This document shows, piece by piece, positions 1-64,000 of a stretch of 64,000 nt of DNA. The stretch comes from Macrostomum lignano. Taxonomy: Eukaryota. Position numbers and translations under genes: made by a program. The first letter of the stretch is position 1; every line of letters begins with the position of its first letter. Location of the stretch: NCBI GenBank assembly GCA_002269645.1, contig NIVC01003359.1:1-64000 (forward strand), written 5' to 3'. The notes under the pieces are model-generated. The model saw only the letters and a list, made by a program, of their open reading frames with translations. It did no database searches and was not told where the DNA came from.

Positions 1-336
1 GGGCGGCCTGGACGGCTTGCTGACCAAGGACAACCGGATCTGAAACGGCACGCGGCCACGGTGATGGGGCTGCTAGACGATGCCATAGTGAATCTGGACA
101 AGTACGAGCTGGTCAAGCTCGCCTTCACTGCCACCGCTTCAAACGCATCGCCAGTTTGTCGGCTTCGAGGCGCACTTCTTCTGGCTGATGCGCGAGCCGT
201 TCCTCGGCTCCCTGGAGGCCATCCTGGCCGAGAAGTACACGGACGCGATGAAGCAAATCTACGAGAAGACATCGATTGGATTCTGGGCGAGTTGTACAAC
301 GGGTTCCAGGAAGCGCCGCGAATGTCGAACGGCTAG
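1..336 (+). CDS. C-terminal part of a globin (globin X-like), 5' end outside the window, 2-3 frameshifts
   Basis: Stitching frames gives DLKRHAATVMGLLDDAIVNLD (E helix, distal His), THRQFVGFEAHFFWLMREPFLGSLEAILAEKYT (F8 His, G helix) and IYEKT/IDWILGELYNGF (H helix), stop at 334-336. Frame changes near 34, 140 and 270. Confidence 0.75.
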   Translation, partial: GRPGRLADQGQPDLKRHAATVMGLLDDAIVNLDKYELVKLAFTATASNASPVCRLRGALLLADARAVPRLPGGHPGREVHGRDEANLREDIDWILGELYNGFQEAPRMSNG

Positions 337-338
337 TC

Positions 339-341
<3 letters not shown>

Positions 342-382
<41 letters not shown>
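342..382. repeat. (GA)n microsatellite
   Basis: Direct reading. Confidence 0.95.
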
Positions 383-383
<1 letters not shown>

Positions 384-675
384 TTGCCGACTCTAACACG
401 ATCTCTATATCTAACCGGCTGGATGCACCCACTGCGTTACTGTCTATTCGTGCTGTAATATTCATTCTAGGTACCGAAAAACACTACGCTACCTGGAAAT
501 TTCTGCTTTGCAACTTTAAAGAGTCCTGTGCTGACTTGTAAGTGTTAGTTGAGCCTCCATAGCCTTGAATTGTTGAATTTGGCTGTGGATTGTTAAATTT
601 GGCTTGTTTTATTGTTGAATTTGGCTTTGGATTGTCGTATTTGACATGTTGGATTGTTGAACTTAGGATTTTTGG

Positions 676-1270
676 ATTTGGCTTGTTGGATTGTTGAGTT
701 TGGCTTGTTGGATTGTTGAGTTTGGCTTGTTGGATTGTTGAGTATGGCTTGTTAGATTGTTGAGTTTGGCTTGTTGGATTGTTGAGTATGGCTTGTTAGA
801 TTGTTGAGTTTGGCTTGTTGGATTGTTGAGTTTGGCTTGTTGGACTGTTGAGTATGGCTTGTTGGATTGTTGAGTTTGGCTTGTTGGATTGTTGAGTTTG
901 GCTTGTTGGATTGTTGAGTTTGGCTTGTTGGATTGTTGAGTTTGGCTTGTTGGATTGTTGAGTTTGGCTTGTTGGATTGTTAGATTTTTTATTTTGGCTT
1001 GTTGGATTGTTGAATTTGGCTTGTTGGATTGTAGAATTTGGCTTGTTGGATTGTTGAATTCCGCTTGTTGGATTGTAGAATTTGGCTTGTTGGATTGTAA
1101 AAATTGGCTTCTTAGATTGTTGGATTGTTTAATTTGGCTTGTTGAATTTGGCTTGTTGGATTGTTGAATTCGGCTTGTTGAACTTGGCTTGTTGGATTGT
1201 TGAATTTGGCTTGTTGGATTGTTGAATTTGGCTTGTTGGATTGTTGAATTTGGATTTGGCTTGTTGGATT
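676..1270. repeat. 22-bp minisatellite (TTGGCTTGTTGGATTGTTGAGT)n, degenerate copies from ~565
   Basis: Direct reading of tandem units. Confidence 0.95.
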
Positions 1271-2008
1271 GTGCTTGAAGTGTTGGAACCCTTGCTTGAA
1301 CTTACCAGTAACCATTCACCAGTTTGTCACCAAGAATTCACAAAAGTTCAACGCACCAAATGCAGCACTGTAAATCGATGTTGTTCGTCTATTCTTTAAC
1401 AGACGATTCGCGATGCTATATAAATGACAGAGAAAAGTTTCTACGAGAAAGTGCGTGGAAATCAATGTATGCTGTGCACTCATGTGCCCTGTATAGTGAT
1501 TGCATCCAGTAGTGTCTGTATACTGTAATCTCATATTGTGTAGAATGTAGTGCTGTGTGTAAGCAAAACGGAGTTGCCCGAGTTCGCCTGTCGTTCTGGA
1601 AGGGCGATCCCGCAGCCCGAGGCGCTATATGTGACCACAGGCACCCCTCTTCAGCCCATTTCTATCATTTTTTAGCTTAGGACCTTGACAGCAATAAATC
1701 TAGTTGTGTTAGCTAAACGAAAATTGAAACTGTCGTCCTTTTTCGTGGCAGATGTTCACAAGCGATTTGTTCGTTAAATTCTAGGCATCTGTCGAATGTT
1801 TAGTACAGTGCATCTGCTCTGTAGCGAAATGGGATACTGATCAACTTGTTAAGTTTCAAATTTTGTTGCATGTACAAGAAAATACTGATGTAGAGGTCAA
1901 TTTGTCTCGGCTAGTCATGGCAACCAAGGGAGGAGAGTGAGAATGAAAAAAATTGAGTTAGTTGAGTCTGGCACTGCAGAATTGCATTTTAAAGTGTTGA
2001 ATTTGAAG

Positions 2009-2806
2009 GCTGGGACTCTAATATTGACAGCTGGGATTCTAATATTGACAGCTGAGACTCTAATATTGACAGCTGGGATTCTAATATGACAGCTGGATTC
2101 TAATATTGACAGCTGAGACTCTAATATTGACAGCTGAGACTCTAATATTGACAGCTGAGACTCTAATATTATATTGACAGCTGAGACTCTAATATTGACA
2201 GCTGAGACTCTAATATTGACAGCTGAGACTCTAATATTGACAGCTGTGACTCTAATATTGACAGCTGAGACTCTAATATTAACAGCTGAGACTCTAATAT
2301 TAACAGCTGAGACTCTAATATTGACAGCTGAGACTCTAATATTGACAGCTGAGACTCTAATATTAACAGCTGAGACTCTAATATTAACAGCTGAGACTCA
2401 AATATTGACAGCTGAGACTCTAATATTGACAGGTGCGACTCTAATATTATATTGACAGCTGAGACTCTAATATTGACAGCTGAGACTCTAATATTGACAG
2501 CTAAAACTCTAATCATGACAGTTTAGACTCTAATATTGACAGCTGAGACTCTAATATTGACAGGTGAGACTCTAATATTATATTGACAGCTGAGACTCTA
2601 ATATTGACAGCTGAGACTCTAATATTGACAGCTAAAACTCTAATAGTGACAGTTTAGACTCTAATATTGACAGCTAAAACTCTAATAGTGACAGTTTAGA
2701 CTCTAATATTGACAGCAGAGACTCTAATATTAACAGCTGAGACTCAAATATTGACAGCTGAGACTCTAATATTGACAGCTGAGACTCTAATATTGACAGC
2801 TGAGAT
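2009..2806. repeat. 21-bp minisatellite (GACAGCTGAGACTCTAATATT)n
   Basis: Direct reading; explains the LILTAET/SILESQL ORFs. Confidence 0.95.
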
Positions 2807-3127
2807 TGACTGCTGTTGCTCTGAAACCGGCAGCTGGATTTGACCTGATCATCAAAAAAGCTTATACTGATTTCCCAGAAGCCGCTCTGCGTTCTCTCTC
2901 AGAATATGTAATTGAGTTCCAGTGCCATCAGGTGAGAAAGCCGCAATTGATTCTTTAATTATTGTCGCATAATTGATAGACAGAATCCCTCAATCAACCG
3001 TTGTGCACGCCACGCCATACAGGTAGATGTCTGCAGTGTAAGCTCAGAGAGATAGCTGAACAAAAATTCCTATTCGCATTTCTGTCCTTCTTATAATTAT
3101 TTGCGTTGGAAGAGCTCTCAAAGGTAG

Positions 3128-3562
3128 CATCTCACCCTGAAGGGCCACGAGGGGTAGCATCTGACCCTGAAGGGCCGTAACAGGAAGTGCCTGGCCCTGA
3201 AGTGTCAAAAGGGGTAGCATCTGACCCTGAAAAGCCACAAGGGGTAGCGCCTGACCCTGAAGTGCCACAAGGGGTAGCGCCTGACCCTGAAGTGCCACAA
3301 GGGGTAGCATCTGACCCTGAAGTGCCACAAGGGGTAGCGCCTGACCCTGAAGTGTCACAAGGGGTAGCATCTGACCCTGAAGTGCCACAAGGGGTAGCGC
3401 CTGACCCTGAAGTGTCACAAGGGGTAGCATCTGACCCTGAAGTGCCACAAGGGGTAGCGCCTGACCCTGAAGTGTCACAATGGGTAGCATCTGACCCTGA
3501 AGTGCCACAAGGGGTAGCATCTGACCCTGAAGTGCCACAAGGGGTAGCGCCTGACCCTGAAG
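3128..3562. repeat. 30-bp minisatellite (GAAGTGCCACAAGGGGTAGCGCCTGACCCT)n
   Basis: Direct reading. Confidence 0.95.
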
Positions 3563-4049
3563 GGCTGCAAAGGTGGCAGCTTCAGTGTCCTCGGAAGATT
3601 TCATTGGAAAATACATTATATTTTTTAAGAAAACAGAGCAGAAAAAGCAAAGCAGCGAACATCTCATAGCTAATCAGACAAAATACTGGCATCTTCAAAA
3701 AGCAAATCTTTGAAACAGCGCACCGCGAAGTCAAGCAGGCAAGACTTTTTCTAACTTTTCAACCCGTCCTTGTAGCGATCCGTGCACACGGAGCGCTCCG
3801 CCTCATCAAGATCTGAGTAAGCTAAGCTCAGCTTTCTTCTCTTTGTGCTTGGACGCAAAGATGACATAGTGCTCCAATTCTACAACCAGAGTCTAAGAAT
3901 AATTTGCACTAAGTTCCCAGTGCGTTTGCTTAGTACTCGTACGTTCAATGGGACACAGACAGCTTCTTTTAGTAAGGACTCTTTTTCTAAGCCTGATAAA
4001 CTTGGTTACAGAAGGCTTATACTTGTGGCCAGCTGCAATAAAACTATGC

Positions 4050-5252
4050 CAGGGAAAGCACAGGGGAGAAGACAGGGAAGACACAGGGGAGATAACAGGA
4101 AAGGCACAGGGGAGATAACTGGAAAGGCACAAGGAAGAAGACAGGGAAGGCACAGGGGAGAAGACAGCGAAGGCACAGGGGAGATTGAAGACAGGGAAGG
4201 CACAGGGGAGAAGACAGGGAAAGCACAGGGGAGAAGACAAGGAAAGCACAGGAGGGAAGACGGAAAGCACAGGGGAGAAGACAGAGATGGCACAGGGGAG
4301 ATTGAAGGCAGGGAAGGCACAGGGGAGAAGACAGGGAAAGCACAGGGGATATTGAAGACAGGGAAGGCACAGAGAAGACAGGGAAGGTGCACAGGGGAGA
4401 AGACAGGGAAGGCACAGGGGAGAAGACAAGGAAAGCACAGGAGGGAAGACGGAAAGCACAGAGGAGAAGACAGGGATGGCACAGGGGAGATTGAAGACAG
4501 GGAAGGCACAGGGGAGAAGACAGGGAAAGCACAGGGGATATTGAAGACAGGGAAGGCACAGGGGAGAAGACAGGGAAGGCACAGGGGAGAAGACAGGGAA
4601 AGCACAGGGGAGATCGAAGACAGGGAAGGCACAGAGAAGACAGGGAAGGTGCACAGGGGAGAAGACAGGGAAGGCACAGGGGAGAAGACAAGGAAAGCAC
4701 AGGAGGGAAGACGGAAAGCACAGAGGAGAAGACAGGGATGGCACAGGGGAGATTGAAGACAGGGAAGGCACAGAGGAGAAGACAGGGAAAGCACAGGGGA
4801 GATTGAAGACAGGGAAAGCACAGGGGATATTGAAGACAGGGAAGGCACAGGGGAGAAGACAGGGAAAGCACAGGGGAGATTGAAGACAGGGAAGGCACAG
4901 AGAAGACAGGGAAGGTGCACAGGGGAGAAGACAGGGAAGGCACAGGGGAGATCGAAGACAGGGAAGGCACAGAGAAGACAGGGAAGGTGCACAGGGGAGA
5001 AGACAGGGAAGGCACAGGGAGAAGACAAGGAAAGCACAGGAGGGAAGACGGAAAGCACAGAGGAGAAGACAGGGATGGCACAGGGGAGATTGAAGACAGG
5101 GAAGGCACAGGGGAGAAGACAGGGAAAGCACAGGGGAGATTGAAGACAGGGAAAGCACAGGGGATATTGAAGACAGGGAAGGCACAGGGGAGAAGACAGG
5201 GAAAGCACAGGGGAGATTGAAGACAGGGAAGGCACAGAGAAGACAGGGAAGG
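4050..5252. repeat. Purine-rich 23-27-bp minisatellite A (AGAAGACAGGGAAGGCACAGGGG), segment 1
   Basis: Tandem units, interrupted at 5253 by the copia LTR. Confidence 0.95.
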
Positions 5253-5510
5253 TGTTAAAGATGCTATAAGTAATCGTTTATCTTAAAATAGTCAACTTTA
5301 TATTTATAGTAAGTGAATCCAAGTTTTCCTTCTAGAATTTTCTATAACAGACTTCTTAATTATATCTATGGTTTTCGACTCCCTTACCTGTACCACTAAG
5401 TTTTGTTTGAGCTACGCCAGTGCTAAATTCCATGTTAACCCTTTTTTTGCTATCTTTCTCAAAACTCAATAAACGCCGATTCATTATAACTTAACAAGGC
5501 TTTCTTAATA
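5253..5510 (+). repeat. 5' LTR (TG...TA)
   Basis: Matches 9658-9915 with 5 substitutions by my count. Confidence 0.97.
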
Positions 5511-5524
5511 GGTTATGGGCCCAG
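5511..5524 (+). promoter_or_regulatory. Primer-binding site GGTTATGGGCCCAG (copia-type, internal fragment of tRNAiMet)
   Basis: Immediately follows the 5' LTR; same PBS motif as Drosophila copia. Confidence 0.85.
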
Positions 5525-5664
5525 CACGCTTCCACTGCGATCTACTGCAGTGTGAACAATAAAGCTGCTTCAGTGGCAGTGCGTCAGTCGGCGTGATTGT
5601 CAGGCTCTACCGTCTCTTAGAAAGTTCAAGCTCAGCAGTCCAGTTGTGCTGGTGGATCGACACG

Positions 5665-8600
5665 ATGTCTTTCGATGCCAAACTACTGGTTGAGAAGTTG
5701 GATAGTTCCAACTACACTGTCTGGAAGTTCAAGATGAAGAACGTCCTGATGGAGCGAGAACTTTGGGAAGTTGTTGATGGTACAGAGACACTTGCTGAGG
5801 ACGCGACCAACGAGGTCAAAGTTCAGTTCAAGCGGCGTGCGAACAAAGCCCTAGCGACTATCGTATTGGCTGTTGCGGATAGTCAAATTCATCTAATTGA
5901 GGATGCAGAAACTCCGAAGGAAGCGTGGGATAAGCTTCAAGCATATTTCGAGCGGAGTTCGCTGGCAAATAAATTGTTTCTTAATCGGAAACTACAAGCG
6001 CTCAAGATGGTGGAAGGTGCATCCATGCAGGAGCATGTTAATCAGTTCAAGGATATCGTCAAACGACTGTCGGCTATCGGGGCAGGTGTTCCCGAGGACT
6101 ATCAAGTCACGATTCTGCTAAACAGTTTGCCGAAGTCATATGACGGGTTGATTACTGCCCTGGAATCGCGAGCGGACGACTTGACGATGAATTTCGTACT
6201 CGAGCGGCTTTTGCACGAGGAGTCAAAACGACTTGAACAGGAAAGCTGTGAACCTAGCAGCAATTCAAAGGCTCTGGTTGGATTCAAGAGGCAACAGCAC
6301 CAGAGTGTCAGACCAAAAGTATGTTTTTTCTGCAATAAGCCTGGTCACCTAAAGAAGCACTGTTACAAATTCAAGAATAGCCTCTCAGTGACAGGTGGAT
6401 CGAGCACAAATTCAAGACCACAGGATTTGAAGAAATCCAACAGAAGGCATCAGGCGAGGATTGCAGACGCCCCAGCAAATGACTTAAAGGACTTTTCAGC
6501 TTCAGATGAGGAAGATTCTGCATTTCCGGCGTTGTCTATGGGCACATCATCGACAGCTAACGAGTCTAGTACATGGATTGTGGACTCAGGCGCAACGAAT
6601 CACATGACTAATGATCGGACAAGTTTTGAGGAATTTGAAGATTTTTCGGTACTGGAGAACATTTCGCTAGCAGATGGACATAAGCTCGAAGCCACTGGAA
6701 AGGGAACCGTTCGGTTGTATATCAATACTGGTTCTGGTAAGAAATTGTGCGAGCTGAGCAACGTTCTATATGTACCACTTATGGAACAGAATTTGTTCTC
6801 AGTATCAGCAGTTACAAGAAAAGGCTTCCGTGTACAATTCAGCGACGACAAGTGTCAGATTTTGAGCGCAACTGGTAAGATTGTTGGAGAAGCTTTGAAA
6901 GTTGGCAGACTGTACAAATTGAAAGGCTTTAACCTAACTAACGAGACTGCATCTGTCGCGAGAAACAACAGCATCGACCTATGGCATCAGCGCTATGGAC
7001 ACCTAGGTGAGCAAGACCTGAAATCTCTAATTAATGGAAAGCAAGTGGACGGAATTGAGCTTAGCAAGGATGACGTAAAAACTGAAGGCATCAGTTTCTG
7101 CACAGCATGTGTGGAAGGAAAGCAACATCGAACGCCATTTGCAAAGGGTGAAGCGTCAAGGTCAACTGAACTATTGAGTCTAATTCACAGTGACGTGTGC
7201 GGTCCCATGAAAACTACGTCAATTGGAGGATCAAAGTATTTTGTCACATTTATTGACGACTATTCACGCTATTGCTCAGTTTACTTCATTAAAAGTAAGT
7301 CAGAAGTCTTAGAAAAATTCAAGATCTTTCAGGCTCTCGTCACGAATCAAACAGACAAGTCTATCAAGATTCTTCGGACTGACAATGGTGGAGAGTATAC
7401 ATCGGGAGAATTTGAGGCATTCTGTGCCCGAAACGGAATCATTCACCAGACTACAGTCCCACACTCTCCTGAACAGAACGGAGTAGCCGAGAGAATGAAC
7501 CGAACCTTGGTGGAGGCAGCACGAACAATGATTGCACATGCTCATATTGGCAAGGAATTCTGGGCAGAAGCAATCTCTACGGCAGCATATCTGCGTAATC
7601 GATCAATAACGAGTGCAGTCAACAAAGCGACACCATATCAAATTTGGACCGGCAGCAAGCCGAGTGTTCAGCATTTGCGAATATTTGGATGCGTTGCCTA
7701 CGCGCATGTCCCAGCTGAGAAACGTCACAAGTTTGACTCAAAAGCTCGGGAAGTCAGATTTATTGGATACTCGGAAACCTCAAAAGGATATCGTTGTTTT
7801 GATTTCCAAACACGATCAGTTTTCGTCAGTCGCGATGTAACGTTCCAAGAGTCGTGCTTCGTGAAGCAATTAGTGGAGAAGCAGGAGACACTTCAACTGA
7901 ATGCAGGTACCGAACCAGCATCGTCTGATTTCAAATGTGTTCCTGAAACTGTCGACAAGCAAGAAGTTCGGAGATCAACTCGAGAGAAGAAGCCCGTTGA
8001 CAGGTACGTGGCATCCGTCGCAACACAAATTGACGAACCGAAAACTCTACAGCAAGCATTGGACAGCTCATTCTCTAAAGACTGGCAAGAGGCTGCGAAC
8101 GCAGAGTACGAGTCACTGATGGAGAACAGGACATGGAAACTGGTTGAGCTACCAAAAGGACGTCAAACTATTGGCTGTAAGTGGGTATTTCGTGTCAAGT
8201 ATAAGGCAGACAACTCAGTAGACAGATTCAAAGCAAGATTGGTAGTCAAAGGATACTCTCAAGAGTATGGAGTAGATTATGAGGAGACGTATGCACCAGT
8301 AGCTCGATTTACATCAATTAGAACTCTACTGGCTGTTGGAGTTCAACGAGATTGGAAAATTCACCAGATGGATGTCGTAACAGCATTTTTAAATGGCAAA
8401 CTAGACGAAGAAATTTACATGGAACAACCGGAAGGATTTGTGGTTCAAGGCAAGGAAACACTAGTATGCAAACTAGAAAGAAGTCTATATGGACTCAAGC
8501 AGGCTCCTAGATGTTGGAATCAAACTCTGCATGATGAACTTTTAAGTCTTGACCTAGTGCAGGCAAAGTCAGAACCGTGTATCTATGCTAACTCTCAATC

Positions 8601-9558
8601 TGCGATCGGTGTGTATGTGGACGACATTCTATTAACAGCATCTGACGACTATATGCCCGTGCTGAAGCAAGAACTGCAATCTAAATTTAAGATGAAGGAT
8701 CTAGGTGAATTTCACTATTTTCTTGGAATTCAAGCTACCTGGAAGAATGGTTCATTGTTTCTAAACCAAGAGCGGTATCTAAATACCATCCTTTCTAAAT
8801 TCAACATGATGGACTGCAAACCGGTATCAACACCAATGGACGCAAGTGTCAAGTTCTACACTACACAGACCTGTGATGCTAAGGTGGACAAGACTATGTA
8901 TCAGGCGGCAGTAGGAAGTCTAAACTACGCAGCACTAGCTACACGACCAGATGTGTCATCTGCAGTGGGAGTTCTCGCGCGATATTGCTCAGACCCAACT
9001 GAACAGCATTGGAGTGGCGTGAAGCGTGTCCTGAGATACCTAAAGGGAACCATTTCATCAGGATTGGTTTTTCAGAAGGACTCGCGTGCAATCGATCTAA
9101 TTGGATATTCCGATGCAGACTGGGCTGGAGATCACAATGACCGACGTTCTACAACCGGATACATCTTCAAGTTGGCTGAATGTCCGATTAGCTGGAGTAG
9201 CAAGAAGCAACAAACTGTAGCTTTATCGACGACGGAGGCCGAGTACATGGCACTCTCAGCTGCTACCCAAGAAGCCACATGGTTACAACAGTTACTACTA
9301 GATCTTCGCGTAGAAAGTCTCAAATACGTTACTATCCTAGAAGACAATCAAGGCTGTATTGCTCTAGCTAGGAATCCTGTCTTCCACAGTCGTTCTAAGC
9401 ACATTGATATCCGTCACCATTTCGTGCGTGAGAAGTTGGTCGGCGGAACTTTAAAGCTAATTTACTGTCCGTCAGAGGAGATGATCGCTGACATTCTTAC
9501 TAAAGCACTGTCTAATGCTAAGTTTCAAGTGCTCAAGGAACTGATTCCTGTTCGTTAA
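5665..9558 (+). CDS. Copia gag-pol polyprotein (open frame begins at 5593; first ATG at 5665)
   Basis: Zn knuckle CFFCNKPGHLKKHC; protease WIVDSGATNHM; integrase HQRYGH..CTAC, DVCGP, TDNGGEY, QNGVAER, SKGY; RT QMDVVTAFLNG, YVDD; RNase H YSDADWAG, EAEY, EDNQG, KHIDIRHHF, ADILTK. No stops or frameshifts. Confidence 0.98.
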   Translation: MSFDAKLLVEKLDSSNYTVWKFKMKNVLMERELWEVVDGTETLAEDATNEVKVQFKRRANKALATIVLAVADSQIHLIEDAETPKEAWDKLQAYFERSSLANKLFLNRKLQALKMVEGASMQEHVNQFKDIVKRLSAIGAGVPEDYQVTILLNSLPKSYDGLITALESRADDLTMNFVLERLLHEESKRLEQESCEPSSNSKALVGFKRQQHQSVRPKVCFFCNKPGHLKKHCYKFKNSLSVTGGSSTNSRPQDLKKSNRRHQARIADAPANDLKDFSASDEEDSAFPALSMGTSSTANESSTWIVDSGATNHMTNDRTSFEEFEDFSVLENISLADGHKLEATGKGTVRLYINTGSGKKLCELSNVLYVPLMEQNLFSVSAVTRKGFRVQFSDDKCQILSATGKIVGEALKVGRLYKLKGFNLTNETASVARNNSIDLWHQRYGHLGEQDLKSLINGKQVDGIELSKDDVKTEGISFCTACVEGKQHRTPFAKGEASRSTELLSLIHSDVCGPMKTTSIGGSKYFVTFIDDYSRYCSVYFIKSKSEVLEKFKIFQALVTNQTDKSIKILRTDNGGEYTSGEFEAFCARNGIIHQTTVPHSPEQNGVAERMNRTLVEAARTMIAHAHIGKEFWAEAISTAAYLRNRSITSAVNKATPYQIWTGSKPSVQHLRIFGCVAYAHVPAEKRHKFDSKAREVRFIGYSETSKGYRCFDFQTRSVFVSRDVTFQESCFVKQLVEKQETLQLNAGTEPASSDFKCVPETVDKQEVRRSTREKKPVDRYVASVATQIDEPKTLQQALDSSFSKDWQEAANAEYESLMENRTWKLVELPKGRQTIGCKWVFRVKYKADNSVDRFKARLVVKGYSQEYGVDYEETYAPVARFTSIRTLLAVGVQRDWKIHQMDVVTAFLNGKLDEEIYMEQPEGFVVQGKETLVCKLERSLYGLKQAPRCWNQTLHDELLSLDLVQAKSEPCIYANSQSAIGVYVDDILLTASDDYMPVLKQELQSKFKMKDLGEFHYFLGIQATWKNGSLFLNQERYLNTILSKFNMMDCKPVSTPMDASVKFYTTQTCDAKVDKTMYQAAVGSLNYAALATRPDVSSAVGVLARYCSDPTEQHWSGVKRVLRYLKGTISSGLVFQKDSRAIDLIGYSDADWAGDHNDRRSTTGYIFKLAECPISWSSKKQQTVALSTTEAEYMALSAATQEATWLQQLLLDLRVESLKYVTILEDNQGCIALARNPVFHSRSKHIDIRHHFVREKLVGGTLKLIYCPSEEMIADILTKALSNAKFQVLKELIPVR

Positions 9559-9647
9559 TATAACTGCTAACTCTTTATCTAACTTTGATATTCAAGACAC
9601 AATATGAACTGTTTGTACCAGTATGCACTAGTTTTTAAGCTAAACAT

Positions 9648-9657
9648 TAAGTGGGAG
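9648..9657 (+). other. Polypurine tract (TAAGTGGGAG)
   Basis: Short purine-rich run directly before the 3' LTR TG. Confidence 0.7.
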
Positions 9658-9915
9658 TGTTAAAGATGTTATAAGTAATCGTTTATCTTAAAATAGTCAA
9701 CTTTATATTTATAGTAAGTGAATCCAAGTTTTCCTTCTAGAATTTTCTATAACAGACTGCTTAATTATATCTATGGTTTTCGACTCCCTTACCTGTACCA
9801 CTAAGTTTTGTTTGAGCTACGCCAGTGCTAAATTCCATGTTAACCCTTCTTTTGCTATCTTTCTCAAAACTCAATAAACGCCGATTCATTATAATTTAAT
9901 AAGGCTTTCTTAATA
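9658..9915 (+). repeat. 3' LTR (TG...TA)
   Basis: Copy of 5253-5510, followed by the TSD GAAGG. Confidence 0.97.
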
Positions 9916-10378
9916 GAAGGTGCACAGGGGAGAAGACAGGGAAGGCACAGGGGAGAAGACAAGGAAAGCACAGGAGGGAAGACGGAAAGCACAGAGGAGA
10001 AGACAGGGAAGGCACAGGGGAGAAGACAGGGAAAGCACAGGGGATATTGAAGACAGGGAAGGCACAGGGGAGAAGACAGGGAAAGCACAGGGGAGATTGA
10101 AGACAGGGAAGGCACAGGGGAGAAGACAGGGAAAGCACAGGGGATATTGAAGACAGGGAAGGCACAGGGAGAAGACAGGGAAGGCACAGGGGATATTGAA
10201 GACAGGGAAAGCACAGAGGAGAAGAGAGGAAAAGCACAAGGGAGAAGACAGGGAAGACACAGGGGAGAAGACAGGGAAAGCACAGGGGAGATTGAAGACA
10301 GGGAAGGCACAGAGAAGACAGGGAAGGTGCACAGTGGAGAAGACAGGAAAGGTACAGGGGAGAAGACAGGGAAGGCAC
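9916..10378. repeat. Minisatellite A, segment 2
   Basis: Same units resume after the TSD. Confidence 0.95.
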
Positions 10379-10620
10379 GCACGCGAAGGCGTATTCAGCA
10401 TGCCAGTGAAGTATGAGACAGACTAGGCCCATGGGCTAAGGTCTGCGATGCTTCACGCCTGCCCCTATCTTCAGCAGGTCAAGGCTGGTGGGAGGTCTGC
10501 ACCCTCTATTTGCCTCTGGCAGCCGCAGACCCCCCCCACGCTGTCTCGCAAGTCGACCCAGGGTACTCGTCCCCGCGTGTGTTCAAGGCAGTCCCTAGGG
10601 CTGCTGGACAGACTGGGCTC
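10379..10620 (+). ncRNA. Predicted HDV-like self-cleaving ribozyme at the 5' end of E1
   Basis: P1 GCACGCG(10379-85)/CGCGUGU(10574-80) with G1.U; P2 CCCA(10557-60)/UGGG(10614-17); P3 GGG(10561-63)/CCC(10571-73); L3 UACUCGU; J1/4 GU; P4 GGCAGUCC/GGGCUGCU; J4/2 CAGA with catalytic C10609. Confidence 0.8.
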
Positions 10621-10895
10621 CGGCGCTGGCGACCCTATCCAGTGGCTTCGGCCGAATTTGGGTATGCGGGTCTGGCTCGCCAACCTGCAGGCCGTGGTAC
10701 TGCTCAACGTACTCTCTAATGCCTAAGGTGTTGACCGTGCCGATGGGCTGGAAGGCCGGGGAGTAGTCCGGTCGCAAGCGGTCCCCCTCCTGGTGTCGGG
10801 CCAGCCTTGAGGGTGCTATTGGCCTACTGCCCGGTCAGGTGGAGCGGCCGGGTGGGTACCGCGCCCCTTTGAGGGTAGCCCACCAACCTTTTATC

Positions 10896-12399
10896 ATGGC
10901 CTTCGAGCCGACTATGGATAAACAAGCTATTTCTAGGGATGGGGACCCTTCTAAACCCCAACCTCAGTCCGAAGGACCGGCCGGCCCTGCTGGCAGATCC
11001 CAACCGACTGATTCAACTGTGGCAAAGGAAGGACCGGCTGGCTCTGCTGGCAGATCCGACCAGAGCTACCAAACTCAAAATACCCTAAGACCTGCCAGCT
11101 CCGCTGGTGGATCTAAGGGAACCGCGAGCTCTGAGCCTAAAGGACCGGCCAAATCTGGCAGATCCGATGAAGCTCAGCGGGCTCGGCTTGAGCGCAAACG
11201 CGCTAAACAACGCGCCAAAAGGCAGGCCAAGAAGGGAGCTGCGGGGGCCAAAGCGGCGGCGTCCACCATGGATGCTGAAGCGACTGGAGTCCCAAGGCAA
11301 CCAGGCGGGCCGGCCGGTGGAAGCTCCAGTAGTTCAGCGGCGGCGCTCCCTGGAGCTGCTGCCGCGGCTGCTGAGGCCGAAACCACGGCGCAACAAATGG
11401 CCACTGCCAACAAGGAGGTTCCTTCGGGAGCTACCTTTGCGGCGAAGGCCAAGGCCAAAATCCCGGGAGTGATCATCCAAGGTCGCGACCAGGACTGGAC
11501 CACTGATCAGCTTCAAAAAGTGTGGAGTGCTGTTGACTCCTATCTGATTGAGCTGACTGTCGAGGAGGGAATCTCCATCGGCGTTGAGCGGATGGTGCTG
11601 CGAAGCACATTCGTTCTTATTGCTCCTAGCAGCGAGGAGGACGCTCGGCGGCTGCTCCAGCGGCTACCGACGGTCTCCTTGGATGCTGACCTTGGCGGAG
11701 CTCTTTTTCTTCGCGAGGGCCAGCGTCCAAAGACGATACCCTATGTGGTTTTCGTCCCTGCTAAGAGCACCGCAGCTGGACCAGACGTTTTCGCCGGGTC
11801 CTACTGCGTCTGAACCCCGACCTCCCTGCTAGTGGACTGGTGTATCACCGTAAAGTCCGCAGGGGGGAGACGGGCAACTCAATTGTCCTCGGCCTTTCCA
11901 GCACTTGGGCGAGTCGGTACCCTAATGGATCCTCTTTCCAGCTGGGTGCCCTCAAGCTCAAGTTGCGCCGAGGAAAGTCTGCCAAAGGGAAGGCTACTGC
12001 CAACCCCGGCATCTCCGGCAAGAGCGGGGCGCAGTCTAAGGCCCAAGGAAAGGCGCAAGCCGATCCCAAAGCCAAAGCTGCATCTCGCCCCTCTGCTAGC
12101 AGCAGTTCGGCGACCGCGGTAACGGCTCCGGCCGAGCCCCGGGAACCAAACCTGCCAGTCGGAGAAGGAGTTGAGGACGAGGCCGGGTCTTCGGAATCCG
12201 AGCTCTCCTCGGCCACCTTGGTGGGGTCTGAAGGTAAAGATGCAGGTGAGGAAGCTTCCTCCATCCTGTCATCGGAGCCTGAGGAGTCTGCTGGGGGGCC
12301 GGTGGGGGTGAGGAGGCCATGGACGTCGACCAACTCCCATCTCCCAGTCAAGCCCCAGCGGCCTGGGACGAGGACGATCTGTTGTCCAAGTCTCCTTGA
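10896..12399 (+). CDS. E1 ORF1 (gag-like RNA-binding protein), inferred frameshifts at ~11790 and ~12305
   Basis: Joins ORFs 10839-11813 and 11840-12415. Core aligns with E2 ORF1 (FAAKAKAKIPGVIIQGRD / YADAAKRQPAVVILGKD; VLRLNPDLPASGLV-like / LAVNRELPAAGLV). The end at 12399 assumes a missing G at ~12305; otherwise it ends at 12415. Confidence 0.75.
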
Positions 12400-12438
12400 T
12401 GACCCTGGGCTCTAGCCAGATATTGCATTTAATACAGT

Positions 12439-15400
12439 ATGACTAAGCTCCACGCTGCCAAAGGAGCGACATTCTGTCTGCAAATAAATTTACAGCATTG
12501 CGTATCTGCGTCAGTAAATCTGATGAAGATTGCTGAGCTGTACAGGCCAGGCCTCATCCTGATCCAGGAACCCTGGATGCGCAACGGTAAGTTGCCCAAC
12601 ATTCCCTCTGGCTACTCTGATTTTTATGTGTGTGGCCCGGGGAACAGCCGCCCTAGAGCGGCTATCCTCGCTGCTAGCCATCTCCAGGCTTGGCTGAGGA
12701 CTGATCTCTCTGATGGAGACCTTTGCGTCATCCAATCTAATCATTTCTCTCCGCGTACGTGTCTTGTTGCCTCGGTTTATATCCCAGGCGACAGAGACCC
12801 TGCTCCGAGAGTTTACTGCGCCTTGCGCAGTACTGCGAGTCCCAGAACGCTGAGCTGTGCTTAGGGGGCGACCTCAACGCGCACCACAAGCACTGGGGCA
12901 GCAAAGATACCAACACTAGAGGAGAGGAGCTTCTGGCCCTCATCTCTAACACAAACCTCATGCTCTGCAACCGCGGCAGCACTCCTACCTTTAATAATGG
13001 CAGATGGACCGAGGTCCTCGACGCCACACTCGTTACCCCAAGACTCTTTGACAGAGTCAAGGAGTGGAGAGTCTGGTCTGAGGAGCCCTCCCTGTCTGAC
13101 CACTGCTTTATCGCCTTTAATATCGCGGACACTAAAACCCAGTCTCCGATCACTTGGAGACGCAATATCCGCAACACTGATTGGGCGGCCTACAAGGCTG
13201 CCCTTGATCTGCACCTGCAGGAACTCACGGACTTACGTCCGATTGAGACCTGCGAGGATGTGGATCATATGGCTGAGACGCTGACAGGTTGCATTATTGC
13301 AGCCTACGAAGCGGCTTGTCCTGCTCGCGCCTACAGAGGCAAGACCTCGGCGCCGTGGTGGAACCCGGAGCTGGGGAAACTCAGGCGGAAGGCCAAAAGC
13401 CTTCATCGCCGTGCCATGAAGACCGGAAACCCGGAGGACATGGAGCTTTTCCGGCAAGCCTCCCGCAATTTCAAATCTGAAGTGCGCAAGGCCAAGGAAT
13501 GTAAGTGGCGCCAATTCTGCAATGAATTGGATCAAGACAGACCTACTTCTAGGCTTGTCAAGGCCCTTACAATGGACAAAATGTCCAAATTAGCCATGAT
13601 CAAAAAAGATGATGGCTCTCTTACTAAAGACCCTGAAGAAGTGCTTCAGCATATGCTTAGCACATTCTTCCCGAGGGTACCTACTGCTAGACCGGAGCCC
13701 AACCATTCGATGGATGGAGCCACCCTAGCGGCGGGCATTGTCACTGAAGACCTAATCGCTCGTGCGGTCAGAACCTTCAAACCCTTCAAATCTCCTGGAC
13801 CTGATGGTATCTACCCTGTTCTCCTTCGTGAAGCAGCCAAGATACCCTCGTTCCTGAGACTCACCCGCAATCTTATGCGGGCCTCTATCCAGCTGGGATA
13901 CGTTCCCAAAAGCTGGACTGAAGCTCGAGTAGTCTTTATTCCCAAACCTGGGAAGGGTGACTACCAAAGCGTCAAGGCCTTCCGGCCAATTAGCTTAACG
14001 TCAGCAATGCTTAAGCTCACTGAGAGGCTTATTCTCTGGCGGCTGCTCTCCTGCGAGCTGACAGCGATGCCCCTCAGCAATAATCAGCACGCCTTCCGTA
14101 CCGGGAGGTCGACTGACAGCGCCCTGCATGCGATTGTCGAAAAGATTGAACGGGCGGTACTGGGTGACGGTTACGCCCTGGCTCTCTTTCTTGACATTGT
14201 TGGCGCCTTCGACAACGTTATCTTTGAAGCGTTTCAGAGGGCCCTTCAAAATCGCAAAGCTCATGCTACCCTCATACGGTGGATCATGTACATGATCTCC
14301 AACCGTACGGTCACTGCCCAACTTCTTGGGCAAACTGCCTCCACCAGAGTCTGTAAGGGTGGACCCCAAGGCGGAGTCCTCACCCCGACGCTCTGGAACC
14401 TGGTCATGGACGCTCTTCTGAGTGACTCCCGACCTGACCCCGTCTTCAAAGTCGGGTATGCTGATGACGTCACGGCCATTGTGGCAGGACCGTCTCCCAG
14501 CACGCTCAGGGATCTGATGCAGAGCTTTATCCGCAAAGCAGAATCCTGGGCCAATGACAATGGTTTGGAACTCTCTGAGCCCAAAACCGTTGCCATTATG
14601 TTTACCAGCAGACTACGCTGGAACATACGTCCTCTGCAGCTCTACGGCAGAGATATTGCCTTCGCGCACCAGACCAGATGTCTCGGGGTCACACTTGACC
14701 ACCGGCTCAACTGGTCCTTCCACGTGAAAGCAAAAGCTAAGCGTGCCTCAGCCATCCTGGCCCAGCTCCGACGAGCACTTGGCACTTCTTGGGGTCTATC
14801 CCCAAAGCGGCTTTGGTGGATCTATACTTCCGTAGTTAGACCTGCCATTACGTACGCCTCTGTTGTCTGGGTTAGCGCTACCCAGGTCAAAAGCCATGCA
14901 GACCTGCTCAACACGATCCAAGGCAGAGCGTGTAGGCTCATCTGCAACGCCACCAGGTCCACGCCCTTTGCTGGCATGGGGGCCTTTCTTAATCTTCCGC
15001 CTCTTGACCTCTTCATCAGGGGTGAGGCGGCTAGAACGACGCGGCGTCTAATTGATGCCGGCGTCAAATTCATTTACATGAGAGCACCTGCTAAGCGGAA
15101 CCTTGTCCCGCATAGCGATCTGTGCCTCAACTTTCTCAACGAGTGTCAGGCCAATCGCGTCTTCACCGATGGCATTGCCTCAACGCTCAACCTGAGACAG
15201 CGCTACTCCGTAGCTATCGACTCGCGCGATAACATCAATGACCATTGGAACCCTGGTGAGCTTCATTGCTACACCGACGGTTCTAAGCAGTCAGCCAACA
15301 CCGGCTTTGGTGTTGGAATCTTTCTGAACGGGAGGGTCATCGCTACCCACGCTCAATACACTGGGGTCAACTCCAGTGTTTTCCAAAATGAAGTTCTGGC

Positions 15401-16178
15401 CATCAGCTCCTGCACTGCAGAGCTTCTCGCCACTGGCGTTACTGGTAAGAACATCATTTTCCATTCGGACAGCCAAGCTGCCTTGCACGCCATCAGTGGC
15501 TGCAGCACCAACTCTGCTACAGTCCTTGACTGTATCAAACTCCTCAATGTGTTGGGTTCCGCCAACAAAATTACCCTTAAGTGGGTTCCGGGGCATGTGG
15601 GGATCCGAGGAAATGAGTTGGCTGACACCCTTGCAAAAGTTGGTGCCTCCGGCTCCTCTCTCGGCCCCGAACCTCTTGTCCCGATTCCTGGCTGTGTCAT
15701 CGACTCGCGCATCAAAGCGTGGATCAGGACTCAGCACCGCTCGACTTGGGCGAACCGCACGAACTGCAGGCAATCCAGAGGCGCTGTCCCTCAGCCCTCT
15801 CACCAGCTCCGGAAGCTCCTCTTGCGCCTCTCGCGCAGAGACATCCGGGCTGCCACCATGACCCTCTCTGGTCACGGCTGCTTCTCCAGGCACCAGTACC
15901 TGCAGGGCAACGCCACCAACGCCACCTGTAGTTTCTGCAACTCAGGTGACGAAACCGCTGAGCATTTCGTCAGCATCTGTCCCGCCTTCACGCGGGCCAG
16001 ACTCACTTACCTCGGGCCACACACATCTATTACTGAAGCGTGCAAACCCGAAAACTTTAATCAGCTCATGCGCTACCTTCGGGCCACCCGCAGGGCTGAA
16101 CTCTCCTTTCCAGAGAGCACCATAGCTGCTGGCGACACTGGGGGACCTCCCTGGGCGGCGCCAACCCTCCGTCCATAG
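12439..16178 (+). CDS. E1 ORF2: AP endonuclease, reverse transcriptase, RNase H, C-terminal CCHC; one frameshift at ~12808
   Basis: LQINLQH, LIQEPW, GGDLNAHH, SDH (APE); KSPGPDG, FRPISL, LDIVGAFD, PQGGVLTP, YADD (RT); YTDGS, NEVLAI, SDSQA, WVPGHVGIRGNELAD (RNase H); CSFC..ETAEHF..C. Confidence 0.95.
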
Positions 16179-16278
16179 CGACGCGTCGGCCGTTCAGGGA
16201 CTAGCGGAATGGGCGCCCGCGCCTTCCCGCTGTGTCCCCTCCGGGACAGCCCTGCAGCTAAGTCAAGTTAAGTCAAGT

Positions 16279-16737
16279 CAGGGAAGGCACAGGGGAGAAG
16301 ACAGGGAAAGCACAGGGGATATTGAAGACAGGGAAGGCACAGGGGAGAAGACAGGGAAGGCACAGGGGAGAAGACAGGGGAGAAGACAGGGAAGGCACAG
16401 GGGAGATTGAAGACAGGGAAAGCACAGGGGATATTGAAGACAGGGAAAGCACAGGGGAGATTGAAGACAGGGAAGGCACAGGGGAGATTGAAGACAGGGA
16501 AGGCACAGGGGAGAAGACAGGGAAAGCACAGGCGAGATTAAAGACAGAAAAAGCACAGGGGCGAAGACAGGGAAAGCACAGGGGATATTGAAGACAGGGA
16601 AGGCACAGGGGAGAAGACAGGGAAAGCACAGGGGATATTGAAGACAGGGAAGGCACAGGGGAGAAGACAGGGAAAGCACAGGGGAGATTGAAGACAGGGA
16701 AGGCACAGGGGAGAAGACAGGGAAAGCACAGGGAAGA
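16279..16737. repeat. Minisatellite A, segment 3
   Basis: Same units resume after the LINE tail. Confidence 0.95.
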
Positions 16738-17299
16738 GACCACGTTTAGTAAATCAGCAAATGAAGCATCGTTAACTACAGCGATTACAATTATACAAAG
16801 CACAATGCAAATTAAAGTAAGCATGAGTACAAATTTATAGATATATTTATTTAACGCATCGAGTCAGCCTCACAATTGGGTCACTCGGTTTCATTGGCTG
16901 CTTCTTTCAAAAAAGCAATGTGTGATAAAGTTATGACACAATAATGCAATAAGATTACAGTATACAGTATAAAGAGTTGCATTAACAGGCCCTTATGTAA
17001 GAAAAGTTAGCTAGCATTAAATTTACATAAACAGGCTATTTATTAGTCTAGGAACAAAAATGCTGCACACCTGATGGAATAATATTTTGTTTCAGAAATA
17101 TAGAAGCTGTCTTATATTATGTTGGCTTGCCTCATCAAATTTAATTGCTTCCACTTAATTAATATAGCAAACAGCTTAGCTACAGGCAATAAAGCTATCT
17201 TATATCGGCTATAAAAAATTGAAAAATGCGACGCACAACTTCTTTTGTTTTTTTCTGCCGGCAATCTAGTTAGAATAAGTCTACTAAAATGAAAATACC

Positions 17300-17795
17300 A
17301 ATCAATAAGCAAATCAACAAATCAATCACTCAATCAACCAACCAATCAACAAATCAACCAACCAATCAACAAATCAATCACCCAATCAACCAATTAATCA
17401 ACCAATCAACACTCAATCAACCAACCAATCAACAATTCAATCACCCAATCAACCAACCAGTCACCCAATCAATCACTCAATCAACCAATCAATCACCCAA
17501 TCAATAACCAAATCAACAAATCAATCACTCAATCAACCAACCAATCAACCAATCAATCACTCAATCAACCAACCAATCAACCAATCAATCACTCAATCAA
17601 CCAACCAATCAACCAATCAATCACTCAATCAACCAACCAATCAACCAATCAATCACTCAATCAACCAATCAACCAATCAATCAACCAATCAATCACTCAA
17701 TCAACCAATCAACCAACCAATCAACAAATCAATCAACTAATCAATCACCAAATCAACCAATCAATAACCCAATCACCTAATCAATCAACCAACCA
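17300..17795. repeat. (AATC/AACC)n compound microsatellite
   Basis: Direct reading. Confidence 0.9.
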
Positions 17796-17831
17796 ACTAA
17801 AAGCTAATAAATCAGTGGAACAATTAACTAA

Positions 17832-19466
17832 TCAATTATCCGGCTTCGAAGATTTCATCGAATCCACGTAGCCCCTGGACATTCGCGCTCGAAACGCTGT
17901 GAATGGATCGGCGGCAGCGGAGCCTCCCCGCCGGTCGCCGCCGCCAGTTGCCGAGCCAGTTGACGAACACTCCGCGCCAAGGCCCAGTCGATCTTCTGAG
18001 GACGCCGCCGGCCTGTCGAAAGCGGCGCCGCCTGCTCGTCGGGGCGCGAATCCGCCGCGCGGCCCAACAACCAGAGCGCCGATAGCGCGCGGCATCCGAC
18101 TGCTCGACGAAGCCAAAGCCGATGGACGATTGACGCGGCCGGCTGACGTGAACGAAGGCGGACTGGGCGACCGCGAGCCGGCAGCAGCAACTCCGCCTTC
18201 GCCGCCGCCTGCGCCGCCTCGACTATTGGAGGCCGAACGGCTGCGGCTGCGACTAGGGCTTCGGCTTCGGCTTCGGCTGTCGCTGCGGCTGCGACTCCGG
18301 CTGCGGCTTCGACTTCTGCTGCGACTGCGGCTCCGGCTGCGACTCCGGCTGCGGCTTCTGCTGTCCCCGCTGTCACTGTGTATGCTGCGGGCTCGACGCG
18401 ACAAGAAGCCGAGAGTGGCGCCGGGGCCGGCCCGGCTAGGCGGACTCGACGGGTTGCCGCCGCTGCCGCCTCCGCCGCCGCCGCCGCTTCCTCCGCCGTT
18501 GCCGTCGCCGCGATGCCGCCTTTCTTTGGCTCGCTCCTCTAGCCAGTCGTCGCGCTCAAACACGCGGCCCTCCGCTGTCTCGCCGTCAGCTTTAGTAGCG
18601 GCTAGCAGCGATTTCCTAGCCCGATCCTTGGCCTTGTAGAATTCAAATAAACCGAGCCGCTCCCAGCCTTCGGAGTCTCGCGGACTGTCGTGCGACGGCG
18701 GCGCCGAATAGGAGTCTAGTGCGGCCCGGATGAACTCGCTGATGGGATGGCGAGCGGGCAGCATGAGCTGGTCGGGATCCAGCTCTGTATAGGCGGTGGC
18801 GTGCAGCGGTATTAGCGGCACCATTAAACTGGCCGGCTGTTGGTAATAAGGCGCCTGAGGCTTCTCCGGCTTGGATATGAGAGCGGCCGGCGGCGGCAGC
18901 AGCGGCTGCGGTGGCGGCGGCGGCTGGCCGGGCGCGAACCCAGGCGGAGGCCTGGAGAGGTCCGGCAGAGGCAGCAGGCCGCCGGGTTTATTTGGACCGA
19001 AATTGCTATTGGAAGCTGTTGAATTCAAAGACTGCGTAGCAGTGGAGGAAGATGCGGCGGGCACCGACAAAGGGACAGACGCAGCGCTCTCGGAGGACCT
19101 GGCGGCGGCGGCAGCGGCGGCGGCAGCGGCCTGCCCGATGATCTGCTGCACCCTGGTCCGCTGCTGCTCGATCTGGTCACGCAGATGCTTCTCAAACTCC
19201 GTGTGCTGTCGTTGCAACTCCTCGCACTTGGCTTGACATTGGATTCGAATCTGGGACGCCTCCTGCGCCAAGTCCGACTCGGCAAGGCGGTCCTGACGCC
19301 ACTTGGCGTAGGCGGCCTCGCAGTCGGAAGACAGGGCCTGAGTCACCGCCTCGGGAAAGTAGGCGTTCTGCACCCACAGTGAGCGAACCTTCTCCAGCTT
19401 CTGGGCACGTTCGGGGTCGCTTGCTACTAGCTTGTGCGCCTGGCTGAACATTGGGACTATCACCGC
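17832..19466 (-). CDS. CHERP: CHERP homologue, last coding exon
   Basis: Acceptor CCGCAG at 19467; AVIVPMF..KLEKVRSLWVQNAYF (end of CID); LMVPLIPL..LDP..LP and PPSHDSPRDSEGWERLGLFEFYKAK (CHERP-conserved block); RS tract; C-terminal DPF..FR..MS..Y. Confidence 0.9.
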   Translation of the reverse strand, partial: AVIVPMFSQAHKLVASDPERAQKLEKVRSLWVQNAYFPEAVTQALSSDCEAAYAKWRQDRLAESDLAQEASQIRIQCQAKCEELQRQHTEFEKHLRDQIEQQRTRVQQIIGQAAAAAAAAAARSSESAASVPLSVPAASSSTATQSLNSTASNSNFGPNKPGGLLPLPDLSRPPPGFAPGQPPPPPQPLLPPPAALISKPEKPQAPYYQQPASLMVPLIPLHATAYTELDPDQLMLPARHPISEFIRAALDSYSAPPSHDSPRDSEGWERLGLFEFYKAKDRARKSLLAATKADGETAEGRVFERDDWLEERAKERRHRGDGNGGGSGGGGGGGSGGNPSSPPSRAGPGATLGFLSRRARSIHSDSGDSRSRSRSRSRSRSRSRSRSRSRSRSRSDSRSRSRSPSRSRSRSASNSRGGAGGGEGGVAAAGSRSPSPPSFTSAGRVNRPSALASSSSRMPRAIGALVVGPRGGFAPRRAGGAAFDRPAASSEDRLGLGAECSSTGSATGGGDRRGGSAAADPFTAFRARMSRGYVDSMKSSKPDN

Positions 19467-20424
19467 CTGCGGTGGGTGATGGGGAACGATAGATTTTTAG
19501 TTTATTGATTGCATGAGTATTTATTAACATTCATGTCAAATTTTTGGACAATTCACTTTTTAAAAAAACTAGAAATCCGACAGTTGACGTTTCCAATAAC
19601 ACCGAAAAATTTACGTTCTTAATAACACCGGAATATTTACGTTCTAAATAACACCGGAAATTTTCCATTTTTAATACCGAAATATTTACATTCTTTACAC
19701 CTGAAAATTTGCAGAGGTAACTACACCAAATTTGAAATTTTGTATTCTGAATGACTCAAGAAAATTTAGATTAGCTATAAACCCGGAAAATTTATATTTC
19801 AAACAAACAACTACAGCGTTCACATTTAAAGAATAAATCCGGAAAATTAATGTTACGAATAAAATACGGATCATTGCATAAACCTTCATATTTTGTAAAT
19901 CCTGAATCTATTTACCTTTTTAAAGGGCCCTAGGCCTTCTGTATTGTCCTTAACATTCTTCCGTCATTTTATAATTATCTCAAGAGACCGGAGTCTATTT
20001 GAAAATCTGTTAACAAAGGAATGTACAAATAGACAATTCTCGAAATGAAACGGGAATATAAGATGAGGAATATTTGAAGATCTGACTAATAGCTTAACAG
20101 GATTCCCACTGCCATTGGCCCGTGCTCTTGCCAGTTCTGAATTAAGAAAGAAATAGAGTGCAGCTTTCTTCAAGCGCATTTGTTGCACACACGGAAATTC
20201 TAGACAGAAAGCCTGTGCATAGTATCGATTTTTTATTTTAACACCTCAACACAAAAGAAAAATTCAAGACGCTTCGCTTCCTTAGAGACCAGAGAGGACT
20301 GTTGAAGGGCCAAAATTTCCTTGATCTAATTTAATTAGCTCACAATTTTTCCTGATTTATTTCTGCCTTCTGTGTTCTCATTGCAATTTTTCTAATTGAC
20401 GCTACCATCTCTTGTTTAACCTCT

Positions 20425-22295
20425 CAGTCCTTCTGCTGTTCCTCTTCCAGTCTTCTTCTGCTGTTCCCTTCCAGCAGTCTTATTCTGCTGTTCTCCTTCC
20501 AGTCTTATTCTGCTGTTCTCCTTCCAGACTTCTTCTGATGTTCTCCTTCCAGTCTTCTTCTGCTGTTCCCTTCCAGCAGTCTTCTCTGCTGTTCCCCTTC
20601 CAACAGTCTTCTGCTGTTCTCCTTCCAGTCTTCTTCTGCTGCTCCCTTCCAGCAGTCTTCTGCTGTTCCCCTTCCAGTCTTCTTCTGCTGTTCCCTTCCA
20701 GCAGTCTTCTTCTGCTGTTCCCCTTCCAGTCTTCTTCTGCTGTTCCCTTCCAACAGTCTTCTGCTGTTCCCCTTCCAGTCTTCTTCTGCTGTTCCCTTCC
20801 AGCAGTCTTCTTCTGCTGTTCCCCTTCCAGTCTTCTTCTGCTGTTCCCTTCCAGCAGTCTTCTTCTGCTGTTCCCCTTCCAGTCTTCTTCTGCTGTTCTC
20901 CTTCCAGCAGTCTTCTTCTGATGTTCTCCTTCCAGTCTTCTTCTGCTGTTCTCCTTCCAACAGTCTTCTTCTGCTCCCTTCCAGTCTTCTTCTGCTGTTC
21001 CCTTCCAGCAGTCTTCTTCTGCTGTTCCCCTTCCAGTCTTCTTCTGCTGCTCCCTTCCAGCAGTCTTCTGCTGCTCCCTTCCAGTCTTCTTCTGCTGTTC
21101 CCCTTCCAGTCTTCTTCTGCTGCTCCCTTCCAGCAGTCTTCTGCTGCTCCCTTCCAGTCTTCTTCTGCTCCCTTCCAGTCTTCTTCTGCTGCTCCCTTCC
21201 AGTCTTCTCTGCTGTTCCCCTTCCAACAGTCTTCTGCTGCTCCCTTCCAGTCTTCTCTGCTGTTCCCCTTCCAACAGTCTTCTGCTGTTCCCCTTCCAGT
21301 CTTCTCTGCTGTTCCCCTTCCAGTCTTCTTCTGCTGCTCCCTTCCAGTCTTCTCTGCTGTTCTCCTTCCAGTCTTCTTCTGCTGCTCCCTTCCAGCAGTC
21401 TTCTGCTGCTCCCTTCCAGTCTTCTTCTGCTCCCTTCCAGTCTTCTTCTGCTGCTCCCTTCCAGCAGTCTTCTGCTGCTCCCTTCCAGTCTTCTTCTGCT
21501 CCCTTCCAGTCTTCTCTGCTGTTCCCCTTCCAACAGTCTTCTGCTGCTCCCTTCCAGTCTTCTCTGCTGTTCCCCTTCCAGTCTTCTCTGCTGTTCCCCT
21601 TCCAGTCTTCTCTGCTGTTCCCTTCCAACAGTCTTCTGCTGTTCCCTTCCAGCAGTCTTCTTCTGCTGTTCCCTTCCAGCAGTCTTCTTCTGCTGTTCTC
21701 CTTCCAGTCTTCTCTGCTGTTCCCCTTCCAGTCTTCTCTGCTGTTCCCTTCCAACAGTCTTCTGCTGTTCCCCTTCCAGTCTTCTCTGCTGCTCCCTTCC
21801 AGCAGTCTTCTTCTGCTGCTCCCTTCCAGTCTTCTCTGCTGTTCCCTTCCAGTCTTCTTCTGCTGTTCCCTTCCAGCAGTCTTCTTCTGCTGCTCCCCTT
21901 CCAGTCTTCTTCTGCTGCTCCCTTCCAGCAGTCTTCTGCTGCTCCCTTCCAGTAGTCTTCTTCTGCTGTTCCCCTTCCAGTCTTCTTCTGCTGTTCCCTT
22001 CCAGCAGTCTTCTTCTGCTGTTCCCCTTCCAGTCTTCTTCTGCTGTTCCCCTTCCAGTCTTCTTCTGCTGTTCCCTTCCAGCAGTCTTCTTCTGCTGCTC
22101 CCTTCCAGTCTTCTGTTGTTCCCTTCCAGTAGTCTTCTTCTGCTGTTCCCCTTCCAGTCTTCTTCTGCTGTTCCCTTCCAGTAGTCTTCTTCTGCTGTAC
22201 CTTCCAGTCTTCTTCTGCTGTTCCCCTTCCAGTCTTCTTCTGCTGTTCCCTTCCAGCAGTCTTCTTCTGCTGCTCCCTTCCAGTCTTCTGCTGTT
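20425..22295. repeat. Pyrimidine-rich ~22-26-bp minisatellite (CTTCCAGTCTTCTTCTGCTGTTCCC)n in the CHERP intron
   Basis: Direct reading. Confidence 0.95.
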
Positions 22296-23084
22296 CCGGT
22301 TTTTTCTCTTCATCATTTCACTTTCTTTTTTGAATAATAATTACTTTTTCGCACGTAATGTTTTTATCTTGCTGATCATTTTTATGACTTCAGTTAATGC
22401 TTTAAAACTCCGATATAAACAGAGCCTTTAAATAGCAAAAAGCAAATTTTACAAAAAAAGTTATTTCGTTGCATTCACTTCTTAACGAACCGGCAAAAGA
22501 GAAATGAGAAACCCTTGCAAAAAAATTATGCTTGCCCCTGTGTCAGCAGAAAAGGTAAAGAAGGGAGCAATGAAGCATTAAAAAGTTGTACAACCTTCTT
22601 GTGCACCATTGCTTTTAGCTTTTTTAGGTCGCACTAGCATGCTAAGGAAATGCCTTTCTTGCCTGTGTTTGTCTCCACTTGTCGCGCAGGAATCACGCAA
22701 AATAAATCATGTAAACCCCTCTTTTTCACTTCATCTCTTCGCTGTAGCAAGCAGGCTAGAGAAATAAAAGATAAAGAAACACAGTGATCCGATTACTGTT
22801 GCGCTAGCATCAGACACTGAAATCTATTGACAGGCTTTAGGGAGGCGAGTCATTCTGCCTTCAACACACACGCACAGCTATTGTTAATCCCCCTACAGTT
22901 GTTTGGTTCGGCTCACCTCAAGCTTTCGGGCCTCAGCTTGAGCATTCAGCTTCCCTACCTGCATTCAGCCTCCCCATCTGCATTCAGCTTCCCCATCTGC
23001 ATTCAGCTTCCCCATCTGCATTTAGCCCCCACTCAATCTTCATTTCTTATTTAATATTCATCTCCCACTCAATCTTTTCAATCA

Positions 23085-24070
23085 ATCCTTGTCAATCATA
23101 ATCTCTTACTCAATCATAATTTTCTACTCAATCATAATTTCCTACTCAATCGTCATCTACTCAATCATCATCTCTTACTCAATCATCATCTCCTACTCAG
23201 TCATCATTTCCTACTCAATCGTCATCTCCTACTCAATCTTTATCTCCTACTCAATCATCATCTCCTACTCAATCATCATCTCCTACTCAATCATCATCTC
23301 CTACTTAATCATCATCTTCTACTCAATCATCATCTTCTACTCAATCGTCATCTCCTACTCAATCGTCATCTCCTACTCAATCATCATTTCCTACTCAGTC
23401 ATCATTTCCTACTCAGTCATCATTTCCTACTCAGTCATCATTTCCTACTCAACCATCATCTACTCAACCATCATTTCCTACTCAATCATCATCTCCTACT
23501 CAACCATCATTTCCTACTCAATCATCATTTCCTACTCAGTCATCATTTCCTACTCAGTCATCATTTCCTACTCAATCATCATTTCCTACTCAGTCATCAT
23601 TTCCTACTCAGTCATCATTTCCTACTCAATCATCATCTCCTACTAAACCATCATTTCCTACTCAATCGTCATCTCCTACTCAATCATCATCTCCTACTAA
23701 ACCATCATTTCCTACTCAATCGTCATCTCCTACTCAATCATCATCTCCTACTCAATCATCATCTCCTACTAAACCATCATTTCCTACTCAATCGTCATCT
23801 CCTACTCAATCATCATCTCCTACTCAGTCATCATTTCCTACTCAATCATCATCTCCTACTAAACCATCATTTCCTACTCAATCGTCATCTCCTACTCAAT
23901 CATCATCTCCTACTAAACCATCATTTCCTACTCAATCGTCATCTCCTACTCAATCATCATTTCCTACTCAATCATCATCTCCTACTCAATCATCATCTCC
24001 TACTCAGTCATATTCTACTCAATTTTCATCTCCTACTCAATCATCAAATCCTACTCAATCATCTCCTACT
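23085..24070. repeat. 18-bp minisatellite (TCATCATCTCCTACTCAA)n in the CHERP intron
   Basis: Direct reading; explains the IIISYS ORF. Confidence 0.95.
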
Positions 24071-24163
24071 CAAAGCACATGAACTGTAACAAACATAACA
24101 GTTATACAAATCATCCTATATACTAAAAATATATACTAAAAATGAAAATTATACATAACAAAC

Positions 24164-25048
24164 CTGCAAAGCGCCAATCAGAGATTCCGCATTGCGTCGC
24201 CTACAATGATGTAACAGATCATTAACCAGGTAGATCAGATGCAGCCTAGGCGCGAATTCTTGTCCCAAAGCGATTGAACGAGCTAATAGAAAATTAGCAA
24301 ATACTTCGGTGGCCGCTGAATTCTGCGCACGGTCTAGCATCCAATTCTTAGCGGCGCTGATGTTCTCTTTAGTGCAAGCGTCAACTACAGGCTGAACTGC
24401 GGCGTCAATCTCTTCTAATGACATGCTCATCACGGTGCACAGAGAATGCAATTGTTCCAGTCGGCGACGGTTAATTAACTCGTCAGATTGCTGCTCCTGC
24501 GAGGCGATTGCTGCTTCGAATTGGGCGGTTAAATTTGTCTCGCTCTGGCTTAGCCTCTGTTCAGCATTTACTAACATCTGTTGCAGAGTCTGCTGCTCAG
24601 CCTGAGACTGTTGCTGCAGCATAGCAGCGGCAGCGGCCGCCTGTTGCTGCTGCTGTTGAAAAGATGCAATCGGCGGACCGGATGGCGGCAGTGCCGGCGG
24701 CGGCAAACTGAATGGCGGCGGCGGCGGCGGCGGCTGAGTCGTCATCTGCATCGGCATTGACGTCATCGGCGGCTGCTGCGGCGGCTGCTGCAACGGCGGA
24801 CCGGGCATCAGTGGCCGGATTCCCCCACTACTGGCAGTGGACGATGCTGGCGGAGAGAATCTGTGTATGGCGCCTATGGCACCTATGGGCGGCCTGGGCG
24901 ATTCTAAAATGCTCCCGCCGCCGCCGCCAGAGGAGTCCCAACGACTACCACCACCAGAGCTGGACTGAGATCGGCTGCCCCATCGACTGCCGCTCCCACT
25001 ACCGCTGCCGCCATTATCCCATTGGCTATTTGATCCCCTGGAGTGCAT
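24164..25048 (-). CDS. CHERP: CHERP homologue, upstream coding exon (CID domain); start codon uncertain
   Basis: QPVVDACTKENISAAKNW and RLHLIYLVNDLLHHCRRR match the CHERP CID. Phase-0 donor CAG|GTTTGT at 24163 joins in frame to 19466. Confidence 0.9.
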
Positions 25049-28000
25049 TGTCGTCTAATTCTGATTAGAATGCTAATTGGTGTTGCTGTTAGGTTTCTCC
25101 GATTCAGTGTGAATCTGGAAAATTTAGTTTTTAGCAGTTATCTGTTTTAGCCTACTGCAAGTAGTTAACAGGAAAAACATTGTTTTGGCTTAAGTCAAGA
25201 AATAAATCTAACAAAAATGGATTTGATATAGAAAGCTTCAAAGTAATGAACTTAGATCATTTGTATTAATATATTTTGATATTTTGATTCTTCATGGCAC
25301 TTTTTTACTCTTTTTACTCAACTACTACAAATCACAATTTTTGCTAAAAACTTGTATTTGATAAACTTTTCTTATGATCCTATCCCTTTTTAACTAAAAT
25401 TGATAACAAATTAAAGATTTTTTCTTTGTTGTTGGGTAAGTTGCAAAATATTTCTATACTCAGCCAATGCAATAGGTTTAGTTATTTAAATTGATTATTG
25501 TTTTTATAGTTTGAGATCTACTTTTTTATATAATTTTACTTAGTTAGTCCTATCAATAAATAGCTTTTTAACTGCTATTTGTTCAACAAGTATTATTTGC
25601 AGCATTTCTGTAAGTTACTAATTTCTAATTGCTTTGGTAGGAATAAATTTTCGCAATTGACACTTTAATTATTATGAACCTAAAATGAACAAGTGGGTGC
25701 AGTTTAGGTGAAGTCTCACTATCTATTTTCCTTTTAAGACTTATTTGCACTTTTCACTTTGAGAAATTATACTTTTAGCCTTAAAATTGCACCTTGAAAT
25801 TAAGCACTAGGTGCCACTTTGCAATCTGTCTTTGGCAAAAACCCAGGGCACTTCAAAGATTATCATTTTGTGTCCTATTAGAATAAATGTAGAAAACCTA
25901 TAGATATATAACATAATATAGCATAAGTGCCAAAAATAATATATTGTAATAGTTAAACTACTATATAACTAACATTAAAAGCATATATAGATTTGAACAT
26001 GTGCTTTGATAGCCATTACCTTGTCATGCTTTATAAGAGCTGTATGTCTAATAAATAAACTTTTACTTTCTTTCTCTTATAATTTCCTTTTTCAAGCCTT
26101 TAAAAATGAGGTCTATACCAAAAAGAAGCTTTCTTAGTTTTCTTAGTTTAGCTCAAAGCCACACAGGCAATAGTTTATATAAACCTATAAACAAATTTAT
26201 AAATAATGGCAACTTACATAGGCTCTTTGTACTTGGCATATGTAATAGAATTGTGATTTTTTATTATATACAAAATATTTTCTACTTGTTGCACTTTATG
26301 ATTTTGTAACTTATGGCATACAATTTTTTACCTTAAACTATACAAGTTTTTTGGCTTTTGAATTTTACAAGAAACATTTTATCAGTTTTTCCATAATAAA
26401 TTTTATTAAATATCTAAAAGATTAGAATTTTTTCTTTAATATTAATGTAGTACTCTGTGGCTTTGCTTTTTAATGCAATAACTTTTGTTTTATGTGTAAC
26501 AAGTGCATTATGCAACATTTTAAAATGAAATCCCATAAGATTCTTATGATTACAAAAAACCTACATATATAAACCTTTTAATTATACAAGTTTGCTAAAA
26601 ATGTGTGCACAAATGCCCAAATATTTATTAACCTAAATGTAACATGTCTAAGATTTTGCACAAAAATTATATCTTGGATTATAGACCTATTTATTTTGTT
26701 TTATATAATGTGTTCTAAGATAAAGTTCTGGGGGTTTTTAATCTTTATCAATGCCACATATTTGTTCTAGTGGTCTTTGTTGATTTTGTTATTCTAGGCC
26801 CTACTGCTAACACTAAATTGTGATAGGGAATTCTAGTACTTCTTAAAGTTATAGGAGGGAGGGGGAAATTTTGTATCTATATTACTATAAAAAATATGCT
26901 TGATTAATATTCTGGTAATGTAATTGTCCAAAGGGCAAAATAGTCTAAGTAAAGCTAAATTCAATCTAGGAAGGAAAAAAAGGCTACGCAATGGACTAGA
27001 GTTGCCTGGGAAACAAAGGTGCATAATCATAAAGAGTAATTCTAATAAAGAATGGCAATATGCTTAATGAAGAATTTGATAAAGGTAGGATGCCTAATAG
27101 ATAAAAAAGGCAGGAGGCAATTTCAAGCATATTCTAATATTCACAAAGCAAGAACAGAATAACAATACAAGATATTGTTTTATATATTTTAGCTATGTAT
27201 TTAAGTTTAGTTATATAGAGATAAATTACAAAAAAATATTTTTAATAAGAATTGTTACTGTTTTCTTGATAAAAAGATGAGTACTGTTATATATGCAAAT
27301 ATTACATTATTTATTTATGCATTTAAACTTTTTGATTCAATTTTATGATGCAATTAGATTTAAACTTAAACTAAAGCTTTGTTGCATAATAATTTTTAGC
27401 TCAATTGCAAAATACATTGCAGTTTTTTACCCTAGGCCTAGGCCATGGTCTATAGCATTGTATTGCATACTATATATTTTAACTTAGACTCTAAGAATGC
27501 AAATTGTTTTCAAGTGAGTGCCTTCTTCTGACCAATAGAATTAAAATTAAAATCTCCTAAGATAACTTCTATCCCTATTGCAGCCAAGGTCTGTATTGCA
27601 CCAAATACCTCCCTTTTTATGCCAGCTAATAGTCTAGAGGTTTAGGGTTGTTGTGACAATGACAATAAAGGACTCTTCATCTTTTGGGGTTGCAGCTACA
27701 CAATGTACAATTATTTGCTTAAATAGTAGTACATTTTAGTCATGTTTTATGCGCATATATTTAGCCTTTAGGCCTACACAGTGACAGTTTAGGCATAAAT
27801 TTCAAATTAAGCATTTGATTACAAAATGACATTAAATCCCATATGAATCCCACATCAAAAGCCCATATGAATTCAATTTATGTGCGCTGGTCACTGCAGT
27901 TTCAAAGAAAAGTAAACTAAAAAGATTTGATTGATAAAACAAAACATTTTTAGTTAAGAAAAGCCCATATTTTTGTATTAAAGTTTAACAGTATTTTTGC

Positions 28001-29560
28001 AAAATAAAAACTTTCATTTTTGACTTGCGATACTTACGTAAATTAAATTAAGTGAAAAGAAGTAAGTTCCGATAAATTGCACGCCGGGGTGGTCGATTTT
28101 CAGCCTTTTAATTTATTGAGTTTCTTTCAAAAGCGTGGGTAGACTCTGCTAAATTTAGGAAAATAAATGAGCTAAAGATTTTCGAAGTAACTCATTCTTT
28201 CGATACGCTTTAATTAAATTTTGATCGATGTACCCGCAGTACATGTTATGTGTCTGGATGCACCGTCGTGTTGACTCTGCACCTTACATGTACATGGTAC
28301 TTGAATAGCCGCGGAAAAGCACATGGGATTAGATCAACCGATTAAGATTTCTTTGCTAGAGAGGAAGCGAAAAGGTTAAATTTGTCATGAAACATTTTGT
28401 CATATGTAATTGTTGTTCATATTGTTTTTATCATAGATCAAAAGTTGTAAATGCTCACAAGTGGCATTAGTTTTAGAATTATTGATTTAGAAAACTGCGG
28501 CATTTAGTAGGTAAAGTCTTAATAAAGTCCTAAAGTCCTAGTTTGAATTTACTATATTGCTTCCGCAAACATCTTTAACTGCATTCTATATTTAGACGTA
28601 ATCAGACGTTGATCGTGGGTTGAATTTTAATATTCCATGAACCTGCAGCACGTTCTTCTCAATGTACGCCCTCGCTGCATTGTGTGATCGCACTTACAAT
28701 GATTTAGGTAACCCTTACATCTAAATGTAGTCTCGACGACAGAATTCAACCTCTGTCAATGCATCCATGTATAGAGTAAGCAATCGCCTTGGAAGCGATG
28801 ACGCTGAGTGCACAAGCCAGAAAAGCGTAGTATATAGTGTATTTTTATACACATCTATATTTTTTTCTAATTTTTAGCGACCCAAACCGGAAAATGTGCC
28901 AGACTCTAGAACTTTGCCTCCTATAACAGCTAGCTTAGGCATGACTTCGTGCGGTCAATGTGAGCACTGTATGCGGTGCATTTACACTGAGCAAATATAC
29001 GACTCCCCTTGCTGAACTATGATAGCGGAACAGTTGCCAATAATCCTGCCTGCATGGAGATTCGAGAGTTCAAGGCATGGAGATGTCCCCTGCCTACCTA
29101 ACTACCTCACTATCCTGATTGCCTGTCGAGAAGAGAACGAAGGTTCACCTTTTTTAGCTGAGCTGCCTGGTGTGTGTGCACTCTTGTCCAAGCTGTCAAG
29201 TTTGCTATCAAGCCATGCAGCCTGACAAGTAAGCAGACATGCGAATATAAGTTTATAATATATTGAATAGTATTGCACGTGTAGCAGTGGGCTTAAACAC
29301 GAAAAAATTACCTTGGATTAAAACTTACGCTATGGTATGCCTTTCTGAGGGAGCAACGTAGATAGCTAGCTAGATAGATAGCCACGTACAGGTAAATCTA
29401 ACAAATCCATGTTAAATACGTTTGTAGACAGGAGTCTTGGAGACAAGTATTGAAATAATGAAAGATGACTGACAACCGATAAATTAAAAATATCCATATG
29501 CTAACATATTAATATAATATCAAGGATGCTAATATAAAGCTACATATGTATACACAGGTC

Positions 29561-29750
29561 GGGGGGCATAGCCTGTAGTGTGGTCTGTCGCGGTGCTCTG
29601 GTGTGCCAGAGGCCCAGGCTCGATTCCAAGTGCAGTCACATTAATTTTGGCTTGATTGGAATCTCGGCTTGGCTCTGCTCGTGCAATTAACAGCCTTGAG
29701 GACCAACCCCCAAGGCACAGTGAAGTGTACATGCCTAACGATAAATAAAG
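29561..29750 (+). mobile_element. Probable tRNA-derived SINE (or tRNA pseudogene)
   Basis: GGGGGCATAGCC...TGG A-box-like head; CTCTGG/CCAGAG anticodon-like stem; B-box-like GGCTCGATTCC (29617-27); non-tRNA body ending in ATAAATAAA. Confidence 0.45.
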
Positions 29751-32064
29751 TTAGGGCCGCTGTACACTCCTGTGTGAGTGTGTGCCTGTGCGTATGACTG
29801 CGCAAGTATCAGCGCTCTTGTATGCCACATCATCCGCGCCGAGTCGTACTGCCCACAGCCGGTGCAGGATCGATGCTGCTGCTGACGCTGCAGGCATCCT
29901 ACCGGTGGGTGCAGGCCCGCACTCAGCGCATCGTCGATTGCCTGCTGGCTGACGCCGGCGCCCAGGATGCGGCCGGCGGCGTGGCGTTCGTTCGCGACCC
30001 GGCCCTGAGGCGCGCCCTGTGACGCTGACCCCGCGTATTTTGTTGTTGTTGTTGTCGTTGTGTGCCTGCTCAGGGGAGTGGGCGGAATGGGCTGTCAATG
30101 CCTCTCGACTGCTGTGTGACGCTGTCGCACGCCGCTAAACATTCTACTGAAGGACTGTGGCAACAGAACGAGGGCACGATTGAATTGGCTTAGCTTAGAA
30201 TGTTTCTAAGACTCGGAATTTGATAAAGATCTTTCAATGGCCGAGACAGGTCCTCTAAAGACAGCCTCTCGCTAGGGGTTGGCTAAAAAAACGAAGAAAA
30301 GTCAAAGAGACTGAATAGTCTGACATCTGCGGTCTTCGTTCTATCCTTTCAAGTTTTTTTACTCAAAGTCGAAGAGGAAGAGAGAAAAAGAAGGGGCAGG
30401 AGAGCGTTCAGGGTCAGTCCGAGGTTCGGTCGGATAAAACACTCCTCGCCCAGGTGGCATCATATAGCTAGAGTAAAATTGGAGCACCTATCGTGACCGT
30501 GTGTAGAGCTGAGACAGAAAGTTGAGACCCCGGGCGCGCGGCTACTCAGATATTCGCTACTCAGATCTATAACAGTCTCCGCTCGATCCCAGCCGCCTTT
30601 GAGCACAGGGGAGAAACGAGAATTAAGGAAAAGGGAGAAGGGAGGGAGGGAGGGAGGGAGTTGCAGTGCGGGCTGCTTCATGCGGATCGAGGCCGGCAGA
30701 TCACGCAACTGAGGGCGATCTGAGAGAAAAGCGGCTAAAAAGAAAGGATTGAAATTGGAGCCATTTACCCCTATAGCGACCACCGCCTCCGCCCTAGCAA
30801 CCTTCTCTTCCCTTTTCTTCTTCTGCCTGAGGAGTCTTTGGCAATCCGAAGACAGACGGCAGGAAGACTCGGTAGCAAAAGACGCCATAAAAGACGAAGA
30901 TTCCCTCACAGCGTGGATAGGCCTGTATGGCCTCTAAAATTTAACTACCAAGTAAAACAAAAGGAAAGGGAAGGAATATTTCCTCCTCATAGCTACTACA
31001 TCCATAAATGCAGGCACTCTAGGCTACCTTTTCAATTGGTATTAATTCTAAGAATTGTTCCCCTAAGCAGACGGCATCCCCTCCCCCAGTTCCCTGACCG
31101 ATCCCTACAGCGAAGCGGGTGAGCAGATAATTCTCCCTTCTCCTCTCCCCTCCGTTGACCTATGCAAAAAAACGGTATTGAATCCCAGAGAGCCAATTTC
31201 TGGCCGCGCGGACGCTTTAAGTCCCCCCCAGGAGGCTTTCCAGACCTTTTTTAGAGTCTGTCTGAAATCGAAGCGCTGGCTCTGGTCCTCATCAGAGTGG
31301 GCATGAGCGCGGGGCAGGGGGGAGCGATATAATGCGCCTGAAATCCGATTTCGATCCTTTGCATTTTTGCCGACTCAATCGAGCCAAGCTCTGTGCTCTT
31401 CTCTGCTCTGACTGTCTAGCATTTTTTATCTCATACTCGGGTCATTTTATTCCCGGGTCCTGCGCAAAAAAACGGGCATTCAACATTTATGCTGTTTGGA
31501 AGACGGCAACAAAATGAAATTATCTGATAGCCATGGGGCAACGCGTCAAGCAAATGCAGAATTAAATATTGTTGAGCACAATACGGCACTAATGATGGTA
31601 GGAGAGATGGCCGGCTTCTCCTAAATGCAATATTGATTGACGGAACAAAATCACAGGGCACGCAGGGCCTGTTAAATTTGCAATTTCTCTTACCTTTGGG
31701 AATTCAATGCCTTGCCCAAACTTATAAAATTTTTGTCTATCTAGAAAAAAATAGAAGAAACCTTGGGCTAAAGACTCAAGCCTAGTATCGCGTTCCAAGG
31801 CGGATTCTGTCGCCTTAAAAGGCTTGCATTGACTTAAGCAAAGCTTTTAATTAAACCTAAGTATTTCCTCCGGCTGGTTCTGCGCCATCCCATCAGTGGA
31901 AGTCGTAGTTTATGATGCCTTGCAGTCTCATATTTGATTATAATGATCTCTTTCAATGCGAGATCCGCAGTCTCAGAAAGCTTTACAATACATAAAATAT
32001 ATAGATACAGACCTTGCATGCAGAACTATAATCCTCTCTCAGTCTTCTCTCTTCTCTCAGCTTC

Positions 32065-32883
32065 GGTCCCTTTCCCCGTCACACCTGGAGCTTGTCTCCT
32101 TCTCCACCGTCACACCCGGAGCTTGTCTCCTTCTCCACCGTCACACCCGGAGCTTGTCTCCTTCTCCACCGTCACACCCGGAGCTTGTCTCCTTCTCCAC
32201 CGTCACACCCGGAGCTTGTCTCCTCCACCGTCACACTCGGAGCTCGTCTCCTTCTCCACCGTCACACCCGGAGCTTGTCTCCTCCACCGTCACACTCGGA
32301 GCTCGTCTCCTTTTCCACCGTCACACCCGGAGCTTGTCTCCTCCACCGTCACACTCGGAGCTCGTCTCCTTCTCCACCGTCACACCCGGAGCTTGTCTCC
32401 CTTTATACCTGTCACACCTGGAGCTTGTCTACCTCTCTACCTGTCACACCTGGAGCTTGTCTCCCTCTATACCTGTCACACCTGGATCTTGTCTCCCTCT
32501 CCCCCATCACACCTGGAGCTTGTCTTTTCTCTCCGTCACACCTGGAGCTTGTCTTTTTCTCTCCGTCACACCTGGAGCTTGTCTTCTTCTCTCCGTTACA
32601 CCTGGAGCTTGCCTTCTTCTCTCCGTCACACCTGGAGCTTTCCTTCTTCTCTCCGTCACACCTGGAGCTTGTCTTTTCTCTCCGTCACACCTGGAGCTTG
32701 TCTTTTTCTCTCCGTCACACCTGGAGCTTGTCTTCTTCTCTCCGTTACACCTGGAGCTTGCCTTCTTCTCTCCGTCACACCTGGAGCTTGTCTTCTTCTC
32801 TCCGTCACACCTGGAGCTTGTCTTTTCTCTCCGTTACACCTGGAGCTTTCCTTCTTCTCTCCGTCACACCTGGAGCTTGTCCC
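32065..32883. repeat. 28-31-bp minisatellite (CCGTCACACCTGGAGCTTGTCTCCTTCTC..)n
   Basis: Direct reading. Confidence 0.95.
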
Positions 32884-33854
32884 TTTCTGCCCAAGTTCAG
32901 CAAAGAGGTTATTTTAAAATTGTTTTTTTATCAGTCTGAAAAAAATATTTTATGCTTAGATTCGTTTACAACGCTTGATTTGCTTACGGGTGTTAAAAAT
33001 ACATTGGAAAATAAAATTTTTGACCGTTGCAGCGAGCGGAGATACCTGCGTATTTATAAAACCAGATATTTACCAACTTTACCCACTGCCTCTTCCCGCT
33101 TCGATCTTTCACTGGACCTCGAGTTCATTTTATGCCGGAGTTTTACTGCTTAGGAAACGCTAAAAAAACAGTTACAAATGAAACAAACAAACAAGAAACT
33201 GCTTTAGTTGTTCATCTTATACAGAACACTTTCACAGAATAATTCATCCCGTTTAACAACAGTCAAAGGGTTTCCAACTTTATTAAAATTAACACTGAAA
33301 CACGAGAAAGAAGAAATTAATGATTTAAACTAAACTTTCTGATTTTAATTTTGAGATACGTTGACTCTTTATGCCAGATAAAAAGCATATACTGGTACAA
33401 TGCAAAATAGACAGAGATTAGTAAGCAAAAGATTAGGTTCCTGTCTGATAACAAGTCCAAGAAGCTTATACGAACCAAATATTTAGTGTTCATCAACAAA
33501 AATAAACAGAATTTCGCTTGCATGTTTTTATAAATGATGTATTCTACTATTACAAGATTAATTCAGAAAAAAATTATATTGACGTTGGTTGGATTGTCTG
33601 TTCACGGACTATTGTTCGCACTTCAAGGACGCTGCACGTTGAAATTGTACAAATTTTACTTGATGGGCCGAATTTTTCTCAAAACATTATTTTACCGAGA
33701 TAGGTAGTTGAAATTAGTATAAAAGACTGTCAATCCGCAAAAAAGGTGAAGACATATTCCCTGAATTTTAATTCAGGGCTTTACCATAGACAAACTCGGA
33801 GGGAAAAAGGGAGGAAATAGATACGGTTGAAATTTTTTACCTTGCCTGCCTCAC

Positions 33855-34230
33855 TCCCCACACCTGGAGCTTGTCTCCCTCTCCCCCGTCACTCTTTGAG
33901 CTTGTCTTTCTCTCCCCCGTCACACCTGGGGCTTGTCTCCCTCTCCCCCGTCACACCTGGAGCTTGTCTCCCTCTCCCCCATCAAACCTGGAGCTTGTCT
34001 CCCTCTCCCCCGTCACACCTGGAGCTTGTCTCCCTCCTCTCCCTCATCACACCTGGAGCTTGTCTCCCTCTCCCCCGTCACACCTGGAGCTTGTCTCCCT
34101 CTCCCCCATCACACCTTGAGCTTGTCTCCCTCTCCCCCGTCACACCTGGAGCTTGTCTCCCTCCTCTCCCTCATCACACCTGGAGCTTGTCTCCCTCTCC
34201 CCCGTCACACCTGGAGCTTGTCTACCTCTC
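33855..34230. repeat. Second array of the same CACACCTGGAGCTTGTC family
   Basis: Direct reading. Confidence 0.93.
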
Positions 34231-34345
34231 CCCTCGCACCTTACACCTAGGAATAATTCCAGCCAGATTCGCACGATTTGGCGGTGCAGCATTGTACACA
34301 ATTAGTCCGTTTACCGGTTGCCAGACAGCTGCAGGTGGCAGCCAA

Positions 34346-34810
34346 CTACCTGCCCAGCGTGTTCATAACCTCCGGCGTCTGCAGGATGCGCAGCAGGTCC
34401 GGCTGCAGCAGACAGCCGTCAACGAACTCCTCGTGGGAGATCTCGCAGTTCTTATCGGTGTCGAGTCGTTGAAAGAACTCCTCACAGACCTCTTCGGGTG
34501 TTTTGGTGAGTTGCACTCCACGGTCCCGCGCAGTCTGGAACACCGCGTGCATGATAGCCAGCACCTCCTCCCGAGAAATGCTCCGATCTTTATTACTGTC
34601 GAATAGTTCGAAGAATTGTTGCGCTTTTTTGCGCACGGTCTCCAACGAGCTGTGCCGCTGGGCGACCATGTTGAGAAAGTCGGAGGTTCGACCAGTCGGC
34701 TGGGCGGCCTTGAACTCGGCGTAGAGCTGGCGAATCTCCTGACCGCTGAGACGGCTGGCCTCAACTAAAAATGCCACCGACTGAGCGTCCAGTTCGAGCG
34801 GAGCAGCCAT
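34346..34810 (-). CDS. Neuronal calcium sensor (NCS/recoverin/KChIP)-like EF-hand protein, intronless, 154 aa
   Basis: EF loops DSNKDRSISREE and DTDKNCEISHEE; NCS-type N-terminus (EIRQLYAEFKAAQPTG), TPEE and LLRIL C-terminus. Confidence 0.85.
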   Translation of the reverse strand: MAAPLELDAQSVAFLVEASRLSGQEIRQLYAEFKAAQPTGRTSDFLNMVAQRHSSLETVRKKAQQFFELFDSNKDRSISREEVLAIMHAVFQTARDRGVQLTKTPEEVCEEFFQRLDTDKNCEISHEEFVDGCLLQPDLLRILQTPEVMNTLGR

Positions 34811-35304
34811 TTCTTCGGTCTCTTCTAGTAGCAGTAATGAGGAAATTTTTGAGGAAACTTTTAGGGAGCTTTTGAGAGTCTATAATCCCGGCTGTGCCAT
34901 TGCCAACCAGTGCTGAAGGCTGTTCAGGGGTTAAACACTCGCTGATCTCTCCTTCGCTAATTTAGGTAACGGTCTGTTCCCCTTTTTCACTTGTTACGCC
35001 CCTTAACCCCCCTCGCGCCCACCTCCTCCACCTTCCTCTCCCTGGCAATCTTCAGTCCAGCCGAGCCGCTGCTGCCCATGCAGCACAGCTGCTCATCTGG
35101 GGTAGGCCGGCCTGTACTCAGAATTGCACAACGCTGCCCCCCCCTTCTGTCTCTCTCTTGTCGGATAGTTGCTAAGTGGACCAATGCAGTGCTAGCGGTC
35201 GGCGGGATTGGCCAAAGCACTGTGCGGTTTTCCTACTATGGAGTTTGGATTTTGGTGTTTTTACTTAAGTTTCTTAACAATCTATGCAAGTTGTTGAGAG
35301 ATTG

Positions 35305-35995
35305 AGGGTAGACAGGAGGGTAGACAGGGGGTGGACAGATGGGTAGACAAGAGGGTATATAGGAGGGTAGACAGGAGGGTAGACAGGGGGTGGACAGATG
35401 GGTAGACAAGAGGGTATATAGGAGGGTAGACAGGAGGGTAGACAGGAGGGTAGACAGGAGGGTAGACAGGAGGGTAGACAGGAGGGTAGACAGGAGGGTA
35501 GACAGGAGGGTAGACAGGAGGGTAGACAGGAGGGTAGACAGGAGGGTAGACAGGAGGGTAGACAGGAGGGTAGACAGGAGACAGCAGAGGGTAGAAAAGG
35601 AGACAGCGGAGGGTAGGCAGAAGATAGCGGAGGGTAGAAAAGAAGACAGCGGAGGGTAGGCAGAAGATAGCGGAGGGTGGAAAGGGGACAGTGGAGGGTA
35701 GACAGCAGGGGACAGCGAAGGGTAGACAGGAGACAACGGAGGGAGATAGCAGGGGACAGCGGAGGGTAGACAGGAGACAGTGGAGGGTAGACAGGGAACA
35801 GCGGAGGGTAGACAACAGGGAACAGCGGAGGGTAGACAACAGGGGACAGCGGAGGGTAGACAGGAGGGGAAAGTGGAGGGTACGAGTAGAAAGGAGATAG
35901 CGGAGGGTATCCAAGAGACAGCGGAGGGTATCCAAGAGACAGCGGAGGGTAGACAGGAGATACCGGAGGGTGGTCAGTAGACAGCGGAGGGTAGA
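35305..35995. repeat. 12-bp (GGTAGACAGGAG)n array grading into ~24-bp GACAGCGGAGGGTA units
   Basis: Direct reading. Confidence 0.93.
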
Positions 35996-36974
35996 AAAAG
36001 AATCTCTACTACGAGTGATCCAATTGACCTTAAAAAGCGCGAATGATTAAAAGATGTAAAAGGTGGCTTTCTATACTTAGTATACAGTGCAGGGACTAAG
36101 ACGCCTTGAAGCCGCAGAGGTGAGAAGACAGCTCATTTAATCAGAGAGCCCGTCTCCAACCGTCCATGTCTAATAGATTTAACAGTTTTCTCATAATTTA
36201 GTTCAATGTACTATTTTAGCCTGCCTTCTGCAGAAGCAGAATGAAACAGATCTTATAAGCAGGTAGATTTTGAGCAAGATTGCTATTTACATTAACACGG
36301 CCTGGTATATGAGTCTGGGAAGCCTCATCTCTATAATAAATTGGGGTAGTTGCACAAAAGTGCACCCGAGAAGGAAGAGGCTTCCTTAGATAAGACTGAA
36401 TGCAACTGGGTATGGGGGTGCGTTGGGAAATATCCCTGATGCTGGGGAGAAAAAGAAGTGAGTTACATTCTTTCATCTGGGATAATAGTACTCCTCAAAA
36501 TTCCAAACTGTTTATCCAAATTAGTCTGTCATCTTATTGAGTTCCCACGCAAGGTTTGGCAGGTGACGAGCTGCCGAAGACTCAAAGCTGGCAGGGCTGC
36601 TGTGGGAAATTTCTACATGTAGCAACGACAGTCGACCTGAGACAGGCAGTCAGGCAGGCTGGGTGCTGGCCCATTGTCTCGCTTTTCTCCGCATTCAGTC
36701 GGGCGTTTCCTGGGCGCTTTTAGCGCTTTTTTCTCTTTCTCTGTCTCTCAGGCCAAAGAGCTAAAAGAGAGGCAGGAAGAGGGGAGCCGGTTGAAAACAA
36801 CAGACGAAAGACGAGTGCAATGGGGAATATTGGCAGAGGAAAAATCAATAAGGCATGCATGGAGGGCCTTGCCTTTCTTTGACAAAACATGCGGTCTCTG
36901 CACCCAGCCATGGTCCCTTTGTCTGAGCCGGCTGAAGGCAACTGTCTGACACCTAATATTCCCGATCAATCCAT

Positions 36975-37460
36975 TTCTCTGAGGCTAAGCTGCTCTGGGT
37001 GATTCTGTCTGATAATTGAGTGATTCTGCCTGATAACTGAGTGATTCTGCCTGATAACTGAGTGATTCTGCCTGATAACTGAGTGATTCTGCCTGATAAC
37101 TGAGTGATTCTGCCTGATAACTGAGTGATTCTGCCTGATAACTGAGTCATTCTGCCTGATAACTGAGTGATTCTGCCTGATAACTGAGTGATTCTGACTG
37201 ATAACTGAGTGATTCTGCCTGATAACTGAGTGATTCTGTCTGATAACTGAGTGATTCTGCCTGATAACTGAGTGATTCTGCCTGATAACTGAGTGATTCT
37301 GCCTGATAACTGAGTGATTCTGCCTGATAACTGAGTGATTCTGCCTGATAACTGAGTGATTCTGCCTGATAACTGAGTCATTCTGCCTAATAACTGAGTG
37401 ATTCTGCCTGATAACTGAGTGATTCTGCCTGATAACTGAGTGATTCTGCCTGATAACTGA
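36975..37460. repeat. 21-bp minisatellite (GATTCTGCCTGATAACTGAGT)n
   Basis: Direct reading. Confidence 0.95.
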
Positions 37461-37469
37461 GTGATTCTA

Positions 37470-38058
37470 CCTGATTACTGACTCAGTCTACCTGGTTACT
37501 GACTGATTACTGACTCAGTCTACCTGATTACTGACTCAATCTACCTGGTTACTGACTGATTACTGACTCAGTCTACCTGATTACTGACTCAATCTACCTG
37601 ATTACTGACTCAGTCTACCTGGTTACTGACTGATTACTGACTCAGTCTACCTGATTACTGACTCAATATACCTGATTACTGACTCAGTCTACCTGGTTAC
37701 TGACTGATTACTGACTCAGTCTACCTGGTTACTGACTGATTACTGACTCAGTCTACCTGATTACTGACTCAATCTACCTGATTATCGACTCAGTCTACCT
37801 GGTTACTGACTCAGTCTACCTGGTTACTGACTGATTACTGACTCAGTCTACCTGATTAGGGACTCAGTCTACCTGATTACTGACTCAGTCTACCTGATTA
37901 GGGACTCAGTCTACCTGATTACTGACTCAGTCTACCTGATTACTGACTCAGTCTACCTGATTAGGGACTTAGTCTACCTGGTTACTGACTCAGTCTACCT
38001 GATTAGGGACTCAGTCTACCTGGTTACTGACCGATTACTGACTCAGTCTACCTGATTA
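37470..38058. repeat. 21-bp minisatellite (TACTGACTCAGTCTACCTGAT)n with 29-bp variants
   Basis: Direct reading. Confidence 0.95.
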
Positions 38059-38879
38059 TTTGCTGACGTTGCACAGGGACTACTAAAACAGTCTCTGTTT
38101 TATAGTCCCTGGGGTCGCATAGTTTTCCTTTAATCCCGTTTGCTTTTGCGTATTTCTTGCCGAAAATTCTTTGTCGAATGTCGACTCAAATTTCTTTCAG
38201 TGTGGAAAAATTCCAACTGATTGAAGCACCGATCGGATGGATCCCGGAGATATCGCTGACCGCTGGCTTCCCAAAGAAGGAAATTTGATAGGATCATCAA
38301 TCCCTTGGGAAATTTTTCGCTAAAATCTCTGGCGATTTATTTGATTTGAAAAAATTATTTCCATAGGAAGTTTTACACCCTGTGTGAGCCTGTGTATGAG
38401 TGTGTGCCTGCGTACGGCATTGGCATGCTTGTGTGTCCTCAGGAGTCAGCGAAATGGGCAGCTTTGCCGTCAGCGATGGATGCGGGACCATGATGTCGCT
38501 CACAGAGTATCTTGTATGTCATTACCATCGATGGTCATGCTAGCTACTACTCTCTGTAGTAGTAGAAGATACTCCTCATCAATTAAATGTTACACCTTAA
38601 AATCAATCAAATCTCGAATACTTAATGGGAGTATCTACCGCAGCTGGGCAGTTTGACTTTGAATATCATTATTTAGTGTAAAAAAAACAACAAACTCAAA
38701 TTAGCGTTTTTTGTTGGTTATTGAAAAAGAAAATTTTATTGAATCTTTTTGAGTTGCATTTTGTAGAGCGTGTAGTTTGCGCAGAATTGCATTAGCTATC
38801 TATAGACGTACGGTAGCAACTGCGTAGGCTATGAAGTTATGAATAGCTGTAATACTTTTTACTGTAACCAATAATTAGA

Positions 38880-39276
38880 GCGTCGAAGATGGTGCCAAGG
38901 TTCCTCACTGACGATCAGAAATGGCTGCAGTTGAACATCGAGACATTGAGACAGTCTTTGGCCAACAGAGTTGAGCCAAGCACCTTATTCACCAGATATG
39001 GCACCGTGTGATTCCTGGCTCTTTCCCAAGGTGAAGCAGGTCCTCAAAGGATCCAGATTTGAAGACTTGGATGCCATCAAGGAGAGTGTGACAGGGGTAC
39101 TGAGGGGCATCATGAAGGAGGGCTTCCAGGGCTGCATCAGGAGCCGGAACCAGCGATTGAGGCGATGTGTTGAAAGTGGCGGCAATTACTTTGAAGGCTG
39201 CAGTTGACTGAATTTGCATTTTTTTGTTCTGAAAGTTTTTGTAGCTAAATTCTCGTTACTTTTTGGCCACACCTCG
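38880..39276 (+). mobile_element. Internally deleted, 5'-truncated mariner transposon fragment
   Basis: SKMVPRFLTDDQK (WVPRxL-like); PYSPDMAPCDSWLFPKVK..LKG.RF..GNYFEG (mariner YSPDLAP motif and C-terminus); TIR-like TTCTCGTTACTTTTTGGCCACACCTCG at 39250-39276. Confidence 0.85.
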
Positions 39277-39501
39277 CAGTAAAGGCTATTCGGTACGTAA
39301 ACAAGCAGTTTATTATGTAACTTCGTATATCTTGTGGCAGACTAACCCAAAAAATTCTACTCTAATTCATGGACAACAAAGTTAAAATGATCCGCTACAT
39401 TTAGCAATTCGTCCGAAATGTATAGCTTTTTGCAGTCAGTTTGAGCCTAGGGGCTGCTGACTCGATCCAGAGTGGCAGAACTCAAGACAACTGCTGCCCC
39501 G

Positions 39502-39914
39502 AGTCTATGGCCCAAAATTTTGACTGGTGAACAAAGACCTTAATCTTTGGAGCATTGAATCGACCTCGCATGTCTGCTAAAGGCTTACCATCGCTCTGTA
39601 ACCTACAAATCAGCAAAAAACATTAGCGAGCTGGGAAGATGAAGATAGCAACGCTAGCAACGAAACGGCTTCAGACGAGCAGGGGACGAACCAAGAACAT
39701 GGACAAAGATCAGTGATGAGATGCACAGCCTAGTCATCGAACCGGTCGGTATCGCGAAATGGACAAATATTAACGTCAAGACAGTAATGTCAATTGCTTG
39801 CATTGCTTTGCGATAATAAGAATGAAATCAAGATCCGAATAGAGGAAAATGTACTAAGTCAGTGCTCCAAAGATTAAGTCCCTGCTCACCTGTCAAAATT
39901 TTAGCCATTGGACT
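39502..39914. mobile_element. MITE-like element with ~55-bp imperfect terminal inverted repeats
   Basis: AGTCTATGGCCCAAAATTTTGACTGGTGAACAAAGACCTTAATCTTTGGAGCATTG matches the reverse complement of 39860-39914. TSD not resolved. Confidence 0.6.
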
Positions 39915-40295
39915 ATAGATTTCACAAGGATTCGTTGTTGCGTAGTGTTACCTAAGTTTTACCATAGACAAAAGCGTTGAGAAAAAATCTGTCTAGAAAA
40001 TTCCGATTAAGAAGAGCTAAGGAAGTTCGCGCTTGTCGGCACTCTCCGGTAGCATTTTTTAAACTGAATCAACCTTGGTAAAATCATTTACCAACTTTTT
40101 CAGCAAAAAACACGAGCCTTAAGTGAACCCAATTGCACCATTAGCAACATTTTTACTTTAGTTGTCAAGCTGCAAAAATGCCCTAAAGCGAGAAAATCAC
40201 AAGTTTACATGTACATGTATAAAATATCAGCACTTGGTCCCGCGTTACTGCTCATCCGCTTGCATAGCATGCTACTTTACCATTGTCCGAGTGTA

Positions 40296-41126
40296 TCAGT
40301 AGTACCTAGCGCTTGGCGTATCCGCCCTTCGGAAGAAAAATGGCCGACAAGCATACGGCCAGTTGGCCGGCCCGTCCAGTGACGTTTCGACGCCAGACGG
40401 TCGAGAGGCCCACCGGCCGAATTCGTAGCGGGCCGCCACCAGTTCATCAGTCGGCGGCATTGGACTGACAGCTTCCCGCTGCTCAAAGTCTGCCGGCTCG
40501 AGTTCGTAGCGCTCGAATCTTGAGCAGCTCTCATTCCAGCAGCAACCGTTGCCGGTGCAATCCGGTGTTGATAGCCGCGGAGTCTGCGGTGGCGAAGGCA
40601 GTTGCACAGTTCGAGCAGAATGAATTGCGGGTGGCTGCAGTGGTTGATAGTCGCGCAGCTTGCGCTCCAGGTAAGCGCGAACTCCAGCGTTTCGCTCGTC
40701 GTCCAGCTCCAACGCAGTCGGAAGGCGTGCTGCTCTTGTCGAAGTCAGCTTTGCATCCACCCTGAAGCCGTTGTCGTCGCTCCAATAGGGACTGAACTTC
40801 CTGCCGACACTTCCGACACCTACCAGACGGGGGTCTTCTATGCGCTCGTCAGCTCGGAAGTGTCGGTCGCTGTCCCACCTCGAATCAGTCGGGTAGCGAG
40901 CGGCCGTCCTGGGAGCGGCGTCGTCAGACCAGTAGTCTCGCTGATCCTCGCTGTATAGAGCGCGCCGACGACCAACAGAATCGTCGTAGTCGTCGTAGTC
41001 GTCCATCTCCATGTGCCACTTCAAAGTTTCTACAGCAGCTTCGTGCCTGGCGATAGAAGCGGCAAGACTGCGCCTCATCTTTCGATCGTCTGCCGTCGAG
41101 TCGTCGGTGTCGCGAAAAACATTCAT
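40296..41126 (-). CDS. Orphan 276-aa ORF (D/R-rich, low complexity)
   Basis: GC-rich non-repeat ORF with AT-rich flanks; no recognisable domain. Confidence 0.5.
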   Translation of the reverse strand: MNVFRDTDDSTADDRKMRRSLAASIARHEAAVETLKWHMEMDDYDDYDDSVGRRRALYSEDQRDYWSDDAAPRTAARYPTDSRWDSDRHFRADERIEDPRLVGVGSVGRKFSPYWSDDNGFRVDAKLTSTRAARLPTALELDDERNAGVRAYLERKLRDYQPLQPPAIHSARTVQLPSPPQTPRLSTPDCTGNGCCWNESCSRFERYELEPADFEQREAVSPMPPTDELVAARYEFGRWASRPSGVETSLDGPANWPYACRPFFFRRADTPSARYY

Positions 41127-44100
41127 TGCTGGCTCTGTGAAACGCGATTTGAGCTCATTTTTAGTAAATAGTAAAGTAAAACACTGGTAAGTGACGTACT
41201 GAAGTAGTTTGGATTGAATTAGTTTGGATTTTTATGACTCAACTTACCATCATACTCTACTGCTGCAGGAAGCACTTACTGTGATTAACAACACAGCTTG
41301 CTTTTTCAAAGACTTGTAAATTGCTTCAACACTGGCTGCGCTTGCTCTTATGGCATTTCTTTCTGTTTTCTTTCCGAAGGGTCTCTCTTCTTTTGGCGAA
41401 AGTTTACAAGCCCTCCCCCTCAGTGACATTCGCGGGGTTAGGCTAAGCGAGCAAGTACTCCTGCTCGTGATAACGAAAGAGAGAGAAAGGACAGAATCTA
41501 CAAAACTAACGAGTGGCTGTTATGTGGTAGAAGAAAACAAGTTCTGCTTGCTGTGCGAGGACCGAGGAGCCTTAATCGGTGCCTCTGACATGTACGCCTG
41601 AGAATGCATACAAGCTGAGACCATGTGCATGTGATACTGTGCGCATAGGTGAGGTAACTGCACATGTTATGCTCTTGATATGTTGACAAATGCATGCGTT
41701 AGGGCCAAGGACCGCTGTAGTTGATAAAAGGCAACCAAGCAGATAATTCTGATCTTTACAATATGATTTCAATGAGAGAGGTTGCTGCTGTATGGAATCA
41801 TTCTTTGTGCCGATGTCTATGACCGAATTATCAAGCTTGCTTGCCTTTTTCGTCTATGTCTATGTCTATCCTCTACGGGCAAGACTAAAGCAACTGCTGC
41901 CAAATGCTGCTCAAGTGCTCAACTTGCCTGGCAGCCCTGCAGCTGATGAGGCCCCTGCAGCCATGTCAATTTTGAGGCCCCTGCAGCCATGTCAATTTTG
42001 AGCCTGCATGTGTTCTTACCACTAGTTGACTTAGCAAAATGGCAATGACTTGACAGAAGATGCAATGAGAACTGCCAACAAGCACTGGCGGGTGACGTTG
42101 GGAGCAGAATAGGCGTTTTAGATGTATTCATTTTTGCAATTGCATTAGCTGAATTTGCTCACTCTAAACTGATGGATCTGTATATTTTCCGCTTTCTATA
42201 CAAGCTACCTCTACCTCTTTAAAAGGCATGGATCGAGCTAGCTGAATTGTGCTTTTATCTTTTTTCATTGCACTGCTGCACTCGCCGTTTTCTGTGCCTA
42301 CAGCTTCAGTGATTTATTTACCATTCAGTTATGAAAGAAAATTGATTCCTGTATCGCTGATTGGTAATTGTTTGCTTTGAATCCCGGCAAATTAAAATCC
42401 CCAAGTACGACGGGAAAGGCCGTGCTTAGAAATTTGGAATGTGCAGCTTTACCTTTTAATCGATGCATAGATGTATCATCTCACTGCAAATATGCAGGCT
42501 TTATTGAACTTGAAAACATGGAAGTTGATTTCTGGGTGCGACTAGTTGCATCAAATTATTGTTGCAATCGTTTTTTTGTAATTCAACCAGTCAATGTATT
42601 TACAATCGCTTGAATGTAAGTTGAAAGAGGTACATGTATTGCCTAGCTAGCGCGCTCAGCAATATAGAGCACAGTCAAATAGATGCTATTTTTGACATCA
42701 GCACAGTTATATACACATCCATACAGCTGGTGACTTGCCTAATTGGTCTAACGATAAGCGCCGGTGATAGAGAAATGAAGGAAATAAGAGTACAATCGAT
42801 AACATGATTAATCATTGCCGTACTAAAGAATTAAATTCTTATAACGTCTTTTTAGTTAAACCTAAATAGTTCTGACAGTTAATAATATGTTTTTATATTA
42901 TCCTAGATTTCGTTGTCATTTAGATTTGTTTTGTTATTTTGTGTCGAAAATAAAAGCGTTGTTTTTTAAGTTTTACTCTTTGCGGATCTAATACATGATA
43001 TATATCTGTTTCGAAAGTCATAGTTAGACTGGAATGCTTCTCTACTGGAGGGACGGCTTGTGCTGATTCCAGTAAGTAAGTCGTATACCTGAATAATAAA
43101 TTATAGAAACGAAACAAATTGATTTCATTGTAGATTAAATTTTAATTAAGCTAAATTAATTATATGTTAGGTTGTAGGACATCCATTCCACCATAAAATA
43201 GTTGATTTTGTGTATTAATAATATTATAGAAATTTTATAGAGTTAATCTTCAAATTAGATTATCAACACTGACTAATTCCAGAGGATTGTCTTCTTTATT
43301 CAGAGATGATCAAGGATGAAAGTATTGATGAGATATCCATTTTAAAGGTAAGAATTTTGAATAATAATGATTGAATTTAAGTCAGAATTTTATTTTTTAG
43401 AAATGGGACAAATTTTAACGAAAAATATTTTGAATATATGTTTATCTAGGGAATCGCTGGATTAGTGCTGTGTTTTCTCATACTTTTTGTTTTCTTACAA
43501 AAGTATAAAAGACATGTGAGTTTTATTGTTTTAGATATGCTTCTATTATTTTATTCACAAATATGGATCAATGATTTACTTTTACTAAATGCTTACTAAT
43601 AAGATTATTTGAAGGGGTCATTTTTTCAAATTAATAATGTACATATTAATTTTAAATTAAGTAATTGAATCTTGTAAAATAATATAATGATTGCTTAAAA
43701 TTGAAAACTTATTTAATGCTTGTAATTTTATATCTAGAATGTCTTTCAAATTTTTGTATTTCAGATCTGGTTCTTACTCTTTTGCTCCATAATCTACCAT
43801 TCAGTTTTTCTAGCTAACTGTATTGTTATTTTAGCTAACTCTTATCATTTTGATTTAAGCAAAAAGCAATTTCTTGTATCATGCTCTTCTCTTCATTTCT
43901 GCATTATCCTTACATTGTACAAGGTTCAAAAGTGCAAAATGTTCTTTTTTCTAATCCAAAGGGACATTAAACTGACTTATTTCTTGATGCAGATTTGGGC
44001 ACCCAAATATCAAATCACTCAACTGCATGATAGAGAAAGCTTCAATGTATAATTTGATTGATACAAACTAAAATATAGTTTACACCCAGGTTGAAACTAT

Positions 44101-45185
44101 CGTCAATTTCTCACACAAAACTTGATACCCTGAAATTGTGGGGCAGAGTTGGAAAACCTGCTTCAAAAGCACGCGCATCCATTCGTGTTTACTCTGAGCA
44201 TTTGTCTTGGCTGCAATTGTGCAGGTGAGACAGAAAGAGGGCTCATAGTTAGCATGGTGTTGTAGCCAGGGCGAGACAAAATTCATGCCCCTCAAATCCT
44301 GCCATTTGTTGGCCACCCGAATGGAATGCGCAACAATGATTCACTGGCGCAGGGTATAACAGGGAATGCTGAGCCTAAGAAAAACACACATACACACACA
44401 GACGCCTCTGCCCCACTATTTTTAGGCTCGCCGTCAGCCTCAGCAGTCAGCTGCAGAAGCGGTGCCAGCCGCCAACGATACCAGTGCAAGTGAGCAGGAA
44501 GATTCTTCAACTGAATCCCAGGACAGAGCTTCGCTGCCTACACTGGCTTGCGTTGGTGCGTCAAATTGCCTGCTTAACTTTAGCGAGCTCTAATTTCCTC
44601 TTACAAATATATTTGTTTATCTGTGCCAGTTTGGCCTTAACTAGCTAATTTGAATTCTTCCAAGCGTAGAAATTGGTTCGAAGTCATTCGAGTCTTCAAC
44701 AGGACTTTCGATTCAACTGGTCCCCGTTGCACTGCTGGCCTGTTCATTGGCGCTTAGCTTTAGCCGCTGCACTATTTATGGGGTAAAATGAGACGCAGCA
44801 AGTAGCCAAGACTTTTCTCTGACTGTTAAGTCACCCGGATTCTTTCTGGCCTAAGCTCAGTTTCTAGCCAAATTTGACCTAAAATGGAATGTGGAAGTGA
44901 CGAAATTTCTGGACAGCCTTTTTCCTTTTTAGCTAAATTTATTTTTCTTACCACCAAAATTTTTAGCTTGGGCATTTTCGCAGTATGCACCAATAATTAT
45001 TCATAATGGCCATAAAAGTTATTTGTATACCTCTTGGGGCTTGCCGGTTGACATAGTTTAGGATTTGCCGAATAAAACGCCAGCTCTGAAACGAAGTAAT
45101 GAGCTCTTTAATTTAAATAAATGACCGTAACTGCCTACTTGTAATAGTATATTAGAGACAATTTACCAGCTTTTATTCCGATCTA

Positions 45186-48100
45186 TTGGAATTCATTTCA
45201 GACCAGCAGCAACAAGTCGAACCTGCGATGGCCGCGCCGTCAACCTGCAGCAACGGTGGCGACGTCATGGACGACCAGAAACGCTATTTGACCTTCAGCG
45301 ACATAGCCAGTGGCATCGACCCGGAGGCCACGCCAAATCAAGCTAAATCGGTTGTACGCTCAGAGACCATCGAATTCGAGTCCAGCCTAGATTTGGACAG
45401 ATATCCGGGCTTAAGCGGCGTCGGGTCAGGCAGTAAAAGTGGCATGCTGCTCAAGGACGCCATCATGCGTCGTAGGCGCGAATCCGGAGCTAAAGTTCTC
45501 CGTCAGGAGGAAATTTCCTTCCTAGGTATCGTCCGCCGACGCGTTGAGCACACCTACCGGTCGAGCTTCCAACTACCGGACACGTCAATTGTAGCTGTGA
45601 CTCATCGCGAGGTGTATCACAGCACCGATCCGGAAGTGGAGGTAATCGTTACTCTGGCACAAGCTGCTCCATCTGGTGGGCTCAAAACCAAGATCGGCGA
45701 TGACATTAGTGTGTCTGAGTTAGCTAGAGAAAACCGTTGGGCCAGCTTGATGCTCTCTAGCGATGGTTACTATGACGACCAGCTGTGCATGATGCTGCTC
45801 GGTTGTCACCGGTCGGGCCCAGCGCACCAAGAGGAGACAGTTGTAGAGCCGAATTCATCAGCCGCCGCTGAGGCTCAAGCCGACCCAAATGTTGTTGACA
45901 CAACTCTTGCCTCGGAGATTAGCCTGCCGCATCCATTCGAGTACCAATCGATGTACGATGGAGACAAAGCCAGAAACGTTGATGAAGACGCGAAGTGGTT
46001 GATCCGGTCGATAGAGAAGCATTGGTGAGGCGAATCCTAGCTGACATTGATGCTTCGTACCGCTGCGGCTCCTGTGATTCTATTCGGCCAGACAATCGCC
46101 CAAGCGCAGTTGAAATCGGCGAGTTTTCTGTTGGCAGAGTTGGTGACCGAGCCCGGGTCATGTCAGCCTCAATGGATCACCTGGCTGTCACTGAGACTCG
46201 ATCTCGACGCCGGATGCTCGCTTTGTCAGAGCGGTCCCAGGTGGCTGAGTCAGACTCAAATTTGGCGGCAAAGGTGGCTGCCGAAAAAACTTCCGCAAAC
46301 ACTTGCCAGTTGTCTAACGCTTCGAGCTCCAGTCTTGGCTACGATTCCCACTCTTCTGTTTACAGCTCAGTAAGCCGGGTCTCCCGGAAACTTTCCATGT
46401 CTGATCGCGTCTATCTTGAGGTTCTCAGCGACGAGAGCCAATTAGTTAGCGACGGTGAAGAGAATGGCGACGATAGGAATCGATTAATCGATGCCAGACG
46501 CAAGAGTTCTCACTGCCTCCGACGTCTACATTCTCTGCTCTGGTTGATGAGCCTCATCATCAGAATCGAGAAAAGATTCAAGAGCAGCAGAACAATCACA
46601 GCAGCAACAGCAGAAGCAGCTTCAGCGCTTATCTCGGGCAGAGGTGCTCAGCATGGACAGTTTCGAAACGGCTAGTGAAAAAACCACTGAACATACAAAG
46701 GACACCGTGGACACGAGTGTAGACCAAGCGTTTACAGCGTCAGTTTATGCTCGCCGACCATCCTTGTCACTTCCCGACTCTGGCGAACTTGCTCCTGCTG
46801 CTGCGCCAGCTATTGAACAAGTTGATGGTCCCGCTAACAAGGACTATGGCGCTATAGTCCGCCAGCGAGCCAAGAAATTTGAGAGTGCTGCACCGAGGTA
46901 CGGTTCGAGGACAGCTGAAGAGCGTCGCTCATATCAGGAACTGCAGGACACCGGCGCGGTGGCGCAGACAGCCCAGGTTCACAAGGCGTACATCAAGCAG
47001 CATGAGATGCAGCCGGCTCCTGGGCAGTTTTGCCTTGATGTTGAATCTGATTCTCAGGAAAGATTTGTTTACCAACGAAACCAAGATTTGGAGAGTAAAG
47101 AAAGAGTTGACGAGATTACTCACAGTAGTAGAAGTGATCTATCAGCCATCGAACATGAGGCTATGATGATTAAAAGCAGCCTGAAATCGGCTCAAACATA
47201 TCGCAGCCGTCCAAACATAATACCATCTACCCTTGCTGGTCCGACTGCCGCTAACGAAAGTGCAGCGTCTGTCAGCAAAGGTGAACACCGAGCACAGGAC
47301 GATTTGACACAGATTCTATCCGCTAACATTGGCGATAGCTTTGCAGCAAAGGAATTGTCTTCTGTCGAAAATGCATCTTCCGTTAAGAGAGAGCAGCTTG
47401 AACCTAGCATGACTCCAAAGACGCCTGAGCCTAGCAAACAGGAGAATTTGGCGCCATTAGCATTAGAGGATACTGAAATTAGTGAAGAAAAAAGTTCCGC
47501 GGCTAAAGGCAGCACTCAAGCAACTAATATTCATCACATGATACCTACAAAGAAACCTATTTTATCGTCTCCTGTAAATAAAAAGTCCGCCTCTACTACT
47601 TCAGTTGCCGACCATCGGGGCCAAGAGGATCTGATTCAAATTCAACACACGTCAGGTACTGCCAGTGGGATTGAAATTTCAATCGTAGAAAACTCAGAAG
47701 CGACAGAAGAGACTCAGTTTAGTCCCAGCTTGTCTGAATCTGTGCTTGTTTGTCCAGCCGCTCCCAACGAAAGCATTTCTTTATCAGCAGCAACTGCAAG
47801 TCAGGAGCTAAGGGGTCAAGAAGATCTTACTTTGCATATTCCGTCAACCGTCTGCGTAGAAAATGAGATGGATAAAATTAGAAAATCAGATGAGCTAAAA
47901 CTGCTCAGCCCCAGCTTGCCAACATCTGTTCGGGTTCGACCAACGGACCCAAAGTTCAAGGGCCAGGAAAATTTTATTGCGGGTACTCAGGTTTTAAATG
48001 CCACACTAAAGGATGAAAACGAAGCTGACGAAGGCCAGTTTGGTTGCAGCTCAACATTTCCGGTTAAAGCTGTATCAAAAATTGGCTCTACATCTACATT

Positions 48101-51100
48101 CGCAGTCACTAAGCACCGGGGACAAGAGGATCGGATGCTTCGGATACCAGCGGCTGAAATTAGTGCTGAAGCATGCAAAGAGTCGGGCGGCAATGATGAG
48201 CAGTTTAACCCTCCTGACTTGCTATCATCGATCCGCACAAACACTGCCGAGCAGCCTAGTGCCAGTAGTTCAAGTTCGTCCTCTCAGACAGACAGCGATT
48301 CCGAAACGGATGAAGAGGCGAGCGCCTACGGTGAAATTCCACGACAGGTAGCGCTCGGTCAGTCACTAATTTCGACGCCTCTCACTACGATTTCCGAGGA
48401 GCTGCCGTTGTCAAATCAGCCCAAAACTCTACAGCCTTCGGAGTCTATTGCTATTGTTGGACGTCATTCTGATTTGTCAAAAGAGCCAACAGTTCTTATT
48501 AGCCGTCTGCTCCGCTAGTCAGGCTAGAAGACATGGAGCTGGCCTGCTCAAGTGTTGGCTCGCAGTCAGACGCCGGCTCCGGTACCGAATACGTGGAAGA
48601 TGAAAGTTTTTCGAAGGCATCTAGTGCCACTTTTCAATTGGGACGCGGTTCAAGCGTTAGTACCCCGAAAAAAGTCAAAGCAGCAATTTAACGAAGACAA
48701 GTGATGCTGATACAGCTCCTGCGAGCAAGTCATTAGGGAAAGAAACTCAGAAAAAACCTAACAAGTCTCGTAGCTTTTGTGGTAGAAATCGAATCAAGAA
48801 AACTACACCTAGCAACAAGCCGGAGGAAGCTAGGGCTGCTGAGCATTTACAGAAGTCTGTTACTTCACAACCAGCATCGAAAGAGCAAAAGCCCAGGGCA
48901 TCCGCTGACGACTCGCTGCAATGCTTGGAAGAAGCTTTTCAATGACGCTTCTGCAACACTTCAAGCAGGCCGCTTTGTAACCAGTCATTCCACTAGCAAC
49001 AAGACAGTTGCTGCGGGCACTGAGCAGAAATCGGTTCCAGTCCCTAAATCAAGCCAATTAAATTCAGCTGCTGCAGCCACTAAGACAACTGATGATAGCC
49101 TTCAACAAACACAAAAAGAGGAGTCCAAATCTTGCGGTTCGCCATCATCTACCGGCAAGTCTCGAAGCTTTAGTAACAGAAGTCGCGTTAAGAAAAGCAC
49201 ACCTGGCAACAATTCAGATGTTAAGAGCACTGAACAGGTGCAAAAGTTAGTTTCGGTGCCCGGATCTAATGAGTTAAAAGCAAGCGCCACACCCTCCATT
49301 GAGGAGTCTTGCAATTCAACAAAGTCTCAGGAAGACCAGAATCTAGCCGCTGAGAGGCCGAGCAAAAAGGCGATCAAGTCCTCCTTTAGATCTAAGAAGA
49401 CAACAGGCTCAGTATCACCGACATCGCCACTAGTTGAAGATGATGGTAAGAAGGCTGATCAGCAAAAGCCCGAACATCAAATGAACTCTATTGTACCGAT
49501 CGAAGACAACATTGAAGCATTAAGTTTTTCGCAATTCGCCAGTCTTATGCTTCAATCGCACAGTGATATCGCGATCGAAAGCAGCAATAGCTTGCAGCTG
49601 CAGTGTCAGCAGCCGTCTCTGCATAGATCTCCCTGCAACAGCGCCTGTGCTATGAATGACAGTCTAAAACAGCCGGAGTTAATAGCGTTTGCTACGTCCA
49701 CCTCGGCACTTAAGCAGAACATCAGGAACAGTAATGTTGGATCAGTCAACTGCACAGCAGATATTGCTTCCGTCGAGGCGCTATCTTTTGCACCAAAAAG
49801 ACCACTGCGGCTTTGTAGTCACATGGAGCCAAGTGTGCTACCAATTGCTACCCCATCGCCAGCAGCTGCCGCAGCTACCAGTCCCACGCCCCAGCCTCGA
49901 CGCTTTAAATTCAGCCGGCGAAGGCAGTCACAAAAGAAGCTTAGCAAAACATCATCGCCGTCGTCGTCGCCGCCTGTTGAACGCTCGTCGACTTTACCAA
50001 TGCCATCTCCATTCTCACCGAAGTCACCATCGTCAACGCTGTCTTCGTCATGGCCGGTAACACAGGATGACTCGAAACCCGACAGTAATCAGCAACAGAC
50101 GCCAGTCTATTCGCGCCAGGAGACGGGCGAATTTTATTTGCGAACTTCCGACGGCGAAGAGAATACAGGCGTCGAAGACGACACTAGGTCTTCAGCCGTT
50201 GGCGCAGCCGTCACGCCTCTGTCATCACTCACTCCTGCTAGTTCGCCATCGCCAACGCCGTCGCCTTCGCTTCCGTCGCCGACGGGCTTCGCTGGCATTG
50301 TCAACAATCCTCTGTCGGCTTCGTCAGATGGTGAGCTACAATTTGAGGGCTATATTAAATTAGAACCGAACCTATGTAACCGCTCCTATTTTGTTTCATT
50401 AGAATCGGAAGAAAATGACATGGCATCCATCGGTGACAGCGAACTGCCAGGTGCTCATCCGTTGAGGCAAGCTCCGACAAGCCGATAGAGCGTCAGGGTG
50501 CGGCGGCTACGGTAACACCAGCAGCGGCGGCCTCCAAGTCGCTGCCGCAGCCGCTGCCAGCCGATCCGTTCGGTGCCGGCGCTATCGACTTCCTGCTAGC
50601 CTGTTTGAATCGGCGCGAACTGCCGAACCAGCCAGTGGTCGCGACCCGATCAAATCCGTATCTCAGTGTGACACCTGCCGCCGCCGCTGGTCCGACAGGC
50701 GTCAATCCAGCTGCCTCTGCGTCAATGGACGAGCTCAACCGTCGGGCTTATCTGTCCAAGGGCATCGTCGACGTCAAACAGCAGCCGCGTCATCGACGCC
50801 GGATTCGTCGACGCCGACACCGGCTTGGCGGCGGCTCCTACTACCGGCACAGCTCGTCCGCACTGTCTCTGCTGCGCGAACCGTCCTACCTGGCGCTGGC
50901 TCTGTCCATCCGACGCCGGCACGAAACGCCGTCCCCTAAACGATCAAGAAGCTACGTACGTTACAATACCGAGGATACGGACGAGGGCGAAGCTGACGAC
51001 GGCGAGGATGTGAATGAGTCGGACGATTACGAAGAGGAGTACAGCTACTATCAGCAGCAGTCCTATTACTACGGACAGACGGAGGCAGATCGGCGTGCCC

Positions 51101-51315
51101 AGGTAGCTCGGCAGCTTCATAAGCAGCGTCGGGCTCGCTCAATGCCGATTCCCGGACCGGAGGAGGTCGGCGGCGAAGTTGACGGTGAGGAAGCGGCCGG
51201 GGCGACGCTGTGGCCGTACGGCCGGCGTCGTAGACGACAGCGGCGTCAACGTCGCAAAGGTCGACGCGCGGTGTTCCTGTCGGCGGCCAATCTGGTGTAT
51301 GAGACCAGCCTGTAG
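45186..51315 (+). CDS. Large (~2000 aa) S/T/E/A-rich, largely disordered protein, broken by about 7 frameshifts
   Basis: Successive ORFs (45186-46028, 45995-46675, 46644-48518, bridging frames 48506-48945, 48779-50488, 50605-51315) overlap and continue with similar composition; C-terminus YETSL*. Confidence 0.6.
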
Positions 51316-51584
51316 GGGGGTACTGCGGTTTTGAATTCAAATCCAATATTTCCGAGTAAACTTTTGGTGTGCAAATTTTGTTAGGCTTTATAGTGTAAAC
51401 ATTCTTGTTTAAGCTTCTCAGTCACTCCGCATGTGAGATTTTCGAGTCGGTGTCTCTCTATAAGTGAGATTTTGCTGTCGCTGTCTCTTGAGGCGGTAGA
51501 TTTTTACTGTAGTGCTACATGCATCTGTCTACTTTTGTGTTAAATTTTAAGCCACAATTTTCATGAATTTCTCATGAAGAAATC

Positions 51585-51900
51585 CCGTGGGGAATCCCTG
51601 CTATGATGTAAATTGGTGAAATCCGTGGCCGGGGAATCCCTGCTATGCTGTACATTGGGGAAATCCATGGGGAATCCCCGCTACAATGTACATTGTTGAA
51701 ATCCGTGGCCGGGGAATCCCTGCCAGTGCTGTACATTGGGGAAATCCGTGGGGAATCCCCGCTACAATGTAAATTGTTGAAATCTGTGGCCGGGGAATCC
51801 CTGCCATGCTGTACATTGGGGAAATCCGTGGGGAATCCCCTACAATGTAAATTGTTGAAATCTATGGCCGGGGAATCCCTGCCATGATGTACATTGGGAA
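51585..51900. repeat. ~80-bp tandem repeat built from two ~40-bp GGGGAATCCC subunits, about 4 copies
   Basis: GGGGAATCCCTG recurs at 51631, 51711, ~51792 and ~51869. Confidence 0.85.
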
Positions 51901-52509
51901 ACCCTTAGGTAATACCTGCTTTCATTGTAATGTTTCTGATAAGGAAGTTAATAGATATTATGTGATTACATATTATTGTAGCTTGTACTAAAAGGCCTAT
52001 TGGCAATGCGTCATTAAGTTATGCTAATATAAGTAGTTCATAGATCTTTTCTGGTACGAGCGTACAATAATATTTTCAATTCGTTTCTAACATTCCGTGC
52101 GATCTCGCAATTTTACTAATAGTAGTATATAGCTACACAGATGCTACAGACCAATGCTTAAACGGTGCAGCGCACAATTTCAATGCTGTGATTCGAATAT
52201 CAGTGTTTTTCGGTCTTTTGCCATTAGTTTTTTCCGTATTACTAATATTTTACGCGCGACGATGTACAGCTGCGTATCTTTACATGTATCTCGATTTGAC
52301 GTATTTAAGCTTTATTTACAAAGTCATTTCGATGTAGAATTGTTTTATTCCTTGGTCACTGGACAACCACACATTGTATTTCTGTATAATACAGCTATGC
52401 ACTTTTGCATGCCGCCATTGATTTCGAATTTCGCTCCTCCAATGCCCTGATTTCTGTTGTTTAATCGAGGCAGTCTATTTATAGAGTTGATCACAATTGA
52501 CATTGATCT

Positions 52510-52905
52510 ATAGCCTTATTCTATAGCCTATATAGATCTATTCTTAGATCTATAGCCTTATTGGGTGAGATTTTGGTATCTATAGCCCTATTGGGGTGAG
52601 ATTTTGGTATCTATAGCCCTATTGGGGTGAGATTTTGAGATTTATAGCTTTATTGTGGTGACATTGTGATATCTATAGCCTCACTGGGGTGAGATTTTGA
52701 TATCTATAGCCTTATTGGGGTGAGATTTTGAGATTTAAGCTTTATTGTGGTGACATTGTGATATCTATAGCCTCACTGGGGTGAGATTTTAAAATCTATA
52801 CCCTGAGATTTTGAGATCGATAACCTGAGATTTCGAGATCGATAACCTGAGATTTTGAGATCGATAACCTGAGGTTTCGAGATCTATACCCTGAGATTTT
52901 GAGAT
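52510..52905. repeat. ~31-bp (CTATAGCCTTATTGGGGTGAGATTTTG..) and 22-bp (CCTGAGATTTTGAGATCGATAA) tandem repeats
   Basis: Direct reading. Confidence 0.85.
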
Positions 52906-54094
52906 TGATCATCTCCACCGGCTTTGAATTCGAGTTTTCACGTCAAATTAACGTTGAAAGATTTCGATTTAAATGATTTTTAAATAATACCACACGGTCA
53001 ATAAAGCGTTTTTCTCCAATAACTTAGCTTGTACAAGCACGCACTGTAGCAACAGCTGACTAATGGTGTGATTGATCATTGCTTTAATCTCGGCAAACTA
53101 ATTCCTATGTATAGTTATACATCTATATTTATATATAAATTTACTTCAAATTTCAGTCAAATGCATTCCCTATATTCAGGAGTATTAATATACGCCACAG
53201 AAGTTGATTTTTTAGACTTTAATATCCGTAATGTTGTTTGAACAAGTGTTCCGGTTTTATTATTATTTCATTAGCTGAAAAGTAATTTTAATTGGGTCGG
53301 TCCTTGCAGCGGCAGAAACTATTGATAATTCAACTGAAATATGAATTTTATAAATAATACGGAACTTTAACTACTACATGGGAAATGCAGGGTGTCAAAA
53401 TTAGAATTGACGTGTCATGACGTCCGCTATGACACTAAAGATACCCGGTATATAAGTTATTATGAGTGATAAGCTATAGCTATAATATGTAAAGCCTGCT
53501 TAAACGTGCAGTTCAGTCATTTCTGATTTCTCTCTATCATCGATAAATTGTCTGCTCTTATCAGCAACCACGAGAAGAGACAGAGAGTTGATGAAGAGAG
53601 ATGGGGAGGCCATTAATCAGTTAGTCCAATATAAGCGATCTGTGTGCTGTGCTTTAACCTCCCCCCCCTTTAGCCCGCACGGTCGATTTGGATAAAGCCT
53701 AGTAGATGTACTGTATGTAAATGCGGTGCCCAGGATCAGAGCATGCAGCCTCTCTCTCCCCTGCTCCTAAGCCTCCCATCTCGCTGACATCAGCTATATA
53801 GATTTACTAATTGCGACCTCTTCTCTGACCACATGCGAGTATTGGATCCCTACAGCACTGCAGAGCTGCGCTGAGGCGGACTGTCTATCTCAATCTTAGC
53901 TATGTTTAGTCAATTATAATCGGTGATGGAGTTATAATACCTGATTTAATTAGCGTTTTATTAAAGCTAGACAATGTCCGATATCGTCTCTAGAAATTCA
54001 AACAGTCGTTTCTGTATTATTGTTCTCATCAATCTTTACAGTAACCCTTTTTGCCATAAAATCAATCCTGTCTCTGCCTTTCGGGTCACCCTGT

Positions 54095-54710
54095 CATTTC
54101 CGATCCTTCCGCTGTCACTCTCCATCCTTCCGCTGTCACTCTTCCATCCTTCCGCTGTCACTCTTCCATCCTTCCGCTGTCACTCTTTCATCCTTCCGCT
54201 GTCACTCTTCCATCCTTCCGATGTCACTCTTCCATCCTTCCGCTGTCATTTCCCGATCCTTCCGCTGTCACTCTTCCATCCTTCCGATGTCACTCTTCCA
54301 TCCTTCCGCTGTCACTCTTCCATCCTTCCGCTGTCACTCTTCCATCCTTCCGCTGTCACTCTTCCATCCTTCCGGTGTCACTCTTCCATCCTTCCGCTGT
54401 CACTCTTCCATCCTTCCGATGTCACTCTTCCATCCTTCCGCTGTCACTCTTCCATCCTTCCGCTGTCACTCTTCCTTCCGCTGTCACTCTTCCATCCTTC
54501 CGCTGTCACTCTTCCATCCTTCCGCTGTCACTCTTCCATCCTTCCGCTGTCATTTCCCGATCCTTCCGCTGTCACTCTTCCATCCTTCCGCTGTCACTCT
54601 TCCATCCTTCCGCTGTCATTTCCCTGTCCTTCCGCTGTCATTTCCGTGTCCTTCCGCTGTCATTTCCCTATCCTTCCGCTGTCAGTTCCCTATCATTCCG
54701 CTGTCAGTGG
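54095..54710. repeat. 22-bp minisatellite (CACTCTTCCATCCTTCCGCTGT)n
   Basis: Direct reading. Confidence 0.95.
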
Positions 54711-54886
54711 CCTATCCCTCCAGAATAATTCAATGATAATTCCGGTATCCTTCCGAGTTTAATTAATCAACTTATCCCAGGTCATTAACTTCTGCACCTC
54801 CCCCCCCCAGAAAAGGTCGGGCAGAACTTTAATTTTAACCAAACATCAGCAGCGCTGGGGCGAAGGGTTCCATAGAAAGGAAGGGG

Positions 54887-54911
54887 GAGAGAGAGAGAGA
54901 GAGAGAGAGAG
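54887..54911. repeat. (GA)n microsatellite
   Basis: Direct reading. Confidence 0.9.
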
Positions 54912-55448
54912 CCCCAATTGATAAGAGTAGAAGAACATGCTTCTCGGATCAATGGCCTGAGAATCGAGGCCAGGACTAGCAGGACGCTGCGCAGAGCGGG
55001 CTGGGGCCGCATCATGGCAAATCAGAATCGAGGCGCACATAAGCCTGAGGGCTGGGAGAGGCAGGCAGAGAGACACAGAGGTTACTGGGGATCTGGCGTG
55101 TGTTTGGTAGCCTTGAGTTTGAGCTGGAAGGATGAAGGCGGAGGCCTAGCACGCGGATGATCGTTCCTTTTTCCTCCAGCCTTGCTCTCTCTGCCCCCCC
55201 CCCAGCTCCGCTCTCTCGTCGTGGATTTTGCGAGGAATCGCGCGAATCATACAGATAGAGAGAGAAAGAGGTCACAATATTGGCCTGGCCCTATAGCCTA
55301 TAGCTTAACTCCAGGCTACCAATCTCTATATAGCGTTCCCGTTGCTAAAGCCCACTATTGCTCAGGCGACTGAGCTAACCAGTGCTATATTGTGCTTGGA
55401 AATTCAGACAGACTCCCTGCACCCGGGTGATTACTCCCGCCCGGAGCG

Positions 55449-55891
55449 ATGGAGCCGCAGATTCGCATCCAGCTGGAGCCGCCGGCTGAGGAGAGCGGCA
55501 AGGTGACGATCATTTCGCCGCCCGACATCGCCGGAGCCGCGCCGCCGGCAGTCGCTGGCGACACCGTCCAAGTTCGCCGCCAACTGTCGCCCAATTCGTC
55601 TACGTCGTCTCGATCCCGACGCTCCCGCTCGCTGCCCTCGTGCACGAGGAGCCATCAGCGGGTGGATCGACTGCCGCAGGCGGCTGCGGCGGTGGCAGTG
55701 GCAGCGGAGTCGGGGTCGCCGATAGCGACGCCGCCGCTTCGCCCTGTAGTCGGCGCAAGCTGTCGGACTCGGTGCGTCGCCTCGCCATCGACACGATGCC
55801 GGCGCCGGTGGACCCCAACGCTAGGCAGCGGCGTCGGTCGTTTGACGCTTCGGCTCTGCAAAATTTGAGCTCCATTCAAGAGACCGAATAA
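55449..55891 (+). CDS. Small orphan protein (~147 aa), one -1 frameshift at ~55639
   Basis: MEPQIRIQLEP..RSRSLP joins VHEEPSAGG..RRRSFDASALQNLSSIQETE*; GC-rich; acceptor-like TTCAG upstream at ~55408. Confidence 0.5.
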
Positions 55892-56394
55892 TGGGATTTT
55901 TATCCTCCTACAATTAGTCTGCGTGCGAACTTACTACTAACTTTTTGTGTAAGAATGAGGCTCTTAGCATCTTCATATGTCTGGGTTCTCTGGAAGGGAA
56001 TCAGCATCTTTAAAAGGTTGTCAGGCTTCTTTTAGAGGGTCTCGGCATCGTTTGAAGAGTGTCAGCGACTAGAAAAGATTGAGCAAATTTTTAAAATGTC
56101 TCCAGTGTCAGTGTTTTTTTGAAGGCTGTCAGCATATCTACAGGGTGCCGGGGATTTCTATAAGGCTGTCGGAATCTCGGTAAAAGGCTTTAGCATCTTT
56201 ATTGGGTGTCAGGGTTTTGTACTGGTAGAATGCACCAGACTAGCATCTCTAGAATGGTGTCAGAACATTTGGAAATGTTTTTGCGCATCTATAAGCTCTC
56301 TGGAGGGATGTCCGCATCTCAGCTTCTCTAGAAGGTGTTAGCACTTTTAGGATTATCAGCATCTCTATGATGTGTCAGGCTTCTCTAAAATTCT

Positions 56395-56715
56395 GTCAGC
56401 ATAGAAGGGTGTCAGCATCAATAGAAGGGTGTCGGCATCAATAGAAGGGTGTCAGTATCAATAGAAGGGTGTCAGTATCAATAGAAGGGTGTCAGTATCA
56501 ATAGAAGGGTGTCAGTATCAATAGAAGGGTGTCAGTATCAATAGAAGTGTGTCAGTATCAATAGAAGGGTGTCAGCCTATCTATAAGTGTCAGCTTATCT
56601 AGAAGTGTGTCAGCATCTATAGAAGTGTGTCAGCATCTATAGAAGTGTGTCAGCATCTATAGAAGGGTGTCAGCCTATCTATAAGAGTGTCAGCTTATCT
56701 AGAAGTGTGTCAGTA
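56395..56715. repeat. 20-bp minisatellite (AGAAGGGTGTCAGTATCAAT)n, degenerate copies back to ~55990
   Basis: Direct reading. Confidence 0.9.
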
Positions 56716-57344
56716 ATCTGAGTTCTCCAAGGGAAAACTCAGACATCACTGGTTCTTCAGTGATGGCCTCTGAGTTTTAAAATAAAATTCTTATCTAGCC
56801 AGATGTCAGTCGGAAAACCCATTTGATTATATTTATCAACCATAGCTTCACGGACAGCTATAATACACTTGAATCTGTCTATGGCGATACCTCATTCAGC
56901 GCTGTGCAAAAGTCAAATCTTTTTGCTTAGTTTTAAATCCCTCTCTGGGCCACGCGCCTCTATCCAGCAATGTAAAGCAGATTCCAAGCATTATTGAGTC
57001 AATCCTGTTTTATCATTTATCTGCCGTGATATTTATTTGCATTAATAAACCAGATGAAACTCGCTCATCCATAGTAGATACGAGCACCCGTGACAACGTT
57101 TGTCACTTTGCTTGTGCTGCTTGTCAAATCTGTCACTGCACGACAGCTCGCGATTCATTTTTAGCAAGTTCTCTGCCGCCGGTATTTTATCTTCCCCCTG
57201 ATCCCCTGACTAGACTGCCCTCCAGATTTTTGTTCACTTTTGTGACGTGCTGCACCGAGGCCCTTTCTGTGCACCTGCTGACCGGCTTCTCCGCCTCTGA
57301 GTTTATTCACTCTCCTGCACTTCTCTGCTTCCTCTCGCTCCCTC

Positions 57345-57502
57345 NNNNNNNNNNNNNNNNNNNNNNNNNNNNNNNNNNNNNNNNNNNNNNNNNNNNNNNN
57401 NNNNNNNNNNNNNNNNNNNNNNNNNNNNNNNNNNNNNNNNNNNNNNNNNNNNNNNNNNNNNNNNNNNNNNNNNNNNNNNNNNNNNNNNNNNNNNNNNNNN
57501 NN
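57345..57502. other. Assembly gap (Ns)
   Basis: Run of N. Confidence 1.
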
Positions 57503-57638
57503 AAAAATCTTGGCCATCAGGTTGTGCGCTACATAGCCAGGGACCGGCGGCAACAGCGAGCTTTGAATCCTCCTAATTGATTTCTGAATGTCCATCATAT
57601 CTTGTTTTATACGAACTGAGACTATAAGTTATACTGCA

Positions 57639-57837
57639 TGTACTCATGTCAGCAACATTTAAAAGTCGCCACTCTATGCGCCGTAGTGAGCAGTTTCTCT
57701 TGGACTATTCTGAAAAAAATACGAGAAAACTGAGTTGCGTCACTCGCAAAGATTGAGAGACTTCACCTGCACTCTCAAAAGTGGCGACCACAGACGGAAT
57801 CTTCTGTGATGGCGACTTTTTGATGTTTCTGAGTACA
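57639..57837. mobile_element. Small MITE-like inverted-repeat element
   Basis: TGTACTCA..AACAT..AAAAGTCGCCA at the left matches TGGCGACTTTTTGATGTTTCTGAGTACA at the right. No TSD seen. Confidence 0.45.
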
Positions 57838-58038
57838 CCTCTCACTATATTGGTTTTACGTTTCGACTATACGTTTTTTATTGATTAAATAGAAGACAGG
57901 TAGGTAGATTCAAAATCAATATTTTCTTGAGTTATCAAACGGGATCATTATTTTTATGTCATATTCAAATCGAACAAGGTTCCCCTAGAAACATTTCAAC
58001 ATTCGAGCTGCCTTTAACGTTAATGCTGGCCGGGGGTT

Positions 58039-58250
58039 GCCCCAGGACCCCGGGTCCTGCACGTAAGAACTACAGTATGAGACTGGTATGGCCTTTATCC
58101 CAGCCAGCGATGCTCACACCTGCCTCCCCTGGCGGGCTGATAGCTCAAGAGACTCTGTCTCCTGATTTTCACCTTGCAAGGCGCACTTCGAAGGGTACTC
58201 GTCCCGTGGGTGTTAAGGCAGGCCCCCTTGGGCCCTGCCGAGCTGATTCG
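58039..58250 (+). ncRNA. Predicted HDV-like self-cleaving ribozyme at the 5' end of E2
   Basis: P2 CGAA(58189-92)/UUCG(58247-50); P3 GGG/CCC; L3 UACUCGU(58196-202); J1/4 GU; P4 GGCAGG../..CCUGCC; J4/2 CUGA (C58243). P1 GCCC(CA)(58039-44)/GUGGGU(58206-11) is imperfect as assembled. Confidence 0.65.
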
Positions 58251-58486
58251 TTGGCGCCGGGTCCTGGTGTGACCATAAACGCACCCTCTAATGTCCCAGT
58301 GTAACTCCGTGCTGATGGACGCTTGGCCAGGGAGTAGTCTGGTCGCTAACGGTTCCCCTTGCGCTTTTGGGTCCCCCCGCAGGGTGGTATTTTGCTTTTT
58401 GGGGGCCTGCCGCTTGGTTTGGGGTTGCGGCCTTGCGGCTCTTTGCCTGTGTTCTGCAGGAAGTCCCACCTTTTTACTTCCAGCCA

Positions 58487-60005
58487 ATGGCTTCTAACCG
58501 AAGTAACAAACCGGCTGTGGATGACACAGTGCCTCCGGCCTCGGCTGGGGCCGTGGACTCCTCGGCCATACCACCTGCTACCATCGGGGACGCCTCGGCG
58601 AGACCCGTGGAGCCAACTCTGAGCGGTGCCTCCGAGAAGACACCTGCTACTCCAGCTGCTAAGAAACGCAGCACCACCTCTGGAGCTGCCCGCCGTCGAC
58701 TTAACAAGGCGAGGCGGGCCAAGGAGGGCGGAAGCCAAACCGGTGCCAGGGGCCAACGGCCCGCGGCAGCGGAAGCTTCCCAGTCTGGGCGGTGGCGGAA
58801 GAGGGCCTCGAGCCCACGGAAGCCCCTGCCCAGGATAGGGAGGCCGATGCAGCCGGGAGGGTGGACAGCCCACCTGAAGAAAGCTCCACTGACCCCCGGG
58901 CCTCCTACGCTGATGCGGCAAAGAGGCAACCGGCGGTTGTCATCCTGGGAAAGGACGCGCGCCTGTCTCCCGATCAGCTGAAGCAGGTGAGAAGTGCCGT
59001 TGATGGCCTCCTGTGGAAGCAAACTCTGAAGGGCACGCCTCTGAACATTCATTCGAATGCGACGAGGGACTCGTGCCTTCTCATTTGGCCCAGTGATGCT
59101 GACTCGGGTCGGCGGCTCCTTGAGCTGCTGCCCGAGCAGAGCTGGGACCTCAACCTAGCCTTCTGCAGAGAGGACGAGCGCCCCCGGACCAAGAGGCATC
59201 GAATCTGGGTCCCGGCCAGGAGCGTTGTTACCTCTGCTGACGAGCTCCGGAAAGGACTGCTAGCAGTCAACCGGGAGCTTCCCGCCGCGGGCCTAGTGGT
59301 GCATGACACCCTTAAGCGCACCGACGGCACTGGCTTCACAGCCATCCTGGGGCTGTCGGACGCCTGGATGAGGCGTTATCCACACGGCAGCTTCATCAAC
59401 GTCGGCCTTTGGAAGCTGCGCATCCGCTCCTACGAGGCCGACCCTCCCCGTGGCAGTGAGCAGGGCGGGCGGGATGCGGAGGCGGCCGGGGCCGAGGCGC
59501 AAGCCTCTGCTCAGACTGCCAAAGCAAACCGCCCTGCCCGGCAGCACGGCCGCGCGGGCAAAGCTGAGCGCGCTGCTGAGGGCGGAGGCGACCGACGCCC
59601 GGCGCGTAGCACCAAGCGGCGCGGCCTGTACCAGCGTGCAGCTGAGGCAGTCCGTACCGCCAAAATCTCCAGCTGAGGCGAGAGGTCGCCGGGACGCCTA
59701 GGCGCACCAGTTCGTCCAGGGAGGGTGGGGACGTCCCAGCTGGGCCCAACCCCTCGGGGCAGGGCCGACTGGAGACGGACCCGCCTGCCCAGGCGGCTGG
59801 CTGCTCCAGGGCATTGGGCCAATCTGAGGCGGAGGACCCCATGGATGGTGGGCAAAGGGCGGCGAACGCTGCCTACTGCCTTCCGGCCAATCGGGGGCCT
59901 TTTGCTGAAGAAGAGCCCATGGACACCGGCGACCCCGACCCGAAGCCGGTGAGCGCCGAGGAGGAGGAGGAACTCCTGGCGGCTGCAACATCCGATCTGC
60001 AATGA
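58487..60005 (+). CDS. E2 ORF1, inferred frameshifts at ~58790 and ~59650
   Basis: MASNRSNK.. (frame of 58367) to AEEGLEP..RIWVPARS.. (58792-59676), then an open frame 59646-60005 ending EEEEELLAAATSDLQ*. Confidence 0.7.
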
Positions 60006-63000
60006 TGCCAACGACTACCTGGTGTCTGCAGATCAACACCCAGCACTGCGTGGCGGCGTCGGTCAACCTGATGCGCACGGCAGAGCAACAGCTTCCGGGC
60101 CTGGTCTTCGTACAGGAGCCCTGGATGACTAAAGGTAAGCCAAATAATGTGCCATCTGGCTACCACTGTTTTTGCATGGCGGGCTCTCAGCCTCGCCCAA
60201 GATCTCTGGTCTTTGCTGCAAAAGCTTTTGAGGCATGGATGAGACCTGATCTCTCGACTGGGGACATCTGTGTTGTTCAAATCAATAACCTCATTCCCAA
60301 TAAACCTGTGCTGGTAGCTTCTGCCTATTTCCCGGGCGATGCCCCAGTTGTCTGCGACGCGTTAGTCAACCTTACTGACTATGCTGCGTCCCATCGGTTC
60401 GAGCTGCTCATTGCAGGGGATGTGAACGCACACCACCTGCATTGGGGCAGCAAGAACATCAATAGCAGAGGCGAGGAGCTGCTGGCCTATGTCAGCAGCA
60501 CTAACCTCAACTTCTGTAACGTGGGCAATGCACCAACGTTCAATAATGGGCGGTGGGCCGAAGTCATCGACACCACCATCGCCTCACCCGGACTGCTTTC
60601 CGCAGTTACGGGCTGGCGAGTGTGGGACGAGGACTCGCTCTCGGACCACCGCTTTATCCGCTTTTGCATTGGGCCGACCAAGCAAAAGCCTAAGGTCACT
60701 TGGAGTCGGAACGTCAGGAACACCGATTGGGCCGCCTTTGGCTCGAAGCTGAGCCGCGGCCTTCGGGATCTTGACCCCCCCAGTGACCTCTCTGACTGCC
60801 AGGTGGTGGACGATCTCGCCTCCTCCCTGGGCGGGGCGATCACCACTGCCTTTGAAGCAGCCTGCCCCTAAAGGCCTATAAAGGCAAAAAATCTGCTCCC
60901 TGGTGGAACCCAGAGCTCGGGGCCCTTCGGCGCCGAGCCAGGACCCTCCAAAGGCGAGCGCTCAAAACCAAAGACCCATCTGACAGAGAGGCCTATACCC
61001 GTGCGATCCACGAGTTTAAGGGCCAAGTCAGAAGGGCCAAGACGGCCAAGTGGCGCCAATATTGCGAAGGGCTTGAGGGCTCTCGCCCCGTAGCCCGCGT
61101 GGTTAAGGCACTCACTAATGACCGTTTTTCTAAACTCTCTGTTGTGAAGAGACCTGACGGCTCGGTCACAGAGAGTTCGGAAGAGACTCTAGAGCTCATG
61201 CTCAACAGTTTTTTCCCTAAATCTCCGACTCAGCAGGGCCCGCCCGACCACACAGTGGGAGGGCAAGGCCTAGCAAAGTCTATGATCACCAAAGACCGCA
61301 TTATTAGAGCGGCAAGGTCCTTTAACCCGTTCAAGGCGCCTGGGCCCGACGGCATCTACCCAGCGTTCTTGCACGAGGCGGTGAAAAACCACCGCTTCCT
61401 GGACCTGCTCTGTCGTCTCCTTCGAGCTTGTATGGAGCTGGGCTATGTACCAGTTGCATGGAGAGAGGCCCGGGTGGTCTTTATCCCCAAGCCTGGAAAG
61501 AGCGACTACCAATCGGTGAAGGCCTTCAGGCCTATCAGCCTCACTTCTTTCTGCCTCAAGCTCCTCGAGAGACTGGTGCTTTGGCGCCTACTTTCGGTCG
61601 AGCTGAAGCGCTTCCCACTCTCGCAGAACCAGCACGCCTTCCGCGCGGGCAGGTCAACCGAGAGTGCTCTCCATGTCATTGTTGACTTCCTGGAGAGGGC
61701 CGTTCTTGGCAGCGGCTTTGCCCTCTCGCTTTTCCTGGACATTGAGGGGGCCTTCGACAACGTCATCTTCGAGGCCTTTTGCAGAGCCCTGGAATCCAGG
61801 GCCACGCACCCTCACCTTGTCCGGTGGATCATGTTCATGATCCGAAACCGCACTGTTGTGGCCCACCTGAGCGGCAGCTCTCTTTCGGTGCCTGTCCTGA
61901 AAGGGGGCCCCCAGGGCGGCGTTCTCACCCCCGTTCTCTGGAACATGGTCATGGATGAGTTGCTTTGCAGTGATCTCCACGACCCCATTCTCAAGGTGGG
62001 CTATGCCGATGATGTGACCGCGATATGCGCGGGCCCCTCGGTTGATACCATCAGAGACCTTCTGCAGGGCTTTCTGGGACGAGCGGAGCGTTGGGCAGAC
62101 CAATGTGGCCTTAGACTCTCAGAGTCGAAAACCACAGCAGTCATGTTTACCAACAAACTGCTCTGGACCATTAAGCCCCTCACCCTCTATGGAAAGAATA
62201 TTTCCATGGAGAAGCAGGTCCGCTGCCTGGGCCTCACTCTGGACCACAGGCTTAACTGGACTCCGCACATTCAAACTAAAGCCAAAAAAGCCCTGGCTGT
62301 ACTGGCTCAGATCAGGCGCGCCGTGGGCACCACCTGGGGGCTCACCCCCAGGAAGCTGTGGTGGATTTACACTGCCATCATCCGCCCCTCGATCAGTTAC
62401 GCCAGCCTCGTGTGGGCTAGCGGCCTGAGCGTCAAGAGCAACCTCGACGCTCTCTACAAAATCCAGGGCAGAGCCTGCCGCATGACTATGGGCGCTCCAC
62501 CCTCTACTCCTTTTGAAGGCATGAATGCCTTCCTCTGCGCCCCTCCTTTGGATATTTATATCAAAGGAGAGGCGGCGAAGAGCACCCGGCGTCTTCTGGA
62601 TGCTGGGGTGGCCTTCAAGAAAGTGCGGGCCTTTAAGAAGCGGTCGCTTATCCCGCACTCTGACCTCTGCCTCAAGGCTCTCGAGGAGTGTGGCGGGCTC
62701 AACATCCTCACGGACTCGATCCCAGCCACCCTTCTCCTGAGCCAAAGGTATAAGGTCACCATTCAGCCTCGACACGAGGCGAGTGACAGCTGGAGCGACT
62801 CTGAAGTCCACTGTTACACTGACGGCTCTATGAGGCATGGTCTTTCAGGCTTCGGAGCTTGCGTCTTCTTCAAGGGAGAAGTGGTGTGGAGCTACTCCCA
62901 GCACACTGGGCTCAACTCCAGTGTTTTTCAGAGCGAGGTGCTTGCCATCAGCTCCTGCGCGGCAGAGCTGCGCCGAAGGCAGCTTAGCGGCCGGAAATTT

Positions 63001-63705
63001 ATTTTTCACTCTGACAGCCAAGCAGCCCTTCGGGCCCTCTGCCGCAGCACCGCCAGCTCCAGGTCCGTCCTGGACTGCAACACCCAGCTCAACGGGCTTG
63101 CGCTAGGCAACCAGGTGGAGCTCAGATGGATCCCGGGCCACGCCGGCTTCCTCGGCAACGAGCGCGCTGACCTGCTGGCCAAGGCTGGCTCCGCCGGCGC
63201 GCTATTGGGGCCGGGCCCGGGTGCCCCCATCCCCGCCTCGGTGATCAATTCCCGCGTTAAGCGCTGGGCTGACTCCGAGCATCTCCGCAGGTGGCACGAC
63301 ACCCGGAATTGTAGGCAATCCCGTGCTGCCGTCCCCTGTCCCTCTCCTCTCCTGCGTAGAGCCCTCCTCAGGCTCAACCGCAGAGACCTCAGAGCAGTTA
63401 GCATGGCCCTCTCCGGGCATGGCTGCTTCTCTCGCCACCGCTTCCTTCAGGGCCAAGTACCCGAGGAGCGGTGCCCCTTCTGCCGCTCAGGCAGTGAAAA
63501 CGCCGAGCATTTTATCTGCCACTGCCCGGTTTTCACCAGGGCCAGGCTTACTCACCTCGGGCCAAACCCGGTTCTCTCCGACGTTTGCAGGCCCGAGAGC
63601 ATCCCACTGCTCGCCCGGTACCTCAGGGACACCGGACGAGCTGATTTCTTCCCCACCGTCGGTGAGGAGGACCGCGCTGCAGGCGAGACCGACGGGTCCC
63701 CCTGA
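60002..63705 (+). CDS. E2 ORF2: AP endonuclease, RT, RNase H, CCHC; one frameshift at ~60868 (CCCC run)
   Basis: LQINTQH, VQEPW, AGDVNAHH, SDH; KAPGPDG, FRPISL, PQGGVLTP, YADD; YTDGS, SEVLAI, SDSQA, WIPGHAGFLGNERAD; CPFC..ENAEHF..C. Confidence 0.95.
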
Positions 63706-64000
63706 GCGACACCACTTCAACGGAAGTCGTTGGTCGCCAGGGGCTAGCGGAATGGGCGGTCTCCTCCGCCTCCTCGCTGCATCCGCCGGACGCCCCCTGC
63801 AGCTAAGTCAAGTCAAGTTATGATGCTGTCCCTCTATTCGCCTCTTGCTGTAATAGTCATTTCGCAGTTGCTAATATTTTTACGTTGAATTACATTTTCA
63901 TAGCTTTTTGACGTACGAGTATAAATTTGGTGCAGCCAAAGAGCCTCAAAGCGTCAGGACTTATTCGGAAGCTTGAGCATCTCTCTAAACCTGGAGGCCG

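What the first reader, a model, noticed from the sequence alone, without database searches (positions are those of the whole stretch)
10379..10620. HDV-like ribozyme starts exactly at the first base of LINE E1, with an atypical L3
Seen in sequence: all elements of the nested double pseudoknot appear in order. These are a 7-bp P1 opened by G1.U, a ~170-nt J1/2, P2, a 3-bp P3, L3 UACUCGU, J1/4 GU, P4 and J4/2 C-A-G-A. G1 coincides with the junction to the minisatellite. Established: HDV-like ribozymes release the 5' ends of R2, RTE, SART and Baggins elements. Unusual here: L3 position 2 is A rather than C/U, with a compensating U in J1/4 (P1.1 = A-U plus C-G). A search descriptor requiring UYCNCG, or a short J1/2, would miss it. 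Inference: the element can be transcribed by read-through and self-release.
Basis: partly seen in the sequence, partly recalled or inferred. Interest (0 to 1): 0.85.

Follow-up and report, generated by a model that had tools for sequence, protein, structure and literature searches.

The report
HDV-like ribozyme heading a flatworm LINE
The first 239 bases of a LINE retrotransposon in this flatworm-like genome fold as a hepatitis-delta-type self-cutting RNA whose cut site is the element's first base; relatives support the fold, but this is a known way for such elements to trim their RNA, so it is a solid yet ordinary find.

Summary
G10379 is the first base after an 11-nt target-site duplication in the minisatellite.

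- A decayed second copy in the window (E2, 58059-58250) has the same L3 and J1/4, with compensatory changes in P2.
- A Logan contig (L001) and eight metagenome loci (five lineages in all) of the same LINE group carry the same architecture.
- Over nine sequences, 99% of helix cells pair, and 23 of 24 pairs show changes on both sides. This includes both P1.1 pairs (A-U/C-G in E1 and E2, C-G/U-A or C-G/C-G elsewhere).
- The first J4/2 base is always C.
- In four lineages, homology between copies, or the duplication, stops at the first base of P1 (within one base in one of them).

With P1 anchored at base 1, 2 of 20,000 shuffles meet the descriptor.

Weak points:
- Rfam gives no hit for E1.
- A covariance model built without E1 and E2 ranks E2 first in the window but does not list E1.
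- E1's P2 is only 4-5 bp.
- Cleavage is untested.

The 171-nt J1/2 and an A-U pair in P1.1 are variations on known themes. Verdict: a new member of a known kind, of moderate interest.

The parts
10368..10378 (+). Left copy of the 11-nt target-site duplication AGGGAAGGCAC, inside the minisatellite
   Evidence: Identical 11-mer at 16280-16290. Inside a 23-bp periodic array, a phase shift of the array cannot be fully excluded.
10379..16279 (+). LINE E1. It holds a 5'UTR with the ribozyme, ORF1 (ATG 10896), ORF2 (endonuclease, reverse transcriptase, RNase H, C-terminal Cys/His motif), a 3'UTR and an (AAGTC/AAGTT)n tail. ORF1 has a frameshift near 11768-11813 and ORF2 one near 12807-12813.
   Evidence: Pfam domains; tblastn with the L001 ORFs; sequence ends.
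10379..10385 (+). P1 5' strand GCACGCG. The predicted cleavage is 5' of G10379.
   Evidence: Pairs with 10574-10580 over 7 bp including G.U. P1 covaries in relatives: 6 of 7 pairs show changes on both sides.
10386..10556 (+). J1/2 peripheral domain, 171 nt and structured
   Evidence: It is homologous in E2 and L001. The GUAU...AUGC hairpin and two more hairpins show compensatory changes. The CGAUGC and GCAAGYC motifs are read, with only near-matches in E2 (GCAAGGC) and L018 (UGAUGC). The MFE fold gives a multi-hairpin domain.
10557..10560 (+). P2 5' strand CCCA (or CCCAG if G10561 is included)
   Evidence: Pairs with 10614-10617. E2 has CGAA/UUCG at the same place, with two pairs changed on both sides.
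10561..10563 (+). P3 5' strand GGG
   Evidence: Pairs with CCC 10571-10573. Relatives have ACC/GGU or GCC/GGC.
10564..10570 (+). L3 UACUCGU. U10564 and C10568 G10569 sit at the conserved active-site positions. A10565 and C10566 form P1.1.
   Evidence: Identical in E2. Relatives have UCUCCGU, UCUACGU, GCCUCGU, GCCACGU and UCCACGUU.
10571..10573 (+). P3 3' strand CCC
10574..10580 (+). P1 3' strand CGCGUGU
10581..10582 (+). J1/4 GU, the partner of L3 positions 3 and 2 (P1.1)
   Evidence: Both P1.1 pairs covary across nine sequences.
10583..10608 (+). P4 hairpin: an A-rich entry UCAA, then the stem GGCAG(U)CC / GGCUGCU
   Evidence: It is in the MFE fold. The basal 5 bp covary in relatives.
10609..10613 (+). 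J4/2 CAGAC. C10609 is the candidate catalytic cytosine.
   Evidence: The first J4/2 base is C in all nine sequences (invariant column C78 of A10).
10614..10617 (+). P2 3' strand UGGG
16280..16290 (+). Right copy of the target-site duplication
58059..58250 (+). Ribozyme of the decayed second copy, E2. P1 is GCACGU/GUGGGU with one AxG mismatch. P2 is CGAA/UUCG, P3 GGG/CCC, L3 UACUCGU, J1/4 GU, J4/2 CUGA.
   Evidence: Sequence. The E1 model R1 scores it 33.1 bits, E 1e-5 to 2e-6. It is the best window hit of model R3, which was built without E1 and E2 (15.3 bits, E 0.063).
58059..63818 (+). LINE E2, about 64% nucleotide identity to E1 in ORF2. ORF2 has a frameshift near 60856-60892, and ORF1 is not open from its ATG at about 58487. 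Its 5' limit is uncertain and could be 58029.
   Evidence: blastn; tblastn; 3' end.

Best explanation
The first 239 nt of LINE E1 (10379-10617) encode a large HDV-like self-cleaving ribozyme. It is a nested double pseudoknot (P1, P1.1, P2, P3, P4) with a 171-nt structured insert in J1/2.

Proposed mechanism, all inferred:
- When the element is transcribed from upstream, or from any start 5' of G10379, the RNA folds.
- C10609 in J4/2, together with the L3 pocket (U10564, C10568, G10569), catalyses attack of the 2'-OH of the upstream nucleotide.
- The transcript is cut just 5' of G10379.
- This leaves an element RNA with a 5'-OH that starts at its own first base, so new full-length copies start at that base.

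Shown here: the fold, its conservation and covariation in relatives, and the coincidence of G1 with 5' ends of elements.

Inferred: catalysis, its rate in this copy, and any extra role in translation or protein binding.

E1 has frameshifts in both ORFs, so it is a relic or a non-autonomous copy of an element type that works this way. The frameshifts could also be errors of the assembly.
For: 1. All elements are in the right order at the stated coordinates.
2. G10379 is the first base after an 11-nt duplication.
3. The anchored shuffle null gives 2 of 20,000. In the whole window, the descriptor finds only E1, E2 and one AU-rich site.
4. E2 keeps L3, J1/4, P3 and P4, changes two P2 pairs on both sides, and has CUGA in J4/2.
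5. L001 shares 57% amino-acid identity with E1 in ORF2. It has P1 GCCUGC/GCAGGC at contig bases 1-6, and L3 UCUCCGU with J1/4 AG. The block GUAUGAGA starts at element position 33, as in E1.
6. L018/L059, L015, L022, L045, L003/L019 and L024/L025 have the same architecture.
7. On the nine-sequence alignment, 99.0% of 197 cells pair. Shuffles give 59.0 +/- 2.8% and slid partners 33-44%. 23 of 24 pairs show a change on both sides, both P1.1 pairs among them.
8. The first J4/2 base is an invariant C.
9. Different flanks meet exactly at the first base of P1 in L024 vs L025 and in L018 vs L022 vs L045. In L003 vs L019 the shared sequence starts one G before P1.
10. The compact relative L024 54-174 gets its only ribozyme-type Rfam matches from two HDV-like families, both starting at base 54 (RF02682, 25.7 bits; RF01787, 20.4 bits).
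11. J1/2 loops of 216-498 nt in active R2 ribozymes, and cleavage at the 5' end of R4, Dong, Baggins and L1Tc, are documented (PMC3774820). Structured J1/2 domains activate large HDV-like ribozymes (PMC4908430).
Against: - No Rfam family reaches even E<=10 on 10200-10900.
- Model R2, built from four subfamily-B cores, finds L003 but none of E1, E2 and L001.
- Model R3, built from seven relatives with the P1 3' strand masked, ranks E2 first but only at E 0.063, and does not list E1.
- E1 differs from every relative in J4/2 (CAGAC against CU[GA]N) and has the shortest P2 (4-5 bp).
- I built the covariation alignment by hand around the structure. For L003 and L024 I chose which P2 segments to pair, and I dropped 1-4 nt linkers between P2 and P3.
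- In this copy the flank repeats GCAC, which creates an alternative 6-bp P1 register (10375-10380 with 10575-10580). That register could compete.
- The MFE z-score of the whole region is only -1.38.
- E2's P1 has a mismatch, and 30 unexplained GC-rich bases lie upstream of its G1.
- No cleavage data exist.
Confidence: 0.8

Rival explanations
1. The fold is real and inherited, but this copy is catalytically dead or very slow. In that case 10379-10617 is a relic of a ribozyme, or is kept for another role.
For: E1 has frameshifts in both ORFs, so there has been no recent selection on this copy. P2 is only 4-5 bp, and J4/2 departs from all relatives. E1 is not listed by the leave-out model R3. An alternative P1 register is created by the flank. 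Relative L045 shows that dead-looking variants exist (L3 GCCUAGU), and in R2 changes at these conserved L3 sites go with no activity (PMC3774820).
Against: P1 is a perfect 7 bp. P3, L3 U..CG, both P1.1 pairs and C10609 are intact. A at the second J4/2 position is what HDV itself has (own knowledge).
Confidence: 0.15
2. The 5' end is set by an internal promoter that starts transcription at G1. The conserved pseudoknot would then serve translation initiation or binding of the element's protein rather than RNA release.
For: In L1Tc the same first 77 nt are both promoter and ribozyme (PMC3383444). R2 ribozymes are proposed to act as IRES and to bind R2 protein (PMC6765202). The 5'UTR downstream of the ribozyme and the J1/2 motifs are also conserved, which suggests functions beyond cleavage.
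Against: This does not explain why the active-site C of J4/2 and the L3 CG are kept across lineages that share only 30-38% ORF2 identity with L001, nor why P1 must begin exactly at base 1. The two roles are not exclusive.
Confidence: 0.1
3. Chance complementarity in a GC-rich 5'UTR, read as a ribozyme.
For: A loose descriptor gives as many hits on the minus strands as on the plus strands of the relatives (32 against 31 cores in 478 kb). The MFE z-score is only -1.38. There is no Rfam hit.
Against: The anchored null gives 2 of 20,000. The same architecture with compensatory changes is present in eight other sequences. The E1 model hits E2 at E about 1e-5.
Confidence: 0.02

Closest known systems
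5'-terminal HDV-like ribozymes of non-LTR retrotransposons that cut at the element's own 5' end (R4, Dong, Baggins1, L1Tc; also Drosophila R2)
   Same: A nested double pseudoknot sits at the very start of the element, and the cut site is its first base. The cut releases element RNA from a longer transcript (PMC3774820, PMC3185411). Like L1Tc, E1 encodes an AP endonuclease, a reverse transcriptase and RNase H (PMC6765202).
   Different: The host is a flatworm (Macrostomum-like), where the paper library searched holds no such report. The LINE clade was not determined. P1.1 is A-U plus C-G. The J1/2 insert carries motifs shared with relatives from metagenomes. E1 is not site-specific: E1 and E2 sit in unrelated targets.
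R2 ribozymes with very long J1/2 loops (silkmoths, 216-498 nt) and large HDV-like ribozymes with a P1.2 peripheral domain (drz-Agam-2 type)
   Same: A long structured J1/2 lies between P1 and P2. In subfamily B a closing helix next to P1/P2 covaries (CCAUG/CAUGG against CCGUGG/CCACGG), like the P1.2 'pinch' of PMC4908430.
   Different: In E1's own subfamily no closing helix is established. The MFE fold uses GCGA/UCGC, which overlaps P1. R2 J1/2 loops show little sequence identity between species (PMC3774820), whereas here short motifs persist between subfamilies.
Rfam RF02682 (HDV ribozyme from Faecalibacterium prausnitzii) and RF01787 (drz-agam-1)
   Same: The RF02682 consensus core UCUaCGU ... 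AG ... GCAAC ... GG CUAAGA matches L018, L022 and L024 almost base for base. It already contains a U-A pair in P1.1 (alignment).
   Different: Only sub-threshold scores, and only for the compact relative L024 (25.7 against 44 bits; 20.4 against 37). E1 gives no match. In E1 the A-U pair is at the other P1.1 position.

Membership tests
HDV-like self-cleaving ribozymes (fold class) | Strand order: P1 5', J1/2, P2 5', P3 5', L3, P3 3', P1 3', J1/4, P4, J4/2, P2 3', forming a nested double pseudoknot | tested here: met
   Coordinates read. On nine sequences, 99% of cells pair and 23 of 24 pairs show compensatory change (hand-built alignment).
HDV-like self-cleaving ribozymes (fold class) | P1.1: L3 positions 2 and 3 pair with the two J1/4 bases | tested here: met
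   A10565-U10582 and C10566-G10581. Pair types across relatives are CG:7 and AU:2, and CG:6 and UA:3.
HDV-like self-cleaving ribozymes (fold class) | Catalytic cytosine as the first base of J4/2 | tested here: met
   C10609. The column is invariant in all nine sequences.
HDV-like self-cleaving ribozymes (fold class) | L3 active-site bases: U at position 1 and CG at positions 5-6 | tested here: met
   E1 and E2 have UACUCGU. Some relatives start L3 with G, and L045 has AG in place of CG.
HDV-like self-cleaving ribozymes (fold class) | Cleavage immediately 5' of the first P1 base, usually a G in a G.U or G-C pair | not testable with these tools
   The position is consistent: G10379.U10580 is the first element base, and flanks of relatives diverge at or within one base of G1. 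The chemistry is not assayed.
HDV-like self-cleaving ribozymes (fold class) | Mg2+-dependent self-scission that depends on the J4/2 cytosine | not testable with these tools
   Needs an in vitro transcription and cleavage assay.
Rfam HDV-like families (RF00094, RF00622, RF01787, RF01788, RF02682 and others) | Covariance-model score at or above the family's gathering threshold | tested here: not met
   No match for E1 even at E<=10. Relative L024 scores 25.7 bits against 44 (RF02682) and 20.4 against 37 (RF01787). These models describe compact ribozymes and cannot span a 171-nt J1/2. So E1 is not filed under any one Rfam family, only under the fold class.
LINE 5'-end-processing ribozymes (R2/R4/Baggins/L1Tc type) | The ribozyme occupies the first bases of a non-LTR element, and its cut site equals the 5' junction | tested here: met
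   The duplication places the junction at 10378/10379. ORF2 has endonuclease, reverse transcriptase and RNase H domains. The same coincidence holds in L024/L025 and L018/L022/L045, and within one base in L003/L019.
Family of this window's own ribozyme, tested with models built here | Recognition of E1 by a covariance model built only from relatives | tested here: not met
   R2 and R3 do not list E1 at E<=10. R3 ranks E2 first in the window (15.3 bits, E 0.063). E1 and E2 are linked by R1 (33.1 bits). The seeds were few and hand-padded with N, so the test has low power.
Other self-cleaving ribozyme classes (hammerhead, twister, hairpin, pistol, hatchet and others) | Match to the Rfam model of the class | tested here: not met
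   No such hit in the window at gathering thresholds, nor in 10200-10900 at E<=10.

The most novel reading that the evidence does not exclude
The 125-250-nt J1/2 insert may be more than a tolerated loop. It could be a conserved functional module that defines a distinct, widespread subclass of large HDV-like ribozymes in one LINE group of aquatic animals. Possible roles are a folding 'pinch', a binding site for the element's own protein, or a translation element.

What points that way:
- The CGAUGC and G(G/C)AAG(U/C)C motifs are shared, with near-matches in E2 and L018.
- The hairpins covary within each subfamily.
- A closing helix next to P1/P2 is seen in L018, L022, L045 and L003.

In this reading, P1.1 is free to swap which of its two pairs is A-U.
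Probability: 0.25. Interest if true: 0.55.

Novelty: new member of a known kind. Interest (0 to 1): 0.4.

Why it matters
It adds a free-living flatworm LINE family, plus five metagenomic or Logan lineages of the same LINE group, to the elements that appear to trim their own 5' ends with an HDV-like ribozyme.

It gives natural covariation at both P1.1 pairs, including an A-U pair at the outer position.

It also shows concretely why Rfam models and short-J1/2 descriptors under-count such ribozymes. For annotating Macrostomum repeats, it gives a precise marker for full-length 5' ends.

It does not change how these ribozymes or elements are thought to work.

Tried and rejected
- **Rfam.** The whole window at gathering thresholds and 10200-10900 at E<=10 gave no HDV-like hit, only chance-level matches.
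- **ORF1-based protein searches.** These gave 2 hits and 1 hit, none with a usable contig.
- **Exact-pattern scan of metagenome contigs** for the J1/2 block CCCANGGGCTAAGGTCTNCGATGC: nothing found.
- **P0003 contig:** DNA not available.
- **Loose descriptor:** 31 cores on plus strands against 32 on minus strands in 478 kb, so it is unspecific and I dropped it as evidence.
- **Single-sequence model R1:** finds only E1 and E2, even with filters off.
- **MAFFT alignment of cores:** not faithful to the structure. I therefore used equal-length composites with N padding.
- **Leave-out models R2 and R3:** they do not list E1.
- **GCUCAC at 58112 as E2's P1**: rejected, because it lies in a conserved J1/2 block, and the homologous GCACGU at 58059 pairs at 5 of 6 positions.
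- **UCCC/GGGA as L024's P2**: rejected in favour of CUCC/GGAG after the CUAAAU J4/2, by analogy with relatives and with the Rfam alignment.
- **Relatives L005, L036, L013 and L009:** no HDV-like core seen by eye.
- **LINE clade:** not determined. The DUF4780 literature search was uninformative.

Full report
**What is there.** The window is most like Macrostomum lignano. ORF1 and ORF2 fragments match UniRef proteins of that flatworm at 95-97% identity.

E1 (10379-16279) is a non-LTR element. Its parts are:
- a 517-nt 5'UTR;
- ORF1, starting at ATG 10896;
- ORF2 with Exo_endo_phos, RVT_1 and RNase_H domains;
- a short 3'UTR;
- an (AAGTC/AAGTT)n tail.

E1 sits inside a 23/50-bp minisatellite that continues on both sides. 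AGGGAAGGCAC is present at 10368-10378 and again at 16280-16290, directly after the tail. So the first element base is G10379, which is also the first base that departs from the repeat unit. ORF1 is frameshifted near 11768-11813 and ORF2 near 12807-12813. These may be real frameshifts or assembly errors.

| Element | Coordinates | Sequence |
|---|---|---|
| P1 | 10379-10385 with 10574-10580 | GCACGCG / CGCGUGU, 7 bp, G.U at the cut site |
| J1/2 | 10386-10556 | 171 nt |
| P2 | 10557-10560 with 10614-10617 | CCCA / UGGG |
| P3 | 10561-10563 with 10571-10573 | GGG / CCC |
| L3 | 10564-10570 | UACUCGU |
| J1/4 | 10581-10582 | GU |
| P4 | 10583-10608 | hairpin |
| J4/2 | from C10609 | CAGA(C) |

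The only blemish is the register at the P2/P3 border. With a 3-bp P3, J4/2 is 5 nt and P2 is 4 bp. If G10561 pairs with C10613 instead, P2 is 5 bp and P3 is 2 bp.

**Chance.**
- A descriptor of the canonical features found, on both strands of the 64-kb window, only E1, E2 and one AU-rich site at 53651. The features were: 3-bp P3; L3 with U at position 1 and CG at positions 5-6; two P1.1 pairs; P1 of 6-7 bp starting with G; P2 of at least 4 bp preceded by a J4/2 that starts with C.
- With P1 tied to base 1 of the 5'UTR, 2 of 20,000 dinucleotide shuffles passed. 5 passed with L3 position 1 free, and 93 without the CG requirement.
- I wrote the descriptor after seeing E1, so these numbers flatter it somewhat.
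- A looser descriptor is useless: it gives 31 cores on plus strands and 32 on minus strands of the relatives.
- Folding energy alone is unremarkable (z = -1.38).

**Relatives.** A second, more decayed copy in the window, E2, ends at 63818 with the same 3'UTR and tail.
- Its 5'UTR carries GGGUACUCGUCCC, with the same L3 and the same J1/4 GU.
- Its P4 has indels.
- Its J4/2 is CUGA.
- Its P2 is CGAA/UUCG where E1 has CCCA/UGGG, so two pairs are changed on both sides.
- A model made from E1 alone scores it 33.1 bits (E about 1e-5 to 2e-6).
- At the position homologous to E1's start it has GCACGU against GUGGGU: five pairs and one AxG mismatch.
- Two of the base differences from E1 in these strands are C-to-U changes at CpG sites, as expected in an old copy.

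ORF2 homologues led to L001, a 6.5-kb Logan contig with intact ORFs and 57% amino-acid identity.
- The contig begins at its base 1 with GCCUGC, which pairs with GCAGGC right after P3 (GGG/CCC).
- L3 is UCUCCGU, J1/4 is AG, P2 is CUCAGA/UCUGAG and J4/2 is CUGC.
- The conserved block GUAUGAGA starts at element position 33 in both E1 and L001.

A scan of metagenome contigs with an ORF2 alignment gave 80 more loci at 26-38% identity. Among them:
- L018/L059, L015, L022 and L045 form a sister subfamily. P1 is G7/C7, J1/2 is 105-133 nt, P3 is ACC/GGU, L3 is UCUACGU with AG or GCCUCGU with GG, and J4/2 is CUGA or CUAAAC.
- L003/L019 have P1 GGGCGCG/CGCGCCC, L3 GCCACGU and J1/4 GG.
- L024/L025 are a compact form with a 10-nt J1/2.

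**5' ends.** Where two copies with different flanks are available, homology starts at the first base of P1.
- L024 and L025: exact.
- L018, L022 and L045: exact at the start of the G run.
- L003 and L019: one extra shared G.

Together with the duplication in E1, that makes four lineages in which an independently located 5' end coincides with the predicted cut site, within one base in L003/L019. L001 and L015 start at or near it at a contig end, which is weaker evidence.

**Covariation.** MAFFT would not keep the helices in register. So I joined the helix segments of the nine distinct sequences into equal-length composites. These have artificial AT anchors, and N where a position is absent. I then counted pairs.
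- 99.0% of 197 cells form standard pairs. Shuffles give 59.0 +/- 2.8% (0 of 500 reach the observed value), and partners slid by 1-3 columns give 33-44%.
- 23 of 24 pairs have a change on both sides.
- By helix: P1 has 6 of 7 pairs with compensatory change, P2 7 of 7, P3 3 of 3, P1.1 2 of 2 and P4 5 of 5.
- P1.1 has three states that all pair: A-U plus C-G in E1 and E2; C-G plus U-A in L001, L018 and L015; C-G plus C-G in the rest.
- The first J4/2 base is C in all nine.

Two caveats apply. The alignment is fitted by hand. In L003, L022, L045 and L024 I dropped 1-4 nt linkers between P2 and P3, and in L003 and L024 I also chose which P2 segments pair. The P3, L3, P1 3' strand and J1/4 block is contiguous and needed no such choice. 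The P1 5' strand was placed at the start of the shared element sequence (for L001 and L015 the contig start, for E2 the site homologous to E1's start), so P1 and P1.1 are the least biased helices.

**Model-based tests, mostly negative for E1.**
- Rfam has no hit in the window, nor in 10200-10900 at E<=10.
- The compact relative L024 gets sub-threshold matches to two HDV-like families, both beginning at base 54, its first base: RF02682 at 25.7 bits and RF01787 at 20.4 bits.
- The RF02682 consensus (UCUaCGU ... AG ... GCAAC ... GG CUAAGA) is nearly the L018/L022 core. It already has a U-A pair in P1.1.
- Model R2, from four subfamily-B cores, finds L003 (E 0.0025) but none of E1, E2 and L001.
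- Model R3, from seven relatives with the P1 3' strand masked, ranks E2 first in the whole window in the right register. The score is only 15.3 bits (E 0.063), and E1 is not listed.
- E1 is the outlier of the set: J4/2 is CAGAC, GGA follows P4, and P2 is 4 bp.

**J1/2.** The insert is homologous across the group.
- Reading the spans, CGAUGC and G(G/C)AAG(U/C)C recur in most sequences. E2 has GCAAGGC and L018 has UGAUGC.
- Within E1, E2 and L001, three hairpins show compensatory changes, including GUAU...AUGC.
- In the sister subfamily, a helix next to P1 and P2 covaries (CCAUG/CAUGG against CCGUGG/CCACGG). L003 has CCAUAGC/GCUAUGG at the same place.

This resembles the activating P1.2 domain described for large HDV-like ribozymes (PMC4908430). 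Active R2 ribozymes tolerate J1/2 loops of 216-498 nt (PMC3774820).

**Mechanism and comparison.** The best reading is a 5'-terminal HDV-like ribozyme that cuts read-through or upstream-initiated transcripts just 5' of G10379. The RNA, and hence new copies, would then start at the element's own first base. This is established for Drosophila R2, R4, Dong, Baggins and L1Tc (PMC3774820, PMC3185411, PMC6765202).

- Shown here: the fold, its conservation, and the coincidence of the predicted cut site with 5' ends.
- Inferred: catalysis, the activity of this copy, and any role in translation or protein binding.

That RTE and SART elements also carry such ribozymes rests on my memory of Ruminski et al. 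2011, which the library does not hold. The paper library holds no report of such a ribozyme in Macrostomum or in non-R2 flatworm LINEs. In Schistosoma, non-LTR elements were linked to twister variants instead (PMC8501958).

**Verdict.** This is a new member of a known kind, with a mildly unusual P1.1 and a conserved large J1/2. Interest is moderate.

Noticed in passing
window 5593-9558 (+): An intact 1321-aa Ty1/copia-type gag-pol ORF (gag, GAG-pre-integrase, integrase core, RVT_2) lies just upstream of the minisatellite and on the same strand as E1. Transcription reading out of it could in principle run into E1.
   Followed up: partly
window 9922-10378 and 16280-16737: One 23/50-bp minisatellite (unit GCACAGGGGAGAAGACAGGGAAG) is split by E1. 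The flank ends in GCAC and E1 starts with GCAC. This creates an alternative 6-bp P1 register (10375-10380 with 10575-10580).
   Followed up: partly
window 10688-10893; 58278-58391; L001 391-589: The 5'UTR between the ribozyme and the ORF1 start is also conserved among E1, E2 and L001 (for example GGGAGTAGTCYGGTCGC). Its function is unknown; it could be a translation element or a protein-binding site.
   Followed up: no
window 10623-10628; 58254-58259; L001 242-247; L018 2870-2875: A GGCGCC palindrome (GGCGCT in E1) lies 3-5 nt after the 3' strand of P2 in E2, L001 and L018, which belong to two subfamilies.
   Followed up: no
window 58029-58058: Thirty GC-rich, partly palindromic bases lie between a possible 6-bp duplication (ATGCTG at 58023-58028 and 63822-63827) and G58059 of E2. 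They could be untemplated or transduced 5' sequence, or simply flank. If transduced, that copy came from an uncleaved RNA.
   Followed up: partly
window 16196-16279; 63742-63818; L001 5886-5965: E1, E2 and L001 share a 3'UTR stem (AGCGGAATGGGCG ... CCGCT, then CCCTGCAGCT) and an (AAGTC/AAGTT)n tail. This is a likely recognition site for the reverse transcriptase.
   Followed up: no
window 17312-17797: A tandem array of AATCAACC-type units (periods 8, 12, 20 and 32).
   Followed up: no
window 57346-57502: A run of N (assembly gap) about 560 bp upstream of E2.
   Followed up: no
window 20600-21800 (-) and 37500-37850 (+): Weak hairpin hits of models R2 and R3 recur at regular spacing, which points to further tandem repeats. 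GC skew is strongly negative over 20-24 kb.
   Followed up: no
L005 1-200; L036 150-300; L013 2320-2420; L009 1-130: Another subfamily of the same LINE group has a conserved 5'UTR (GACGATGTGTTAGCCGTGCATCGCGACC) but no HDV-like core that I could see. The ribozyme may be absent, or too different to recognise by eye.
   Followed up: partly
L045 7511-7703: This copy has L3 GCCUAGU, with A in place of the conserved C of the CG, while P1 is a perfect G7/C7. It is a likely inactive variant.
   Followed up: no
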